From positions 75,865-139,864 of the forward strand of contig JASFQK010000016.1 of assembly GCA_050115495.1 (NCBI GenBank): DNA of 64,000 nucleotides. Direction: 5' to 3'. The stretch's first letter is position 1; each line of letters begins with the position of its first letter. Below are positions 1 to 64,000 of the stretch, piece by piece. The position numbers and the translations under genes were made by a program. A model generated the notes under the pieces. The model was not told where the DNA came from and searched no databases. It saw only the letters and a program-made list of their open reading frames with translations. The DNA is from Phycisphaerae bacterium. GTDB lineage: Bacteria > Planctomycetota > Phycisphaerae > UBA1845 > Fen-1342.

Positions 1-2
1 AG

Positions 3-1157
3 GCTACGCCGCCGACGGGGCCGGCGATCAGCGAATGCTGTGCTGCTGTACAGCAGCGGTTGGCCGGATTCTGCACGCAACGGGACATTCCTGGCGCGAC
101 GTGCGCGTTCGTGCTGCCGGACGGGCGGCTGGGGGCGGTGGCGGTCGGCGTGTCCAGCCGGACGACCGGGCAGGCCATGGAGCCGACCAATCGCATGCTC
201 GCCGGCAGCGTCGGAAAGACGTTCGTGGCGGCGGTGCTACTTCAGCTTCACGCCGAGGGACGCGTCGATCTGGACGAGAAGATCAGCCACTGGCTCGGGC
301 AGGAGGCGTGGTTCGCACGGCTGCCGAACGGGCCGGGCATCACGCTGCGCATGCTGCTGAACCACACGAGCGGGCTCGAAGAGTATTACCCGATGGAGGG
401 ATTCATCAACGCCGTGTCCGCCGACTTGCAGCGGGCCTGGCAGCCGGGTGAGCGCATCGCGTACATCCTCGACCGCCCGGCGCTGTTCCCCGCTGGCCAG
501 GGCTGGTCCTACGCCGACACGAACTTCCTGCTCGTCGGCATGATCATCGAGAAGGTGACCGGCCGGACGTACTATGAGGAGCTGACGCGGCGGATTCTGC
601 GGCCGCGCGATTTGCAGGACACGATTCCGTCGGACCGCAACCCGCTGCCCGGCTTGGTCAGCGGCTACACGACGCCGGATCATCCGTTCCCCGTCCCCGC
701 GGAGATCACGAAGGACGGCTTCGTGGCGATGAACCCGCAGATGGAATGGACCGGCGGCGGCGTGCTGAGCAACGCTCCGGACTTGGCTCGCTGGGCCCGG
801 ATGCTGTACGCGGGCGACGTTCTGCCGCCGGCGGAGAGGACGCTCATGCTCGCCGGCGTGCCGACGCAGCGCTGGCCGAACGTGGACTACGGCCTGGGCG
901 TGCTGATTCGGCGAACGCCGCACGGCATCGTGTACGGACACAGCGGCTGGTTCCCCGGCTACATCACGATGATGGGCTGGTACGCCGGCCACGAGCTGGC
1001 TCTGGCGGTGCAGTTCAACAGCGACGTTGGCATGTCTTCGGAGGCGCTGTCGGGGCTGACCGATGATCTGGCCGGCGTGCTCCTGGCCAAACTGAGTGGT
1101 CTGACGGCTCAGCAGCGGGCTGCACTGCGTGCCGCTGATGGCGGCCTTGGGCAGTGA
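3..1157 (+). CDS. Serine hydrolase, beta-lactamase class C / D-Ala-D-Ala carboxypeptidase family (5'-partial)
   Basis: SxxK motif (GSVGKT), LLNHTSG, Y-x-x-T-N (YADTNF) and HSG motif. The frame is open from position 3, so the start lies upstream of the window. Confidence 0.9.
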   Translation, partial: ATPPTGPAISECCAAVQQRLAGFCTQRDIPGATCAFVLPDGRLGAVAVGVSSRTTGQAMEPTNRMLAGSVGKTFVAAVLLQLHAEGRVDLDEKISHWLGQEAWFARLPNGPGITLRMLLNHTSGLEEYYPMEGFINAVSADLQRAWQPGERIAYILDRPALFPAGQGWSYADTNFLLVGMIIEKVTGRTYYEELTRRILRPRDLQDTIPSDRNPLPGLVSGYTTPDHPFPVPAEITKDGFVAMNPQMEWTGGGVLSNAPDLARWARMLYAGDVLPPAERTLMLAGVPTQRWPNVDYGLGVLIRRTPHGIVYGHSGWFPGYITMMGWYAGHELALAVQFNSDVGMSSEALSGLTDDLAGVLLAKLSGLTAQQRAALRAADGGLGQ

Positions 1158-1225
1158 TCGAGAGTCTGTCGCAGGTTTCGCTCTCTTCGTGGGCGATTGA
1201 CTGCTGGTGATTGAGGATTCCCCAC

Positions 1226-2833
1226 ATGGCAGAGAAGGTCGAGCTCGTCAAGAACGCCGTCGGGCGTATGGTTCCGACGGTCGTCAACGGTCAGAAGCAG
1301 GTTCCGTTTCAGGGCGTGGGCAAGTATCGGCCCGATGGTCGTAAGGCTGCTCCGCCGGTGCGGACGTGCAATGACTATCCCGCCGACGGGAACAAGGTCG
1401 TGGCCAACGCCCAGGCGGCCGGTGGCGGCGACCGGGCCAACATCGAGGCCCTGAAGACGGCCCTGAAGAACGCCGGCATCCGCAACGGCATGCGGATCAG
1501 CTCGCACCACCATTTCCGCAACGGCGACCGCATCGGCGTGCCGCTGTTCACCGCCGCCGCCGAGCTGGGCGTGAAAGACCTGATCTGGTTCCCGAGCGCG
1601 TGTTTCCCGTGCCATGCGCCGTTGATCGACCTGCTCGAATCGGGCGTGCTGCAACGCGTCGAGGGTTCGATGAACGGGCCGATTGGCGACTACTGCTCGA
1701 CGGGGAAGATGCGCGGCTTGGGCGTGCTGCGTTCGCACGGCGGCCGGTGGCAGGCCGTGCAGGATGGCGAGGTGCACATCGACATCGCCGTCCTGGCCGC
1801 TCCGAGCTGTGATTCGTTCGGCAATGCCAACGGCGTGAACGGGCCGTCGGCGTGTGGCGGGCTGGGGTTCGGGCTGGTGGATTCGCTCTACGCCGACCAT
1901 GTGATCGCGGTCACGGACAACCTCGTGCCGTTCCCGTGTCTGCCATGGCAGATTCAGGGCAACAACGTCGACCAGGTTGTGGTGATGGACCGCATCGGCG
2001 ATCCGGAGAAGATCGTCTCGGGCACGACGCAGCTTACCAAGAGCCCGGATCGGCTGATGATCGCCGAGATGGCCGCGCAGTTCGTGCGCGAAGCCGGCAT
2101 CATGAAGGACGGCTTCAGCTTCCAGGCCGGCGCGGGCGGAACGACGCTTGGGTTCGCCATCTACCTGAAGGAATACATGAAGCAGGCCGGCGTGAAGGCC
2201 CGCTTCATTCGCGGCGGCAGCACGAAATACCTCGTCGAGATGCTCGAAGAGGGGCTGACCGACTACATCCTCGACGGGCAGACGTTCGACCTGGACGGCG
2301 TGCGCAGCATGCGCGACAACCCGCGGCACCAGGATACCAGCCCGTTCACCAGCTATAGCTGGCACGGCAAGGGCTGCTTCGCCACGTTCCTCGATGCGGT
2401 CGTGCTGGGAGCGACCGAGGTTGACGTGAACTTCAACGCCAACGTCGTGACGCACTCCGACGGGCGGCTGCTGCACGGCATTGGCGGGTGGCAGAACTGC
2501 CTGAGCGGGCGCTGCGTGATCCTGCCGATTCCCTCGGTCCGCGACCGGATTCCGGTCATCATGGACGAGGTGACGACGGTCGTGGGTCCGGGCGAGATGA
2601 TCGACGTGATCGTGTGCGAGCGGGGCATCGCCATCAACCCGCGGCGGCAGGATCTGCGCGACGCCGTCGCCGGCAGCAAGCTGCCGATCCGACCGATCGA
2701 GGAGATCAAGGCCGAGGTGGACCGCATGTGCGGCGGTGCACCGGCCAAGCCGCGTCTGAAAGACCAGGTCATCGCGGCGATCAAGTGGGTGGACGGGACG
2801 GTGATCGACTGCGTACGGGCCGTGGAGGGGTAG
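1226..2833 (+). CDS. citF: Citrate lyase alpha subunit / citrate CoA-transferase
   Basis: ISSHHHFRNGD, RSHGGR, FSFQAGAGG, LGATEVDVNFNANVVTHSDG and GIAINPRR motifs typical of CitF. ATG 1226 follows GAGGA. Confidence 0.9.
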   Translation: MAEKVELVKNAVGRMVPTVVNGQKQVPFQGVGKYRPDGRKAAPPVRTCNDYPADGNKVVANAQAAGGGDRANIEALKTALKNAGIRNGMRISSHHHFRNGDRIGVPLFTAAAELGVKDLIWFPSACFPCHAPLIDLLESGVLQRVEGSMNGPIGDYCSTGKMRGLGVLRSHGGRWQAVQDGEVHIDIAVLAAPSCDSFGNANGVNGPSACGGLGFGLVDSLYADHVIAVTDNLVPFPCLPWQIQGNNVDQVVVMDRIGDPEKIVSGTTQLTKSPDRLMIAEMAAQFVREAGIMKDGFSFQAGAGGTTLGFAIYLKEYMKQAGVKARFIRGGSTKYLVEMLEEGLTDYILDGQTFDLDGVRSMRDNPRHQDTSPFTSYSWHGKGCFATFLDAVVLGATEVDVNFNANVVTHSDGRLLHGIGGWQNCLSGRCVILPIPSVRDRIPVIMDEVTTVVGPGEMIDVIVCERGIAINPRRQDLRDAVAGSKLPIRPIEEIKAEVDRMCGGAPAKPRLKDQVIAAIKWVDGTVIDCVRAVEG

Positions 2834-3103
2834 TCGGGAGTTCGACAGCGGGTCGCCGGACGCCGTGGGGGATTGAGCTTAAGGTTCACGACCTCCCGTG
2901 ACCGATAACGGTGGCGGCTGTTCGTGCCGCGTGCACGAGGCGGCGGCTGTCTGCGTCCACTGGCCGCGCCGCCGGTCGGGCGCGACAGAGAATCGTGTGC
3001 GCCTGCGTCGCCCCCTTTGGCGCCGGCGTACGAGGGCAACATGCAGTATCGTTGCCGCCGGTGGGCGAGCACGAAGCAACCGCTTCCATGGGAGGATACG
3101 ACA

Positions 3104-6100
3104 ATGAGCCGAACTCGCCATGTCTCGGTACAGGCGGGCATTGGCCTGTTCCTGGTCCTGTTTGGCCTCAACGAAGCGGTTCGTGCCGCCGACCAGGTTG
3201 TTACGAACAACAACGACTCCGGTGCCGGCTCGCTGCGTCAGGCCATGCTCGACGTGCATGACGGCGGTACGATCACCTTCGACGGCGACTACACGATTAC
3301 GCTGGCGTCGAATCTGCCGCAGATTAACGACAGCATCACCATCGTCGGCCGCGGGTGCGAGCAGACGATCATCGATGGCGACGGCGCGTATCGTATCCTG
3401 TACGTGGTTACCGGTAGCCTCACCGCATCGCACCTCACGGTGCGTAATGGGAAGGCTGTCGGTAACCTGAACGCGGGGACACTGCTCCTGGACGGCGTCG
3501 TCATCGACGGCAACACGGACGTCAGCGGCGCCGGACTGCGGCAGAGCGGGACGGGCGGCAGCACGAGCACAACACTTCTCAACTGCACGATCAGCAACAA
3601 CTTCTCGCCGACCAACCGCGGTGGCGGCATCTACGCCACCGTCGGCACAGTCACCATCAAGAACTCCACGATCACCGGGAACACTGCCCAATACAACGGT
3701 GCCGGTATATGCTGCGAGTCAAGCGGAGCATTTGTCATCGACAGTTGCACGATCGCCAACAACCATACCACCGGCACCTACGGCACGGCGAGGGGCGGCG
3801 GCATCAGAGTGGCTGGCGGATCGCTGACGATCACAAATACCATCATTGCCAATAATCAGGATGACTACGGGAACAATGACTACTCCTACCAGTTTGGAAC
3901 GCTGACTGACAACGGCTACAACTTCGTGGAGGTGCCGAACGTTATGGGCGCCAACGGGTTCAGCAACGGCGTCAACCACAATATCGTCGGCGTTAACCCG
4001 ACCGGCCTAGCCAGCACGCTCTCCTACGAGGGTGGCTGGACGCCCGTCCTGAAGATCACCGGCGGCACGTTTACCGGTGGCAATTACGGTTCAACCAGCG
4101 AAACGCGCGATCAGCGTGGGTACCATCGCAAGTCCGGTGAAATCACGCGCGGTGCATATCAGTATGGCGGCACCGTGGCCGTGGTGAACGGTGGCGCATG
4201 GAACAACGGGTATCCCACGATCGCCGATGCCATCGCTGCCGCCAGTGCCAACGATACCATCACCCTCCTCGACACGGTGATCAAGGAGGTTGGCATCACG
4301 ATCAACAAGAACCTGACCATCCAGGGGCAGGGGGCGACCAGCACCTATGTCTGGGGTGACAACGCCAAGGACACGGCGAGCGGTCGCATATTTGATCTGG
4401 TCGCCGGCGATGTGGCGCTCCGGGATATGAGTATTCAATACGGCAGGGCGACGCGCGGGGGTGGTGTGCGGGGTGGCGGGGGAACGCATACGCTGGCCGA
4501 CTGCGCCATCGTCGGCAACACAAGCACCCTAGGCGGCGGCGGAATCCACAATGTATCGGACGGGACGCTACACGTCGCTGACTGCAGCATCGTTGCCAAT
4601 GCTGGAGGCAGTCGCGGCGGGGGGCTGGATAACGAGGGCGTGCTCACGATGACACGCTCCACAATCGTTGGAAATGTGGCAAGCAACGGTGGTGGCGTGA
4701 GCACATCCGGCGGCAACGCCGCACTTCAGAACTGCACGATCTGTTGGAACACGGGCGGTAGCGTGGGCGGCGGGCTGTACGCGTTGGACGGCACGACGGT
4801 GCTCGCCAATTGCACCCTGGCCGAGAATCACGCCTCTGCCGGGACCGGAGACGGGCTGTACGGTTACATAGGCTATCTGGGCCTGATCAATACGATCGTG
4901 ATCAACAACACGGGGAGCGGCGGTCAGGAGAACGCGCCTGGCCTTCGCGGCATACGCGCTCAGAACTCGTGGTTCGCGACGAACGCCGGCATCACGACGC
5001 CCACTGCGGCCTCGAACGTCTTTGCGGCCTATACTGCCGGCGATCTGCTGTCCCTCGCCGACAACGGCGGCAGCACGTGGACCATGGAGCTCGCTGCGAC
5101 CGCACCGGCGGTGGGGACCGGCGATTTCGTCTACTACAACACGACGGATGGCTTCTACTGCGAAGACTCGAACGGGGACTACCGGGACGCCTTGGGCTCG
5201 GTTGTTACGCCGAGCGATCCGGCCAGTGACAAGATCACGATCGACCAGTGCGGCGTGACACGCACCAGTCCAGTCTCCATCGGCGCTTTCTTCACTCCCA
5301 AAGCGACGCCGAGCGTGACCACGACGACGGTCTCAAACGTGACAGGCACCACGGCCAAGTCCGGCGGCAATGTCACGTACGAAGGGCAGAGCGGCGTCAC
5401 GGCGCGCGGCGTCTGCTGGAACACCACCGGCACGCCGACGACCACGAGCGACAAGACCTCTGACGGGACTGGCACCGGGGCGTTTACGAGTGATCTCAGC
5501 AACCTCAGTCCGGCGACGACGTACTACGTCCGGGCCTACGCGACCAACACGCAGGGCACGGACTACGGCACCGAACGGCAGTTCACGACTTCGGCCGCCA
5601 AACCGACGGTGACCACGGCGGCGGTCACGGGCGTTACCACGGACGAGGCAACGTCTGGTGGTGATGTGACGGACGACGGCGGGGACAGCGTCACGGCTTA
5701 CGGCGTCTGCTGGAACACGGACGGGACGCCCACCACGAGCGACGACAACACGAACGACGGATCCGGTACGGGAACGTTCACCAGCACGCTGACCAGCCTC
5801 GCCCCAGGTATGACGTACTACGTCCGCGCCTACGCGACGAACAGCGCGGGGACCGGCTACGGCAACGACGTGGAATTCACCACTGTCGCCGCGCCACCGA
5901 CCATGACCACGGCCGCAGTGAGCCATGTCACGGCGACGACGGCCACCACCGGCGGTGAGGTCATGAGCAGCGGGGGTGCGCCCCTCACCGCCTTTGGCGT
6001 ATGTTGGAATACAACCGGGTCGCCGACAACGGCCGACGAGACGACCATGGACTGTGTCGACAGCGGGCTGCTGGCCGGCGATGGCGGGGTGTCGAGGCTC

Positions 6101-7072
6101 GTTCGTGTCAGATTCACGAGCAGCATGACCGGCCTGATGCCTGGTACGACGTACTATGTCCGCGCCTACGCCACCAACAGTAAGGGGACGGGCTATGGCA
6201 ACGAGGTGGAGTTCACGACCAACGGCACGACGCCGACCGTCACGACCGCCTCCGTCACGGACATCACCAGTGCCACGGCCACGAGCGGCGGCGAGGTTAC
6301 ATCTGACGGCAGCGCGAGCATCACGGCTCGCGGAGTCTGCTGGAACAAAACGGGGACGCCGACGATCGCCGACGAGAGGACGACTGACGGGTCGGGAATC
6401 GGTGTGTTCGCGAGCAGTATCACCGGGCTCGACGCCGACACGGCGTACTACGTTCGAGCCTACGCGACGAACAAGGCCGGCACGACGTACGGCGCTGAAC
6501 GGACGTTTTCGACAAAGGCTCTGCCCGATGATCCGAACGATGCCAACAACGACCCGCCGACTGCGCCGGATCTGCGCGTCTCCATCGCGGCAGCCCGGTC
6601 GTCGGCCAGTGTTGGCGAGGAGCTTGGCTTCTCGGTAAACGTCGAAAACGTGGGTACCGCGAGCGCCACGGGCGTCACGCTGCGGTTTCCGCTGCCGGCG
6701 GGAACGGAACTGGTCGGCGTATGGCTGGTCGGCGGGTTGTCCAGTCAGACCGCTCCGCTGGACGCGGTCGTGGACGGCGGTGAGATCGTGGTCGCTCTGG
6801 GAGACGTGTCCGCCAGTGAGTCGCTGCAGTTCAACCTGGTACTGAGGGCGAGGAGTGCCGGATCGGTGGCAGTCACCGCCGCGGCGAGTTGTGACGAGAA
6901 GGAAACGCCGGCGACGGCGCAGGTGGAGTCGCAGGTCGAAGTCGACGACGTGTACGTGGAGATCATCGGGGAGGCGGTGCCCATTCACGTATGCGGCCTG
7001 ATGGGCTTCGTGTCGCCGTTGCTGGCCCTGGTCGGCCTGGCGGCAATGAAGCGGTACGGTCGTCGTTGGTGA
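3104..7072 (+). CDS. Large cell-surface protein: beta-helix (pectin-lyase-like / choice-of-anchor-Q-like) regions, 4 FN3-like repeats, DUF11-like Ig domain, C-terminal Cys-Gly/TM/basic sorting tail
   Basis: GGAGG RBS then ATG 3104 and a signal peptide. NDSGAGSLRQA start, many GGGI/TIxGN beta-helix repeats, four PTVTT...GVCWN...YYVRAYATN...FTT repeats (~5307-6513), DLRVS...VENVG domain, and tail CGLMGFVSPLLALVGLAAMKRYGRRW. Confidence 0.85.
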   Translation: MSRTRHVSVQAGIGLFLVLFGLNEAVRAADQVVTNNNDSGAGSLRQAMLDVHDGGTITFDGDYTITLASNLPQINDSITIVGRGCEQTIIDGDGAYRILYVVTGSLTASHLTVRNGKAVGNLNAGTLLLDGVVIDGNTDVSGAGLRQSGTGGSTSTTLLNCTISNNFSPTNRGGGIYATVGTVTIKNSTITGNTAQYNGAGICCESSGAFVIDSCTIANNHTTGTYGTARGGGIRVAGGSLTITNTIIANNQDDYGNNDYSYQFGTLTDNGYNFVEVPNVMGANGFSNGVNHNIVGVNPTGLASTLSYEGGWTPVLKITGGTFTGGNYGSTSETRDQRGYHRKSGEITRGAYQYGGTVAVVNGGAWNNGYPTIADAIAAASANDTITLLDTVIKEVGITINKNLTIQGQGATSTYVWGDNAKDTASGRIFDLVAGDVALRDMSIQYGRATRGGGVRGGGGTHTLADCAIVGNTSTLGGGGIHNVSDGTLHVADCSIVANAGGSRGGGLDNEGVLTMTRSTIVGNVASNGGGVSTSGGNAALQNCTICWNTGGSVGGGLYALDGTTVLANCTLAENHASAGTGDGLYGYIGYLGLINTIVINNTGSGGQENAPGLRGIRAQNSWFATNAGITTPTAASNVFAAYTAGDLLSLADNGGSTWTMELAATAPAVGTGDFVYYNTTDGFYCEDSNGDYRDALGSVVTPSDPASDKITIDQCGVTRTSPVSIGAFFTPKATPSVTTTTVSNVTGTTAKSGGNVTYEGQSGVTARGVCWNTTGTPTTTSDKTSDGTGTGAFTSDLSNLSPATTYYVRAYATNTQGTDYGTERQFTTSAAKPTVTTAAVTGVTTDEATSGGDVTDDGGDSVTAYGVCWNTDGTPTTSDDNTNDGSGTGTFTSTLTSLAPGMTYYVRAYATNSAGTGYGNDVEFTTVAAPPTMTTAAVSHVTATTATTGGEVMSSGGAPLTAFGVCWNTTGSPTTADETTMDCVDSGLLAGDGGVSRLVRVRFTSSMTGLMPGTTYYVRAYATNSKGTGYGNEVEFTTNGTTPTVTTASVTDITSATATSGGEVTSDGSASITARGVCWNKTGTPTIADERTTDGSGIGVFASSITGLDADTAYYVRAYATNKAGTTYGAERTFSTKALPDDPNDANNDPPTAPDLRVSIAAARSSASVGEELGFSVNVENVGTASATGVTLRFPLPAGTELVGVWLVGGLSSQTAPLDAVVDGGEIVVALGDVSASESLQFNLVLRARSAGSVAVTAAASCDEKETPATAQVESQVEVDDVYVEIIGEAVPIHVCGLMGFVSPLLALVGLAAMKRYGRRW

Positions 7073-7149
7073 CGATGGTCCGCCGGTGGTAGTCATGTGA
7101 CGCCGGCGTGTCGGCCGGAACGGCCGCCGGGCAGCAGGAAAGGAAAGTC

Positions 7150-7377
7150 ATGAGACGTGGAACGCTTCTGCGGGTTGGTGGCATCGTGGTCGCCGGCGCG
7201 CTGTTCATCGGCGGCACGGGTTGCAGAGAGCTTCTGATAGGAACGAACATTGCCTCGGTCGCCACGGGCTGGCTGCTGGGCAATCTCACCACCTCGGGTA
7301 ACGTTGAGCGTGTGTGCTACCAGAACGGCGTGCTGATCGATTGCGCCGATCTGCCGGAGGATCTTGGGCTGGATTAG
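7150..7377 (+). CDS. Small putative lipoprotein
   Basis: AGGAAAGGA RBS, basic N-terminus, hydrophobic stretch and GTGC lipobox-like site. C-terminal Cys pair CYQNGVLIDC. Confidence 0.65.
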   Translation: MRRGTLLRVGGIVVAGALFIGGTGCRELLIGTNIASVATGWLLGNLTTSGNVERVCYQNGVLIDCADLPEDLGLD

Positions 7378-7389
7378 CGCCGCCGGCCG

Positions 7390-8721
7390 TCACGGCTGGG
7401 GGGCAACCTCGCGCTCGCTGACGGGGGGGAACTTCAGCGGGGCGGCGAGTTGGGCGTTGAGCAAGCGAGCCAGGTACGTCGTTTTGACCAGAGTGAAATC
7501 GCCCGTGATCTGGCCTGAGCTGCGGATCTTGGTGCGGATGGTCGCCGCCGAGTAGGCGACATCGTCGACGAGGATGCACAGCGGCCGGTCGATGTTCCGC
7601 GCCGTCAGCTTCTCGAACAGGCTCCCGCCGGCGCTGTCCAGCGTGAAGCTAACGGCCGGCCGTCCATGCGCGTCGTAATCGGCCTTCGCCTGCAGGAGGT
7701 GCCACGGCTGGCCTTTGGCCAGCAAACCCTGGTCGGGCGTGAGGTAGGCGAGGATGTAGTAGTCATCGTCCACGCGGTCGGCGACGAAGCGCGGTTCCTC
7801 GCATGGGTCGAAGTCGGTTAGCTCCGCGGGGCCGTCGAGGTTGAAGAAAGAGACGGGATCGTCGACCCGGAACCAGCCGAACTCGTCGCCGGGCACGGGC
7901 GCCGGGCCGTGTTCGTGCAGCCGGCGGCGAAACAAGTCGTACTTGGTGGGGTTGTCGGGTGCGGGCTCGGGCAGGACGCGAAACTCGAGAACGCCCAGGC
8001 CGCGCAGCAGCCGCTTGACCCAGGCCGGGTTTTCGAGGTACTTGCCTTTGCCCTTGTCATACCAGGCATCATACCGGGCGACGACGTTGTCGAGCTGCTG
8101 CTTGAGGTGCGGGAAGTGCTCGTGGGCGTCGGCAAGCCACTGTTTTCGCTCGCTGGAGCGCGGTTCGCCGAACTCCAACGCGCGGCGCAGCCTGTCGACG
8201 GGCAGGTTGGTGGCGAGGACGTCGTCGAGCACCTTCTGATACGGTGGCTCGAAGCCGCTTTCTTTCCACGCGTCATAGGCGGTGGCCAGGGCGGCCAGCG
8301 CGGCCTTGCGGGTTGGGTGGCCGCGGACGAGCTGTTCGAGGGCGGCGTCGCGACCGTCGACCGTCACCAACGCTGCGAGGAGCTCCTCCGGCGTCACGTT
8401 GGCCGCCGCCAGCCTGGCGAGACTCTCCTCGAAGGCCCGCCCGAGAGCCTGGACGTCCTGGGGCGCGTGCTGCACGCGGACTTCGATCTGGTCACGCGAG
8501 AGCGGCGTGCACACGACGCCGAAACGCTCGTCGGGATCGAGACGCTTCAGGACCGCTGCGGCGACTTCGGCGGACACGTCCCGGTCGGCCGGCAGGTCCG
8601 ACGTGTCGATGGCGAAGACAAACGCGGTGTAGCCGGTCTTCTCCAGGCTGGGACGCGTATTGCAGGCGCTCAGGAACGCCACGCAGGTCAGGAGCGTAGT
8701 GGTCGCCAGCAGTCTGAACAT
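7390..8721 (-). CDS. Lipoprotein consisting of a SecD-like periplasmic P1 domain (paralog 2)
   Basis: LSAC lipobox. GRPAVSFTLDSAGGSLFEKLT...PLCILVDDVAYSAATIRTKI...GQITGDFT is a SecD P1-head motif. Ends at PVSEREVAP with no downstream TM helices. Confidence 0.8.
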   Translation of the reverse strand: MFRLLATTTLLTCVAFLSACNTRPSLEKTGYTAFVFAIDTSDLPADRDVSAEVAAAVLKRLDPDERFGVVCTPLSRDQIEVRVQHAPQDVQALGRAFEESLARLAAANVTPEELLAALVTVDGRDAALEQLVRGHPTRKAALAALATAYDAWKESGFEPPYQKVLDDVLATNLPVDRLRRALEFGEPRSSERKQWLADAHEHFPHLKQQLDNVVARYDAWYDKGKGKYLENPAWVKRLLRGLGVLEFRVLPEPAPDNPTKYDLFRRRLHEHGPAPVPGDEFGWFRVDDPVSFFNLDGPAELTDFDPCEEPRFVADRVDDDYYILAYLTPDQGLLAKGQPWHLLQAKADYDAHGRPAVSFTLDSAGGSLFEKLTARNIDRPLCILVDDVAYSAATIRTKIRSSGQITGDFTLVKTTYLARLLNAQLAAPLKFPPVSEREVAPQP

Positions 8722-8784
8722 GTGCGTCTCCGTTTGGTGATTGCGTTTCTCTTTCGTGTCCGTGTCCGGTGCTGACGGCGCCAG

Positions 8785-10116
8785 TTACGGCTGCGGCCCG
8801 ACTTCGCGCTCGTTGAGTGGGGGGAACTTCAGCGGGGCGGGGAGCTGGACGGCGAGGACGCGGGCCAGGTACGTCATCTTGACCGGGCCGAAACGGCCGG
8901 TGATCGTGCCGTTGGCGCGAATCCTGCTGCGGATCGTCGCCGCCGAGTAGGCAGTGTCGTCGACGAGGATGCACAACGGTTTGCCGATGTTTCTCCTGGT
9001 CAGCTCTTCGAAGAGGGCTCCGCCGGCCTCGTCCAACTCGAAGTTGACGCACGGCTCTCCGCTCGTGTCGCGGTCGACCTCCGCCTCCAATACCCGCCAG
9101 GGCCGGCCCTCGGCCAGCAGACCCTGGTCGGGCGCGAGATAAGCGAGAACGTAGTAGTCATCGGCTACGTGGTCGGCCACGTAGGTGGTGTTCTGTTGGG
9201 GGTCGAAGCGGGCCAGTGCGTCGGGGCCGTCGAGGTCGAAGAAGGAGATGACGTCTTCGACCCGGAACCAGCCAAACTCGTCGCCCGGCGCGGGCTGGGG
9301 GCCGTCGTCGTGGAGCCGGCGGCGGTAGGAGTCGTATTGCGTGGGATTGTCGAACGCCCGCTGGGCCAGGATGCGGAATTCGAGGACGCCGAGGCCCTCC
9401 AGCATCGGCTTGATGATGGCCGGGTCGTCGCAGTACAGGGCGGCGCCCTTCTCCATCCAGGCTTCATGGCGGGTGACGACGTCGTCGATCTGCTGTTTGA
9501 CGTGCGGGAATCGCTTCCGCAGGTCGGCGAGGTATTCCTTGCGGTCGTGTGAACTGGGCTCGGTGGTTTCCAGCATGAAGACCAGATCCTCGATGGGCAG
9601 ATTGGTGGCGAGGACGTCGCCGAGTCCGTGGTGATACGCCGGATCGAAGCCGTTTTCCTTCCAGGCGTCGTAGGCGGTGGCGAGTCTGGTGAGGGCGGCC
9701 TTGCGGGTCGGGTGGCTGCGGACGAGCTGGTCGAGGGCGGCCTTGCGACCGTTGAGTTTCGTCAGCGTGAAGAGGAGTTCGTCTTCCGTCACGTTGGTGG
9801 CGGCCAGCTTGGCGATACTCTCGTCGACGGCCCGGCTGAGGATCTGGACGTCCTCGGGCGCGTGCTGCACACGGATTTCGATCTGGTCGCGGGCGAGCGG
9901 CGTGCAGACGACGCCGAAACGCTCGTCGGGATCGAGACGCTTCAGGACCGCTGCGGCGACTTCGGCGGACACGTCCCGGTCGGCCGGCAGGTCCGACGTG
10001 TCGATGGCGAAGACGAACGCGGTGTAGCCGGTCTTCTCCAGGCTGGGACGGCTGCTGCAGCCCACCAGCAGCACCAGGATGCCAAGCAGGACGGTTGCTG
10101 ACGAGTATTTGGGCAT
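8785..10116 (-). CDS. Lipoprotein consisting of a SecD-like periplasmic P1 domain (paralog 1)
   Basis: ATG 10116 (MPKYSS...LVGC lipobox) after GGAGAGG. Carries GEPCVNFELDEAGGALFEELT...LCILVDD.AYSAATIRS and ends LPAPLKFPPLNEREVGPQP. Confidence 0.8.
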   Translation of the reverse strand: MPKYSSATVLLGILVLLVGCSSRPSLEKTGYTAFVFAIDTSDLPADRDVSAEVAAAVLKRLDPDERFGVVCTPLARDQIEIRVQHAPEDVQILSRAVDESIAKLAATNVTEDELLFTLTKLNGRKAALDQLVRSHPTRKAALTRLATAYDAWKENGFDPAYHHGLGDVLATNLPIEDLVFMLETTEPSSHDRKEYLADLRKRFPHVKQQIDDVVTRHEAWMEKGAALYCDDPAIIKPMLEGLGVLEFRILAQRAFDNPTQYDSYRRRLHDDGPQPAPGDEFGWFRVEDVISFFDLDGPDALARFDPQQNTTYVADHVADDYYVLAYLAPDQGLLAEGRPWRVLEAEVDRDTSGEPCVNFELDEAGGALFEELTRRNIGKPLCILVDDTAYSAATIRSRIRANGTITGRFGPVKMTYLARVLAVQLPAPLKFPPLNEREVGPQP

Positions 10117-10316
10117 GTGCCTCTCCCGGTCGCGAGTCCATGTGCGGGTAGCGCCCCACAGCCTGCTACGATACGACATGACCGCGGCGAGGACAAGCGC
10201 GGGGCGGGGTGGGCTGGACGGGACAACGGGCTGAGGGGACACTGAAGGGGAGCGCTTGCGAATTCGGTTGGAGGCGGCGGATCGTCGGGAAGAGCTGTAC
10301 GGAAGGGGTAGAACGG

Positions 10317-11558
10317 GTGGTCACGGAAACGTACAAGCCGGCGGGGTATTGCCCGAAGTGTGGGTATGCCATGGATGTCGGGAAGTGCCCGGAGTGTGGT
10401 ACCGAGGTGACGGCTCGCACGCTGGCGAAGCGGCCGCGGGGCTACCGGCGCCGGCGGGTCATTCGCTGGACCGTGATCGTGGTGGCGCTGATCGGCGTTC
10501 CATATGGCGGGTACCGCTTCTGGCGAGATGTGAACTGGCCGGCGTGGTTGCCCAACAACGTGCTGATGTGGGGGATGACGTGGGGATCCGACCGGATTGA
10601 CGGGGAGCTGTTGCGGCGATGCAAGAACCAGACGCTGAGCGAAGACGAGATTCGCCGCATCTACGATTACGCGTACGAGCCTCGGCTCGTGTATCCCGAG
10701 GAAATTCCGGCCGGAACCGCCGTCCCGGCGATGGTGCAACTTCGGTGGCGCGGCGTGCTCCGGCGAGTGGTGTACGGGTACAATTATGGCTGCATGGGAC
10801 GCGATACGTGGGAGATCCGCATCGGGGACTGCACGGTCAGCGTGCCGGACCGTCCGTCGTCTTTCGCGGGCGATGAGCAGGGTGAACGGGTCTTCTTTGA
10901 CATCCCCCCGCTGCCGCCGGGCGAGCGTACCGTAACCACGCGGGGCTGCTTCTGGGAGGTGGATCTGACGAGACAAGCGCGTCAGCCGGGGCCGAAGCGG
11001 GAGTTCGACCTGGCCGGCTCACTGCGCGTGACAGATCGCCCGATGGACGACTATGTGAAAGACGTATGGGAGCCGGCACTTGCGGGTGTCGTGAAGGCCA
11101 AGGTGTTGGCCCACGTGTACGTGAGTGTGGCGTCGGATCCGTCAGTCACCGTCCATTTCGCCGACTTGCCGTTTCCATACGCTTTCGAAGTGTACATGCG
11201 GGTAAGCGGGCAGGAGGAATACGAAGCGGTCGACGGCGGGTTTGGATTGCCCTACCGATGGGCGGTGGGCGACGGAGCTAACTGGGGTGCGCAGTTCCCG
11301 CTCGGTTCGGACTTGGTGACGGACGAGGGGGCGACGATCGACATGCAACTGAGACCATCGCGAGCGCTCGCCCTATCGCGCGGCTTTGACGCGTGCTTCG
11401 GCGGCGTGATCGAGTGGCTCGGTCTGCAGCCGGGAAGGAGGCAGGACTACATCTTCATGCGGCGGCCCGATGGGACATTCGGGCCTGTCCTGGAGCCCGC
11501 TCCAAGCGTGCTGCCGGTGGCGCCGACGCGCGTGTTTCGGTGGGAGGGTGGCGACTGA
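10317..11558 (+). CDS. Zinc-ribbon + single-TM hypothetical protein, tandem copy C1
   Basis: GTG start aligned to the paralogs. CPKCGYAMDVGKCPECG, Arg-rich segment, TM helix and C-terminal PTRVFRWEGGD. Confidence 0.8.
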   Translation: MVTETYKPAGYCPKCGYAMDVGKCPECGTEVTARTLAKRPRGYRRRRVIRWTVIVVALIGVPYGGYRFWRDVNWPAWLPNNVLMWGMTWGSDRIDGELLRRCKNQTLSEDEIRRIYDYAYEPRLVYPEEIPAGTAVPAMVQLRWRGVLRRVVYGYNYGCMGRDTWEIRIGDCTVSVPDRPSSFAGDEQGERVFFDIPPLPPGERTVTTRGCFWEVDLTRQARQPGPKREFDLAGSLRVTDRPMDDYVKDVWEPALAGVVKAKVLAHVYVSVASDPSVTVHFADLPFPYAFEVYMRVSGQEEYEAVDGGFGLPYRWAVGDGANWGAQFPLGSDLVTDEGATIDMQLRPSRALALSRGFDACFGGVIEWLGLQPGRRQDYIFMRRPDGTFGPVLEPAPSVLPVAPTRVFRWEGGD

Positions 11559-11606
11559 TGATGTGCAGATGTTCGCGGCGAACGGCTGGACTGAAGGGGT
11601 GAGTGG

Positions 11607-12848
11607 ATGTCCACGGCGACGTACAAGCCGGCGGGGTATTGCCCGAAGTGCGGGTATGCCATGGATGTCGGGCAGTGCCCGGAGTGTGGAGCGGAAGTGA
11701 CGGCTCGCACGCTGGCGAAGCGGCCGCGGGGCTATTGGCGGCGGCGGGTCATTCGCTGGGGGGTGATCCTGGCGTTGTTGACCGGGATCCCGTATGGGGC
11801 GTATCGCTTCTGGCGCGATGTGAACTGGGCGCCGTGGTTGCCGAACGACGTGCTCCTGTGGGGGATGACGTGGGAATCCGACCGGATTGACGGGGAGCTG
11901 TTGCGGCGCTGTGCGCAGCATACGCTCAGCGAGGAAGAGCTGCAGCGCATTTGGGATTACGGATACGAGCCGCTGCTGGTGTGTCCGGAAGAGGTTCCCG
12001 CAGGCGTCGCTGTCCCGGCGAAGGTGTACCTTCGCTGGCGCGGCCTCTTCCGCGAGGCCATACGCCACCGAGTGCACGGGCTGACGGACCGCGACACATG
12101 GCAGATCCAGATCGGTGAGCATTCGATTAGCGTATCGGACCGCCCATGGTCCTGGTCTGGTGACGAGTGGGGTGACGGAGTCCTGTTCGACCTCCCGGCG
12201 CTCTCCGCGGGCGAACGGACCATCACGGTGCAGGGGTATTTCTGGGATGATGAGCCGGTGGTCCCGGGGCTGCCGCCGGGACCGAAGCGACGCCTCGATC
12301 TGACCATGTCGTTGCGCGTGACGGACCGGCCGATGGACGATTACGTGGAGGATATCTGGGAGCCGGCACTGGCGGACGTCGCGAAGGCCCAGGTGTCTGC
12401 CCAGGTGTACGTGCATGAGAGACAGGATCCGTCACTCTACATCGAGTTCGCCGAGCTGCCGTTCCCGTACGCGTTCGAAGTGTACATGCGCGCGAGCGGG
12501 CAAGAGGCATACGAGGCAGTCGACGGTGCGTTTAGATTGCCGGAGCGATGGACGGTGGACGAGGGGGTCAACTGGGGCGTGGAGTTCTCGCTCGGGTCGG
12601 ATGTAGCGACGGATGAGGGGGCGACAATCGACATACAACTGAGACCCTCGCGAGCGCTTGCCCTTTCACGCGGCCTCGACGCGTGCTTCGGCGGCGTGAT
12701 CGAGTGGCTGGGTCTGCAGCCGGGAGAGAGGCCGGACTTCATCCCCGTCGTGCGGCCGGACTTGACGCTCGGCCTTGCTCCGGAGTCTGCTCCAAGCGTG
12801 CTGCTGGCGGCGCCGACGCGCGTGTTTCGGTGGGAGGATGGTGACTGA
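11607..12848 (+). CDS. Zinc-ribbon + single-TM hypothetical protein, tandem copy C2
   Basis: Clear paralog of C1 and C3 over its full length. Confidence 0.85.
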   Translation: MSTATYKPAGYCPKCGYAMDVGQCPECGAEVTARTLAKRPRGYWRRRVIRWGVILALLTGIPYGAYRFWRDVNWAPWLPNDVLLWGMTWESDRIDGELLRRCAQHTLSEEELQRIWDYGYEPLLVCPEEVPAGVAVPAKVYLRWRGLFREAIRHRVHGLTDRDTWQIQIGEHSISVSDRPWSWSGDEWGDGVLFDLPALSAGERTITVQGYFWDDEPVVPGLPPGPKRRLDLTMSLRVTDRPMDDYVEDIWEPALADVAKAQVSAQVYVHERQDPSLYIEFAELPFPYAFEVYMRASGQEAYEAVDGAFRLPERWTVDEGVNWGVEFSLGSDVATDEGATIDIQLRPSRALALSRGLDACFGGVIEWLGLQPGERPDFIPVVRPDLTLGLAPESAPSVLLAAPTRVFRWEDGD

Positions 12849-12896
12849 TGATGTGCGGTTGTCTGCGGCGGACGGTTGGACTGAAGGGGTGAGTGG

Positions 12897-14141
12897 ATGT
12901 CCACGGAGACGTACAAGCCGGCGGGGTATTGCCCGAAGTGCGGGTACGCCATGGACGTCGGGCAGTGCCCGGAGTGTGGCGCCGAGGTGACGGCCCGGAC
13001 GCTGGCGAGGTGGCCGCGGGGCTATTGGCGCCGGCGGGTCATTCGCTGGGGCGTGATACTGGTGCTGCTGGTCGGCGTCTCGTACGGCGGGTATCGCCTC
13101 TGGCGAAGTGGGAAGTGGGTACGATGGTTGCCGAACGACGTGCTCCTGTGGGGGATGACGTGGGAATCCGATCGCATCGACAAGGAGCTGTTACGACGAT
13201 GCGAGAACCAGACTTTGAGCGAGGATGAGATGCGGCGCGTCTTTGAGTTCGCTTACGAGCGACGGCTGGTATTCCCCCGCGAGATCCCGGCATGGACATC
13301 GGTGCCCGCGATGGTGGAGATCCGGTGGCGCGGTGTGTTGCGCCACGACGTGTACTGGGGAGACTTCGGCGATACGGCTCGTGATGCGTGGCGGATTCAG
13401 GTGGGAGAGCACACGTTTAATGTGCCGGGCAGTTGGCTCGGGCACAACTGCTACGAATTCGGATACGAAGTGTGGTTCGACCTGCCTCCGCTACCGCCAG
13501 GCCAAGAGATCATTACGGTTGACGGGGAGTTCTGGGAGGAGGAACCGCCGGTCAAGGGCCTGCCGGCGGGAACACGACTGCCTGTTCACCTGGCGGAACC
13601 GCTGCGCGTGGCAGATCGACGGATGGACGAGTACGTGACCGACGTGTGGGAGCCGGAGCTTGCAGAGAAGGCGGGGGCAGGCGTGTTGGCGGGGGCAGTT
13701 CGTTGGGAGGAATGCGCATGTTCGGAACTTGCCCTTGCGTTCACGCCTCTGCCGTTCTCGCGTGCCTTCGACGTCTACATACGCACGGACGGACAGGAGG
13801 AGTATGAGGCGCTGGAGGACGCGTTTGGACTACCGGAGCGAGTGGCGGTGGAGCGGGGCTGCTATGGCCGCATCTGCGTCTTGTTGCCGTGGAAAGGTCC
13901 GGTGGCTGATGCCAAGACGGTGGATGTGCAGTTGCGGCCGTCGCGAGCAGTCGCTCTGTTTTACGGGTACGACGCCTGCTTCGGCGGCGTGATTGAGTGG
14001 CTCGACCTGCCGTTGCGCGATGAGCCGTCGGTCGTCAATGTGTCGATTTCGACTTGGGTGTCGGTATATGACACGTCGTACTGTGAAGTTGAGGAGGTCG
14101 ACCCGCCGACGCGCGTGTTTCGGTGGGAGGGGGACGAGTGA
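12897..14141 (+). CDS. Zinc-ribbon + single-TM hypothetical protein, tandem copy C3
   Basis: Clear paralog of C1 and C2, with a more divergent C-terminal half. Confidence 0.85.
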   Translation: MSTETYKPAGYCPKCGYAMDVGQCPECGAEVTARTLARWPRGYWRRRVIRWGVILVLLVGVSYGGYRLWRSGKWVRWLPNDVLLWGMTWESDRIDKELLRRCENQTLSEDEMRRVFEFAYERRLVFPREIPAWTSVPAMVEIRWRGVLRHDVYWGDFGDTARDAWRIQVGEHTFNVPGSWLGHNCYEFGYEVWFDLPPLPPGQEIITVDGEFWEEEPPVKGLPAGTRLPVHLAEPLRVADRRMDEYVTDVWEPELAEKAGAGVLAGAVRWEECACSELALAFTPLPFSRAFDVYIRTDGQEEYEALEDAFGLPERVAVERGCYGRICVLLPWKGPVADAKTVDVQLRPSRAVALFYGYDACFGGVIEWLDLPLRDEPSVVNVSISTWVSVYDTSYCEVEEVDPPTRVFRWEGDE

Positions 14142-14216
14142 TCGTCGGCGGTGGGCTGGTGTCGGCGGGGGTGGTGCTGTGGTCGAGCTGTTGGCGTGGC
14201 GCGGCGTGAGGTGGTG

Positions 14217-14711
14217 ATGAGCGGATTCTGGCGGATTCTGCTGCGAATTGTCTTCGTGTACGCGTGCTGGCTGGGGATGATGGCCACGCACGAGGCGGGG
14301 CACGTGCTGCATGCGTACGCCGCCGGCGGGCGGGTGGCTCGCGTGATCGTGCCGTGGGTGGGGTTCTCGCGGACGGATCTGGCGGAGAACCCGCATCCGC
14401 ACTTCGTGGCGTGGGGCGGAGCGGTGTGGGGCTGCCTGATCCCGCTGGGGCTGCTGGCCGTGGCGGCGGCGCTGCGGTTTCGCCGAGTGGCGTGGGTGCA
14501 GTTCTTCGCGGGGTTCTGCCTGGTGGCGAACGGGACGTACTTGGCCACCGGCTCGGCGATCGACGCCGGCGATTGCGACGATCTGATGCGCTGCGGAACG
14601 CCGCGGTGGCTGCTGGTCGCCGTAGGCACGCCGCTGGCGGCGTCGGGGTTGTATTTGTGGCATCGATTGGGTTTGCGGGCGGTGGAGGACGGAACGGAGG
14701 CTCGGCAGTGA
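14217..14711 (+). CDS. Small membrane metallopeptidase-like protein (M50/M50B-like)
   Basis: HEAGH (HExxH) in or near a TM helix, several hydrophobic segments and a late D (AGDCDDL). GAGGTG RBS. Confidence 0.65.
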   Translation: MSGFWRILLRIVFVYACWLGMMATHEAGHVLHAYAAGGRVARVIVPWVGFSRTDLAENPHPHFVAWGGAVWGCLIPLGLLAVAAALRFRRVAWVQFFAGFCLVANGTYLATGSAIDAGDCDDLMRCGTPRWLLVAVGTPLAASGLYLWHRLGLRAVEDGTEARQ

Positions 14712-14794
14712 GGGTCAGAGGGTCAGAGGAGCAAAGGGTGGCGGAGGATTCCGCCCTGCACTTTGCCCCTCTGCTCCTTTGATCCTATGTTCCT
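14711..14794. repeat. Palindromic element with 8-bp sub-repeats, copy 1
   Basis: (GGnnCARA)n arm, core GGGTGGCGGAGGATTCCGCCC, then complementary (CTTTGnnC)n arm. Confidence 0.8.
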
Positions 14795-14859
14795 CGTAGG
14801 GGCACAGGCGTCTGAGCGGGCGGCGCGGTCCAGAGCAGCGTGCCGGCCGCAACCGGGCG

Positions 14860-15822
14860 GTGTTTGAGCGGTACGATAGGGTGGTGGTTGAGTGGCGGTC
14901 TCGGCGGGGTGCCGGCGTGCGGTGGATTTGTCGCGAGTGTCGATATGACGTGCGGACGCAGGCCGAGCAGGCGCAGGCCCAGGGTGCGGACTCGTTGACG
15001 TGCCCGGAGTGCGGGCAGGTGTGGCCGCTGGCGGATTTCGAGGACGTTCCGACCGTCGCCGAGTATTGCCCGGCCCGCTGGCTGCTGCCGGTGATGCTCG
15101 TCGAAACGGTGCTGATGGCGATGCCCGCGGGGCACGCCAGACGGTGGAACCCGTCGCCGGAGACGACCAGTCGGCGGGCGAGCTTCATGTTCGTGACCAT
15201 CCTCGTCGAGCAGGTGCTCGTGCTGTTCCTGTTCGGCATGGTGCCGATCGTGGCCGTCGCGACCGAGACCGACGAGCTGTACTGGTTTCGGGCAGACAAC
15301 TTCCTTCCGATCCTGGCGTGTGGGCGATCCGTCGGCTATGCGTTCGAGGAAGGGCTGTGGCGCAATGTGCTGCTGCTGTGCACGGCGTTTGCGCCGGCGA
15401 CGCTCGTGTTGGCGGCGGCGTTTCACAGGATCGAGTTCGCGCGGGAGGGCTGGCGCGAGGCCCGATGGGTGCACGCCGTTCGCCGGTGCTTCGCGGCGAC
15501 CGCGCCTGGGATCCTCCTGCTGGGCGGGTACGCGCTGCCGTCGATCATGCTGGTGGGGATAGAGCCGGTCGGCCCCCTGGTCTGTACCTGGGCGCCGTGG
15601 TTGATGCTGTTCGGCGCCTTGGTTTGCGTGGCGAGCCTGACACGAACGGGTTGGATCGACTGGGGATGGTGGGGCGCGGTGCGGTACACGGGCTATGGCA
15701 TCATCGCCTTCGGCCTTAGCGTTGGTTGGGTCGTCGGCGGGAGCCTGCTGCTGACGGGGGAGCCGCTGGATGTGTTTGACTATTTCGACTTGTTCTTGCG
15801 TGAACTACTTGAGCTTTGGTGA
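14860..15822 (+). CDS. Zinc-ribbon polytopic membrane protein (start uncertain, possibly GTG 14917)
   Basis: CRECRYDV...TCPECG followed by about 5 hydrophobic helices. Confidence 0.65.
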   Translation: MFERYDRVVVEWRSRRGAGVRWICRECRYDVRTQAEQAQAQGADSLTCPECGQVWPLADFEDVPTVAEYCPARWLLPVMLVETVLMAMPAGHARRWNPSPETTSRRASFMFVTILVEQVLVLFLFGMVPIVAVATETDELYWFRADNFLPILACGRSVGYAFEEGLWRNVLLLCTAFAPATLVLAAAFHRIEFAREGWREARWVHAVRRCFAATAPGILLLGGYALPSIMLVGIEPVGPLVCTWAPWLMLFGALVCVASLTRTGWIDWGWWGAVRYTGYGIIAFGLSVGWVVGGSLLLTGEPLDVFDYFDLFLRELLELW

Positions 15823-15826
15823 GGTG

Positions 15827-15950
15827 AGGGGCAGAGGGGTGAAGGGGCAGAGGGTCGGAGGAGCAAAGGGGCAAAGGATCAAAGGAACAAAGGGTGGCGG
15901 CGGATTCCGCCCTTCACTTTGCTCCTCTGATCCTTTGATCCTATGTTCCT
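15827..15950. repeat. Palindromic element with 8-bp sub-repeats, copy 2 (expanded left arm)
   Basis: Same core GGGTGGCGGCGGATTCCGCCC and same right arm ...CCTTTGATCCTATGTTCCT as 14711-14794. Confidence 0.8.
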
Positions 15951-15994
15951 TGGAGGGGCAACGTGTGAGGCGTGCGGACGTCTGAGCCAACGGC

Positions 15995-18943
15995 TTACCC
16001 TTCCGCCGACAGCAACGGCGCGATGTGGTCGCGCAGTTGCTGGACGCGGTCGCGCAGGTCCTGGAGGGCGTGGGCCACGTTGGCGGTGGAGGCGTCATCG
16101 GCGCGGGCGAGGTGTTCGAGGATCTCCGCTGACCGGCGGGTGGATTCGGCGCAGATGTTCGAGGCGGCACCCTTCAGCGCGTGCGCGGCGACGCGCAGGC
16201 TGTTGGCGTCGCGGGCGGCGGCAGCCTCGTCGATGTGGCCGAGCATGTCGGGCAGGATGTCGTTGAATCGGCGGAGCAGACGGTCGAAGAGTTCCTGATC
16301 GCCGGCGAGATTGTCACAGGCCTGATCGACGTCGAGCACGGGGGCGTCGGGTGGTTCAGCAGGCTCACTGGTTGCGGCCGGTTCGACGGCGGGAGCGGGG
16401 TCGGCGGCACTCGTCGGCTCGGACGCCGGGGCAGGGCTGCCAACCGCGGCCGGTGTTTCCACGGGGGTGGCGGCCGCCCAGCGGGCGAGAACCCGGCGTA
16501 GCGTACGAGCCTTGACCGGCTTGGCGACGTAATCGTCCATGCCGGCCTCCAGGCATTGCTCGCGGTCCTCCTTCATGGCGGCGGCGGTGAGGGCGACGAT
16601 CGGCGTGCGGCGGCCGCCGGCCCGCTCACGCTCGCGGATCACGAGCGTGGCCTCGACGCCGCCCATGTCCGGCATCTGCACGTCCATGAGGATCACGTCG
16701 AAGGGCGGTTCGTCCGCGCGGGCGAGGATGTTCAGGGCGGCCTGGCCGTCGCCGGCAACGACGACGGTGTGGCCGTCGGCTTCGAGAAGAGCGACGGCGA
16801 CCTCCTGGTTCACGGGGTTGTCCTCGGCCAGCAGGATGCGCAGCGGGCGCGTGGGGCCTTCGTCCGCCGCGGACGGGGCGGTGAGCAGTTCGTCGCTGAG
16901 CTGGGCTGCGCCCGTGCTGGTGACGATCGCGTCCAGCAGCTCCGACGGCGTCACCGGGCTGAGCAGGTAGCCGGAGATCAGGGAGGCGGCATCACCCTCG
17001 GCGTCGCTCGGCGGCTCACCGCAGGACAACACCAGGATCTTGGTGCCGTCGAGCACGCGGTGGCGGCGGATGCGGCGGACGAGCTCCGTACCGGAGAGAT
17101 CGTGCAGGCGGATGTCGATCAGGGCGAAGGGATAGGGGCGGCCCCCGGCCGCCCCGCGGAGGAGGATATCAGTTGCCGAGCGGGCGTCCGGTACCGCCAT
17201 CGGCCGCATGCCCCACGTGGCGAGCATCTCCGTCAGCACCTGGCGGCGCGTGGTATTGCTGTCGGCGACCAGGACGGGCAGGCCGGCCAGGTCGGTGGGA
17301 GCCGGCGGCGGCGGCAGGCCGACGCCTCTCTGGAAACGGGCCGTGAAGTGGAACGTGCTGCCCTGGCCCTGGACGCTCTCGACCCAGATGCGACCGCCGA
17401 GCATGCCGACGAGCCGGCGGCAAATGGCCAGACCCAGCCCGGTGCCGCCGTAGTTACGCGTCGTGGAGCTGTCGGCCTGGGCGAAGGCCTCGAAGATCAG
17501 GGCCTGCTTGTCCGGGGCGATGCCGACGCCGGTGTCGCGGACGGCGAAGTGCAGTTGCGACTCGCCGCCACGTTGTGCGTCCAACTCGACGTGGACGACG
17601 ACCTCGCCGCGCTGCGTGAATTTGACGGCGTTGCCGACGAGGTTGAGGATCACCTGGCGGAGGCGGCCGACGTCGCCGAGCAGGGCGTTGGGCACGTTGG
17701 GGGCCACGTGGACGATGAGCTCGACGCCCTTGTTCTGGGCGGCCATGGCGCACGTGCGAACGGCCTCGACGACGCAGGCCCGCAGGTCGAAATCCACGGA
17801 GTCGAGCTCGATCTTGCCCGATTCGATCTTCGACAGGTCGAGCACGTCGTTGATGATGGCCAGCAATGAGTCGGTGGAGCGCTGGATCATGCGGACGTAA
17901 CGGCGCTGCTCGGCGGTGAGGTCGCTGCGTTGCAGCAGATCGACGACGCCGATGATGCCGTTCATCGGCGTGCGGATTTCGTGGCTCATGTTGGCCAGGA
18001 ACTCACTCTTGGCCCGGTTGGCCGATTCCGTTTTCGAGCGGGCCGCCTCGAGTTCTTCTAGCACCGCTTCAAGCCGGGCCGCGGCACTCTTTTCCCGCTT
18101 GAGGGCCTCGGCGAACATGGCGTTGCTGCGACGGAGCTGCTCCTCGGCATGCTTGCGGGCGCTGATGTCGACGAAGCTCTCCAGCACGTGCGTGCGCCCG
18201 TTGAGCGAGATCGCCGCGGCGGTTTTCAGTACGGCGACACTGCGGCCGTCGGCGGTTCGCAGCGAGCACTCGGTGTTCTCGATTCTGTGGTGCAGGTCCA
18301 GGACGGGGCACTTTCCGCTGCGGGCGACGCAGATGCAGTCGCGGCACAACCGGCCGATGATCTCCTCGCGCGGCGCCCCGATCATTCGGACGGCGGCAGT
18401 GTTGGCCTCGACGATCTCGTGGCTCTCGGCTTCGATCATCACGACCGCCGCCGGGACCGCCTCGAAGATCGCCTGCAGGCGATGTTCGTTCTCGCGCAGC
18501 GCCGCAGCAGATTCCTCCGCCGCGTGCCGGGCTTCCTCGAGGCGGGCGTTCATCTCCTGGAGGGCGTCGCGGGCGTTCTTGACGCGGACGGCCGAGCGGA
18601 TCCGGGCGGAGACGATCGGCCAGTCAGGAGGTTTGGTCACGTAGTCGTGGGCGCCGGCGTCGAGGCCGGCGACGACGTCCGCCTCCCCGCCAAGCCCGGA
18701 AATCAGCACGACGGGAATGGCCGCCAGCTCGGGGTCCGCATTGATTCGTCGGCAGAGCTCGATGCCGTCCATGCCCGGCATGACCATGTCGGAGAGGATG
18801 ACGTCCGGTGACGTGGTCCGGGCCGCGGCGAGGGCTTCGGCGGCGCTGTCGAAGCAGATGACGTCGTGCCCGTCGTGCCGCAACTGGCGGGAGAGGGCGG
18901 CGATCATCTCCGGGCAATCGTCGACCACGAGCAGCCTGGCCAC
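15995..18943 (-). CDS. Hybrid sensor histidine kinase (REC-PAS-HisKA-HATPase-REC-REC-Hpt)
   Basis: GTG after GAGGAGGAG. N-terminal REC, PAS with Cys cluster, [46 protein letters not shown] and AHALKG Hpt. Confidence 0.93.
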
Positions 18944-18959
18944 GGGCGGTGCTCCTCCT

Positions 18960-19394
18960 CTACTCGTTGAAAGGCCTCGATTCGGACTGGCCCCAGGGCG
19001 TGAGGTGCGCCGGCGATGCGGCGGAGCCCAACGCCTGATGGATGGCGGTGTGCAGCGTGTCCACGCGGATGGGCTTACGCACCAGGAGCGGGACGTCAAG
19101 GTCACGCAGGGCCTGCGGCAGGTCCGGCTCGGTGCAGGACGTCACCACGACGATCCGACATGTCGGATCCACCATGCGCAAAGCGTGGATGGCGTCCAGC
19201 CCGTTGACGTTGGGCATCAGGATATCCATCGTGGTCAGGGTATAGCGGCTCAACAGCGATTTGTGGATGGCGTCCGCGCCGTCGACGGCTTCGGTGACCA
19301 CCATGCCGAGCGACTCGAGCACCTCCCGCAGCAGAAAGCGCGTGCTGGGCTCGTCATCGACGATCAGGGCCGGCAAGCCCGGGTAGGGGTGCAT
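18960..19394 (-). CDS. Single-domain response regulator (CheY-like)
   Basis: [17 protein letters not shown] and KP motifs. Confidence 0.85.
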
Positions 19395-19397
19395 GCA

Positions 19398-19973
19398 TCA
19401 ACTCCCGATCCACGAATGGATCACCGGCAGAACACTCGCGAGTGAGGCCTCAGCGTCACACGCGCCGGCGAGCCGCACCTGTTCGATCATCCGGTAGCAC
19501 GGCGTTGAGGCCCGATCCGTTACGAGCACCCGTCCGCCGGCGCGACGGATGGCCTCGCAGCCGGCCACGCCGTCATGGTCGGCGTGCAGGCCGGACAGCA
19601 TGGCCCCATAGCAGCACGGCCCGAACACGTGGGCCGCGCTAGTGAAGGTCACGTCCATCGACGGGGCGAAGTAGTTCTCGCCCTCGGTGCGGCGGACCGA
19701 TACGCTGGTCCCGCCGGCGTTGAAGCGGACGTTGTAGGCCGGCTCGGCGATCAGCACCTCGCCGGGCCGCAGCAGATCTCCGTTAGTGGCCAGCCGGACC
19801 GGGGTGGCGACCGTGTCCCGCAGGTACCGCAGGAGCCCTTCGACGAACGGGCCGGGCGGCATGTGCTGGATGATCACGATCGCCGCCGCGAAGCCCTGGG
19901 GCATGGCCTGCAGGTACACGTGGTGCGTCCGCGGGGCCCCAGTCGACGCGCCGATCAGCACGACATTTCGCAT
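19398..19973 (-). CDS. cheB: Chemotaxis methylesterase domain protein (no receiver domain)
   Basis: IGASTGAP, IIQHMP, PSMDVTF and DGVAG carry the Ser-His-Asp triad motifs. Confidence 0.85.
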   Translation of the reverse strand: MRNVVLIGASTGAPRTHHVYLQAMPQGFAAAIVIIQHMPPGPFVEGLLRYLRDTVATPVRLATNGDLLRPGEVLIAEPAYNVRFNAGGTSVSVRRTEGENYFAPSMDVTFTSAAHVFGPCCYGAMLSGLHADHDGVAGCEAIRRAGGRVLVTDRASTPCYRMIEQVRLAGACDAEASLASVLPVIHSWIGS

Positions 19974-20016
19974 CGCCGTTTCGTTGCCTCGACGGCTGGT
20001 TTTCAGCCTCATCCCG

Positions 20017-20043
20017 TGATCGGTCGCTACGGGTCTCGTCTTC
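20017..20043 (-). promoter_or_regulatory. Weak sigma-28-like promoter upstream of cheB
   Basis: Minus strand GAAG-N15-ACCGATCA. Confidence 0.3.
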
Positions 20044-20117
20044 GCCGGCGGCGCGCCGCGGCCTGCCGGCGTTCACTTCATCCGGCAGGCCGGGCGTGCT
20101 CGTCGGCACGGAGGCGT

Positions 20118-22487
20118 CTAGAACGCGTCGAGCGTCTCCTCATCAGCAAAGGCGGCCGACGCCGCGGACTTCGAGGCGGATCTGCCGCCTGCCGGCGCAG
20201 AGGACTGAACCGATCCCGTGCTGCGCGTGTGCAGGTTGTCCTGCCGGCGCTGGATGTTCGAACGAATTGTCCTGGCCACTTCCTGGCTGTCGATGTTGTT
20301 GACGTTCGCTCCGACGAAGGAGGCCAGCTCGCCAGCGGTCCTGGCCACGGCGTCGGCCTGGGCGCTGAGTTCCTCGACCGCCGAGGCCGATTCCTCGGCG
20401 CTGGCGGCGATGGACTGGGTGACCTTATCCATCTGGCTGACCGCCAGGTTGATCTGCTCGACGCCCTGGGCCTGTTCGCTGGAGGCCTTGTTGATGCTGC
20501 TGACCAGTTCAGACACGCGCGACACGTTGTTGACGATGCGCGACAGCGTCTGACCGAAGCCGTTGGAGACCTCGCCGCCTTCCTTCGCTCGGGTGACCGA
20601 TTCCTCGATGAGGCTGGTCGTCTCGCGGGCCGCCTGGGCGGCGCGCTGGGCGAGGTTGCGGACCTCCTCGGCCACGACGGCGAAGCCCTTGCCGTGCTCG
20701 CCGGCGCGGGCCGCCTCGACGGCGGCGTTGAGGGCCAGCAGGTTCGTCTGGAAGGCGATCTCCTCGATGACCTTGATGATCTTGCTGATCTGGCCGGACG
20801 ACTCGTTGATATCCGCCATGGCCCCGTTGAGCCGGGACATCTCCCGATCGCTCTGGTGGGCCGCGTCGCGGGCCTGCACCGACAGGTCGTCGGCCTCGCG
20901 GGCGTTGCTGGCATTGGTCTGGGTCATGGCCGACATCTCTTCGAGCGCTGCGGACGTCTCTTCCAGGGAGGAGGCCTGTTCGCTGGAGCCTTCGGCCAGA
21001 GACAGTGCGGAGGCGTTCACCTGGCCGGAGGCCTCGGCCACGAGCGCCGAACCCTGCGACAGCTCGTGGACCACGCGGATGATGGGCCGGCTGATCGCCC
21101 GCGTGATGAAGATGGCCAGCACGATACCGATGATCACGGCGGCGAGGCTCACCAGGCTGACGTTGCGCTTGGTGCCCTGCGCTGCCGCCAACATGGCCTC
21201 GTCGGTCATGACGTTTTTCTTGACCTCGTCGCGCACCTTAGCGAGAAGCTCCTGGACCTTCACCAGGTTGGGCTGGGTCTTCGTGGCGAAGATCTGGTTG
21301 GCGGCCCGCATGCCGTCGACGGCCGCCGTGGCGTGCTCCTGGCACGTGTGAAGCGCCTGCCGTGTGCCGGCCAGGGCCGGCGTGGTCTGCTCGTCGAAGA
21401 TCTTGCGCGCCTGTTCCTGAGCGTCGACGAAGGCCGTCTCGGCGGCGATGGCCTCGTAGAAGTGCTCGGCCACCGCGTCGAGAGCCGGGACCGTCTCTTC
21501 GGTGTAGACCCTCTTGCCTGCGGCCGTGTCTCCGGCGTTGAACGCGTCCTTGAGCTTCTGGGCCGAAGCGTGCAGCCGCCTATGGGGCTCCTCGCAGGCG
21601 CTCAGGGCGGCGTCCAGCGCAGGAAAGTCCGCCCGCCACTGCTGGCACTGCTCACTCCCCAGGAACTGGCCGAATGCGCACAGGCTGGGGTCCATCTGGA
21701 CATCGAAGTTCGGGTCTTCGAGGGCAGCAGCACGGCATACCTGGGCTGCCCACTGCCGGTGATCATCGAGCCGCGCCGTGAGTAGCTGACGCAACCCAGT
21801 GTGTCGCTGCTGCCAGACGCCCTGGATGGCGGTGGCAGACTCGTGGAGTTTCCGGTGCGGTTCCTTGAGGGCCTCGATCAGCCGGCCGAACGTCGGGTCT
21901 GCGGCGATGTACGACCGACACTCATCGCTGGCCAGCCACTGGCCCAGGGCGCACTTCGTCGGATCGGTCTGCACGTCGAGTTGCGGCCGGTTGTGCAGGA
22001 ACAGGTCCTCGACCTTCGAGGCCCACTCGAGGTGGTCGACTTGCCGAGCGCACAGCTTGCCGGGCAGCAGGACGTCAGCCTGCTGGAAGACGTTCTTGAT
22101 CTCCACAGCGGATGTGTGCAGGTCGGCGTGGTAGCGCTCGATCTCCGCGAGGAGCGGGGTGATCGACGGCACTGTCTGCTCGGCGGCCCGGCGTGCATCG
22201 CTGTGCAGCCACTTTCCGAACCGGCACTGGGTCGGGTCCGTCTGGGCCGTCAGCTCGGTGACGTGGTCGTCGGTCAGCAGGGCGTTGACCTGGTTCGCCC
22301 AGTTCAGGTGGTCCACCTCGTTCTGGGCCATGCCGCCGTCCAGCTTGTTGCCGGTGATGACTTCCTGAGCGTGCCCGACGATAGTGCTGATGCCAGTGAA
22401 CGCCAGAGCGCCGACGATCACCAACAGCACCATGCAGACACCGAACCCCAATCCGATTCTCATGGCCACGGTCAGTCGTTTGAACAT
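20118..22487 (-). CDS. Methyl-accepting chemotaxis protein with three CZB zinc-binding domains
   Basis: TM1 and TM2, three DHxxW...DPxxCxxGxW/FL...HxxLH repeats, and signalling core [42 protein letters not shown]. Confidence 0.92.
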
Positions 22488-22720
22488 GATGTCTTTCTCC
22501 AGTCGGACCCGAACCCGCACGTGTGCTCGCTCCCCGCGAGCGTGGGCTTTCAAAGACTGGCAGGGTCGCACTGCGGCGGCCGGATGGCATTTGGCTCGGG
22601 CTCGCGTCGCGAAAGGAAAATGGTTCCTCCCGGTCTCTCCGGCCGTTCGTCCCAGCAGACAGCGGAAAGCGCAAGTGGGCGGGAGGAAACCGGGCCTGAT
22701 GCCTGTTGCTGCCGCCCCGT

Positions 22721-22747
22721 ATATCGGCCAGCAGTGCAGGTGACTTA
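22721..22747 (-). promoter_or_regulatory. Sigma-28 (FliA)-type promoter for the MCP operon
   Basis: Minus strand TAAG-N15-GCCGATAT, close to the TAAA-N15-GCCGATAA consensus, upstream of a chemoreceptor. Confidence 0.7.
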
Positions 22748-23681
22748 CTCAAAGATGAAACCGACGTGCCGGCACGTGTGGCGAGCTCTGGACATGTCGT
22801 AGCGAGAATGCCGCGGTTGACCTGTAGCCACGTAGGCTTATCGATGGTGATGCGGAGCGACGTCCTGACGCGACGAGAGGCCACAATCTCGCAGGTTTGC
22901 TGCGACATACACGCTACGCAGCCAAATCCTATCCGGCTTGTCGTCTGTGTATGCGGCGTCGTATGTTCGGTGGACACGCCGCCGCGTCATTGCCGACGCC
23001 GCAGCGTGCAGATGCCGGCGACGATTGTGCGAATCGGGCGTGCATATGCTCTGGCGAATCTTCCTGACCCGATGGGATCTGGTTCACGAAGGTCCGCTCA
23101 CCGGCGCCGCCGGCGTCACGTTCTGCTGACTTGCGGTTGGTGGCTGGGGAGTCTCTGCTTCTGTTCGCGTACGCGGTGCGGGCGCCGCCGGAATGAGGGG
23201 GGGCTTTGTGAGCGGTGACGGTCGGCGCACGCCGGGCCGGGTTTCTTAACAAACCGCTCCCGTTCTCGTCTGCGCGGGCCCGATTAACACAAACAGCACA
23301 AGACCTTCGAATCTCCGACACGGCTATTTAACAACGCGGGGTTACTCATACATGCACATTGGACGAAGCCGGCAGGCGCGGCGGCGACGGGGCGCAAATG
23401 GAACACGGTGCATCCGGAGGGGGGGCAACGTGCCGGATCGTCGTGATTCAGCGTCGAGCGTCTGAGGTCGTCCACGATTCGGCGTAAAGCAGGTTGAGCG
23501 CGGTTCTGGCAGGCCGGGGGGTGCGAGTGTTGTGTTGTGCCCCGGCGGCCGTAGAGGTGCGGGTTGTGGACCGCTTCATTTATCTCCTTTTTCGCACAGT
23601 GGTGGTAAGTCGTTAATCGAGGTCTGGTATTCAGGGCGCAGGCGTGAAGCCGTGTGCGCGAAGACAAACGGAGATGCTGAC

Positions 23682-24752
23682 GTGAAAAGACCAGGATGGT
23701 TGCGTCGTGAGGTATGGCCCGGGCGCTCGGCGTTCACGCTGATCGAGCTGCTCGTGGTCGTGGCGATTCTCGCGGTTCTGATGTCGATTCTGCTGCCGGC
23801 CCTGGGTTCGGCGCGGGCGGCGGCGCGCGTCTCGGTGTGCGCGGCGAACATGCATCACATCGGGCAGGCCTTCGCGAACTACCTGACGAACAACGAGGCG
23901 GTCTACCCGCCGTCCTACCTGTACCCTTCGGACTGGCACGGGCATTACGACCCGCTGAGCCAGTTGGCGACGCATCCGTGGGGGTACATGCACTGGTCGT
24001 ATTTCCTCTACAACGAGGGCAGCGTCAACGACAAGGCCTTCCAATGCCCGGAGTTCCCGTGCAAAGGCGGCTATCCGCGGACGAATCCCGGGCCGGTGCC
24101 CGACCACTGGGAGCAGGGCCAGCAGTGGGACCAGTGGAACCGGACGGCGCCGAACGACCTGGTGGACAAGCAGGCGGCCCGCATGGCCTTCACGGCCAAC
24201 GCCGCAATCGTCCCGCGAAACAAGTTCACCCGCCTGCTCTCGGGCAACCCGAATCGCATGAACAAGTGGGTGCGCGAGTCGGAAGTGGCGGATCCGCGAA
24301 ACGTCATCCTGGCGACGGAATTCCACAAGGACTGGCGCATGGGGGCCGTCGGCAACCCGGCGACCAACCTCGATCCGCCGTTCCTCTCGAAGAGCCACCG
24401 TTCGGTCAGCGCGTTCTTCAACAGCGACGGCGGGGCGAACGAGTTTCTCGCCGGCTACGAGGCGAAGTTCACGTACGGGCCGGAGGGCGATCCGAGCTAC
24501 GGCCTGCGACCGCTGTCGGAGGTGGAAGGGAAGACCGGTGTGATCGACGGCGCCTACGTGAGCGAGGTGAACGTGGTCGGCCGGCACCACCCGGGCGGCG
24601 ACAAGTGGGGCGGGACCGCCAATTTCATGTGCACGGACGGTCACGTGGAGCGCAAGGCCGTGTTCCAGACGCTCTACCGGCGGATGTGGGGTAGCGCCTA
24701 TTACGGGCTGACCGGACCAAACGAGGTCTCCTACGAAGATGGAACACCATAG
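23682..24752 (+). CDS. Prepilin-type N-terminal cleavage/methylation protein (DUF1559-like)
   Basis: [29 protein letters not shown]...C.ANM..IG, C-terminal RHH...[19 protein letters not shown] then GTG. Confidence 0.9.
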
Positions 24753-24981
24753 CCGACGCCGCAGCGCGCGCCGCACGTTGCCTGGCGCCGTCGCCGGCTA
24801 AGCGCCGGGCCGGAGGATGCTCGTCGTCTCCGGCCGGCGCCTGGGCAAACGGAGAGAAGCAGCATCCCGAGCAGTGGAAAGGAGGTGTGGACGAAGGCTC
24901 GGGGGGAAGGTGCGCGCGGGCGCTAGAAGAGACTCGGACGAAGATCCTGCAAAGAAATCTCGCTTTTCCTGGAGGACTAGA

Positions 24982-27540
24982 ATGAGAAGCATGATTCTGT
25001 GTGTTTCGATGTTCGCCGTGCTGGCGCTGTGTGCGCCCGTCGGCGTGGCCGACGACCTGAACGGCCCGTACTTCTACGAGTCGTCCGACTGTCCGACGGG
25101 CGAAGGCCCGAAGGCTGGCGGCTTCGTGACCATCAGCGGGGCGACGCTATTCCGCGACTTCTTCACCGCCGCCGACTCGACCGCGCGGTTCAGCACGGAC
25201 ATCGACTGCGACGCGACCCCGGGCAGCAACCTGGCCCCGATCTGGTCGGGTCTGGGTGGCACGTACTGGTGGGTCGTGCAGTACCGCGGCATCGGCTCGG
25301 GCAACGGTCTGGCCGAGTTCGTCGCCTACCAGTGCAACGGCGACATCCCGAACACGGTCCCGTCCGAAGGTGGCTGGATCAACCGTATTCCGTACGGCGC
25401 CCCCGGTGGCTGCGATGATAACGGCATGGACCCGAGCTGCTGCGACAGCGGTACGCCCTCCTGCCCGCCCTCGGTTGACATCGCCGTCCTCGACGTCCCC
25501 ACCGCGTGGTTTACCGTCGTTGGCGACGAAGTGGACGCCAGCCCGGACCGCGCCCCCGGCGAGCCCGGCTACGGCCTCAATCCGCACATCTCCTGTGGCG
25601 GCAAGAGCAACCACCTCAAGTCCTTCGGCTGCCTGACGCCGGCCGACGTTGTGGACACGCAGATCGCCTGGGTGCCCATCTCCATCATCACCAACCACGG
25701 TACGGGCTATGAGAACCTCGACATCACCGCGCTGCGGCACCTGTTCCTGACGGGCCGCCTGCCGAATGGTGAGAACCTCGTCGCCGTGACGCGTGACTCG
25801 GGCTCGGGCACGCGCAACGGAGCCATGAGCTCGATGTGCCTCGATCCGAGCTGGGGCATGGGCGAGAACCGCGACGACAAGACCAACACTTCGGAATTCA
25901 CTAAGCTCGGCCCCGCCCACGTACGCTCGAACCTGGGTGGCTCGAGCCGTATGGAAGAAGTGGTGCAGAACGTGCGCCTGGCCGTCGGTTACACCGGCCT
26001 GTGCGGTTCGAGCCGCTCGGCCGTCGACGTGTCCGGCCAGAAGTACGAGCTGATGGGCGTTGTCTACGACGATCGCGGCGGCACGCTGGCCGTCCGCCCC
26101 AACACGCAGGCCATCTACTTCAACGAGATGGACAGCGCGTTTGACTACGGTTGGCAGATCGGTGGTCCCGAGACGATGGCGACCAACGGCGATCCGATGA
26201 TCCCGGGCGACATGGAGAACGAGGCTGCGGCCGACTACATTCGCAACATCATCGAGAGCATCGCCGCCTACTCGCCGCCGGGCTACCGTCCGGATCCGGC
26301 GGACTTCATGGCGACCGAGTACCAGCTCACGGCCGCCGTTGGCTGGGTGCCGGGCAATCCGCCCTGCAACTTCATCCCGAACCCGGCGCTGAATGAGCAA
26401 CTCCGCGCCTGGAGTGCCCTGAACGACACCTGCGCCGACATCGTCTTCGACTACGGCGCTTACTCGATGACCGGTCTTACCCCGGTGCGTTCGCAGAATC
26501 CCGACTGGAGCGGCATCGAAACGCCTTCGTGCGACTGCGACTACCCGGCCAACGGCCTTTACTCCGACGGTCTGACCGGCGGCGAGCTCGGTTACCTGAA
26601 TCGCCACAACGGCGAGTACTACCCGATCTACGGCGACGTGCTGAACCTGCGTAACCGCATCGCCGGCGACTGGGACGGCGACGGCGACCGCGACGTGGAC
26701 GACATCGACGAGATGATGTGGGCGATCGACGACACCACCGGTTACGTCACCGCCAACTCGACGGTCGGTGACCCTGTCACCCCCGAGATCATCGGTGACT
26801 ACGACGGCAACGGCAACTTCGACTGCCGCGACATCCGCTACTTCGCCGACGGTCTGGCCCTGGTGTCCGGCAATCTGTGCCGGGCGGACGGCTTCCGTCT
26901 GGTCGACGAGGCTTGGTTTGCGCGCACCGGCACGCTGAACTACTTCGGCACGACGCTCGTGACCGGCGTTGAGTACGAGGCGGGCGACTCGCGGGCCGAC
27001 GTGGCCGGCCGCACGCCGTGCCGCGGTGCCGAGCCCCGCGGTTATGACTGTGTCGTGGACTGCGCCGACATCAACTACATCTGCGAGAACATCGGCGCGG
27101 TGCCGTTCGACTACAGCTGCGACATGGACTGCGACCTGGCGATCACCGTCAGTGACGTGCAGGTGGTCGTGAAGGACATCCTGGAAGCCCTGGACGGCGA
27201 CGCCAACCTCGACGGCGTGGTCGACGCCGACGACTGGTGCATCGTTACGTCCAACCTCGGCCGTGGTGGCTGCTGGTGCGACGGCGACTTCAACTTCGAT
27301 GGCATCGTCAACGGCAGTGACCTGGCGATGGTCCCCCGTCCGGACAGCATGGGTGACATGAACTGCGACGGCGACGTCAACAACTTCGACATCGCTCCGT
27401 TCGTGGTGGCCCTGACCAACCCCGAGGGCTACGCGGAGCAGTATCCGGAGTGCGACGTCATGTACGCCGACATCAACTGTGACGGCGTCGTGGACAACTT
27501 CGACATCGCCCCGTTCATCGCGCTGGTTCTGTCGAAGTAA
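24982..27540 (+). CDS. Secreted Cys-rich protein: PstS/PBP-like N-terminal domain + multiple dockerin-like Ca-binding repeats
   Basis: GGAGG RBS and signal peptide. TISGATL, YRGIGSGNG and TRDSGSGTRN are PstS-like motifs. Contains GDWDGDGDRDVDD, GDANLDGVVDADD, GDFNFDGIVNGSD, GDMNCDGDVNNFDI and ADINCDGVVDNFDI. Confidence 0.75.
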   Translation: MRSMILCVSMFAVLALCAPVGVADDLNGPYFYESSDCPTGEGPKAGGFVTISGATLFRDFFTAADSTARFSTDIDCDATPGSNLAPIWSGLGGTYWWVVQYRGIGSGNGLAEFVAYQCNGDIPNTVPSEGGWINRIPYGAPGGCDDNGMDPSCCDSGTPSCPPSVDIAVLDVPTAWFTVVGDEVDASPDRAPGEPGYGLNPHISCGGKSNHLKSFGCLTPADVVDTQIAWVPISIITNHGTGYENLDITALRHLFLTGRLPNGENLVAVTRDSGSGTRNGAMSSMCLDPSWGMGENRDDKTNTSEFTKLGPAHVRSNLGGSSRMEEVVQNVRLAVGYTGLCGSSRSAVDVSGQKYELMGVVYDDRGGTLAVRPNTQAIYFNEMDSAFDYGWQIGGPETMATNGDPMIPGDMENEAAADYIRNIIESIAAYSPPGYRPDPADFMATEYQLTAAVGWVPGNPPCNFIPNPALNEQLRAWSALNDTCADIVFDYGAYSMTGLTPVRSQNPDWSGIETPSCDCDYPANGLYSDGLTGGELGYLNRHNGEYYPIYGDVLNLRNRIAGDWDGDGDRDVDDIDEMMWAIDDTTGYVTANSTVGDPVTPEIIGDYDGNGNFDCRDIRYFADGLALVSGNLCRADGFRLVDEAWFARTGTLNYFGTTLVTGVEYEAGDSRADVAGRTPCRGAEPRGYDCVVDCADINYICENIGAVPFDYSCDMDCDLAITVSDVQVVVKDILEALDGDANLDGVVDADDWCIVTSNLGRGGCWCDGDFNFDGIVNGSDLAMVPRPDSMGDMNCDGDVNNFDIAPFVVALTNPEGYAEQYPECDVMYADINCDGVVDNFDIAPFIALVLSK

Positions 27541-27560
27541 GCTTACTGGTTTGAGTATCT

Positions 27561-27609
27561 CCGGCCGGCCGTCGGGCGGTGTATGACGCCCGGCGGCCGG
27601 TGCCTTTTT
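27561..27609 (+). terminator. Rho-independent terminator
   Basis: CCGGCCGTCGGGCG...CGCCCGGCGGCCGG hairpin followed by CCTTTTT. Confidence 0.6.
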
Positions 27610-27618
27610 GCGCGGAGA

Positions 27619-29286
27619 TTACGGGTGCGGGGCCGCGGCGGGGGCGGGGGTGCCGAGCACTTCCAGCAGCGTTGTGGGCATGGCCTTCGATGGGGCGGCG
27701 ATGCGGAGTCGGCCGGAGAGGGCGGCGGCGGCCTCCGCCGGATCGACGGGGCGTTGCACGACGCCGGGACGGATGCCCGGGCCGGCGAAGATCAGCGGTA
27801 CATGCACGTCGTAATGGTACGGCGAGCCGTGCGTGGTGGCGTCGACCACGGGGTCGGTGTACAGGTACCAGAACTGATCCTGCACGACGAGCACGTTGCC
27901 GGAACGCTTGGGGTGGAAGGCCATCTGCACGCGGCGGTGGATCGGGTCGTCGGGCAGCCGGCCGGTCAGCAGGTCGCCGCGTGTCACGGCCAGGGCGATG
28001 CCGGGCTGGGCGAGCATGACCCGCGCCAGGACGGGCTCGACCTCGGCGGCGGTGAGGTTCAGCCGGGCGAGCACGGCCTGGTCCAGGTACAACGCCGGTG
28101 GCCAGAAGGAGAGCACGAGGTCCTCGGTCGTGCGGTAGTGCTCACGCAGGTCGGCGTTGGCCCGGGCCAGCAGCTCCTTCGGATCGTGGCGGCCGGCGTC
28201 GAAGCCCAGACGCTGCCACTCCTCGGGGATGTCGTCGAAGCCGTGGTCGGCGGTCAGCACGACCAGCGTCCGGTTCGGGCCGACAGTCTCGTCGAGGAAG
28301 TGCAGCAGGTCGGCCAGGGAGCGATCGACGCGGAGCAGGTTGTCCTCGGCTTCGAGGCTGCGCACGCCCCATCCGTGCTGGATGTAGTCCATCGCCGAGA
28401 AGCTGACGGCGAGGAGATCGACGGCGTCACGCTGGCCGAGCTGCTCGTTCCTGACGAGTTCTTTGGTGAACGCCAGCAGGAGGTCGTCGGAGAAGGGCGT
28501 GTAGCGCAGGACGGCGCCGAAGTCCTCCGCGTTGCCGCCGGCCAGCGCGTGCGGGAACGTGCGGCCAAGCTGCTTGTAGCCTTTCTCGCCCGGGCGGTCG
28601 TCCTCGCGGTTGGCGTAGTCGTCGGCGGGGCGGAGCAGGGACCAGGTCGCCTCACGGTAGCGTTCGGCGGGTTTGGTCTGATGCCACGCGGTGACCCAGT
28701 CCGGGTATCCCTGGCGGTAGTACGTGCTGGTGACGAAGTGGACGGCGTTGGGGTCGTACCAGTAGGCTTGGCCGAGATGGCCGGCGGGGAGGATGGCCGC
28801 CCGGTCCTTGCCGGAGACACCGAAGACGCGCGACCGGCCGCCGCTGGCGACGACGAGTTCGTCGCCGAAGGTGGAGGCCAGCAGGTGGACGGGCGAGCGG
28901 CCGCCGGGGGCGTCGGGCGGCTGACCGATGAGCGGATGGGCGGGGTCGCCGACGGCGTAGATGCGGTCGCCGGTCTGGGGGGCGTACCAGTAGTTGCCGG
29001 CGATGCCGTGCTGGGGGGTGTAGGTGCCGGTGAGGAGCGTGGCATGGCCGACGGCGGTGAACGTGTTGGCGTGGCCGTAGAGGGCCTGGCGGTATTCGAC
29101 GCCCTCGCGCAACAGCCGATTGAAGCCGTCCGGGCCGAGGCGGGGGCAATCCCGGTGCAGCGAGTCGTAGCGCAGGCCGTCGACCACGACGAAGAGCACG
29201 AGCTTTGTCTCTTCTGCGGGCGGGGCGGCGTAGGTGACGGTGGCGGCGAGCAGCAGCGCCGCGATGAGGATCGTGCGAGTTTTCAC
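27619..29286 (-). CDS. Alkaline phosphatase, PafA / nucleotide pyrophosphatase family
   Basis: VVVDGLR, TAVGHATLLTG (Thr nucleophile), SGKDRAAILPAGH, LTADHG and THGSPYHYDVHVP. Signal peptide present. Confidence 0.9.
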   Translation of the reverse strand: MKTRTILIAALLLAATVTYAAPPAEETKLVLFVVVDGLRYDSLHRDCPRLGPDGFNRLLREGVEYRQALYGHANTFTAVGHATLLTGTYTPQHGIAGNYWYAPQTGDRIYAVGDPAHPLIGQPPDAPGGRSPVHLLASTFGDELVVASGGRSRVFGVSGKDRAAILPAGHLGQAYWYDPNAVHFVTSTYYRQGYPDWVTAWHQTKPAERYREATWSLLRPADDYANREDDRPGEKGYKQLGRTFPHALAGGNAEDFGAVLRYTPFSDDLLLAFTKELVRNEQLGQRDAVDLLAVSFSAMDYIQHGWGVRSLEAEDNLLRVDRSLADLLHFLDETVGPNRTLVVLTADHGFDDIPEEWQRLGFDAGRHDPKELLARANADLREHYRTTEDLVLSFWPPALYLDQAVLARLNLTAAEVEPVLARVMLAQPGIALAVTRGDLLTGRLPDDPIHRRVQMAFHPKRSGNVLVVQDQFWYLYTDPVVDATTHGSPYHYDVHVPLIFAGPGIRPGVVQRPVDPAEAAAALSGRLRIAAPSKAMPTTLLEVLGTPAPAAAPHP

Positions 29287-29415
29287 GGTTGGGTGCCTCC
29301 TGTGCTTGGCGCAGATGAACGCGGGCTGGCGGCCCGGTCCACACGATTCGACGCACACGGGAGGATAGCATCGCGGGGCAGCGAGCGCGTGTGAACCGCC
29401 GGCACACGCGCCGAT

Positions 29416-29444
29416 CTCACCGAATCTTAATCGACGGGTAACAG
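29416..29444 (-). promoter_or_regulatory. Possible Pho-box/OmpR-type direct repeats upstream of the phosphatase
   Basis: Minus strand CTGTTAC / ATTAA / GTGAG half-sites at 11-bp period. Confidence 0.3.
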
Positions 29445-29497
29445 CGGCGCGGACGGGTAGGGTGGGCGGTCGGGTCATGACGGCGGCAAGCGGCTGG

Positions 29498-30811
29498 TCA
29501 ACTCGTCCAGCGGAAGGCGCGGACGCCGATGGCGAAGCAGCCGACGCCGACGGCGATCAGGATTGCGCAGGGGAAGAGCATTTCGGCGGGGGAGAAGCCG
29601 CGCCAGAGGGCACCCTCCATTGCGTGAATGCCCCACTTGACCGGGCTGATGTGGCTGAGCGTCTGCATCCACGGCGGCATGAAGATCCGCGGGACCATTC
29701 CGCCGCCGATCATGGCCATGATGAGCAGCACGGCCCAGCCGATCCCGCCGGCGGACTGCTCGGTTTTGCCCAGCACCGACAGCAGCATCATGATGCCGAC
29801 GAAGCTGAGCGCGACGGAGACGATGGCGAGCGCCAGCAGCCAGACCGAGTGCGGGTACACGCCGAAGACGAAGGCCGCCAGCAGGAGCAGGGTGATCATC
29901 ATGCCCAGTGTGGTCAGCAGGCAGGCGGTGGCTTTGCCGGCGAGGATCTGCCAGCGGGTGATGGGGGCCATGCGCAGCCGCACGAGCGTGCCGCTCGTCC
30001 GTTCGATGACCAGTGAAATGCCGAACGCCGCCGCACAACCCATCACGCCCCAGATGATGCCCTGCGGGAACGACCACGCGTAGCTGCTGGGCAGTGCGTC
30101 TTTGCGCCAGACTACCGCCTCCTGGCGGATTCTGACGGGCTGCCAGCCACCCTGGAACATGCCGACGGGTTGCGTTTCGTCCGTGGCCGAAGCGGTCGTG
30201 GTTGGAGCCGGACCCTGGAGGCCGTTCTGGATGAACGTCTTCAGGGCGGGGAAGAACAGGCTCAGGGCGGCTCGTTGGACGGGGTCTATGTCTTCCGCTT
30301 CGCGAACGTCCTGCTGCCATCGGTCGATGCGCTCGGTCAAGACGTCGGGCTGCTCGAACATCTGCTGCATGCGCTGGAAGGCGCATTTGATGAGCAGGCC
30401 CTGGAGCATGGCGGCTTCGGCCTGACGTGAGGGGTCGATGCCCACATCGATCTCGGGCGGCTCGCCCCAGAACATGCCGTCGCGACGCTCGCCGAAGCCC
30501 GGCGTCAGGACGAGGTAAGCGAGCCGGTCGCCCCGGCGGACGGAGTCGACGGCGTCGTCGCGTTTTGCCGTGGTCACGTCGAGTTCGGCTGTCTTCTGCA
30601 AGTCGGCGATGAACGAGCACGATTCTGCCGTCTGGTCGTCATCGACGACGGCGACTTTGAGCTTCGTCGAGGTCGTGCGGCCGACGCCGGAGAAGATCGC
30701 CCCGAAGAAGATCGCGTACACGAGCGGGAAGATGAAGGCGAAGATGAACCCCGCCTTGTCGCGGAGGAGTAGGCGCAGGTCCTTCGTCGCCAGGGCGAGG
30801 ATCTCGTTCAT
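29498..30811 (-). CDS. ABC-2 type exporter permease
   Basis: KDLRLLLRD, extracytoplasmic loop, ERTSGTLVRLRMAP, 6 TM helices and SPVKW. Confidence 0.9.
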   Translation of the reverse strand: MNEILALATKDLRLLLRDKAGFIFAFIFPLVYAIFFGAIFSGVGRTTSTKLKVAVVDDDQTAESCSFIADLQKTAELDVTTAKRDDAVDSVRRGDRLAYLVLTPGFGERRDGMFWGEPPEIDVGIDPSRQAEAAMLQGLLIKCAFQRMQQMFEQPDVLTERIDRWQQDVREAEDIDPVQRAALSLFFPALKTFIQNGLQGPAPTTTASATDETQPVGMFQGGWQPVRIRQEAVVWRKDALPSSYAWSFPQGIIWGVMGCAAAFGISLVIERTSGTLVRLRMAPITRWQILAGKATACLLTTLGMMITLLLLAAFVFGVYPHSVWLLALAIVSVALSFVGIMMLLSVLGKTEQSAGGIGWAVLLIMAMIGGGMVPRIFMPPWMQTLSHISPVKWGIHAMEGALWRGFSPAEMLFPCAILIAVGVGCFAIGVRAFRWTS

Positions 30812-31656
30812 CAGTCCCTCAGGTGCCGTCCGGTCAGGTTCAGGAAGACCTGTTCGAGGTCGGGCCGGTCGAGGCGAAATTGTTCGAGCGGGCCGGCCTC
30901 CTGTAAGCGCTTCAGCTCGGCGACGGGGTCGTCGGTCTCGATACGCGTCTCGCCGGCGGCGGTGCGGGCCCGCACGATGCTCTGGCCGCCGTGAGCGGCG
31001 ATCAGGGCGTCCACCGTGTCCAGGGCCAGCACGCGGCCGTGGTCGATGATGCAGACGCGGTCGCAGAGGCGCTGCGCCTCTTCCATGTAATGCGTGGTGT
31101 AGACGATCGTGCGGCCGCGCTGTTGCAGAGCGGCGATGCGGTCGAAGATGGCGTTGCGCGATTGCGGATCGACGCCGACCGTCGGTTCGTCCAGCAGCAG
31201 CAGGTCCGGGTCGTGCACGATGGCGACGGCCAGGTTGAGCCGGCGCTGCATGCCGCCGGAGTACGTCTTCGCCGGGTCCCGCCGGCGATCGGTGAGGCCG
31301 ACGAATTCGAGTGCCCAGGCGGCCCGTTCGCGCAGCGTGCGCCCGGTTAAACCCTGAAGCCGGGCGAAGAAGCGGACGTTTTCCTCGCCGCTCAGGTCTC
31401 CGTAGATGGCCATCTCCTGCGGGGCGACGCCGATTCGCCGGCGGACGGCGGCACGCTCGGGCGAACCCTGGCCGTCAAGCTCGACTGTGCCGGCGTCGGG
31501 GCGCAGCAGCCCGATGGCCGTATTGACGGTTGTGGTCTTGCCGGCACCGTTGGGTCCGAGCAGGCCGAAGACCTCGCCGCGTCGAATCTCGAGGGTGAGA
31601 TGGTCGACGGCGATAATCGAGCCGAACGTCTTGCGTAGATCCGTGAGCTTGAGCAT
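30811..31656 (-). CDS. ABC transporter ATP-binding protein
   Basis: GPNGAGKTT, YSGGMQRR, LLLDEPT and TTHYMEEA. Confidence 0.95.
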   Translation of the reverse strand: MLKLTDLRKTFGSIIAVDHLTLEIRRGEVFGLLGPNGAGKTTTVNTAIGLLRPDAGTVELDGQGSPERAAVRRRIGVAPQEMAIYGDLSGEENVRFFARLQGLTGRTLRERAAWALEFVGLTDRRRDPAKTYSGGMQRRLNLAVAIVHDPDLLLLDEPTVGVDPQSRNAIFDRIAALQQRGRTIVYTTHYMEEAQRLCDRVCIIDHGRVLALDTVDALIAAHGGQSIVRARTAAGETRIETDDPVAELKRLQEAGPLEQFRLDRPDLEQVFLNLTGRHLRD

Positions 31657-32026
31657 GAGAGTGGCCCATTCTGGCGGATACGCGCGGCGGCCGTCAAGCG
31701 ATGTGGCGAGCAGTCTGTCGTATGCAGGAAGTACACGCCGTCGTTCATGCAGGACCGCGGCGCGGGTTGTGAATCATCGAGACGATCGCCTCATCGTGCG
31801 TTAACACAAATGGCCCTTGCGGGGCCCGAATCGGCACAAACGGGCGTTCGTTTCCCGCGATTCACACGACGTTAATGTGCGTTGTCTTTTCGTGAATCGC
31901 GTTAAGGATGCGTTCGCGCGACGCGTGCTCCCCGGATTCGGCGTTGCCACGAGAGGTTCAAAGGCCGCCGGCCCCGGGGCGGGTTGCGCGCCCGGGGCCG
32001 GTTCGGTGTGTCGAGAAGCTGTTGGT

Positions 32027-32058
32027 GTCCGACGTCGGCCACGGGGGGCCGACGCTAC
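32027..32058 (-). repeat. REP-like element family R2 (GTAG foot + palindrome), reverse orientation
   Basis: Reverse complement GTAGCGTCGGCCCCCCGTGGCCGACGTCG matches copies at 36219, 39445, 44057, 47586 and 49532. Confidence 0.75.
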
Positions 32059-32129
32059 ATTCCCGGTCGCCGCCACGTACGCCGCCGCGTTTGTGGCCGG
32101 GTTTGCGGCGGGGGATGACCCTGTCGCCG

Positions 32130-33980
32130 CTACGGCCGCAGGATGATCGTGCGGCCGGCGTCGGTGGCCATTTCGTTCAGGGCGTCGCGCAGGGCGAGGA
32201 AGTCGGCCGCGGTCAACTGCCGCTGCGCCAGACGCGTGCGGCGCTGGAGCTTGAGCCCGGATTCCTCGTCGATGACCTGCTGCTGCACCAGGCTGCCGGA
32301 CTCATTCTTCGCCGACACGTTGTGCGGACGAACCTCGACCGTCCAGCCCTCGGGCCACGTGATCGTCAGGTCGAGCAGCTCCTCGTAGGGCCCGGTCAGG
32401 CGCACCGGCTGCGTGCGCTGGCTGTAGTTCGTCGGTAACGGCACTTCAGCCCGGGCGGGGCCGTCCGCATCGAGCGGCAGCCAGAACGCCCCGGCGGTCT
32501 GTTCGAGTTCGTTGGACGACTTCACCTTCGCCTCGACGGCGAACCGCCCGTCGGCCAGCGCCGTCACGGTCGAGCTCTCGACGTCAACGGATGGCAGGAC
32601 CCGGCGAACGAGCGCCCGGACGCGGCTGTTCTGCCCGCCCGTGGTGCGCAGACTCTCCGGCGAGACGAACAGGCCGGTCGTCTCCACCGTGAGATTGCCC
32701 GTATACGTACCGTCGTCGGCGATCTTGATATCGCCGCGAACGACGCAGCGGCTGTCGTTGACGTCGTCCCAGGCCGGCAGGAGGATGCGCTGCACGGCCG
32801 TCTCACGCTGGGCGAGGACGGTGTAGCCGGCCCAGCGAGCGTTGTGCTGGATCCGGCCGCGATGCGGGTCCCACACCTGCGGCACGGGCCCGTTATCGAG
32901 CAGCACCACGTACGCCGACACGAGATCGCGTTGCGGAGCCCGGTCCGTCCAGCGCTCATCGTCGACGAGGACGGCGGGGCGGACGGGCAGGCCGGCGGCA
33001 CGAGCCAGCGATAGCAGGGCGGCCGCGGCTTCCTCCGGCATGCCGTAACACACGCTCATCGTTTCCGACGCCGGCCGCAGCGTGAATGGCCGCCACGACT
33101 GCTCGAACTCGACGAAGCTGTAGCAGTCGGCGAGCTTCTCCTGAATCGCCCGCATCTTGTCCGCCGGCGAGAGCGGCTCTTCGGCCCATTCGTGCGCGAG
33201 GCGGGACACCAGCGGCGATTCGTCCGCCGCCGAGTCGATCCAGCCGAGCGTGGTCTTCAGCCATTCCTCTGTCGTGCCGGCGGTGCTGAACGTCAGCCGC
33301 ATGCCGGGTTCGTTGCGCGTCCACCAGGGCGGCGACTGCGGCTCATGCGGGACGCCGGCGGCGGAACGCAGCGTGTAGCTGGCGTTACCGTCGGTCGGCG
33401 GCACCTGCGAGAAGGAGACGCAGCTCAGTTTCACGCCGTCCGGCGTCGCGATGGTCAGGGTGTGTTCCTGCACCGGGTGCCGGTGGTCGCAGCGGACGTC
33501 CGCGGCGATGTACGGATACGTGCCCGGTTTGCTGGTGATTCGGTATTCGAGCTCGACGACGCAGCCGACCTCGATGCCGCTCATGACCAGCAGATGCTGG
33601 CGGATGGCGGCGAAGGCCGGCCAGCCGGACGTCGAGTCGGGCGTGACGAGGACGTGCGAGTAGTCGGCGAGATCGCGATACGTGCCGTCGGCTCGCTTCA
33701 CACGGGCGTTGATGATTTCGAGCTCGTCGGTATCGGCGTTGTAGGTGATTCGTGGATCGGCGAACTCGCGGTAGGCGCGGTCGTTGTTCAGGCGAACGTG
33801 CTGCTTGCAGTAGTACGCGGTGGAGCCGTCGGCCTTGAGCGTCCACTGCTGCTCCCAGAGCTCGATGACCGCGTCGGGCGGAGCGGCCAGCGCCGGGGCG
33901 GCCAGGGCGACGGTCAGGGCGACGAGCAGGGCCCGCGTCGCCAGTGCGGGCGGTCTCAGGGTGTGTTTAGCGCTGTGCAT
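32130..33980 (-). CDS. DUF3857 / transglutaminase-like domain protein (probably catalytically inactive)
   Basis: Signal peptide, DUF3857-like N-terminus (GIEVGCVVELEY), RPASETM...GMPEEAAA in place of GxCxDxA, and WDP. Confidence 0.7.
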   Translation of the reverse strand: MHSAKHTLRPPALATRALLVALTVALAAPALAAPPDAVIELWEQQWTLKADGSTAYYCKQHVRLNNDRAYREFADPRITYNADTDELEIINARVKRADGTYRDLADYSHVLVTPDSTSGWPAFAAIRQHLLVMSGIEVGCVVELEYRITSKPGTYPYIAADVRCDHRHPVQEHTLTIATPDGVKLSCVSFSQVPPTDGNASYTLRSAAGVPHEPQSPPWWTRNEPGMRLTFSTAGTTEEWLKTTLGWIDSAADESPLVSRLAHEWAEEPLSPADKMRAIQEKLADCYSFVEFEQSWRPFTLRPASETMSVCYGMPEEAAAALLSLARAAGLPVRPAVLVDDERWTDRAPQRDLVSAYVVLLDNGPVPQVWDPHRGRIQHNARWAGYTVLAQRETAVQRILLPAWDDVNDSRCVVRGDIKIADDGTYTGNLTVETTGLFVSPESLRTTGGQNSRVRALVRRVLPSVDVESSTVTALADGRFAVEAKVKSSNELEQTAGAFWLPLDADGPARAEVPLPTNYSQRTQPVRLTGPYEELLDLTITWPEGWTVEVRPHNVSAKNESGSLVQQQVIDEESGLKLQRRTRLAQRQLTAADFLALRDALNEMATDAGRTIILRP

Positions 33981-35967
33981 GGCTGCCCTCCAGTTCGCAG
34001 GTCACGATGTGACCGGTCAGATCCTCGAAGCTCTCCATGACTTCCTTGAAGTTGGCGTATTCCTCGGGCGGGATCTGCCACCGTTTGATGCGCAGCTCGC
34101 ACGTGTAGTGAATCTGGTTGCCGCTGGTCTCGATCTCGAAGTGCAGCGCGGCCGACGGTCCGTCGAGGTCGACGGGGTCGGGCGTCTCGACAACGCTCCA
34201 GCCGTCGGGCAACTGCAACGTCTCCTCGAAGCGGGCCAGCCGCGTGGCCAGCAGGCTGATGGCGTACTTGCGCTCGTCGAGGCCGGTTTTGCCGAACAGG
34301 TCGTAGATGGTGCGGTTGCCGAGCACGCTCTGCATCATCGGCAGGGCGATGAAGCGACGACCGGCGGTGCCCAGGGCGTAGTCGGGAGCCTCGAAATCGC
34401 AGTGCAGCGTCAGCGGCTCGGAGAAATCAACCGGGTCCGTGCAACGAATGTTGCTCGGTTTGGCGTTTGGGGAAAGCCGCTGGAAAGTGTCGTCGAAGAA
34501 CCCCAGACGCTGATCCGGTGGCAGGCCGGCGAGCGTTCGGCGGAGCCGTCCCTCGGGCGTGCCGCAGGCCACGAAGTCGAGCGAGCCGGTCAGCCCGTTG
34601 TGCCCGTCGATAACGGTGCGCGCCTGCCAGGTGGCGGCGCACTCTTCCGGCGGGAAATAGGGCGACTGCGACAGCTCCTTGCCCTCGGGGATGCCGTAGA
34701 CCACGTGCTGCAACGGCTCGAGCGTCGACCAGTTGTCGCGGCTCTTGGTCATCCACGTCGGGTCGAGCAGTTTCAGCGAGCCGTCCGGCCAGCGGATGCA
34801 GGTGACGGCGTGGTTGAACTGGTCGGCCGGGATGCGGTCGACACGTTGCCGGGCCATGGTCATGACCAGGAACGAGTCGTAGCCGGCGACGCGCAACATC
34901 GTTACCAGCATGCCGGCCTTGTCCTTGCACACGCCGCAGCGGTCGTGGAATGTCTCGATGCTCGGGTGAATCGTATAGCCCTCGCACATCCCGCGGCTCG
35001 TGCCGGCGTAGCGGATGTTTTCGGCCACCCAGTGGTTGAGGGCGGTGTACTTCTCCTCGTCGGTGCGGCAGTCCTTGATGACCTCGGCGACGGTGGCCCG
35101 GATGTCGTCGTCGGCCTCGAACTGCGGCTCGCTGACCTCGTAGAGCCAGCGGCCCTTGTCCTGCCACGTGGGCAGCGTGGCCAGCAGGAGCTTCGGGGCG
35201 ACGTTTGGTGCCGGCTCCATGCTCGGCTCGCGCTCGAACGGCGTGATGTTCTCCTTGGTGAAGGTGTACACCATGTGCTCGTCTTCGAGCTGGACGGAGA
35301 CCCGCACCTCGCCGTTGTAGATCTCGTACTGCAACTGCTTGTCCGTCGGCACACGCACCGTGAAGCGCTTCTCGATGATCGGCACGCCGGACCAGAAGTC
35401 GACCTCGTCGTGCCAGTGCCCCGGGACCGGCGGCTGGAGGGCCACGCCTAGCGCGTTGCGGTCGTCGAAGCCCGGGTCCGCGAGGTAGGCCACGTTGAAG
35501 CCGGTCATGCGGGTGATGGACTCAACGGCGTCGCCGATCTCGAGCCGCGGCAGGTCGATCAGGAACTGATCGGTCGGCCAGAAGATGCCGTGGGCCGGCT
35601 GGGGCTGCTGGGCGGGCCGGTCGATCGACACCTCCTCGACGTCGCCGCCGGCGCGGTAGATGCGGAGGGCGACCAGGTCGAGGCGGTTGGTGTGCGGATC
35701 GAAAGGAAAGCGCTGGACGGCCTGGCTGCGGATGCCGCCGTCGCGGAGGATCTTGACGACTTTGTGCTCGGTGGCGATGCCCAGGCCGTTGGGCATGACC
35801 GTAACATCTTTGTCGTCAACGACATAGACGACGTCGGCGTTCCACTTCTCGGCGTCGCCGGCGGCCTCGATCTTGGCGCGGAGATCGTCGTCCGCGCGCA
35901 GGGCCGGCGGGCACAGCAATAGCCCGAGTCCGGCCAGGATGCAGATTCGCAATCGGCAGGTTCTCAT
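33967..35967 (-). CDS. DUF3857 + transglutaminase-like cysteine protease domain protein
   Basis: WVAENIRY, GVCKDKAGMLV, FNHAV and LLDPT (Cys-His-Asp). Signal peptide. Overlaps the next gene. Confidence 0.85.
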   Translation of the reverse strand: MRTCRLRICILAGLGLLLCPPALRADDDLRAKIEAAGDAEKWNADVVYVVDDKDVTVMPNGLGIATEHKVVKILRDGGIRSQAVQRFPFDPHTNRLDLVALRIYRAGGDVEEVSIDRPAQQPQPAHGIFWPTDQFLIDLPRLEIGDAVESITRMTGFNVAYLADPGFDDRNALGVALQPPVPGHWHDEVDFWSGVPIIEKRFTVRVPTDKQLQYEIYNGEVRVSVQLEDEHMVYTFTKENITPFEREPSMEPAPNVAPKLLLATLPTWQDKGRWLYEVSEPQFEADDDIRATVAEVIKDCRTDEEKYTALNHWVAENIRYAGTSRGMCEGYTIHPSIETFHDRCGVCKDKAGMLVTMLRVAGYDSFLVMTMARQRVDRIPADQFNHAVTCIRWPDGSLKLLDPTWMTKSRDNWSTLEPLQHVVYGIPEGKELSQSPYFPPEECAATWQARTVIDGHNGLTGSLDFVACGTPEGRLRRTLAGLPPDQRLGFFDDTFQRLSPNAKPSNIRCTDPVDFSEPLTLHCDFEAPDYALGTAGRRFIALPMMQSVLGNRTIYDLFGKTGLDERKYAISLLATRLARFEETLQLPDGWSVVETPDPVDLDGPSAALHFEIETSGNQIHYTCELRIKRWQIPPEEYANFKEVMESFEDLTGHIVTCELEGSHAQR

Positions 35968-36130
35968 TCGTGGTCTCCAGGATTCTCGCTCGCAACCCCG
36001 CGCGCAACGCTTCAGCTCGCCGCGTGGTCGGGAGTGTACCCGATCCGCCCCGGGGCGGCCAACCCGTGATTGGGGGGGCTTCGGCGGGCTGCTGGCTGGT
36101 AGCCGTCAGCCCTGAGCCTTGAGCCGGAGT

Positions 36131-36247
36131 GTGGCATGCTGAAGCCTTAGGCGCCGGCATGTCTTTCTTCGGCGTCGGGGAGCACATGCCGGCGTTGCGC
36201 TTCAGCGTGGCACACCCCGTGGCGTCGGCCCCCTGTGGCCGACGTTG
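36131..36247. repeat. REPIN-like palindrome R1 (copy 1) + REP R2
   Basis: GTGGCATGCTGAAGCC.TAGGCGCCGGCATGT...ACATGCCGGCG..GCGCTTC.GC.TG.CAC, then GTGGCGTCGGCCCCCTGTGGCCGACG. Confidence 0.85.
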
Positions 36248-36281
36248 ATCGCCGAACGGCGCGAGTCGTGCCGTTTCCGTT

Positions 36282-37676
36282 TCAGGCCGCCGCGTGCCGG
36301 ATGTCGCGCAGCGCCCGCAGGTAGCGCCGAATGGCGAACGCCAAGCCCAGCATCGGCGGCGTGAACACGGCGACCAGCATCGTGCCCTCGGCCAGAAGCA
36401 TTCGGCCGGTTGGCAGGTGGTCGACCCATTTTCCCCACGGCGTGAGTCCGTGCAGCCCGGCAATGGCGAGAAACGACAGCGGCAGCAGAACCCACATCGG
36501 CAGGAGGAGGACGGTCGCGTAGGCGGTCACAACCGTCGTCGGTCGCGGATCACGCAGCCCGAACCGGCAGGCCAGCAGGGCCACACATCCGCCGCCGATC
36601 ATCGTGAGCAGCAGCGGCAACAGCGTGAGCATGCCAAGCACGAAGACCAACTCGAACCAGGATTCGCCGACGTCCGAGTCCGAGCGGATGTCGTACCAAA
36701 CCGGCCCCGCGACCACCAGCAGGACCCAGAGGGCCGCCAGCCAGCAGACCCGCATGGCGAACCGCACCACCTGCTCCTGCCCGTCGTAGACGACGAGCGT
36801 GCGGAAGAAGTGCGGCTGACGCAGGATCCGCCAGGATGTGCCAGGAAACGCCAGAAGCCGCCGGCCGAGACCGCGCGCCGTGGCCCACGCCGGCGGTTGA
36901 CGCGTGCCGGGCAGCGAGGCGGCGACTTCGAGCCCACACTCGGGGCAGCGGCCGTCCGTGGGCAAGCCGGTCAGTCGATAGCCGCATCCGTCGCAGCACG
37001 CCGGCCGGCGTTCGTCGCCATCCTGATCGAGCCAGTGGACACGCGAGCCGAGCCACAGCAGCAGGTGGAGCCAGTACACCGCGGAGGCGACTGCGGCGAG
37101 CACAACCAGCAGGTCTTCATCGAAGCCGGAGTCCGGCATCTCCCGCACCAGTACGATCAGCGCCAGCACGCCGGCGGCACAAGGCACGATGGCCAGGCTG
37201 CTCCAGAGGACGAGCTTGAGCGCCCGGCCGAAAGCCCGTCGCCGCTTGCTGGCGCTGGCGACAAGCGGTAACAGCCCCCAGGCGAGCAGCCAGCAGAGTG
37301 CGTGACCACAAAGCGGCGGGATGACCACCGGCAGCACGTCCCCTCTGCTGACGAGCACGTGCGCCTTCTCCACCGCGATGACCAACGGCAGCCGAATCTG
37401 CTCCCCGAGGCTCAGGCCGGTGAGGTCCTCCGTCACGAGGTCCGGACCGGCGGATTCGAAGACCAGCAGCACGAACGCCGTCCACAGCAGCAGGGGCACG
37501 ATGTGCACCAGCAGCGCGACGAAGATGCTGGTGCAGGCCAGACGTGGACCGAGACGTCGCGGCAGCACGAGCTGTCCCACCAGCGCCGGCAGGAACAGCA
37601 GGACGCCGATCGGCCGGGCCGGGATCGCCGGGGACCGCGGGGCGCATTCCCAATATTCAGGAACGACGTTGGTCAC
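36282..37676 (-). CDS. Polytopic membrane protein with central zinc ribbon, family A copy 1
   Basis: GTG start overlapping the upstream stop (GTGA). About 10 TM helices in two halves around CDGCGYRLTGLPTDGRCPECG. Confidence 0.85.
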   Translation of the reverse strand: MTNVVPEYWECAPRSPAIPARPIGVLLFLPALVGQLVLPRRLGPRLACTSIFVALLVHIVPLLLWTAFVLLVFESAGPDLVTEDLTGLSLGEQIRLPLVIAVEKAHVLVSRGDVLPVVIPPLCGHALCWLLAWGLLPLVASASKRRRAFGRALKLVLWSSLAIVPCAAGVLALIVLVREMPDSGFDEDLLVVLAAVASAVYWLHLLLWLGSRVHWLDQDGDERRPACCDGCGYRLTGLPTDGRCPECGLEVAASLPGTRQPPAWATARGLGRRLLAFPGTSWRILRQPHFFRTLVVYDGQEQVVRFAMRVCWLAALWVLLVVAGPVWYDIRSDSDVGESWFELVFVLGMLTLLPLLLTMIGGGCVALLACRFGLRDPRPTTVVTAYATVLLLPMWVLLPLSFLAIAGLHGLTPWGKWVDHLPTGRMLLAEGTMLVAVFTPPMLGLAFAIRRYLRALRDIRHAAA

Positions 37677-39208
37677 GGCTCGACGTCCTCGCTGTCAGGT
37701 TCGGGCAGGAACTGGCCGATGGGCGTCGGCACCAATTCGGGTTCGCACTTCGGGTACGGCCGTGGCGAGGAGTAGAGCACGTCGTAATCGTCAAACGATC
37801 TGTTCTGGGCACCGTACGCAACACCACCGTCGTCGTCGCCGTCCCGACCGCGACAGTAGAGCACGTAGCCGTCGCCGTCGCGGCGATAGAGAAACGGAGC
37901 GTCGCCGAACGGGTCGAGTGGAAAGTCGGCGATGTACGTGGGGGTCAGTTCCGCGAGTGTCTCCGGATAGACGCCACGTTCGCTGCGAAAGCGGCTGAGG
38001 GCGATCGCCAGACGCGTCCCGTCGACGGCGGCACCAATATCCAGCGCACGTCGGTAGCCGTGCGTAATCACGGAGACCTCTGCGTAGCGCAACGCGGGGC
38101 CATCGACCAGGCTGAAGGGGACCGTGCGTCTGTACAGACGGTCCATCTCCGTCGCCGCGTCTGCGTACGTCAGCTCGGGCAACCGGCGCAGGTCGTCGCA
38201 GTATCGTGCCCACTTGGCCTCGACCGTGCGGCGATCGCTGTAGAGGAATGATGTGAGGTTCCAGAGCGGGTGCTGCGCGGCGTCTTCGCCGGGAGGTTCG
38301 GTCAGGAGCCGTTCCATCAGCAGCCGTTGCCGACTGAGGACGTACCAGCCGTGGCCGCTGGCGTCACGCGTGTAGCAGGTGTCGATGATGGTCTGGTACA
38401 TGACCTCGTTGCCGGCGATGGCTCTCGACCACATCTGGCTCGGCGTGGGTAGCTGACGCAACACGCGGTCGATGTCGGCGGCGAGAGCGTCGTCGAGCGT
38501 GTGCTCGCGGCTCATGTGCTGCAGTTCTGTGAGGCAGCGGTAGAAGCACGATTCGCGGACGAGCATCACGATTAGCGTGTCGACCGATTCCGGCTGCGCC
38601 AGCCACAGGGCGGATTGCAGGTCTTCCCAGGCCATCGCCAGGTCGCCGCGCTCGGCGTGCTGGTAGCGGGCGTCAGCGGTCAAGTGTGCGGCCATCTCGC
38701 GCATGTGCGTCAGGTCGATCCCCTCGTAGCCGTCCTGCAGAGTGCGCATGTGATCGTATTGCCACGGCCGCCCGCGCAGGTCACGCAGCGCGGCGAGGCG
38801 CTGCCGGGTAGCATCATCTGTGAGATGGGTGATCGCCGCTTGGAGGTGGGGGCGGTCCGCCGGCGTCCATTCACCGCGGGCCACGTCCTCCATGTCGAGG
38901 TCGTTCTGTCGATAGCTCTGGGGCCGCTCCCAACGCATCCCTGCCGGCGGCGCCGGCAGGACGAGCGGTACGTCTTCCGTCAGGGCGAGGACGTGCTCGG
39001 TCACTTCCGCCGTCACGTCGTCGGGTTTCGGCGGGCCCGGCGTGGTGACGCCCTCGAAGATGTCCTCCACGCGCCGCGGCGGCTCGACGGTCAACCGCAG
39101 GTATACGTACCGCGTGCACCACCCGACGAGCAGAAGGGCGATCACCAGGTGCAGGCCCCTGCGGCGCCAGCGGCGGGCGCGGTCGGTCCTCCCCGGTACA
39201 GCAGTCAT
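37673..39208 (-). CDS. N-anchored protein with pseudopilin/GspG-like C-terminus, family B copy 1
   Basis: Basic N-terminus + TM. C-terminal ALSRFRSERGVYPETLAELTPTYIADFPLDPF...YVLYCRGRDGDDDGG. Confidence 0.85.
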   Translation of the reverse strand: MTAVPGRTDRARRWRRRGLHLVIALLLVGWCTRYVYLRLTVEPPRRVEDIFEGVTTPGPPKPDDVTAEVTEHVLALTEDVPLVLPAPPAGMRWERPQSYRQNDLDMEDVARGEWTPADRPHLQAAITHLTDDATRQRLAALRDLRGRPWQYDHMRTLQDGYEGIDLTHMREMAAHLTADARYQHAERGDLAMAWEDLQSALWLAQPESVDTLIVMLVRESCFYRCLTELQHMSREHTLDDALAADIDRVLRQLPTPSQMWSRAIAGNEVMYQTIIDTCYTRDASGHGWYVLSRQRLLMERLLTEPPGEDAAQHPLWNLTSFLYSDRRTVEAKWARYCDDLRRLPELTYADAATEMDRLYRRTVPFSLVDGPALRYAEVSVITHGYRRALDIGAAVDGTRLAIALSRFRSERGVYPETLAELTPTYIADFPLDPFGDAPFLYRRDGDGYVLYCRGRDGDDDGGVAYGAQNRSFDDYDVLYSSPRPYPKCEPELVPTPIGQFLPEPDSEDVEP

Positions 39209-39295
39209 CGAAGCCCTCCACGTCCGCTCGATTGCGGCAACGATCGCGCGTCACCATGAGCGACCGGCCCGCCGCCACAACGCTATCTGGCGTGC

Positions 39296-39323
39296 ATTCT
39301 CCGCCGGCGATCCGTCCCGTCAA
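39296..39323 (-). promoter_or_regulatory. Conserved module promoter (before B1)
   Basis: TTGACG-N16-GAGAAT, followed by AGATAGCGTTGTGGC. Confidence 0.65.
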
Positions 39324-39341
39324 CCCGGCGGGTGGGCGGGT

Positions 39342-39473
39342 GTGGCATGCTGAAGCCCTAGGCGCCGGCATGTCTTTCTTCGGCGTCGCTGAACACATGG
39401 CGGCGCTGCGCATAGGCATGGCACACATCCGTGGCGGCACCGACGTAGCGTCGGCCCCCGTGGCCGACGTCGA
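39342..39473. repeat. REPIN-like palindrome R1 (copy 2) + REP R2
   Basis: Same sequence family as 36131-36247. Confidence 0.85.
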
Positions 39474-39513
39474 TTACCAAGGAACGCTCGAATCGCACGC
39501 TCGCCCCGCGGCC

Positions 39514-40911
39514 CTAGTCGAGCGCGTTGCGGATGTCGCGTAGCCCGCGGGCGTACCGCCGGACCGCGAAGTACAGTGCCGCCATCGGCGACAGGAATAC
39601 TACCGGCAACACACACGCCTGCGCGAATTGCAGTGCCGAGAGCGCCGGCTCTTCGATGCCGTTGTCCGGCGACAGGTGCCACTGCGACAGGGCGAGTCCG
39701 ACCGCGCAAACGGGCAGCAGCAGTCCCAGTGGCAGGAAGAGCGCTGCGGCGTAGCCGGTCAGCACCGTCGTCGGCCGTGGATCGCGCCAGCCGAACCGGC
39801 AGGTCACGAACGCCGCGATCCCGCCGGCGAGCATCGTGATCAGCAGCACCCCCAGGAACAGGCCGCCGAAGAGGAGGGTCGCCGTCGGCCAGTACTGGGG
39901 TAGGCCCACGTCACGGAGCAGCGCCCAATCGAGCGGCGCAGCGCACACCAGAAAGTGCCAGATCGCGACAATCCAGCACATCCGGACGGCGAAGCCGACC
40001 GCCTGGCTGCGTCCGTCGCGCACGGCGAGCGTGCGGAAGTAATGTGGTTGGCGCAGGATCTGCCAGGTCGTGCCGAAAAACGCGCGGAAGCGCCCTTCCA
40101 GACCGCGGGCGGCGAACCAGGGCGGCTGCGAGCGGGCGGTGGGTAGCGACGCGGCCAGTTCCAGCCCGCATTCCGGGCAGCGGCCCGTGATGGGCAGACC
40201 GGTGATCTGATAGCGGCAGCCGACGCAGTGCGGCGATCGTCGCTCAACGGCCTCCCGGCCAAGGCGCGGGACACGTGAGCCGAGCCGCAGCAGCACGTAC
40301 ATCCAGCAAACCGCCAGCAGCACCAGCCAGAACAGGACGAGCCAGTAGTCCACGTCTCCAGCGAAGGAGATGGTTTTCCGTCTCAGTACGATCACGCCCG
40401 CGAGGCCAGCGGACGCAGGCACGAACAGAATGCTGCTCCACAACGTGAGCTTGAGGCACTGGCCAAACGTACGCCACCGGCTGCCCGCATCGCCGACAAA
40501 CGGCACGAGACCCCAGGCGAGAATCCAGCAGGCGGCATGGGCGGCAAGCAGCGTGATCAGGAAGGGCCACACGGTGTACGCGCCCACCAGTGCCTGCGAC
40601 ATCTCAACCCCGACCACGCCCAGCACCCGCACGCGCTCCAGGAAGCTCGACTGGGCGAGTGTGCTCTCGATGTCCCACGGCCACCGCGGAGCAATGGCGA
40701 GCAGCGGGGGAACCACGGTGAGGAGCAGGGCCAGCCCGTGCGCCAACACCGCCTTGAACGGACTGGAGCGGACCAGCCGTGGTCCGAGACGCGCGGGGAT
40801 CAGGAGCAGGCCCGCCAGAATTGGCAGGAAGAGGAGGTAGCCAACCGGCCGAGCCTGAACGGGCGGCTCTGCCGGCGTGGATTCCCAGTACTCGGGGACG
40901 ACGTCGGTCAC
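39514..40911 (-). CDS. Family A copy 2
   Basis: MTDVVPEYWE start, CVGCRYQITGLPITGRCPECG and WQILRQPHYFRTL. GTGA overlap with B2. Confidence 0.85.
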   Translation of the reverse strand: MTDVVPEYWESTPAEPPVQARPVGYLLFLPILAGLLLIPARLGPRLVRSSPFKAVLAHGLALLLTVVPPLLAIAPRWPWDIESTLAQSSFLERVRVLGVVGVEMSQALVGAYTVWPFLITLLAAHAACWILAWGLVPFVGDAGSRWRTFGQCLKLTLWSSILFVPASAGLAGVIVLRRKTISFAGDVDYWLVLFWLVLLAVCWMYVLLRLGSRVPRLGREAVERRSPHCVGCRYQITGLPITGRCPECGLELAASLPTARSQPPWFAARGLEGRFRAFFGTTWQILRQPHYFRTLAVRDGRSQAVGFAVRMCWIVAIWHFLVCAAPLDWALLRDVGLPQYWPTATLLFGGLFLGVLLITMLAGGIAAFVTCRFGWRDPRPTTVLTGYAAALFLPLGLLLPVCAVGLALSQWHLSPDNGIEEPALSALQFAQACVLPVVFLSPMAALYFAVRRYARGLRDIRNALD

Positions 40912-42437
40912 GGTGTGCCCTCATCTGGATGCCCGCCAGGCCGTCGGCTCCTGCCGCGAATCGGCTCCAGACTGGGCTCGTCTCGTGGCTTCGAGCGCGG
41001 CTCAGAGTAGAGCCCGTCACCGTCGTCGGCCGACCCGGAGTGGGGATCGCGTGGCATACCGCCATCGTCATCGCCGTCTCGCCCGTGGGAGTAGAGGACA
41101 TAGTCGTTGCTCCCCACCGGCCGGTAGCCAAACGTCGCCCCGCTGAACGGGTCGGCCGGCAGGGCGGAGAGATACGCGGGCACGAGTTCGGCGAGGGCTT
41201 GGGGATAGGCCCCGTGCTCGCCGCGAAAGCGGGCCAGGGCGAGCGCCACGCGCGTCGCCTCACGCGCGGCCTCCCCACAGACGCGGCGGCTGTAGAGGTT
41301 TTCGTAGCTGTGCCAGCAGAACCAGCACAGGACGCGTCCGTCCAAAAGGTCAAACGGCAGGCCGGGGCCCGTCAGCCGCTCCGCCTCGGCCACGGCTTCG
41401 GCGTAGTCCAGCTCGACGACACGGCGCAGGGCGCCGTAGCACGACGCCCGCTTGGCTTCGACAGTCTGGCGGTCGTTGTAGAGGAACGAGGCGAGGTTCC
41501 AGATCGGCAAGCACGCGTCGGGGCCGACCGGGTCGAAATCAAGCAGCCGCGCGGAGAGCGGCCATTGGCGGGAGAGCACAAACCAACCTTGGCCGTTCGC
41601 GTCGCGCGTGTAGCTGGCGTCGATGATGGCTTGGGCCACGGCCTCCTCGCCGGTGATCGCCGCAGGCCAGGTCCGGCTCAGCGAGGGTAGCTGGCAGAGC
41701 TGGTCGTCCATCTCCTTCAGCAGATCGTCGTCGAGCGTGTGCTCGCGGCTCATGAAGCGCAACTCGTCGAGGCAGGTGCGAAGGCAGGTATCCTGTGCGT
41801 ACGCTGGCAGAGTGCCGTCTATCCGAAGGTCCCGTGCCACCCAGAGCGCGGTTTTCAGGTCTTCCCAGGCCGCCACGACGTCGGCCTGCTCGGCATGCTG
41901 GTAGCGGGCGTCGGCAACGAGCAGGAACGCGATTCGATAAAGGTGTGACAGGCAGAATCCGTCATAGCCCGGCTCTTGCGAGCCACACCAGTCGAACTGC
42001 CAGGGCCGTCCGCGCAGGTCATGGAGGCTGGCGATCCGCTCGCGCGTGTCGTCATCCCGGAGATAGTCGATGACCGCCCGGAGGTGAGGGCGGTCGGCGG
42101 GGGTCCACGGGCCGCGGAGCACATCTTGCGGCGAGAGCACGTACGTGTTCCCCGCGGGCCAAGTCCACTTCATTCCCTTCGGTGCCGGCGGCAGGCGGTA
42201 ACGGACCTCTTCCGCCACGGTGAGCGCCAGCTTCGTCAGCTCCGCCGTGGCGTCATTAGGCTCCCGCGGGCCGGGGGCGGTTATGCCCTTGAAGATGTCC
42301 TCGACACTCCGCGGCGGCTCCACGGTCAGCCGTAGATACGCGTACCACCCGAACCAGCCGAGCAGCAGGGCCGCGATGCCCAGGCGCAGACGGCGCCACC
42401 GTCGAGCGCGGGCGGTCTTCGTCGGCGCGGCGGTCAT
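40908..42437 (-). CDS. Family B copy 2
   Basis: ATG 42437 overlaps the B3 stop (ATGA). YAYLRLTVEPP, ADARYQHAE and YPQALAELVPAYL...DPF...YSHGRDGDDDGG. Confidence 0.85.
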   Translation of the reverse strand: MTAAPTKTARARRWRRLRLGIAALLLGWFGWYAYLRLTVEPPRSVEDIFKGITAPGPREPNDATAELTKLALTVAEEVRYRLPPAPKGMKWTWPAGNTYVLSPQDVLRGPWTPADRPHLRAVIDYLRDDDTRERIASLHDLRGRPWQFDWCGSQEPGYDGFCLSHLYRIAFLLVADARYQHAEQADVVAAWEDLKTALWVARDLRIDGTLPAYAQDTCLRTCLDELRFMSREHTLDDDLLKEMDDQLCQLPSLSRTWPAAITGEEAVAQAIIDASYTRDANGQGWFVLSRQWPLSARLLDFDPVGPDACLPIWNLASFLYNDRQTVEAKRASCYGALRRVVELDYAEAVAEAERLTGPGLPFDLLDGRVLCWFCWHSYENLYSRRVCGEAAREATRVALALARFRGEHGAYPQALAELVPAYLSALPADPFSGATFGYRPVGSNDYVLYSHGRDGDDDGGMPRDPHSGSADDGDGLYSEPRSKPRDEPSLEPIRGRSRRPGGHPDEGTP

Positions 42438-43924
42438 TGTGGTCCTCCGTCCATCGGCACTAACCTGGGCTCGCACATCGGATCCCGGCGCGGCCCGGAG
42501 TAGACCAGGTCACAGTCGTCGACACGCCGGCCTCCCGGGCTGGGAGCGGCGCCGCCGTCGTCATCGCCGTCCGGACCGCGCGAGTAGAGCACATAGGCCT
42601 CGCCATATCGGCGATAGAGGAACGGCGCGTCCCCGAATGGATCCAGCGGCAGAGCGGACATGTACGCCGGCACGAGTTCGGCCAGGCTCTCCGGGTACTT
42701 CCCACGTTCGCTCCGGCAGCGGCCGAGGGCGAGCGCCAGACGCGTCGCGTCGATTTCGGCATGCGTGGCCAGCAGTTGGCAGTACGCCTGCACAAGAGCC
42801 GGTGTGCACAGCCCCTTGAGAACGGCGCCGTCGACCGAGCAGAAGGGTCCGTCGCGCAGGCCCAGCCGATCAATGCTGGTCCGGGCGTCCGCGTAGGTCA
42901 GGTCGACGAGCTGGCGCAGCGCATCGAAGTACCGCGCACGCTTGGCCTCAACCGTGCGGCGATCGCTGTAACAGGCGGACGCCAGGTTCCAGAGCGGGTG
43001 TTGCGCGAACGATCGAGGAATCACAGCCAGCAGTCGGTTCTGTTGCCGGCTGACCACGTACCAGCCCTGGCCGTGCTGGTCGCGAGTGAAGCACGTGTCG
43101 ATCGTACGTTGGATCATCGCTTCCTCGTGGATCACGGCCGCGCGCCACGTTTCGCGCAACGGAGACCATGCGCGCAGGGCGGCGTCGATCTCCGCGACGA
43201 GCGCCTTGTCCGGGGCATGCTCGCGGCTCATTTGCTGCAGTTCCGAGAGAAACAAGCGTGCGTGGCTCAGTTGCAGGATCACGCCGAGCGCGGACTCCGG
43301 TTCATCGGGCTGCGAAAGCCAGATCGCCGTCTTCAGGTCCTGCCAGGCGGCGGCGAGATCGCCACGTTCGGCATGTTGGTAACGGGCGTCGGCCGCCAGC
43401 AGAACGATCGCGCTGTACCGCTTCCACATCTCCAGGCCGGCGTAACGGGGCTCGTCCGAACGGAAAAAGTCGTACTGCCACGGCCGCCCGGACAGGGCGT
43501 GCAAGGCAGCGAGGCGTTCACGCGTCAGGTTGTCGCCGAGATGGGCGATTACGGCCCGTAGGTGGGGACGGTCCACCGGCTTCCACCAGCCACGCGTGAT
43601 GTCGCCAACGGCAAGGTACTCCGGCGTCTCTTGGCGGTGCCACTGCCACTTCATGCCCGCCGGTACGGACGGCAGATCGAACGGGACCTGCTCCGTCAGC
43701 GTGAGGACGAGTTGGCCCAGCTCAGCGGTGACGTCGTCCGGCTCCGGCGGGCCGGGGTCGGTCGCGTCCGCGAAAGCGGCCTGCTCACTGAGCGGCGGCT
43801 CTACCGTCAGCCGCAGGTACGCGTACCGCCCGAAGTGGCTGAGCAGGAGGACGGCAATTGCCAAGTGTGAAATCCACCGCCACCAGCGACCAGCGCCAGC
43901 GGCCCTCCCCCATGCAGTGGTCAT
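42434..43924 (-). CDS. Family B copy 3
   Basis: Full-length paralog with GGGAGG RBS. Confidence 0.85.
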   Translation of the reverse strand: MTTAWGRAAGAGRWWRWISHLAIAVLLLSHFGRYAYLRLTVEPPLSEQAAFADATDPGPPEPDDVTAELGQLVLTLTEQVPFDLPSVPAGMKWQWHRQETPEYLAVGDITRGWWKPVDRPHLRAVIAHLGDNLTRERLAALHALSGRPWQYDFFRSDEPRYAGLEMWKRYSAIVLLAADARYQHAERGDLAAAWQDLKTAIWLSQPDEPESALGVILQLSHARLFLSELQQMSREHAPDKALVAEIDAALRAWSPLRETWRAAVIHEEAMIQRTIDTCFTRDQHGQGWYVVSRQQNRLLAVIPRSFAQHPLWNLASACYSDRRTVEAKRARYFDALRQLVDLTYADARTSIDRLGLRDGPFCSVDGAVLKGLCTPALVQAYCQLLATHAEIDATRLALALGRCRSERGKYPESLAELVPAYMSALPLDPFGDAPFLYRRYGEAYVLYSRGPDGDDDGGAAPSPGGRRVDDCDLVYSGPRRDPMCEPRLVPMDGGPQ

Positions 43925-44020
43925 GGTAATCCTCCCACTTACGCCGCGGCAGTCGGCACGCGGCGACGATCACCTGTTGCGATCGCCAACCGGCGCGGCG
44001 CCGCAGCGCTATCTACCCCT

Positions 44021-44048
44021 ATTCTCTATCGGCGATCGCATTCGTCAA
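44021..44048 (-). promoter_or_regulatory. Conserved module promoter (before B3)
   Basis: TTGACG-N16-GAGAAT, followed by AGATAGCGCTGCGGC. Confidence 0.65.
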
Positions 44049-44056
44049 CCCGGCGC

Positions 44057-44340
44057 GTGGCGTCGGCCCCCCGTGGCCGACGTCGATCGCCAACGGACGC
44101 CCAGCTTGCGTGCAGCGTCCGGCGGGGTGTGGCATGCTGAAGCCTCAGGCGCCGGCATGTCTTTTCTTGGCGTCGGGGAGCACATGCCGAATGGCGCGCG
44201 ACACGCGCGTCTGTCCGAGCCGCGATCGGGAGCGAGCGGTGTGCGCGGACGGCGCGTTGCTGGCGGCAACCCGTCGCTACCGCTCGGGGCTCGGATCGGC
44301 GTTGACACGCCTCACCCGTCACTACCGCTCAGGGCTCGGG
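44057..44340. repeat. Composite repeat cluster: R2, truncated R1 (44129-44189), and R3 doublet with a duplicated right unit
   Basis: The R1 right arm is missing. CCGAGCCGCGATCGGGAGCGAGCGG...ACCCGTCGCTACCGCTCGGGGCTCGG follows. Confidence 0.8.
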
Positions 44341-44371
44341 TTTGTGCTGCGTGGGTCGCTCCCCCATTCCG

Positions 44372-45799
44372 CTACGTCATCGCGTGCCGAACGTCCTGCA
44401 ACGCAACGAAATACCGCCGCAAGCCGACCACGAACGCCCACACCGCCGGCGTGAACGCCACGACCAGCGCGATCCCGTCGGCCAGCAACAGCCCTGATTG
44501 CGGCAATTCATCGACCCACACCTTCCACCCCGTGCACATGTGCAGAACGGCCAGCGCCGCCGGCGCGAGTGGCAGCAGCAAGCCTACCGGCAGGAAGAGC
44601 GCCGCCGCGTAGCCGGTCGCGGTGGTTGTTCGCCCCGGGTCGCGGAATCCGAACCAGCACGCCGCCAGGGCGACCAGCCCGCCGACGAACGTGGTGATCA
44701 GCAGTGTCCCCAGCAGCAGCATGCTGAGCAGCAGCACCATCGCCGGCCAGAACTCCTCGCCGACGCTGTCGTCGGCTTCGGCGAGACCGACCGGTACGGC
44801 GGCCACCAGCATCGTCCACACCGCCACCAGCCAGCACGTGCGTATGGCGAAGCGCACGGCTTGCACCTGGCCTGCGTGCACAGCCAGCGTGCGGAAGAAG
44901 TGTGGCTGGCGCAGAATCCGCCAGGATGTGCCAAACCACGCCCGGCAACGCCGAATCGGACCCCGTGCCGTCGCCCACGCGGGCTGTCGGCGGGCGTCGG
45001 GCGACGCGTCGGCGGATGTCCCGCGGATACCGGGCAACGATACGCCGACCGCCAGGCCGCATTCCGGGCACGTGCCGTCGACCGGCAGTCCGGTGAGCCG
45101 ATAGCCGCAGCCGGTGCAGCACGGCGGTCGCTTCTCGGCCTCCGTCCCGCTGAGCCGATGCACGCGCGAGCCGAGCCACACCAACAGGTGCAGCCAGTAC
45201 ACACCCCAGGCGAGCCAACCCACGACGATCAACAGCTCTTCATCCCACTCGTACGCCGAGTAGTGGTACCTCGCGGCCAGCAGGGCCGACAGACCGGCGG
45301 CGAACGGCACGAACGAGAGGCTGCTCCAGAAGGTGAGCTTCAGTGCGCGAACGAACGTACGGCGCCGCGTCCCGCCGCTGGCGACGATCGGCACCAGGCC
45401 GCGGGCTAGGAACCAGCAACCCACGTGGCCGGCGACGAGCCCGATCACGAGCGACATCGCGTTGGGGCCGCTCGCGGTCGTTTGCATGCTCTCCACGGCG
45501 AAGACGAGCGGCAGGCGGATGATCTCCGAGGTGGTCATGTTCGCTGTCGACACTGAGCGCAACTCGAGCTCGTCGGGCTCCAGGCCGATCAGCACCAGAC
45601 CCGTGCCGAGCACCAGGGCCGCCAGATGCACCAGGATGGCCAGGAAGACGCTGGAGCACGCCAGCCGCGGCCCCAGTCGTCCGGGCAGCACGAATTGCCC
45701 CACAGCCGCCGGCAGGAACAGCAGCAGGCCGATCGGACGTGGCTGGATCGGCGGCTCCGCGGCCGGGGATTCCCAATGTTCGGGGACGACGTCGGTCAC
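44372..45799 (-). CDS. Family A copy 3
   Basis: MTDVVPEHWE and CTGCGYRLTGLPVDGTCPECG. GTGA overlap with B4. Confidence 0.85.
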   Translation of the reverse strand: MTDVVPEHWESPAAEPPIQPRPIGLLLFLPAAVGQFVLPGRLGPRLACSSVFLAILVHLAALVLGTGLVLIGLEPDELELRSVSTANMTTSEIIRLPLVFAVESMQTTASGPNAMSLVIGLVAGHVGCWFLARGLVPIVASGGTRRRTFVRALKLTFWSSLSFVPFAAGLSALLAARYHYSAYEWDEELLIVVGWLAWGVYWLHLLVWLGSRVHRLSGTEAEKRPPCCTGCGYRLTGLPVDGTCPECGLAVGVSLPGIRGTSADASPDARRQPAWATARGPIRRCRAWFGTSWRILRQPHFFRTLAVHAGQVQAVRFAIRTCWLVAVWTMLVAAVPVGLAEADDSVGEEFWPAMVLLLSMLLLGTLLITTFVGGLVALAACWFGFRDPGRTTTATGYAAALFLPVGLLLPLAPAALAVLHMCTGWKVWVDELPQSGLLLADGIALVVAFTPAVWAFVVGLRRYFVALQDVRHAMT

Positions 45800-47355
45800 G
45801 GTTCGCTCTCCTCAGATTCCTCTTCAGGTTCCACCTCGGTCGCGCTCTCGCCGATCGGCACGAGTTCGGGCTCGCACAGTGGCCGTGGACGCCTGTAGGA
45901 GTAGAGCGTGTCCGGGTCGCTACGGGCAGTGCGATCGGGAAACCACGTCTTGCCACCATCGTCAACGCCGTCGTCGCCGCGCGAGTAGAGCACGTACGTG
46001 TCACCGTCTCGGCGATACTGAAACGGCCCGTCGGCGAACGGGTCGAGTGGCAGGTCGGGGATGCAGGTAGGGACGAGTTCGGCAAGGGTCTCCGGATAGA
46101 CGCCGTGTTCACTCTTGAAACGGCTGAGGGCTAGCGTCAGACGCGTCGCGCCCGCGGCGGCGTAGGTGGCGACGGTGTCCTCGTAAGCCCACGGTGTGGA
46201 CCAGAGCATTACCAGGTGAAGCACGCCGCCATCCAAGCTGGTGAAAGGCGACTCTGGTGCGGTGAAGGACTCCCCTCTGGGGGCCATTTCGTCTACCACT
46301 GCCAGAGCGTCCGCGTAGGGCAACTCGGGCAGTGAGCGCAGGAGGTCGTAATATGCCGCCCGCTTGGTCTCAACGGTCCGGCGGTCGTTGTATAGGACCG
46401 AGGCGAGGTTCCAGAGCGGAAGTTGGCCGGCGGTTGCCAAGGCGGTGTCGCGGGAAAGCCGCTTCAGGAGCGGTTGCCGGCGACTGAGGACGTACCATCC
46501 TTGGCCGGTGCCGTCGCGCGTGAAGCAGGCGTCGATCAGACGCTGTGTGGCGGCCTCTTCGCCGTTCATGGCTGCTGGCCAGGTCTGACGCGGCGAGGGC
46601 CACTGGCGCAACACGCGGTCGATGTCGGCGGCCAAGGCGCCGTCGACGATGTGCTCACGGCTCATGTGCTGTAGCTCTGGCAGGAAGAGCCGCGCGCAAC
46701 CTGCTTGCAGGAGTACAGTGAGCAAGGTCTCCACCTCGACTGGCCGCGACAGCCAGATCGCCGTCTGCACGTCCTCCCAGGCGGCCGCGAGGTCGCCGCG
46801 CTCCGCGTGCTGATAGCGGGCGTCGGACGTCAGCAACTTGACGGCGGCGCGCCGTTGCGTCAGCGAGATCCCCTCGTACGTGCCCCGCCTGAAGCCGTAC
46901 TGGTCGTAGTGCCAGGGCCGCCCACGCAGGGCGCGCAGGGCGGCGAGGCGCTCGCGCGTGGCGTCGTCCTCGAGATGAGCGATCACGGCCCGCAGATTGG
47001 GTCGGTCCGCCGGCGTCCACGGGCCACGCGTGATGTCCTCTATGCTGAGATGACCCGCGTCATAGTCGTACCGCCACTTCCACGCCATCCCCTCCGGCGG
47101 TGGCAGCGTGAATGGGACCTCCGCGGTCAGGGCGAGGACGAGCGTCGTCAGCTCCGCCGTGACATCGCCCGGCTCCGGCGGGCCGAGCGGGACCGTGCCA
47201 GCGTACACGTCTTCGACACGGATGGGCGGCTCGACGGTCAGTCGCAGGTAGGCATACCACCCGAACCAGCCGAGCAGCACAGCTACCACACCCAGGCGCA
47301 TACGCCACGGCCACCGGCGACGAGCGTCAGCGGGTCTCCCGGGCGTGCCAGTCAT
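45796..47355 (-). CDS. Family B copy 4
   Basis: ATG 47355 after GGGAGGG; full-length paralog. Confidence 0.85.
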   Translation of the reverse strand: MTGTPGRPADARRRWPWRMRLGVVAVLLGWFGWYAYLRLTVEPPIRVEDVYAGTVPLGPPEPGDVTAELTTLVLALTAEVPFTLPPPEGMAWKWRYDYDAGHLSIEDITRGPWTPADRPNLRAVIAHLEDDATRERLAALRALRGRPWHYDQYGFRRGTYEGISLTQRRAAVKLLTSDARYQHAERGDLAAAWEDVQTAIWLSRPVEVETLLTVLLQAGCARLFLPELQHMSREHIVDGALAADIDRVLRQWPSPRQTWPAAMNGEEAATQRLIDACFTRDGTGQGWYVLSRRQPLLKRLSRDTALATAGQLPLWNLASVLYNDRRTVETKRAAYYDLLRSLPELPYADALAVVDEMAPRGESFTAPESPFTSLDGGVLHLVMLWSTPWAYEDTVATYAAAGATRLTLALSRFKSEHGVYPETLAELVPTCIPDLPLDPFADGPFQYRRDGDTYVLYSRGDDGVDDGGKTWFPDRTARSDPDTLYSYRRPRPLCEPELVPIGESATEVEPEEESEESEP

Positions 47356-47451
47356 CGAAGCCCTCCCATTTACGCTACGGCGGGCGAAGCGGGCCGACGT
47401 TCGCCTGTTGCGACCGCCAGCCGGCATGGCGCCGCAGCGCTATCTGTCTCT

Positions 47452-47479
47452 ATTGTCTGTTGCTCGGCCGGCCCGTCAA
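47452..47479 (-). promoter_or_regulatory. Conserved module promoter (before B4)
   Basis: TTGACG-N16-GACAAT, followed by AGATAGCGCTGCGGC. Confidence 0.65.
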
Positions 47480-47497
47480 CCCGGGGGGTGGGAGAGA

Positions 47498-47760
47498 GTG
47501 GCATGCTGAAGCCTCAGGCGCCGGGATGTCTTCTTCGCGTGGTGGGGACCACATGCCGGCGCTGCGCTTCGGCATGCCACACACGGTAGCGTCGGCCCCC
47601 CGTGGCCGACGTCGAACGCCGAAAGACGCCCAGCTTGCGTGCAGCGCCCGGTCTGCGCCGTCTGTCCGGGCCGCGACCGGTAGGGAGCGGTGTACGCGGA
47701 CAGCGCGTTATTGGCGGCAACCCGTCGCTGCCGCTCGGGGTTCGGACGGGCGTTGACACG
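47498..47760. repeat. Composite repeat cluster: R1 (copy 4), R2, R3
   Basis: R1 at 47498-47580, R2 at 47586-47615 and R3 at about 47665-47746. Confidence 0.8.
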
Positions 47761-47788
47761 CTTGACCTGTCGGTGCCGCCCGTGCCCT

Positions 47789-49300
47789 TCATGGCTTACC
47801 CGGCGTGCCAGTTCCGATCGGCACCAGTTCGGGTTCGAACGCTGGGTCCGGACGCCCGTAGGAGTAGACGTAGTCCGGGTCCCTGAAGGAGGGCCTCCCG
47901 GGCCTGAGCGTAACGCCGCCGTCGTCGATACCGTCCGAACCACGCGAATACAGCACGTACCCGTCGCCATCCCGGCGATACGTGAACGGCGCATTGGCGA
48001 ACGGATCGAGCGGCTGGTCGGAGATGTACATGGGCACGAGTTCCCCCAGCGTCTCCGGGTACACCCCGCGTTCGCCCTTGAAGCGGCAGAGGGCGAGCAT
48101 CAGACGCGTTGCATCGATTGCGGCATACGTAGCGAGCAGTTGGCCGTACGCGTCCCGAAGATGATGCATGTCGATTGTGTTTAGAGCGACGCCGTCGACG
48201 GGGCAAAACGGCCGCGGGGGGGTGCCCAGTCGGTCCAGTTCGACCAGGACGTCGGCGTAGCTCAGATCAACGAGACGGCGCATGGCGTCGAAGTACGCGG
48301 CTCGCTTCGCTTCGACGGAGCGGCGATCGTTGTAGATGACGGACGCCAGATTCCAGAGCGGGTGCTGGGCGAACGCCCCGCAAACCGGTCTGGCGACCCA
48401 CGTCAATCGCGGGTCAGATTGCCGGCTGGGCACACACCATCCCTGACCGTTCTCGTCGAGCGTGAAGCATGCATCGATCGTATGCTGGACGTTTGCCTCT
48501 TCGCCGGCCACGGCTGCTTGCCACGTCTCGTCGAGCGGAGGCCACTGGCGCAGCGTGGCGTCGATCTCCGCGACGAGCGCGGCATCGAGCATGTATTCGC
48601 GACTCATATGCCGCAGCTCCGTGAGGACGATATGAACAGGGGCGCGTCGCATGATCACAGTAAATGCGGTCTCCTCCTCCTCGGGCCGTGCCAGCCAGAG
48701 AGCAGTTTGAAGGTCCCGCCAGGCGGCGGCCAAGTCGCCACGCTGCGCATGCTGGTAGCGGGCGTCGGCTACCAGCAACTGAACGGGGTACCGCCGATTC
48801 GACCACGTGATGCCCCTGTAGTTGGGCTGGATCGAGTTATCGAAATCGAACTGCCACGGCCGTCCGCGCAGGGCGTGCAGGTTGAGAATGCGCAAGCCCG
48901 TGAGGTTGTCCTCCAGATGGGCGATTACCGCCTGCAGTTGAGGACGGCTTGCCGGCGTCCACTCGCCGCGGACGGCATCCCTGATTTCAAGACACGTTAG
49001 CGGCCCGCGGCGATGCCACGTCCATTCCATCCCCTCCGGCGGCGGCGGCAGCGTGAGCGGTACGAGCTGGGTCAGAGGGAGGAGGACCTCGGTTAGCTCG
49101 GCGGTGACGTCGTTTGGCTTCGACGGGCCGGGGTTGGTCGCGTTGCTGAAAACGGCCCAGACGCTGAGCGGTGGGTCCACGGTCAGCCGCAAGTACGCGT
49201 ACCGTCCGAAGCACGCGAGCAGCAGGGCGATGACCACGAGGCGCAGAACCCACCGCCACCAGCGACGAGCGCGGGCGGTCCTCCCCGAGGCAGCAGTCAT
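47789..49300 (-). CDS. Family B copy 5
   Basis: ATG 49300 after GGGAGG; full-length paralog. Confidence 0.85.
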   Translation of the reverse strand: MTAASGRTARARRWWRWVLRLVVIALLLACFGRYAYLRLTVDPPLSVWAVFSNATNPGPSKPNDVTAELTEVLLPLTQLVPLTLPPPPEGMEWTWHRRGPLTCLEIRDAVRGEWTPASRPQLQAVIAHLEDNLTGLRILNLHALRGRPWQFDFDNSIQPNYRGITWSNRRYPVQLLVADARYQHAQRGDLAAAWRDLQTALWLARPEEEETAFTVIMRRAPVHIVLTELRHMSREYMLDAALVAEIDATLRQWPPLDETWQAAVAGEEANVQHTIDACFTLDENGQGWCVPSRQSDPRLTWVARPVCGAFAQHPLWNLASVIYNDRRSVEAKRAAYFDAMRRLVDLSYADVLVELDRLGTPPRPFCPVDGVALNTIDMHHLRDAYGQLLATYAAIDATRLMLALCRFKGERGVYPETLGELVPMYISDQPLDPFANAPFTYRRDGDGYVLYSRGSDGIDDGGVTLRPGRPSFRDPDYVYSYGRPDPAFEPELVPIGTGTPGKP

Positions 49301-49395
49301 CGCATCCTCCCACTTACGCCGCGGCGGTCCGCACGCGGCGACGATCACCTGTCGCGACCGCTGGCCGGCACAGCGCCGCAGCGCTATCTACGTTC

Positions 49396-49423
49396 ATTGT
49401 CTGCCGCTTGGCCGGATCGTCAA
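49396..49423 (-). promoter_or_regulatory. Conserved module promoter (before B5)
   Basis: TTGACG-N16-GACAAT, followed by AGATAGCGCTGCGGC. Confidence 0.65.
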
Positions 49424-49437
49424 CCCGGTGGGTGGGT

Positions 49438-49561
49438 GTGGCATGCTGAAGCCTCAGGCGCCGGCATGTCTTTCTTCGGCGTCGCTGCGCACATGCCGGC
49501 GCTACGCTTCGGCATGCCACACCTGCTACCAGTAGCGTCCGACCTCCGTGTCGGACGTCGA
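49438..49561. repeat. R1 (copy 5) + covariant R2 variant
   Basis: R1 at 49438-49520, then GTAGCGTCCGACCTCCGTGTCGGACGTCG. Confidence 0.85.
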
Positions 49562-49600
49562 ACGCCAACCCACGGTCGTCCTCGCGGTCTTCCGTCTTCC

Positions 49601-49930
49601 AGCCCGCGTAGCGGGCGATGGGATCTAGCCCCGGGTGAGCGAGCGGACGCATTGCGGCCGATCGCGAAACCCGGGGAAGACGCCGGCCCGAACATCCCAA
49701 CCCGCGAAGCGGGTGACGGAATGCGGTCCGGGGCGTATGACCGGCGATGCGTTTCGTCGCCCGCTTCGCGGGCTGCAGAGGGGTTCGGGATGCGTCCTTC
49801 CCCGGGTTCCGTCCGCCGGTGGCGCGTGTTCCCGGGCCGGTCGTAGCTGCCAGCAGGGGATCTGTCGCGCATTTCGCCTCGCTCGCCGGCGGACTCCACC
49901 CGGGGCTACCTTCCTGGGCCCTTCGGGACC
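49601..49930. mobile_element. Non-autonomous multi-hairpin palindromic element (MITE/REPIN-like)
   Basis: AGCCCGCGTAGCGGGCGA, TAGCCCCGGGTGAG...AACCCGGGGAAG and their inverted counterparts TCGCCCGCTTCGCGGGCT, CTTCCCCGGGTT...CACCCCGGGGCTA. No credible ORF. Confidence 0.55.
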
Positions 49931-49990
49931 AGCGGGCTCGCGCCTTCTGTATCGGTCGTTGAACGCCGAAGAGAGCGCGAGGCGCACTTC

Positions 49991-50075
49991 TGTCCGAGCC
50001 GCGATCGGGAGAGAGTGGTTTGCGCAGACGGCGCGTTATTGGCGGCAACCCGTTGCTACCGCTCAGGGCTCGGAT
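49991..50075. repeat. R3 doublet (copy 3)
   Basis: TGTCCGAGCCGCGATCGGGAGAGAGTGG...GGCGGCAACCCGTTGCTACCGCTCAGGGCTCGGA, as at 44212-44295. Confidence 0.75.
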
Positions 50076-50113
50076 TGGGGCTGTGGGGCTCCGCCGGAAT
50101 GCCGGCGGATTGA

Positions 50114-51247
50114 TCAGGGCGCCGTCGCGGGGGCGCTGTCGCTGGAGGGTTGGGTGGCGGGAGCCGATTGAGGGGCGAAGCTGGCGAACCAGTCACGCAG
50201 GACGCGCTCCGCCGGCTTGCCGCGCGGCGTGTAGCCGTAGTCGCCGGCGCCGCCGGGAGCGTGCGACCAGTCCCACCAGATGATGCCGGCCATGCCCGGC
50301 GTGTCGTTCCACACGCGCAGAAACGCCTCGTACAGCCGGCGTTGCTCCTCGTGGCCGGCGGGCGTCGCTTTCTGGTAGTGGTAGTAGTTCCACGGGGCCG
50401 TGCTCGCCCCCTCCTGGCTGCACCAGCCGACCTCGGTGAACAGCAGCGGCTTGCCGATCTGCCGCTGCCAGCGGGTGATGTCGTCGTGGATCGGCTGCCA
50501 GCGGGCCACGATCTGCTCGACCGTCGGGTTCGCCTTGTCCGACAGCGTGTAGTAGCTGGTCATGCCGATCAGGTCGAGCTTGTCCCAGAACTTCACCGGC
50601 CGGTAGTGATCCCAGTTGGCCGAGTAACCCAGCACGCCACCGTAGAAGTTCGTGCGGGCCAGTTCGATCACCTTGTACCACTCGTCGGTGTACTTCTCCG
50701 TGCTGACCAGCTCCGAGCCGACCATCAGGCCGGTCGCCCCACCCTCGCGAGCGATTTCGCAGAAGTAGACGATCAGTTCGCGATACTGCCGCCACCAGTC
50801 GTCCCAGTCGGGTGGGTCGATCACGCCGCGCCACTCGCTACCCCGCGGCTTGGCCAGCAGGACGATGGGCATCAGGATGACTTCGAGGCCTTCTTCGCGG
50901 GCGGCCTGGATGAGCTGCTTGAATTCGGGCGGCGAGGGTGTCTTGCGGGCTTCGATGAAGATCGTCTGGGCCTCGGCGTGCTCCATGAAGGCGGGGGTGA
51001 TGAGCAGGACCGTGTTGGCCCCCATCTCCGCCGCCTCGTGGAACAGTGGCGCGTACTGGTCCAGCGGCTCGTACCCGCTCTGCACCTGGATGGCCAGACC
51101 GCGGTAGCGCATCGGCTGGCCGGGGGGCAGGGGGGCATGGGATCCCGGCGGGTTGCCGCGCTCGTCGCAGCCCAGGCCCGCGCCCAGCAGGACCCCCAGC
51201 AGCACCGCGACGATTGTGGCAGCCGTCTTTCTGGTCATCACTCGCAT
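50114..51247 (-). CDS. Glycoside hydrolase family 113-like (TIM barrel) lipoprotein
   Basis: GLGC lipobox, WRGVI, VGSEL (acid/base), YSANWD, FWDKLDLIG and LFTEVG (nucleophile). Start is 51247 or 51238. Confidence 0.8.
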   Translation of the reverse strand: MRVMTRKTAATIVAVLLGVLLGAGLGCDERGNPPGSHAPLPPGQPMRYRGLAIQVQSGYEPLDQYAPLFHEAAEMGANTVLLITPAFMEHAEAQTIFIEARKTPSPPEFKQLIQAAREEGLEVILMPIVLLAKPRGSEWRGVIDPPDWDDWWRQYRELIVYFCEIAREGGATGLMVGSELVSTEKYTDEWYKVIELARTNFYGGVLGYSANWDHYRPVKFWDKLDLIGMTSYYTLSDKANPTVEQIVARWQPIHDDITRWQRQIGKPLLFTEVGWCSQEGASTAPWNYYHYQKATPAGHEEQRRLYEAFLRVWNDTPGMAGIIWWDWSHAPGGAGDYGYTPRGKPAERVLRDWFASFAPQSAPATQPSSDSAPATAP

Positions 51248-51363
51248 CACTCGTCCAGGTCTGACCGCCAATCCGGGCGGCCGTGGCGAGTGATTATGCA
51301 CTCCCCGGCCGGCGGTTCAAGGGTCACCGCCGACCGGGAGTGCCGGAAACGGCCCTCGCGAGG

Positions 51364-54300
51364 CTATTGTGAGCTCTTGACCTGCACGCCTTTCTGCCTG
51401 CTTTGCAGCATTTCCTCGAGCTGGTAGGAGTTCATGGACTGGAATCGGCGGTTGTCCTCCAGCAGGTTGCCGATGTAGTCCACCTTGGACCCCGGGTAGC
51501 CGCGATCGTTCGGGCCGTTGAACTGGGGGTACCTCTCGGCCATGGCCAGCACAGCCCCTTCGCTCCGGTAGAAGGCGAAGTGGCCGGCGGTGTCGCGGGC
51601 GACGACCGTCGGGTAACCGTTGATGCCCTCGGCGACGAGCACGCCACGCAGGTCGGTCTGCCCCGACACGAACCGCGACATCGCGGTGCCGATCGCCTCC
51701 AGGTGCACGTCGCTCAGCCCGCGGCGGGTGATGGCGTCCACCACGTTGACCCGGGCCCGCTGGGCGCCGACGTCTTCCTGAACCTCCAGCGCCAGCGGCG
51801 TCACCAGCACGAGCCCGCTGGCGAACAGGTCATCACCGCGGCAGATTACCAGGTACGCCCCGGCACCGGTCGCATCGCTGTCCGCGGCGTCCTTCGGCAG
51901 AACATCGAGGTCGACTCGGCGGGCCTTGTCGACATAGTCACAGCCGTTGCCGAGCTCGACCTCTTTCTCCAGGATGGGTCGGATACCGGCCAGGTTGACG
52001 GCCGTGATCTCGGTCAGGTTCTTCTCGACCAGGGCGAGCTTGAGCAGGTCGACGCGATAGACCTGCAGCACGGCCTTCTTGATGTTGCGGTAATCCAGCC
52101 GGATGAACGGCTCACCGTACGGCCGGGCATAGAGCAGTTGATCCGTCGGCCGCTGGGCGGCGTCCGGACCGGCGGCCCGCACCTCGCGCGCCCATTCGTC
52201 CGCCTCGAAGAAGCCGCCGCTCCGACGCGGGTGGAAGATGGTCACTTCGGGCAGGCTGACGCGCTTCTCCTCGAAGTAGGTCACCGCCTCCGCCGCATCG
52301 GCGAAGCGGTCACGCACCTTCTCATAGAATGTGATGGCCTCCGCGGTGCGATTCTCGGCGTGGAGGATCTGGCCGATGATGTACAGGGCCAGCCACTTGT
52401 TCGGACTGGGCCGCTCGACACCCTGATCATCGTGATAGGTCGAGTCGGCGACGACCTGGGCCAGTTCGCGGGCCTGGTCGAACTTGCCCTGGTGGAACAA
52501 GGCCAGCGCCTCGATATAGCGGAACCGGTCGAGCCAGCGACTCTTCGCGAAGCGGTCGATGAACTCGCGCGCCCGGTTGATGGCGGTCCAGTAGTCGCGG
52601 AGATCGAGGTACGCCGTCGCCAGCGAATACGCCGCCTCGTCAGCGACGGGGTTCTCCGGGTACAGGCACAGGAACCGTTCGAGCAGGGCGATCGCCTCGC
52701 GGATGATCTCCTCGCGCGTGAGCGCCGGCCGTGGGGCGGCACCTTCGGCAGCCGGTCGCGGCCGCACCGCCTCGGGATGCTCGGCCTGACCGTAGAGTGT
52801 CTGGGCGAGCGCGTAGTACGTGCTCGCGACCTGCGGCGTGTCGGGATACGCCCGCCAGAGATCCTTCAGGAAATCGACGCTTTCCAGAAAACGTCCCTCT
52901 TCACGGAGCGTCCCGCCGACCGCCGCCTCGCGGACGAACGACGCGTTCGCCGTCGCCCTGTAGACGAGGTAGGCCCGCTCCGGCTGGCCGGTATGGGCGT
53001 AGGCGTCGGCCACCTTGATGATCTGCTCGAACGGGATGATCAGGTCGGGGTACTTCTCGCGGAGGATCTCGAAGTAGTTGACGATATCCTCGGCCTTGTC
53101 GCGGGCCAGGGCGGCCATCAGCAGCATCCGCACCGACTCGCGATACGGCTCCTCGTTGAGCACCCACTTGCCGGCCAGCAACTGCTCGAGGAAGCCCGCC
53201 GCCTCGTCGTACTTCGCGTCCTCGAAGTACAGCTTGCCCAGGTTGTAGAGCTCGTCGGGCGACAGCTTGTACTCGTCCGGACTCTTCTCGCCACGGCTGA
53301 GCACGGTCAGCATCTGGTCGGAGCGGTTCACATGCACGCGTTCCGGCCGGTACAGGCTCTGGACGATCGTGGGTGGCAGCCGGTACGTGCCCGGCGTGGT
53401 GGCCACCATGCGGTAGCGCAGGTCGCCCGGATGCTCCAGGCTGCCGTAATACAGCGTCAGCACGTTGTCCGTGAAGTCGCGAGCCAGAAAGTTGCCGCGG
53501 ACCGATTCTTCCAGCAGCCGGCAGCCGGCGGGGATCGTCTCCTTGACGATGAGGTAGTCGCGATCGCCGGCGCCGCTCGCCGACGGATCCCACCGCCGCA
53601 AACCGACGTTGACCGAGGCCACGTCGCCGACGGGCAGGTTCCGCGCCGTGTTGTGGAACCACTTGTACTCGCGGGCGACGCTGAAGCCCGGCTCGACCGC
53701 TCGTCCGTCATATTCCGGCGGCGGCGGCACGACCTGCCGGTTCCAGGCCCGGAAGACGTGGCGGGTGTCCAGCAGGTCCGGGTTGGGGAACGTGCGCGAG
53801 AAGCCGCGCAGCGTGACCGCATACGTATATTCGCCACGCCCGTCGAACGCGAAGTCGACGCGCTGCTTGCCCGCCCCGAGCTCCTCCGCACCGAGGTCGA
53901 TGCGCAGCGAGCCGCTGTCGCCGGAGCTGAGCCGCTTCCGCTCGCGGCCGTTGACACTGACCGCCACCGTGTAGTTGGCGGCTTCCTGCTCGCCCTGGGC
54001 GTGGTACGTGGCCAACGCGGCCAGCACCGCACCACGGGCCTTGTGCGGCCGCCAGCCGTCGGCGCGAGCCGACTCGACCAGGTATGCCACGAGGCCCGGC
54101 ACGGCCGAGTCGCGGGCGTCCACCGAAAGCTGCGCCAGCAGAGCCAGCGCGGTGACTTCGAGCTCCGACTCCATCCACGCCGAGCCGGCATCGTTCGTTA
54201 GCCAGCGCACCGGCGGATCACCCGCCCGCTCCCGCAACCGTTCGTGGAGAACGTGGAGCACTTCGGCGGCGGCCGACTTGCGGTCCAGCCGCACGAACGT

Positions 54301-57300
54301 CAACGCCAGCCGACCCAGGGCGGCGTTGCTCAGCGTCTGCCGCTGGCGGTGCAGCCGGTTCACGTGGGCGAAATCGACTTCGCTGAGCCAGGACAGACCG
54401 TGTAGCACGGTGGCTTTCAGCTCGTACTGCGCCGGGTCGGCTTCGGCGAACACCTTGCGCAGGTACGCGATTAACTGCTCGCGGGCAGGTCCGGCCACGG
54501 CGTGACCGCTCTCCTGCGCCTTGCCGAGCGCCCAGGCGACGTGCGCCGTCGTCCACGGATCCGACCTCGCCTGCTTGCCCGACCACGCCCATCCGCCGTC
54601 GTCGTTCTGCGCGGACAGAAGCTGGGCGATCAGGCCGGCGGACCGCTCACTCAACAGCCGGGCGTCGGCGCCACCATCCTCACCATCGGCCGCCCGAGCC
54701 CGCACGTAATCTTCGGCGTACAGGCAGGCCAGCAGACCCGACGCCGCATCCGCGTGCGTTCGCGGCGGGGCGATTCGGCTGCAACTCAACTGGTGCTCGA
54801 TGTACTGCCATCGCGGCCCGCTCTCCAGCGCTTCTTCGATGAGCCAGCGCTGCAGGCTCGGACCGACCGCCACCGTCAGTTGCAGGTCGTGGTATTCCTG
54901 GCTGCCGTCGTCCAGCGGCGGCAGCTCCAGTTCGACGAACTCGTTGTCCCGGCGGACGCCGGCGGCATGTGCCTCGACCGGCATGCCCCAGGCCCGGACC
55001 GGCACCTCCGTCGTCACCGCGTCCTGCGGCAGTTGCTCTTCGTTGTCCGCGGTCGCGCTGAGTTCGAGCACCAGTTCGCCGGCGACAGGGGCCGGCAACG
55101 CGTCGAAGACGACGTCGTACGTGCCCGCGCCTTCGAGCTTCAGCGTCCGCTCCTGGCGGAACGGCACAGCGCCCTGCACGGGCGTCGGGCCGTCCTCTCC
55201 GTCCGGCGCCGGCGGTGTGCCGCCGCTGATCGTCAGCACGAGCCGCACCTCATCCTTCCGGTCGCTCAGGCAGTGCACCGCCGCCCGCGGCTGGAACTGG
55301 TCGCCCTCGGCGACGATCGGCGGCGTGAACAGCTCGACGAAGAAGTCCTCGCGGCTGATGACCTCGGCCTCGCCGGCCCCGACCAGTGTCTCGGGCGTGA
55401 CGCCGCGAGCCACGAGCTTCCAAGTCGTGCTCGAGTCGGGCACGATGATGCGCACGGTGGCCTTGCCGTCGGCGTCCGTCACGATGCGCGGATTCCAGTA
55501 GGCGACCTCGGGGAAGAACGTGCGCGGCGGGGCGCTGCGGAGGAAGCTGTTGAGCTCGCTCTCGATGGCCCTGATCCGCACGGCGTCTCCCACGCAGAGC
55601 CGCTGTTGGCTCTTGTTCATGACCTCGAGTACGGACCGCCGCGCCGCGAAGCGGTAGGTTGTGTCGCGGAACTGCCCGAACTTGATATCCGCAAGGCCGT
55701 CGCCGTCGGAGTCGTTGTAGAGATCCAGGTCGAAGCCGGCATAGGCGCCGCCGCCACGGGGGCGTTGATGGCCGTAGGACATGATGCTTCGTGTGCTTTG
55801 ATTCGACTGGAACAACTGGCCTCGGCCGCTCTGGAAAAGCTGTTCCTGAACCTGTACTTGAGATAGATCGAGTGCCTGGACCCCACGGAGCTGCGGCATG
55901 TCGGCCTGTATCTGTCGACTTGGCTGTGGTGGCTTGAGGGCGCTCCCGGCGGACACGGGGATCCCCGCCATCTCTTCGCCCGCCTGCTGTGGCTGCTCCA
56001 CCTGTTGCTCTGGACCGTTGATAACGACCCGGTTGGTGCGGGGTTCCCCGGTCACGCGGATGCGTTCCCCGCGGCCTTCCGCAGACTCCCACGGCTGCGA
56101 CACCGCCCGGCCCAGCGCTTCGGCGAGGCGGCGTTCTTCGCTGAGAACCTCCGTGACCATCGGTCGCGTCTGACCCTGGTACCGGAAGATGCAGCTCGTT
56201 TCCGTGCGCAGCGCCGCCCGTCGCCAGGCACCTTCCTGGAAGAAACCGACGATCTCCGGCGTCAAGTCGGGATAGCGCGACAGCAGGGCGTTGTCGATCA
56301 TGGCCAGGCCGATCTCCGCGGCCACCGGCTGACCCTGCTGATCGGTGACGGTGACCTCGACGGCCAGCTCCTCGCGCGGGGCGTACGTTTCCCGCTCGGG
56401 CTTGAGCGTGATGTGCAGCTCGCGCTCGACGCTGAACTCACGCGTCGCCGCGTGCAGCCGACCGGGCTCGTCGCCGGCGGCCCCGCTCATTACGGCCACG
56501 CCCACGGCGAAGTTGGGGAAGTGCTCGTGCACGACGGGGATGTCGAGGTTGTTGTGACCCGGCCGCAGCCGCAGCGTGCGGTAGCCGATGATCTCCTCGC
56601 CCTCAAACGTCAGTAGGGCAAGCTGCTCGTTGTCCGTTTCCCCCAGCCGTGAGTGCACGTCGAGATCGATCGACTCGCCGACGCGGTAGTGCTGCCGATC
56701 GCTGAACAGGCGCAGACGCGTTTGGTCCTCCTTGTCGGAGATCAGGATGTCCAGCTCGGCGGTGACGATGTGGCCGAGGCTGTCCGGCCCTTCGGCCCGC
56801 AGCATGTACGACCCGCCCTTGCTCAGCCGTAGCGTCGCTCGTCCCTGACCGTTCTTCTCCTCGGTCTGGACGGTGACGGTCTGCTCGGTCGTCTCGGCCC
56901 AGCCCTGGCGGCTGTGTGTTCGCCGCAGAGCTGTGAGCGTCATTTCGCGTTTGATCGGCTCGCCGCGCAGGTCCAGCGTGGTGATGGTGACGTCGATCGG
57001 CTCATCCGCCAGGTAGACCTCTTCACGACGCAGCGTCTCCACCTTCGCCATGAAGCTCTGCACGGCGATGAGGGCGATGCCCGACGCGTGGATGTCCAGC
57101 TCGGCCTGCCGGGCCTCCATGCCCACCTCGTCCTGCTCTGGGAACAGCGTTGAATCGAACGTGAAAGCGATCTTGCCCTCTTTGTCCGTCACGCCGGCCC
57201 GCTTGAGCTCTTCGCCCGACCACAGCCCCAGCGTGTACTCAACCGTCTTCCCGACCACCGGCTCGCCGTACGTGTACTCGGCGATGATGTGGCCGCTGAT

Positions 57301-59973
57301 CGGTTTCCCGCGCAGCACCACCGGCTCGTCGAACTCGATACGCAGCACCGCCTTCGGCAGCTCGTAGCTCTGCACCTGGAACGCCCCCGTGAACGTCGGC
57401 CCGTCCGGCCGCCGAACGATCAGCCTGTATTCGCCGGTGGGACCGTCGTCAGCGACGCGGAACTGTGTCGCGAATGTGCCGAAATCCGTCAGTTCGAGCG
57501 CCTCGGTGCACAGAACGCGCCCCTTGGCGTCCAGTACGTCCATCTTCCAGCCCAGCCGCTCGTCGTCGTAGCTCGCCGGCAAGCTGTACACGCCGTCGCG
57601 CACCTCGCGCAGGATGCCGCGGATGTTCACGGCGTCGCCCGGACGATACACCGGCCGATCCGTGTTGAGGTAGCCGCGGGCCTCCAGCCCCGTCGAGAAC
57701 TCCAGGTCGGCCAGCGAGAGGGCGTTGCCGGCCACGTGCCCCTCACGGATGGCGAGCACCGACAGCCCCTGCATATCCTTCAGCTCAGCGGCCTTGCCCA
57801 GCCACACGCCGTCGTCGCCGGTGGCGCCCTCAAGGCGGATCTTCTCGCCATCCGACACCAGGATCTCCACGCGTCCGGCCGGCTCCTGCTTCAGCATGTC
57901 CTCGGCGAAGACGAGCATCTGCCGCCGCGAGCTCTTCACCACCACGTCGAGATCCGAGCGGATCACCAGTGTCGTGGCCTCGATGCGGTTGATCGGGCCG
58001 CCCGCCGGCGGTTCGGCCGTGGCTCGCTCGTTGCTGACGTTGACCGCGTAGACGCCCGGGCCGTCCATCGGAATCTCGATCGTCTCCGTGATCGGCTTGT
58101 ACGGCGCGAAGCCCGTCACGTCCCGCTCGATCGTCCGGTCCGGATCGATCAGCACCAGGTCCAGCCGGTCCACGCCGCCCAGCACGTGGCTCTTGCGGAA
58201 GTAATCGACCATGTCGATGCGGTACAGCTTCACCGTCAGGTGGTCGACGTTGCGCACGTCCACCTTGATGCGGGCCGGCTCGTTCGTGCGGAACGTCCGC
58301 TCGGTCTGCACCATCAGCCGCGTCGCCTGCATCTGCTGAATGCGCGACGCCGCCTGGGCCTGCACCGAAGACCAGTTCAACTGGCGATAAGCGGCGATGG
58401 CTCCCTCCAGGTCGTGCACCCGCTCTTCGAGCACCATGCCGATTGCGAGCTGCGCCTGTCCGGCCTCCTCGGTGCCCGGGTACTTGTTCACCAGTCGCCG
58501 CCAGTGGGTCAGCGGCGCCTCCCAGTCGACCTTCCCGTCCTTCTTCTCCATTCTCACCTGCTCGGTGTAGGCCATCTGCCCGAAGGAGAAGAGGATGCCC
58601 CGCGTACGTGGGTCGAGCGGATACTTCTCGAGGAAGCGCGTCCACGCCTCGCGGGCTTCGTCATAGCGCTCGTCGACGACCGCATCGGCTCCGATCTGGT
58701 ACTCGGTGTTGACGATGGCCTGCTGCGCCGCCGACCAGTGCGCGCCGGCGGGGTATTTCGCCAGGTAGCCGCTCCACGTGCCGATCGCGTCTGCGTACTT
58801 CTTCTGGTTGAACTGCATCTGCCCGATTTGGAACAGGGCGTCCTGCGAGAGCTTCTCGGCCAGCTCCCGCGGCTTCTCCGCCTCAGGCTTGATCGCCTTG
58901 CGATCGATCAGCGCCTGGAAGGCGGCGATGGCCTCTTCGCTACGGCCGTGATAGGCGTAGGCGGCGCCGATGTCATACGCCGCCTGCACCGCCAGTCTGC
59001 TTTCCGGTTGCGCCGTGAGCAGTTGTTGCAGGGCCTGCACGCCGAGCGTGAGCTCATCGGGGCCTTCCGGTGCGGGCATGCCGTACGTTTGCCCCAGCAG
59101 GTACAACGTCTGGCGGTGGATGTCGCGTTGCCCCTCGTTCAGCGTGCCCAACCCCTCCAGGAGCGCCAGCAGGTCCTGACAAACCCGCCGCGCCTCGACA
59201 CGCTGCCCGTTCTCCCGCAGAACCTGCGCCAGACCGAGCCGGGCCGCCACGGTGTGCTTGCCCGGCTGCGCCGCGCCGGCGACCAGCGGCATCCGCCCGC
59301 GCCGCTGCTTCTCCAGCTCGCGGTACGCCGAATCGAAGATCGTCAGATACTCGGCATACTGCGTGGCCGCGTTGGACCATTGGTCGAGCATGTGGCTGCA
59401 CAGCGACCGCTTGTAGAGCAGGTCGTCCCGCAACGCCTCACCCGGTTCGAGCTCGAGCGCCGCCTCGTAGAACCGCCGGGCGCCGGCGTAGTCCGGCTGC
59501 CGCAGCGTCGCCGGCGGCGAGAAGTACCCATCGGCCAGTTTCAGGTAGATGTCCGCGACGGCCGCCTTCCGGCCCTCGCTTAGCAACTCCCGCACCCACT
59601 TCCCGTAGAGCTGCTGCGCGGCCTCGAAGTCATGCATGGCCGCATGGGCGTCGGCTTGCTGGAAGCGCGCCTTGCTCGTCCACGCCCCCTCGGGGAAACG
59701 CTCTATCTGCTCCGCGAATTGCGTGAGCGCCTCGGCCGGCTTCCCGCCGTAGAGCAGGGCCAGCCCCCGCCGGTAGAGGAGGTATTCCTGATCCTCCGGC
59801 TCGGCGGCGGGCAGTGCGGCGTCGATGAGCTGCGCCGCCCGGTCGTATTCCCGGTTGCGCATCGCGATTTGGATGTGGAGTTCGGCAGGCTCATCCGCCC
59901 AGACGTCAACCATGGGCAGAATCGCCAATAGCGCAACAAGCACAATGAAACGGCGTTTTGCTGAGTGCCACAT
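51364..59973 (-). CDS. Giant TPR-containing alpha-2-macroglobulin-family protein without thioester motif
   Basis: AGGAG RBS, ATG 59973 and signal peptide. TPR arrays, TDRPVYRPGD (MG2), FFPEVAYWNP...PDSSTTW, QNDDGGWAW (TED), ETIPAG...PGTY (RBD-like) and second TPR block. No CxEQ seen. Confidence 0.88.
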   Translation of the reverse strand: MWHSAKRRFIVLVALLAILPMVDVWADEPAELHIQIAMRNREYDRAAQLIDAALPAAEPEDQEYLLYRRGLALLYGGKPAEALTQFAEQIERFPEGAWTSKARFQQADAHAAMHDFEAAQQLYGKWVRELLSEGRKAAVADIYLKLADGYFSPPATLRQPDYAGARRFYEAALELEPGEALRDDLLYKRSLCSHMLDQWSNAATQYAEYLTIFDSAYRELEKQRRGRMPLVAGAAQPGKHTVAARLGLAQVLRENGQRVEARRVCQDLLALLEGLGTLNEGQRDIHRQTLYLLGQTYGMPAPEGPDELTLGVQALQQLLTAQPESRLAVQAAYDIGAAYAYHGRSEEAIAAFQALIDRKAIKPEAEKPRELAEKLSQDALFQIGQMQFNQKKYADAIGTWSGYLAKYPAGAHWSAAQQAIVNTEYQIGADAVVDERYDEAREAWTRFLEKYPLDPRTRGILFSFGQMAYTEQVRMEKKDGKVDWEAPLTHWRRLVNKYPGTEEAGQAQLAIGMVLEERVHDLEGAIAAYRQLNWSSVQAQAASRIQQMQATRLMVQTERTFRTNEPARIKVDVRNVDHLTVKLYRIDMVDYFRKSHVLGGVDRLDLVLIDPDRTIERDVTGFAPYKPITETIEIPMDGPGVYAVNVSNERATAEPPAGGPINRIEATTLVIRSDLDVVVKSSRRQMLVFAEDMLKQEPAGRVEILVSDGEKIRLEGATGDDGVWLGKAAELKDMQGLSVLAIREGHVAGNALSLADLEFSTGLEARGYLNTDRPVYRPGDAVNIRGILREVRDGVYSLPASYDDERLGWKMDVLDAKGRVLCTEALELTDFGTFATQFRVADDGPTGEYRLIVRRPDGPTFTGAFQVQSYELPKAVLRIEFDEPVVLRGKPISGHIIAEYTYGEPVVGKTVEYTLGLWSGEELKRAGVTDKEGKIAFTFDSTLFPEQDEVGMEARQAELDIHASGIALIAVQSFMAKVETLRREEVYLADEPIDVTITTLDLRGEPIKREMTLTALRRTHSRQGWAETTEQTVTVQTEEKNGQGRATLRLSKGGSYMLRAEGPDSLGHIVTAELDILISDKEDQTRLRLFSDRQHYRVGESIDLDVHSRLGETDNEQLALLTFEGEEIIGYRTLRLRPGHNNLDIPVVHEHFPNFAVGVAVMSGAAGDEPGRLHAATREFSVERELHITLKPERETYAPREELAVEVTVTDQQGQPVAAEIGLAMIDNALLSRYPDLTPEIVGFFQEGAWRRAALRTETSCIFRYQGQTRPMVTEVLSEERRLAEALGRAVSQPWESAEGRGERIRVTGEPRTNRVVINGPEQQVEQPQQAGEEMAGIPVSAGSALKPPQPSRQIQADMPQLRGVQALDLSQVQVQEQLFQSGRGQLFQSNQSTRSIMSYGHQRPRGGGAYAGFDLDLYNDSDGDGLADIKFGQFRDTTYRFAARRSVLEVMNKSQQRLCVGDAVRIRAIESELNSFLRSAPPRTFFPEVAYWNPRIVTDADGKATVRIIVPDSSTTWKLVARGVTPETLVGAGEAEVISREDFFVELFTPPIVAEGDQFQPRAAVHCLSDRKDEVRLVLTISGGTPPAPDGEDGPTPVQGAVPFRQERTLKLEGAGTYDVVFDALPAPVAGELVLELSATADNEEQLPQDAVTTEVPVRAWGMPVEAHAAGVRRDNEFVELELPPLDDGSQEYHDLQLTVAVGPSLQRWLIEEALESGPRWQYIEHQLSCSRIAPPRTHADAASGLLACLYAEDYVRARAADGEDGGADARLLSERSAGLIAQLLSAQNDDGGWAWSGKQARSDPWTTAHVAWALGKAQESGHAVAGPAREQLIAYLRKVFAEADPAQYELKATVLHGLSWLSEVDFAHVNRLHRQRQTLSNAALGRLALTFVRLDRKSAAAEVLHVLHERLRERAGDPPVRWLTNDAGSAWMESELEVTALALLAQLSVDARDSAVPGLVAYLVESARADGWRPHKARGAVLAALATYHAQGEQEAANYTVAVSVNGRERKRLSSGDSGSLRIDLGAEELGAGKQRVDFAFDGRGEYTYAVTLRGFSRTFPNPDLLDTRHVFRAWNRQVVPPPPEYDGRAVEPGFSVAREYKWFHNTARNLPVGDVASVNVGLRRWDPSASGAGDRDYLIVKETIPAGCRLLEESVRGNFLARDFTDNVLTLYYGSLEHPGDLRYRMVATTPGTYRLPPTIVQSLYRPERVHVNRSDQMLTVLSRGEKSPDEYKLSPDELYNLGKLYFEDAKYDEAAGFLEQLLAGKWVLNEEPYRESVRMLLMAALARDKAEDIVNYFEILREKYPDLIIPFEQIIKVADAYAHTGQPERAYLVYRATANASFVREAAVGGTLREEGRFLESVDFLKDLWRAYPDTPQVASTYYALAQTLYGQAEHPEAVRPRPAAEGAAPRPALTREEIIREAIALLERFLCLYPENPVADEAAYSLATAYLDLRDYWTAINRAREFIDRFAKSRWLDRFRYIEALALFHQGKFDQARELAQVVADSTYHDDQGVERPSPNKWLALYIIGQILHAENRTAEAITFYEKVRDRFADAAEAVTYFEEKRVSLPEVTIFHPRRSGGFFEADEWAREVRAAGPDAAQRPTDQLLYARPYGEPFIRLDYRNIKKAVLQVYRVDLLKLALVEKNLTEITAVNLAGIRPILEKEVELGNGCDYVDKARRVDLDVLPKDAADSDATGAGAYLVICRGDDLFASGLVLVTPLALEVQEDVGAQRARVNVVDAITRRGLSDVHLEAIGTAMSRFVSGQTDLRGVLVAEGINGYPTVVARDTAGHFAFYRSEGAVLAMAERYPQFNGPNDRGYPGSKVDYIGNLLEDNRRFQSMNSYQLEEMLQSRQKGVQVKSSQ

Positions 59974-60271
59974 GATGCCTGCTCCTGAAGAGAGGTGAAG
60001 TGGTTTTGCGGATAGTCGGCGCACCCGTCAGCCCCGTTTGCGACCCGTTTGGCAGGCACGGCCGCGATGGCGCGCCCATCCGTTGGACGCGCGGCCGTTG
60101 CCTCAGGTTCCCGATATCTTACGACCGTTCTGCCCGGGAGTTGCGTAACGCGCCTGTAACAACGTCCGTGCGCGCCCGCAGGGCCGATGGGCGGTTGCCG
60201 GCCCGCGGAATTCATGGCAGAATCGCGACTCACTCAACCTGACGCCGCGACCGGCAGGCAAGGAGGATCAA

Positions 60272-61495
60272 ATGCTGCGTGGCACGCTGTTTGGGATGCT
60301 TGGTGGGACCCTGTTTCTACTGCTTTGTGCCTGTCACAAGCCGGAGCCGCTCCAGCCGTTCGAGCCGCAGACGGGCAAGGACTACGGCCGGCCGCTGCCG
60401 CCGGGTGCCCTCGCCCTGCGCAAGATCAGCCCGGAGGACTACCCCGACTTCAGCGGCGGTTTTGACAATCAGGCCGGGCTGCGCGAGGCCATCGCCGAGA
60501 GCCTCGCGTACATGGCCAAGCCGTCCAGCCAGCGCTACTTCCCTTATGGCGACATCTCCCACGACCGCGCCGTCGCCTCGCTCGAGCGCTTCCGTCAGCT
60601 CCTCGACGAGGTGCATTCGGGGGCCGAGCTGGATGCGGCGGTCCGCAGCGAGTTCGACGTGTACCAGTCTGTCGGCTGCGACGATTGCGGCACCGTCTAC
60701 TTCACCGGCTACTACTGCCCGATCTTCGACGGTCGCAAGCAGCCGGACGCCCGGTTCCGCTACCCGCTGTACCGCCTGCCGCCGGACCTGGTGAAGAACG
60801 AGGAGGGGGTGACGCTGGGCCGCCGGCTCCGCGACGGGCGCCTGGTTCCGTACCCGACCCGGCGGCAGCTCGAGGGGCATCACCTGCTGAAGGGCGGCGA
60901 GCTCGCCTGGTTCAAGGACCCCTTCGAGGTGTACGTGGCCAGCGTCCAGGGATCGGCGAAGCTGAAGCTGGAGGACGGGACGACGTGGCAGCTCGCCTAC
61001 GCCGGCAACAACGGCTACGACTACACGCCCGTCTCCAGGAAGATGATAGAGGATGGAGTTATCGGGCGTAACGAAGTCTCCCTCCAGAACCTCCTGCGCT
61101 ATTTCGCGCAGCACCCGGAAGACGTCCAGCGCTATACCTGGGAGAACGATCGCTTCATCTTCTTCCGGGAGTCGCCGGGTGAGCCGGTGGGGAGCATTAA
61201 CGCGGTCATAACGCCGTATCGGACCCTGGCCACCGACAAGGCCGTCTTCCCCCGGGCGTGTCTGGCTTTCGTGAACTGCAAGCTTCCGAGGGTTTATGAA
61301 GGCGAGTTAACCCAAATGCCGTTCCGGGCCTTCGCCCTGGACCAGGATACGGGTGGGGCGATCCGGGCGGCGGGTAAATGCGACGTTTACATGGGCGTCG
61401 GCCCCCGAGCCGAAGCCATCGCCGGCCGAACCGGTGCCGAGGGCCAGCTCTACTATATATTTGTACGGCAGGGTGGTCCGGAAACGATAGATTGA
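60272..61495 (+). CDS. mltA: Membrane-bound lytic murein transglycosylase A
   Basis: AAGGAGG RBS and LCAC lipobox. FTGYYxP, YPLY, VQGS, FIFF and QDTGGAI (catalytic Asp). Confidence 0.9.
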   Translation: MLRGTLFGMLGGTLFLLLCACHKPEPLQPFEPQTGKDYGRPLPPGALALRKISPEDYPDFSGGFDNQAGLREAIAESLAYMAKPSSQRYFPYGDISHDRAVASLERFRQLLDEVHSGAELDAAVRSEFDVYQSVGCDDCGTVYFTGYYCPIFDGRKQPDARFRYPLYRLPPDLVKNEEGVTLGRRLRDGRLVPYPTRRQLEGHHLLKGGELAWFKDPFEVYVASVQGSAKLKLEDGTTWQLAYAGNNGYDYTPVSRKMIEDGVIGRNEVSLQNLLRYFAQHPEDVQRYTWENDRFIFFRESPGEPVGSINAVITPYRTLATDKAVFPRACLAFVNCKLPRVYEGELTQMPFRAFALDQDTGGAIRAAGKCDVYMGVGPRAEAIAGRTGAEGQLYYIFVRQGGPETID

Positions 61496-61503
61496 TTTTT
61501 CTG

Positions 61504-61532
61504 TTGACGGGGTCGGTTAAGCCGATGATAAT
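61504..61532 (+). promoter_or_regulatory. Sigma-70-type promoter of the sigma factor gene
   Basis: TTGACG-N17-GATAAT in an AT-rich intergenic region. Confidence 0.6.
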
Positions 61533-61595
61533 AAGGGTGTCATAACATAAGGCTCTTTCCTGGGTATTCCAACGGAGAGCTGAACGAGACATAAA

Positions 61596-61622
61596 TAAAG
61601 CGCTGCTGCTGACGGCCGACGA
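61596..61622 (+). promoter_or_regulatory. Possible sigma-28-type promoter of the sigma factor gene
   Basis: TAAA-N15-GCCGACGA. Confidence 0.4.
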
Positions 61623-61721
61623 TCATTAATTCTGCCCATTACCTGATCATCACGTTATCCACCTCTTTCCCGGCCGAATGGAGCGAGCAAGCCCTCGGTT
61701 TGCGCGCGACGTGGTGATCAG

Positions 61722-63416
61722 ATGCAAAACCTAATCTCCCCCGCGATCGCAGAATTGGCGAGACAGCTCGGGCGTGGTCCCTCACGTCTGAGGTTGCGCC
61801 AACTCCTCAACATCGAATTCCTGCTCTCTATCGTCGAGCCCGACAAGGGCTACCCTGTCGACTTCATCTGTCATGCGCTCACCGGCTTCCGCCGTTCATC
61901 GCGCGGCGCCCCGCTCAACGAGGGGCAGCTTATCGACGGCGATACGTTGGCTGGTGACCTGGTCGTGCTGGCCGAGCAGCTCAGCGAGAGTGCCGGCCTC
62001 ACGATCGAGCGGTGGGACGGGGTGGTCTTCTCCATCGGCGAACTCGCCAGGCGGTTCGACGTGAGCACCAAGACGATCTTCCGTTGGCGGCGCCGCGGAC
62101 TGGTCGGTTGGAAGTTCCGTTTCGCCGACCACCGCATGCGCGTGATGTTCCCGGATCAGTGCGTCCGGCGGTTCGTCGCCGGCAACGCCGACCTGGTGCA
62201 CCGCGGGCGGAGCTTCTCGCAGCTCAGCAAGGCCGAGCGAGCCCTGGTCATCGAGCGGGCCCGGGCCCTGTGCGACGCCGGCGAGACGACCGTCAACGCG
62301 GTCTGCCGGCAGATCGCCGCCGAGACCGGCCGGGCCATCGAGACGATCCGGCTGATCCTCAAGGCATACGACGAGGCCCACCCGCGGGCGGGCCTGTTCA
62401 ACCGGGCGGAGAGCAAGGTCGCCGCCGACGAACAGGAACTGGCCCTGTGGGAGGCTTACCAGGACGGTGCCGGCGTGGAGACGCTGGCCGCACGGTTCGG
62501 TCAGCCGGTGGCCTGGGTCTACCGCTGCGTGACGCGCATGCGGGCCCGGGCGTTGCAGGCCAGGTCGATCGAGTTCATCCCCAACGCCGAGTTCGAGTCT
62601 CCCGACGCCGACGAGCGGATCCTCACCGATCCGCCGGGCTTCTCTCCTTGGAAGAGCGAGGGTACGGCGGCCCGTCGCGTGCCGCGTGACCTGCCGCCGT
62701 ACCTGCAGCAGCTTTTCCGCCTGCCGCTGCTGACGAAGGAGGGCGAGGTTGCACTCTTCCGCCGGCTGAACTACCTGAAGTGGAAGGCGGACCAGGCCCG
62801 CCGGGCGCTGGACCCGGAGACGGCGGCGGCGTCGGAGCTCGACCGCGTCGAGGCGCTCCTGGCCGACGCCAACCGCGTCAAGAACCAGATTACGCAGGCC
62901 AATCTGCGGCTGGTCGTGAGCATGGCCAAGCGGCACCTGGGTGCCGGCCTCGACTTCTTCGAGATCGTCAGCGATGGGAACATGTCGCTGATGCGGGCCG
63001 TGGAGAAGTTCGATTACGCCCGCGGCTTCAAGTTCAGCACGTACGCCTCGTGGGCCATCATGCGGAACTACGCCCGCATGATTCCCGAGCAGCGTCATCA
63101 CGGCGACCGCTACCAGACCGGTCGCGACGAGCTGCTCGACAACCTGGCCGAGGCCCCGCTCGCCGAATACGACGACGAGCACCTGGTCGGGCTGCGGCGG
63201 GCGATCGGCCGCATGCTCTCGACGCTGGACGACCGTGAGGGCACGATTCTGCGGCAGCGCTTCGGCCTCGACGGCCATCGCGAGCCGCAGACGCTGGAGC
63301 AGATTGGACGTCGCTTCGGCGTATCGAAGGAACGTATCCGCCAGATCGAGTCGCGGGCGATCAGCCGACTGCGCAGCGACTTCGACGCGGACATCAAGCA
63401 GCTCCTGGGCGTCTAG
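61722..63416 (+). CDS. RNA polymerase sigma-70 family factor with long N-terminal HTH-containing extension
   Basis: Region 1.2 (YLQQLFRLPLLT), region 2 (ANLRLVVSMAK...AVEKFDYARGFKFSTYASW) and region 4 (TLEQIGRRFGVSKERIRQIE). N-terminal ELARRFDVSTKTIFRWRRRGL. Confidence 0.9.
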   Translation: MQNLISPAIAELARQLGRGPSRLRLRQLLNIEFLLSIVEPDKGYPVDFICHALTGFRRSSRGAPLNEGQLIDGDTLAGDLVVLAEQLSESAGLTIERWDGVVFSIGELARRFDVSTKTIFRWRRRGLVGWKFRFADHRMRVMFPDQCVRRFVAGNADLVHRGRSFSQLSKAERALVIERARALCDAGETTVNAVCRQIAAETGRAIETIRLILKAYDEAHPRAGLFNRAESKVAADEQELALWEAYQDGAGVETLAARFGQPVAWVYRCVTRMRARALQARSIEFIPNAEFESPDADERILTDPPGFSPWKSEGTAARRVPRDLPPYLQQLFRLPLLTKEGEVALFRRLNYLKWKADQARRALDPETAAASELDRVEALLADANRVKNQITQANLRLVVSMAKRHLGAGLDFFEIVSDGNMSLMRAVEKFDYARGFKFSTYASWAIMRNYARMIPEQRHHGDRYQTGRDELLDNLAEAPLAEYDDEHLVGLRRAIGRMLSTLDDREGTILRQRFGLDGHREPQTLEQIGRRFGVSKERIRQIESRAISRLRSDFDADIKQLLGV

Positions 63417-63467
63417 TCCGCACCGCGGCAGACGTCCAAGGCAATAGAACCCGTTGACCTCCTCAGA

Positions 63468-63505
63468 GAAGGCGGCCGGCCCCATACCGGCCGTCTTCGT
63501 TTTTT
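63468..63505 (+). terminator. Rho-independent terminator
   Basis: GAAGGCGGCCGG-loop-CCGGCCGTCTTC followed by GTTTTTT. Confidence 0.75.
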
Positions 63506-63726
63506 GGCCTGCCAGGCATGGCGTTGGACTTGGAGGTGCAAGTCCCCCGGCGGCCAGCAGGCAGCTCTTCGGGAACTGCGTCGAGGCCACCGGGTCGATG
63601 ATCCACGCCCAGCACATGTCGATGTGGGCGTTGCGGTAGCGATGTAGGGCAGACTATGTCCGCCAGGAAATCCGGCGGGTATAGCACGCGCTGCATTCCG
63701 TTAGGAACATTTTTGGGTGATTCTTC

Positions 63727-63755
63727 TTGACTTGCACGCGTTTATCAGCCATACT
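63727..63755 (+). promoter_or_regulatory. Sigma-70-type promoter
   Basis: TTGACT-N17-CATACT. Confidence 0.6.
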
Positions 63756-63965
63756 TTCTGATGGCTCAGTGGAACAGGTTGTGTTGTGCCCTCGTTAAGA
63801 CGATCGGAACGCGCGGAGTCATCGTGAGCCTTTCCACTGCGCCCTCGCGGCGCTGCGGCCTGTGCTACTGAACCACACGGTGGCTCCGCCTATGTGCAAG
63901 GCGAGCCGAGAAGGTGCTGCAACACCAACCCGGCTCTGGCCAAGCTACACCCCAAGGAGGTGCAG

Positions 63966-64000
63966 ATGGTTGCCGTCAATAGTACCGGGGATCCCATCGA
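63966..64000 (+). CDS. Start of an ORF running off the window (MVAVNSTGDPI...)
   Basis: Strong AAGGAGGTG Shine-Dalgarno just before ATG 63966. Confidence 0.55.
   Translation, partial: MVAVNSTGDPI

Follow-up and report, generated by a model that had tools for sequence, protein, structure and literature searches.

Two adjacent genes, here termed B and A, encode a new protein pair that the searches found in a single order of uncultured bacteria and that forms a tandem array in the window, the 64,000-nucleotide stretch of Phycisphaerae DNA analysed here. B is a single-pass protein with an inner-membrane type of anchor and a periplasmic part modelled as a helical bundle capped by a pseudopilin-fold head, A is a polytopic membrane protein with a putative zinc ribbon, and the two very probably form a complex. 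Taken as a whole, the reading of B–A as an inner-membrane two-gene module whose products form a B:A complex, most likely a split receptor, has in our judgement about an even chance of being correct. Neither protein matched any characterised family, in keeping with the undescribed status proposed in a first-pass annotation of this DNA, and a literature search on planctomycete pseudopilins, zinc-ribbon membrane proteins, HAAS and bacterial Yip1, with most subscription papers outside its coverage, returned nothing relevant.

The array comprises eight uninterrupted minus-strand open reading frames, five B and three A, with no internal stops, in the order B5 / B4-A3 / B3-B2-A2 / B1-A1. Both this layout and the stop/start overlaps (GTGA at B4→A3, B2→A2 and B1→A1, ATGA at B3→B2) are as first annotated. 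Judged by Shine-Dalgarno-like GGAGG sequences, B5 and B4 would begin at later ATG codons (49300 and 47355, respectively); for B2, the overlap with B3 sets the start at 42437. Identity among the copies is 50–58% for B and 46–55% for A. The features are as follows.

36125..36262, unstranded, palindromic (REP-like) genome-wide repeat from the repeat search, copy 3' of A1
36282..37676, minus strand, A1, 464 aa
37673..39208, minus strand, B1, 511 aa
39296..39323, minus strand, promoter-like site before B1 (sigma-70 scan)
39340..39474, unstranded, another copy of the A1-flanking REP-like repeat, on the stretch separating A2 from the B1 promoter
39514..40911, minus strand, A2, 465 aa
40908..42437, minus strand, B2, 509 aa, stop overlapping the A2 start (GTGA), most divergent array B
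42434..43924, minus strand, B3, 496 aa, stop overlapping the B2 start (ATGA)
44021..44048, minus strand, promoter-like site before B3 (sigma-70 scan)
44056..44328, unstranded, repeat cluster located between A3 and the B3 promoter, first repeat rearranged plus a second repeat type
44372..45799, minus strand, A3, 475 aa, polytopic, Cys4 ribbon
45796..47355, minus strand, B4, 519 aa from an RBS-supported ATG (longest frame reaches 47427), stop overlapping the A3 start (GTGA)
47452..47479, minus strand, promoter-like site before B4 (sigma-70 scan)
47494..47779, unstranded, repeat cluster located between B5 and the B4 promoter
47789..49300, minus strand, B5, 503 aa from an RBS-supported ATG (longest frame reaches 49348), no A downstream, sister of B3
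49396..49423, minus strand, promoter-like site (sigma-70-type) before B5 (sigma-70 scan)
49436..50078, unstranded, repeat cluster ahead of the B5 promoter; one of its elements, a long inverted repeat of 330 nt, recurs on other contigs

A sigma-70 scan of positions 35900–50200 returned exactly four sites, one ahead of each module (TTGACG-16-GA(C/G)AAT; shuffled expectation 1.0 ± 1.0, 50 shuffles), bearing out the annotated promoter per module. The module upstream region occurs only four times in the whole genome, and none of 21 other loci carries the promoter pattern upstream of its B. REP clusters had also been noted at the module boundaries; these prove to be palindromic elements dispersed genome-wide, with 91 matches of at least 50 nt for one unit and matches on 54 contigs. 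In sequencing run X1, from which this DNA may derive, each module forms one contig with 0 differences and an even depth of 19–22, so the array copies are not an assembly duplication; the X1 contigs are interrupted only at the boundary repeats, and module order across these depends on the assembly. Two low-share DNA runs gave short scattered pieces only, and no RNA dataset was listed as carrying this sequence.

B1 consists of an Arg-rich N-terminal tail, a single membrane helix (residues ~18–36), a helical periplasmic body and a head (383–486) with an acidic loop; in the array B proteins the ~17 residues preceding the membrane helix form a short basic tail with no signalling domain. Of the motifs annotated as fixed, YxYLRLTVxPP, DARYQHA, PxWNLxSxxYxDR, YPxxLxELxP and DPF are present in 5/5 array B, and only the last, YSRGxDGxDDGG, falls short, being exact in 3/5 and carrying one substitution in the other two. 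The variable segments of B lie at residues 151–175, 211–225 and 376–390, and its acidic loops at 282–287 and 456–476. The proposed GspG-like C-terminus is borne out by fold searches (EpsG, Z 10.3, rmsd 2.6, 93 residues aligned; PulG, Z 8.9) and by a profile match to 2kep (E 0.009). Foldseek with the whole B model returned nothing at E ≤ 0.001, EpsG ranking 8th with a probability of 1.00. The head shares with GspG/EpsG/PulG (PF08334; PDB 4lw9, 5wda, 2kep) its fold and the C-terminal half of the long helix, and its aspartate loop aligns with the GspG SxGxDG loop in profile comparison. In PulG/OutG this loop is reported to bind calcium via D117 and D125 (PMC13081927). The loop of B, a putative calcium site, is longer than that of PulG and is conserved at D/N456 (111/121), D459 (107/118) and D476 (117/120).

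B differs from GspG in several respects. The prepilin motif (class III signal peptide, G↓F/LTLIE) matched 0/128 B-family sequences, as the annotation had observed for the array; family scores lie below the cut-offs (12–15 bits against 21 for PF08334 in 4/5 array B; 13–19 bits against 88.85 for TIGR01710 in 2/5); and the head is the C-terminus of a 500-residue protein, following ~340 residues of other helices. Unlike type II secretion and type IV pilus loci, B–A loci show no conserved linkage to ATPase, platform, secretin or peptidase genes (22 loci), and the genuine GspG of the array genome is encoded on a different contig. Family, fold and profile searches assigned B to no catalytic family.

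A1 has eight predicted membrane helices, a periplasmic helix at 90–110, a cytoplasmic Cys4 ribbon at 228–247 and a weakly Yip1-like C-terminal half. The two CxxC pairs (C228, C231, C244 and C247) are invariant in 44/44 A sequences and cytoplasmic by topology analysis, which agrees with the annotated cytoplasmic ribbon; zinc binding is putative. The cytoplasmic domain of A spans residues 208–305. The A model has four helices per half. Fold searches with it gave a best Z of 6.9, no Foldseek match at E ≤ 0.001 and no Yip1 structure among the matches listed, results that exclude no fold. The PF04893 (Yip1) profile scored A at best 15.3 bits against a cut-off of 28.6 (A1 N-terminal half, E 0.04 for one genome), matching 0/21 A members and, in another set, 1/30 at E 0.68. 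Profile–profile comparison of the C-terminal half with Planctomycetota Yip1 domains yielded a weak match (probability 54%, 175 columns) with an alignment score of 29 (highest of 20 block shuffles, 11), while the N-terminal half reached a probability of 0.1%, with 4/20 shuffles equally high. A protein-atlas lead of 0.78 pointed to a cluster with 37% Yip1. Two features of the C-terminal half recur in bacterial Yip1 proteins such as Bacillus YknW (PF04893): an amphipathic start with the pattern T..+l..P..FF, and a third helix with the pattern G...t...Ya..P. A, like YknW, appears to partner a single-pass extracytoplasmic protein. A differs from Yip1 in its doubled length, its central Cys4 ribbon, its four rather than five helices per half and its scores under the Pfam cut-off; nor is any ABC ATPase, permease or membrane fusion protein of a YknWXYZ-type exporter conserved beside B–A (22 loci). 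An internal duplication of A, seen by eye, was not significant (11/20 shuffles score as high).

Co-location of B and A extends well beyond the array. B lies directly upstream of A at 17/19 near-full-length A loci in relatives, outside the array genome, and at 8/8 further class-wide A loci at E < 1e-43; surveyed from the B side, 14/17 matches at E ≤ 1e-60 are A-coupled. A was the route to most of the coupled loci, so that their share of the tree is inflated. The array genome holds two extra B–A pairs on other contigs (C38 and C42), and the single metagenome match is one B–A pair. This coupling and the interface predicted below support the annotated two-partner module; "obligate" overstated it, since the array has five B to three A, two genomes (G030, G054) carry an A of the coupled subfamily with no B upstream, and B is nearby for 0/14 of a wider A-like set. 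B and A are coupled translationally and inherited as a pair, with no conserved third gene beside them: no flanking protein is common to more than 3/22 loci. A–B fusions were absent among 8000 scored candidates (proteins of 964–2750 residues), which is weak evidence, and the CxxC ribbon was found in none of 150 B representatives and, among B-like frames of the examined loci, only in one kinase fusion. Distances of A and B correlate (Mantel r 0.76, 30 pairs), as expected from joint inheritance, and we therefore do not use this as proof of contact.

Complex prediction for the cognate B1–A1 pair, a check the annotation had proposed, gave an ipSAE of 0.68 in 3/3 runs (best of three controls 0.00), with contact agreement of at least 92% and partner pLDDT of at least 78; the ipSAE mark, reached by 116/157 solved and 2/215 mismatched pairs, is only roughly valid with the own alignments used here. 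In the model, the membrane-proximal WNLxS, LS and DG(P) motifs of B dock on the A periplasmic helix at ~90–110, and the pilin helix would start right after the contacting DG(P). Independent hydropathy and positive-inside analysis places both contact surfaces in the periplasm. The modelled interface uses residues that are largely specific to the coupled clade: N317 of B is present in 33/33 A-coupled B, and the three residues most frequent at that position in 13 PadR-linked B do not include it; R95 of A is present in 27/33 coupled A, does not figure among the most frequent residues of 14 free A-likes and is absent from both orphan A. N317 is also kept by four B-like proteins without an adjacent A, and such clade-specific residues may reflect descent alone. 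Interface positions are 39% and 43% identical among array copies.

B has a wide kinship. B-like proteins are present in 248/401 genomes of the class. The B profile matches 10,258 representatives at E ≤ 1e-10, many of them probably via the head alone. Outside the coupled clade, 13/63 B-like entries lie behind PadR and carry a HAAS-type N-terminus, their extracytoplasmic part matching the B profile at E 2e-28 to 1e-50 (13 loci); one further entry stands behind an ECF sigma factor, as does one kinase fusion. The extracytoplasmic part of these HAAS–PadR-like wHTH dyads (PF22564, PF03551) is thus homologous to the periplasmic domain of B. Array B, unlike the dyads, has no Pfam HAAS match and no nearby PadR gene, with A instead; the HAAS-type motif and an upstream PadR were each found in 0/32 A-coupled B, and none of the five PadR matches in the array genome is on the array's contig. 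HAAS–PadR is proposed to be a membrane signal-transducing pair (Ravi et al. 2024, PMC11237479). The same source reports fusions of HAAS with permeases and RodA-type proteins as well, so attachment to HAAS is no proof of a sensing domain. Its main text makes no mention of planctomycetes, and one supplementary file none of GspG or pseudopilins.

Because distant kin of B are fused to HAAS behind PadR or occur with ECF sigma factors and a kinase, we posit that the pair is most likely a split membrane sensor. The periplasmic part of B would be the domain that its distant kin connect to an output in the cytoplasm, be it HAAS with PadR, an ECF sigma factor or a Ser/Thr kinase. Lacking an output of its own, B would hand on its state to A, and A may recruit an unlinked partner through its zinc ribbon and cytoplasmic face. 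In ToxR–ToxS, CadC–LysP and PspB–PspC an extracytoplasmic domain likewise needs a second membrane protein to signal, a logic that B–A would share by analogy; those pairs have an identified output domain or regulator. Against the split receptor stand the lack of any linked regulator, kinase or sigma factor gene at B–A pairs (22 loci) and the 43/63 B-like entries outside the coupled clade for which the tests used here gave neither an A-like nor a small-partner or PadR neighbour. Of the functions first listed (sensing, transport and surface variation), sensing is the best supported, and the other two have little in their favour.

Rather unlikely, in our view, is a pair that builds or maintains the envelope, with A a Yip1-like scaffold positioning B for work in the periplasm and the PadR and ECF genes of its kin acting only as regulators. 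The Yip1 alignment of the A C-terminal half would suit this, as would the reported modulation of membrane-complex assembly by YknW (PMC4887032), the ~13 B-like relatives with a signal-peptide-like N-terminus and no cytoplasmic part (by eye), and the envelope genes that neighbour the array within the window; these neighbours are not conserved among loci, B has no catalytic family, and a sensor would better explain the kinase and ECF associations. The likeness to EpsG and PulG, the modelled start of the pilin helix just past the A-contacting motif, the conserved acidic loop and the true GspG elsewhere in the genome could alternatively indicate a non-polymerising pilin mimic, held by A with its head above the membrane in the manner of an unassembled pilin, that caps, tunes or monitors a type II secretion or type IV pilus machine whose genes lie elsewhere. 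We consider this unlikely given the missing prepilin motif, the absence of conserved pilus or secretion genes beside the pair, the embedding of the head in a compact larger fold (pTM 0.91) and the recurrence of the same head in PadR-linked and kinase proteins.

It is quite unlikely that A is a permease or channel with B as a periplasmic substrate-binding or adaptor subunit: the eight helices, the two similar-looking halves and the periplasmic loops, where the copies differ most, would be compatible with transport, but nearby genes include no conserved ATPase or energiser, the internal repeat lacks significance, and the ABC genes of the window (29498–31656) are set off from the array by two other genes. 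Least convincing, and in our view highly improbable, is the idea that diversifying selection acts on the array as a repertoire for surface variation, phage reception or immunity. Separate promoters, variable segments amid fixed motifs and pairwise dN/dS of 0.35–0.62 could be read in this way, but all ratios are below 1, the B anchor is of inner-membrane type, other loci hold a single pair, and 57 other tandem paralogue pairs of the same genome show the same divergence (median excess of residual synonymous similarity, 0.28 against 0.25; pN/pS, 0.62 against 0.58). Special diversifying selection on the array was rejected against this within-genome control, and tandem copying is ordinary for the array genome.

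The array-type tandem was found in the array genome only, all other examined loci (5–17 kb) and the metagenome match being single pairs, and the "diversified repertoire" of the first-pass annotation is not upheld. Its suggested copy-number comparison is answered in part, since the class-wide searches scored 3–4 candidates per genome and copies are not countable from them. Six same-genus genomes (84–93% complete) gave partial, distant matches only. In a quick tree the five array B group as a single clade (SH-aLRT 99). Local duplication of promoter-B(-A) cassettes bounded by repeats, later than the split from the other sampled genomes, may have produced the array; the A-less sisters B5 and B3 would then borrow A made elsewhere in the array.

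A more far-reaching proposal, which we put forward as speculative and on balance doubtful, is an undescribed PVC receptor class using a non-polymerising pseudopilin head as a periplasmic module for sensing or mimicry with varied outputs (HAAS–PadR, ECF, kinase), in which one Phycisphaerae order swapped the output for the Yip1-like zinc-ribbon A as a dedicated, signal-relaying co-receptor, with paralogue-specific B:A pairing in the array. The tandem array on which the first-pass annotation focused contributes little to the significance of the pair. Neither protein had a family name; the B domain now gains a fold, signalling contexts and a candidate membrane partner with a specific predicted interface. 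If the split-receptor reading is right, the pilin fold has been reused outside any filament, and a Yip1-like bacterial protein would acquire a concrete role.

All eight genes of the array are intact on the minus strand in the order B5, B4-A3, B3-B2-A2 and B1-A1, as the first-pass annotation had described, with GTGA overlaps at all three B-to-A junctions and an ATGA overlap between B3 and B2. Array copies share 50–58% (B) and 46–55% (A) identity. Its claim of one promoter per module is borne out by a scan of 14.3 kb, which returned four promoter-like sites (1.0 ± 1.0 by chance), one before each module and 88–97 nt upstream of its first ATG, and the repeats it placed at module boundaries are palindromic elements dispersed genome-wide. 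In a sequencing run that is possibly the source of this DNA, every module forms its own contig with 0 differences and even depth, ending at the boundary repeats; the array copies are therefore real, while the order of modules across the repeats depends on assembly. Other features of the window are:

7390-10242, minus strand: two tandem genes, each with a SecDF P1 head subdomain at the end
10209-14141, plus strand: three tandem paralogues with N-terminal zinc ribbon and membrane helix, another local amplification
32130-35967, minus strand: two DUF3857 transglutaminase-like genes
49600-49930: long inverted-repeat element of 330 nt that is possibly a miniature mobile element, with copies across about 11 contigs
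50114-51301, minus strand: GH113 glycoside hydrolase
51364-60024, minus strand: 2886-residue TPR-rich alpha-2-macroglobulin
60272-61495, plus strand: MltA

None of the DUF3857, GH113, alpha-2-macroglobulin and MltA flanks is kept beside other B-A pairs. The window's own genome (G000) carries two further B-to-A pairs on contigs C38 and C42, with gaps of 3 bp and about 30% identity to the array. Among 60 relatives, B lies directly upstream of 17 of 19 near-full-length A genes, upholding the proposed co-location; the 17 include G031 (two overlapping contig ends), G060 (split B) and G046 (B fragment at a contig end), and the exceptions are G030 and G054. A search of 401 genomes of the class found all eight additional loci at E < 1e-43 coupled, some with frameshifts, whereas no B lay within 1.5 kb of the 14 A-like loci retrieved next; outside those 14, G401 has a weaker A with B upstream. 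Searching from B, A was downstream in 14 of 17 non-G000 matches at E <= 1e-60; G030 is one exception, and the other two matches belong to a different clade. Class tallies take in one unpublished genome (G323), of which all other claims are independent. Most junctions overlap or are spaced within about 15 bases, and all kinship-labelled coupled loci belong to the family or order of the window's genome; coupled loci are recorded under Phycisphaerae or Planctomycetota. As no ORF among 206 flanking ORFs at 22 loci was common to more than three loci, B-A is a free-standing two-gene unit. B or A is split by frameshifts, stops or insertions at G060 (L108), G226 (L177), G321 (L179, L239) and G044 (L131), which suggests frequent decay or sequencing error.

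The AlphaFold2 model of B, built from 136 sequences (pLDDT 93, pTM 0.91), starts with one long N-terminal helix containing the sole hydrophobic segment (18–36), continues as a bundle of helices and has a C-terminal region (383–486). This region superposes on the major pseudopilin EpsG (Z 10.3, rmsd 2.6, 93 residues), in agreement with the GspG-like C-terminus recognised earlier, followed in the fold search by PulG (Z 8.9) and several type IV pilins; the B profile also matches GspG 2kep at sequence level (E 0.009). The B head lacks the membrane-inserting part of pilins, and the prepilin motif, already reported missing, occurs in 0 of 128 sequences. B falls outside GspG, having neither prepilin site nor secretion machine, and outside HAAS-PadR, having neither HAAS domain nor PadR. 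The conserved aspartate loop of B aligns with the PulG/OutG calcium-binding loop, and a second loop (282–287, DxxGxG), a putative calcium motif, resembles Dx[DN]xDG. Calcium binding by the PulG/OutG loop is described in PMC13081927.

The A model (pLDDT 89) had no clear match among solved structures in fold searches. Together with averaged hydropathy it predicts eight membrane helices, preceded by an amphipathic segment at the N-terminus. The Cys4 ribbon is invariant (44 of 44 sequences), and lysine/arginine bias puts it in the cytoplasm along with both termini, leaving loop 74–117 outside. Weak Yip1 signals comprise an atlas lead at 0.78, a sub-threshold Pfam match on the N-half of A1, and a C-half profile alignment to 22 Planctomycetota Yip1 domains (probability 54%, above 20 of 20 shuffles). 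A may be called 'Yip1-like', a candidate member of Yip1 at most: it scores below the Yip1 cut-off and, unlike YknW as described in PMC4887032, has no ABC partners.

Complex prediction of cognate B1 (1–500) and A1, the cognate half of a check proposed in the first-pass annotation, gave an ipSAE of 0.68 in three runs, with contact agreement of at least 92% and partner pLDDT of at least 78; the best of three controls scored 0.00. Solved pairs reach the score mark in 116 of 157 cases and mismatched pairs in 2 of 215; with the alignments used here these figures apply only roughly. Fold and profile searches of solved structures found no similar complex, making memory an unlikely origin of the prediction, and the models support B1-A1 binding. 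Predicted contacts join B 291–295, 307–311, 316–324 and 360–371, which are fixed motifs named at first reading, to A 78–114, and the B membrane helix to A 26. In 33 coupled B proteins N317 (33/33), W316 (28/33), G370 (29/33) and W288 (30/33) are kept, all rare in B-like relatives behind a PadR gene, and R95 occurs in 27 of 33 coupled A but in neither orphan A. Predicted interface residues track the coupling; against this, N317 is kept in four uncoupled B-like proteins, and the profile was built from the coupled clade. On contig C36 of G000 (2986-5728, L004) two distant A-like genes lie in tandem without B, and the predicted B-binding helix is missing from their first outer loop.

B-like proteins occur in 248 of the 401 class genomes. 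A 104-row tree places 41 rows in the coupled clade, at a split support of 98: the five copies of the window, 31 rows that have A downstream, G031, one split-B fragment and three rows lacking A. Thirteen of the other 63 have a HAAS-type N-terminus and a PadR gene upstream, with PadR called by Pfam for one row and by similarity for the others, and HAAS by two sub-threshold Pfam matches and a motif devised in this analysis. Six, among them one on C18 of G000, lie tail-to-tail with a small gene for a zinc-ribbon membrane protein, and the membrane part of that protein matches the A C-half (probability 89%). A further row lies behind a distant A-like gene, another behind an ECF sigma factor, a third is a kinase fusion, and the rest show none of these settings.

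L126, L128, L138, L139, L157, L245, L246, L248, L249, L251-L254: PadR, then HAAS-membrane-B-domain gene; several families of the class
G000 contig C18, 102015-109708 (L003, 5013-12724): tandem run of four distant B-like genes in tail-to-tail overlap with a small zinc-ribbon membrane gene
L152, 1038-6311: ECF sigma factor, then a protein of 1500 residues with zinc ribbon, Ser-Thr kinase and, at its end, a B-like domain
G000 contig C23, 71244-73391; L125, L127, L130, L133, L141-L144, L146, L149, L151, L158, L164: about-700-residue B-like clade

The convergent arrangement of C18 recurs at L147, L153, L154, L159 and L161. Judged by eye, members of the conserved clade of about 700 residues start with what resembles a signal peptide; they also have an additional N-terminal domain that is unannotated.

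The five array B genes form one clade, with the A-less B5 and B3 as sisters in a quick tree. Repeat-mediated duplication would fit, in line with the repeats bounding every module. Pairwise dN/dS within the array is 0.35–0.62. A comparison of G000 paralogues at 44–62% identity drew on 2,638 filtered ORFs: the array contributes 13 pairs, which resemble the 57 other tandem pairs (within 15 kb), and synonymous similarity is better preserved in both sets than in 138 dispersed pairs. The suggestion of a specially diversified repertoire is not supported by this comparison. Elsewhere, genomes have one to three dispersed pairs. Many G000 genes are tandemly duplicated, and the array requires no special explanation. 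Tandem paralogue arrays in G000 are numerous and of similar apparent age (57 other pairs, 44–62% identity).

Ravi et al. (PMC11237479) propose a route in which signals from fused sensor domains pass through HAAS to PadR; the HAAS fusions they list also include permease and RodA types. In each of two separate subclades B-like genes are paired with zinc-ribbon membrane proteins, which supports a functional link between the two. No description of a B-A pair was found in the literature covered, which mostly excludes subscription papers; the tables of PMC11237479 might list HAAS fusions. The B-A pair is real and conserved, an undescribed membrane module of two proteins whose predicted interface is credible. 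The simplest reading of the B-A pair, to which we give an even chance, is that the outer domain of B would be a plug-in sensor and that A would replace the cytoplasmic output missing from B. Its most likely role is that of a split sensor with origins in a large family of membrane proteins that carry a pilin head.
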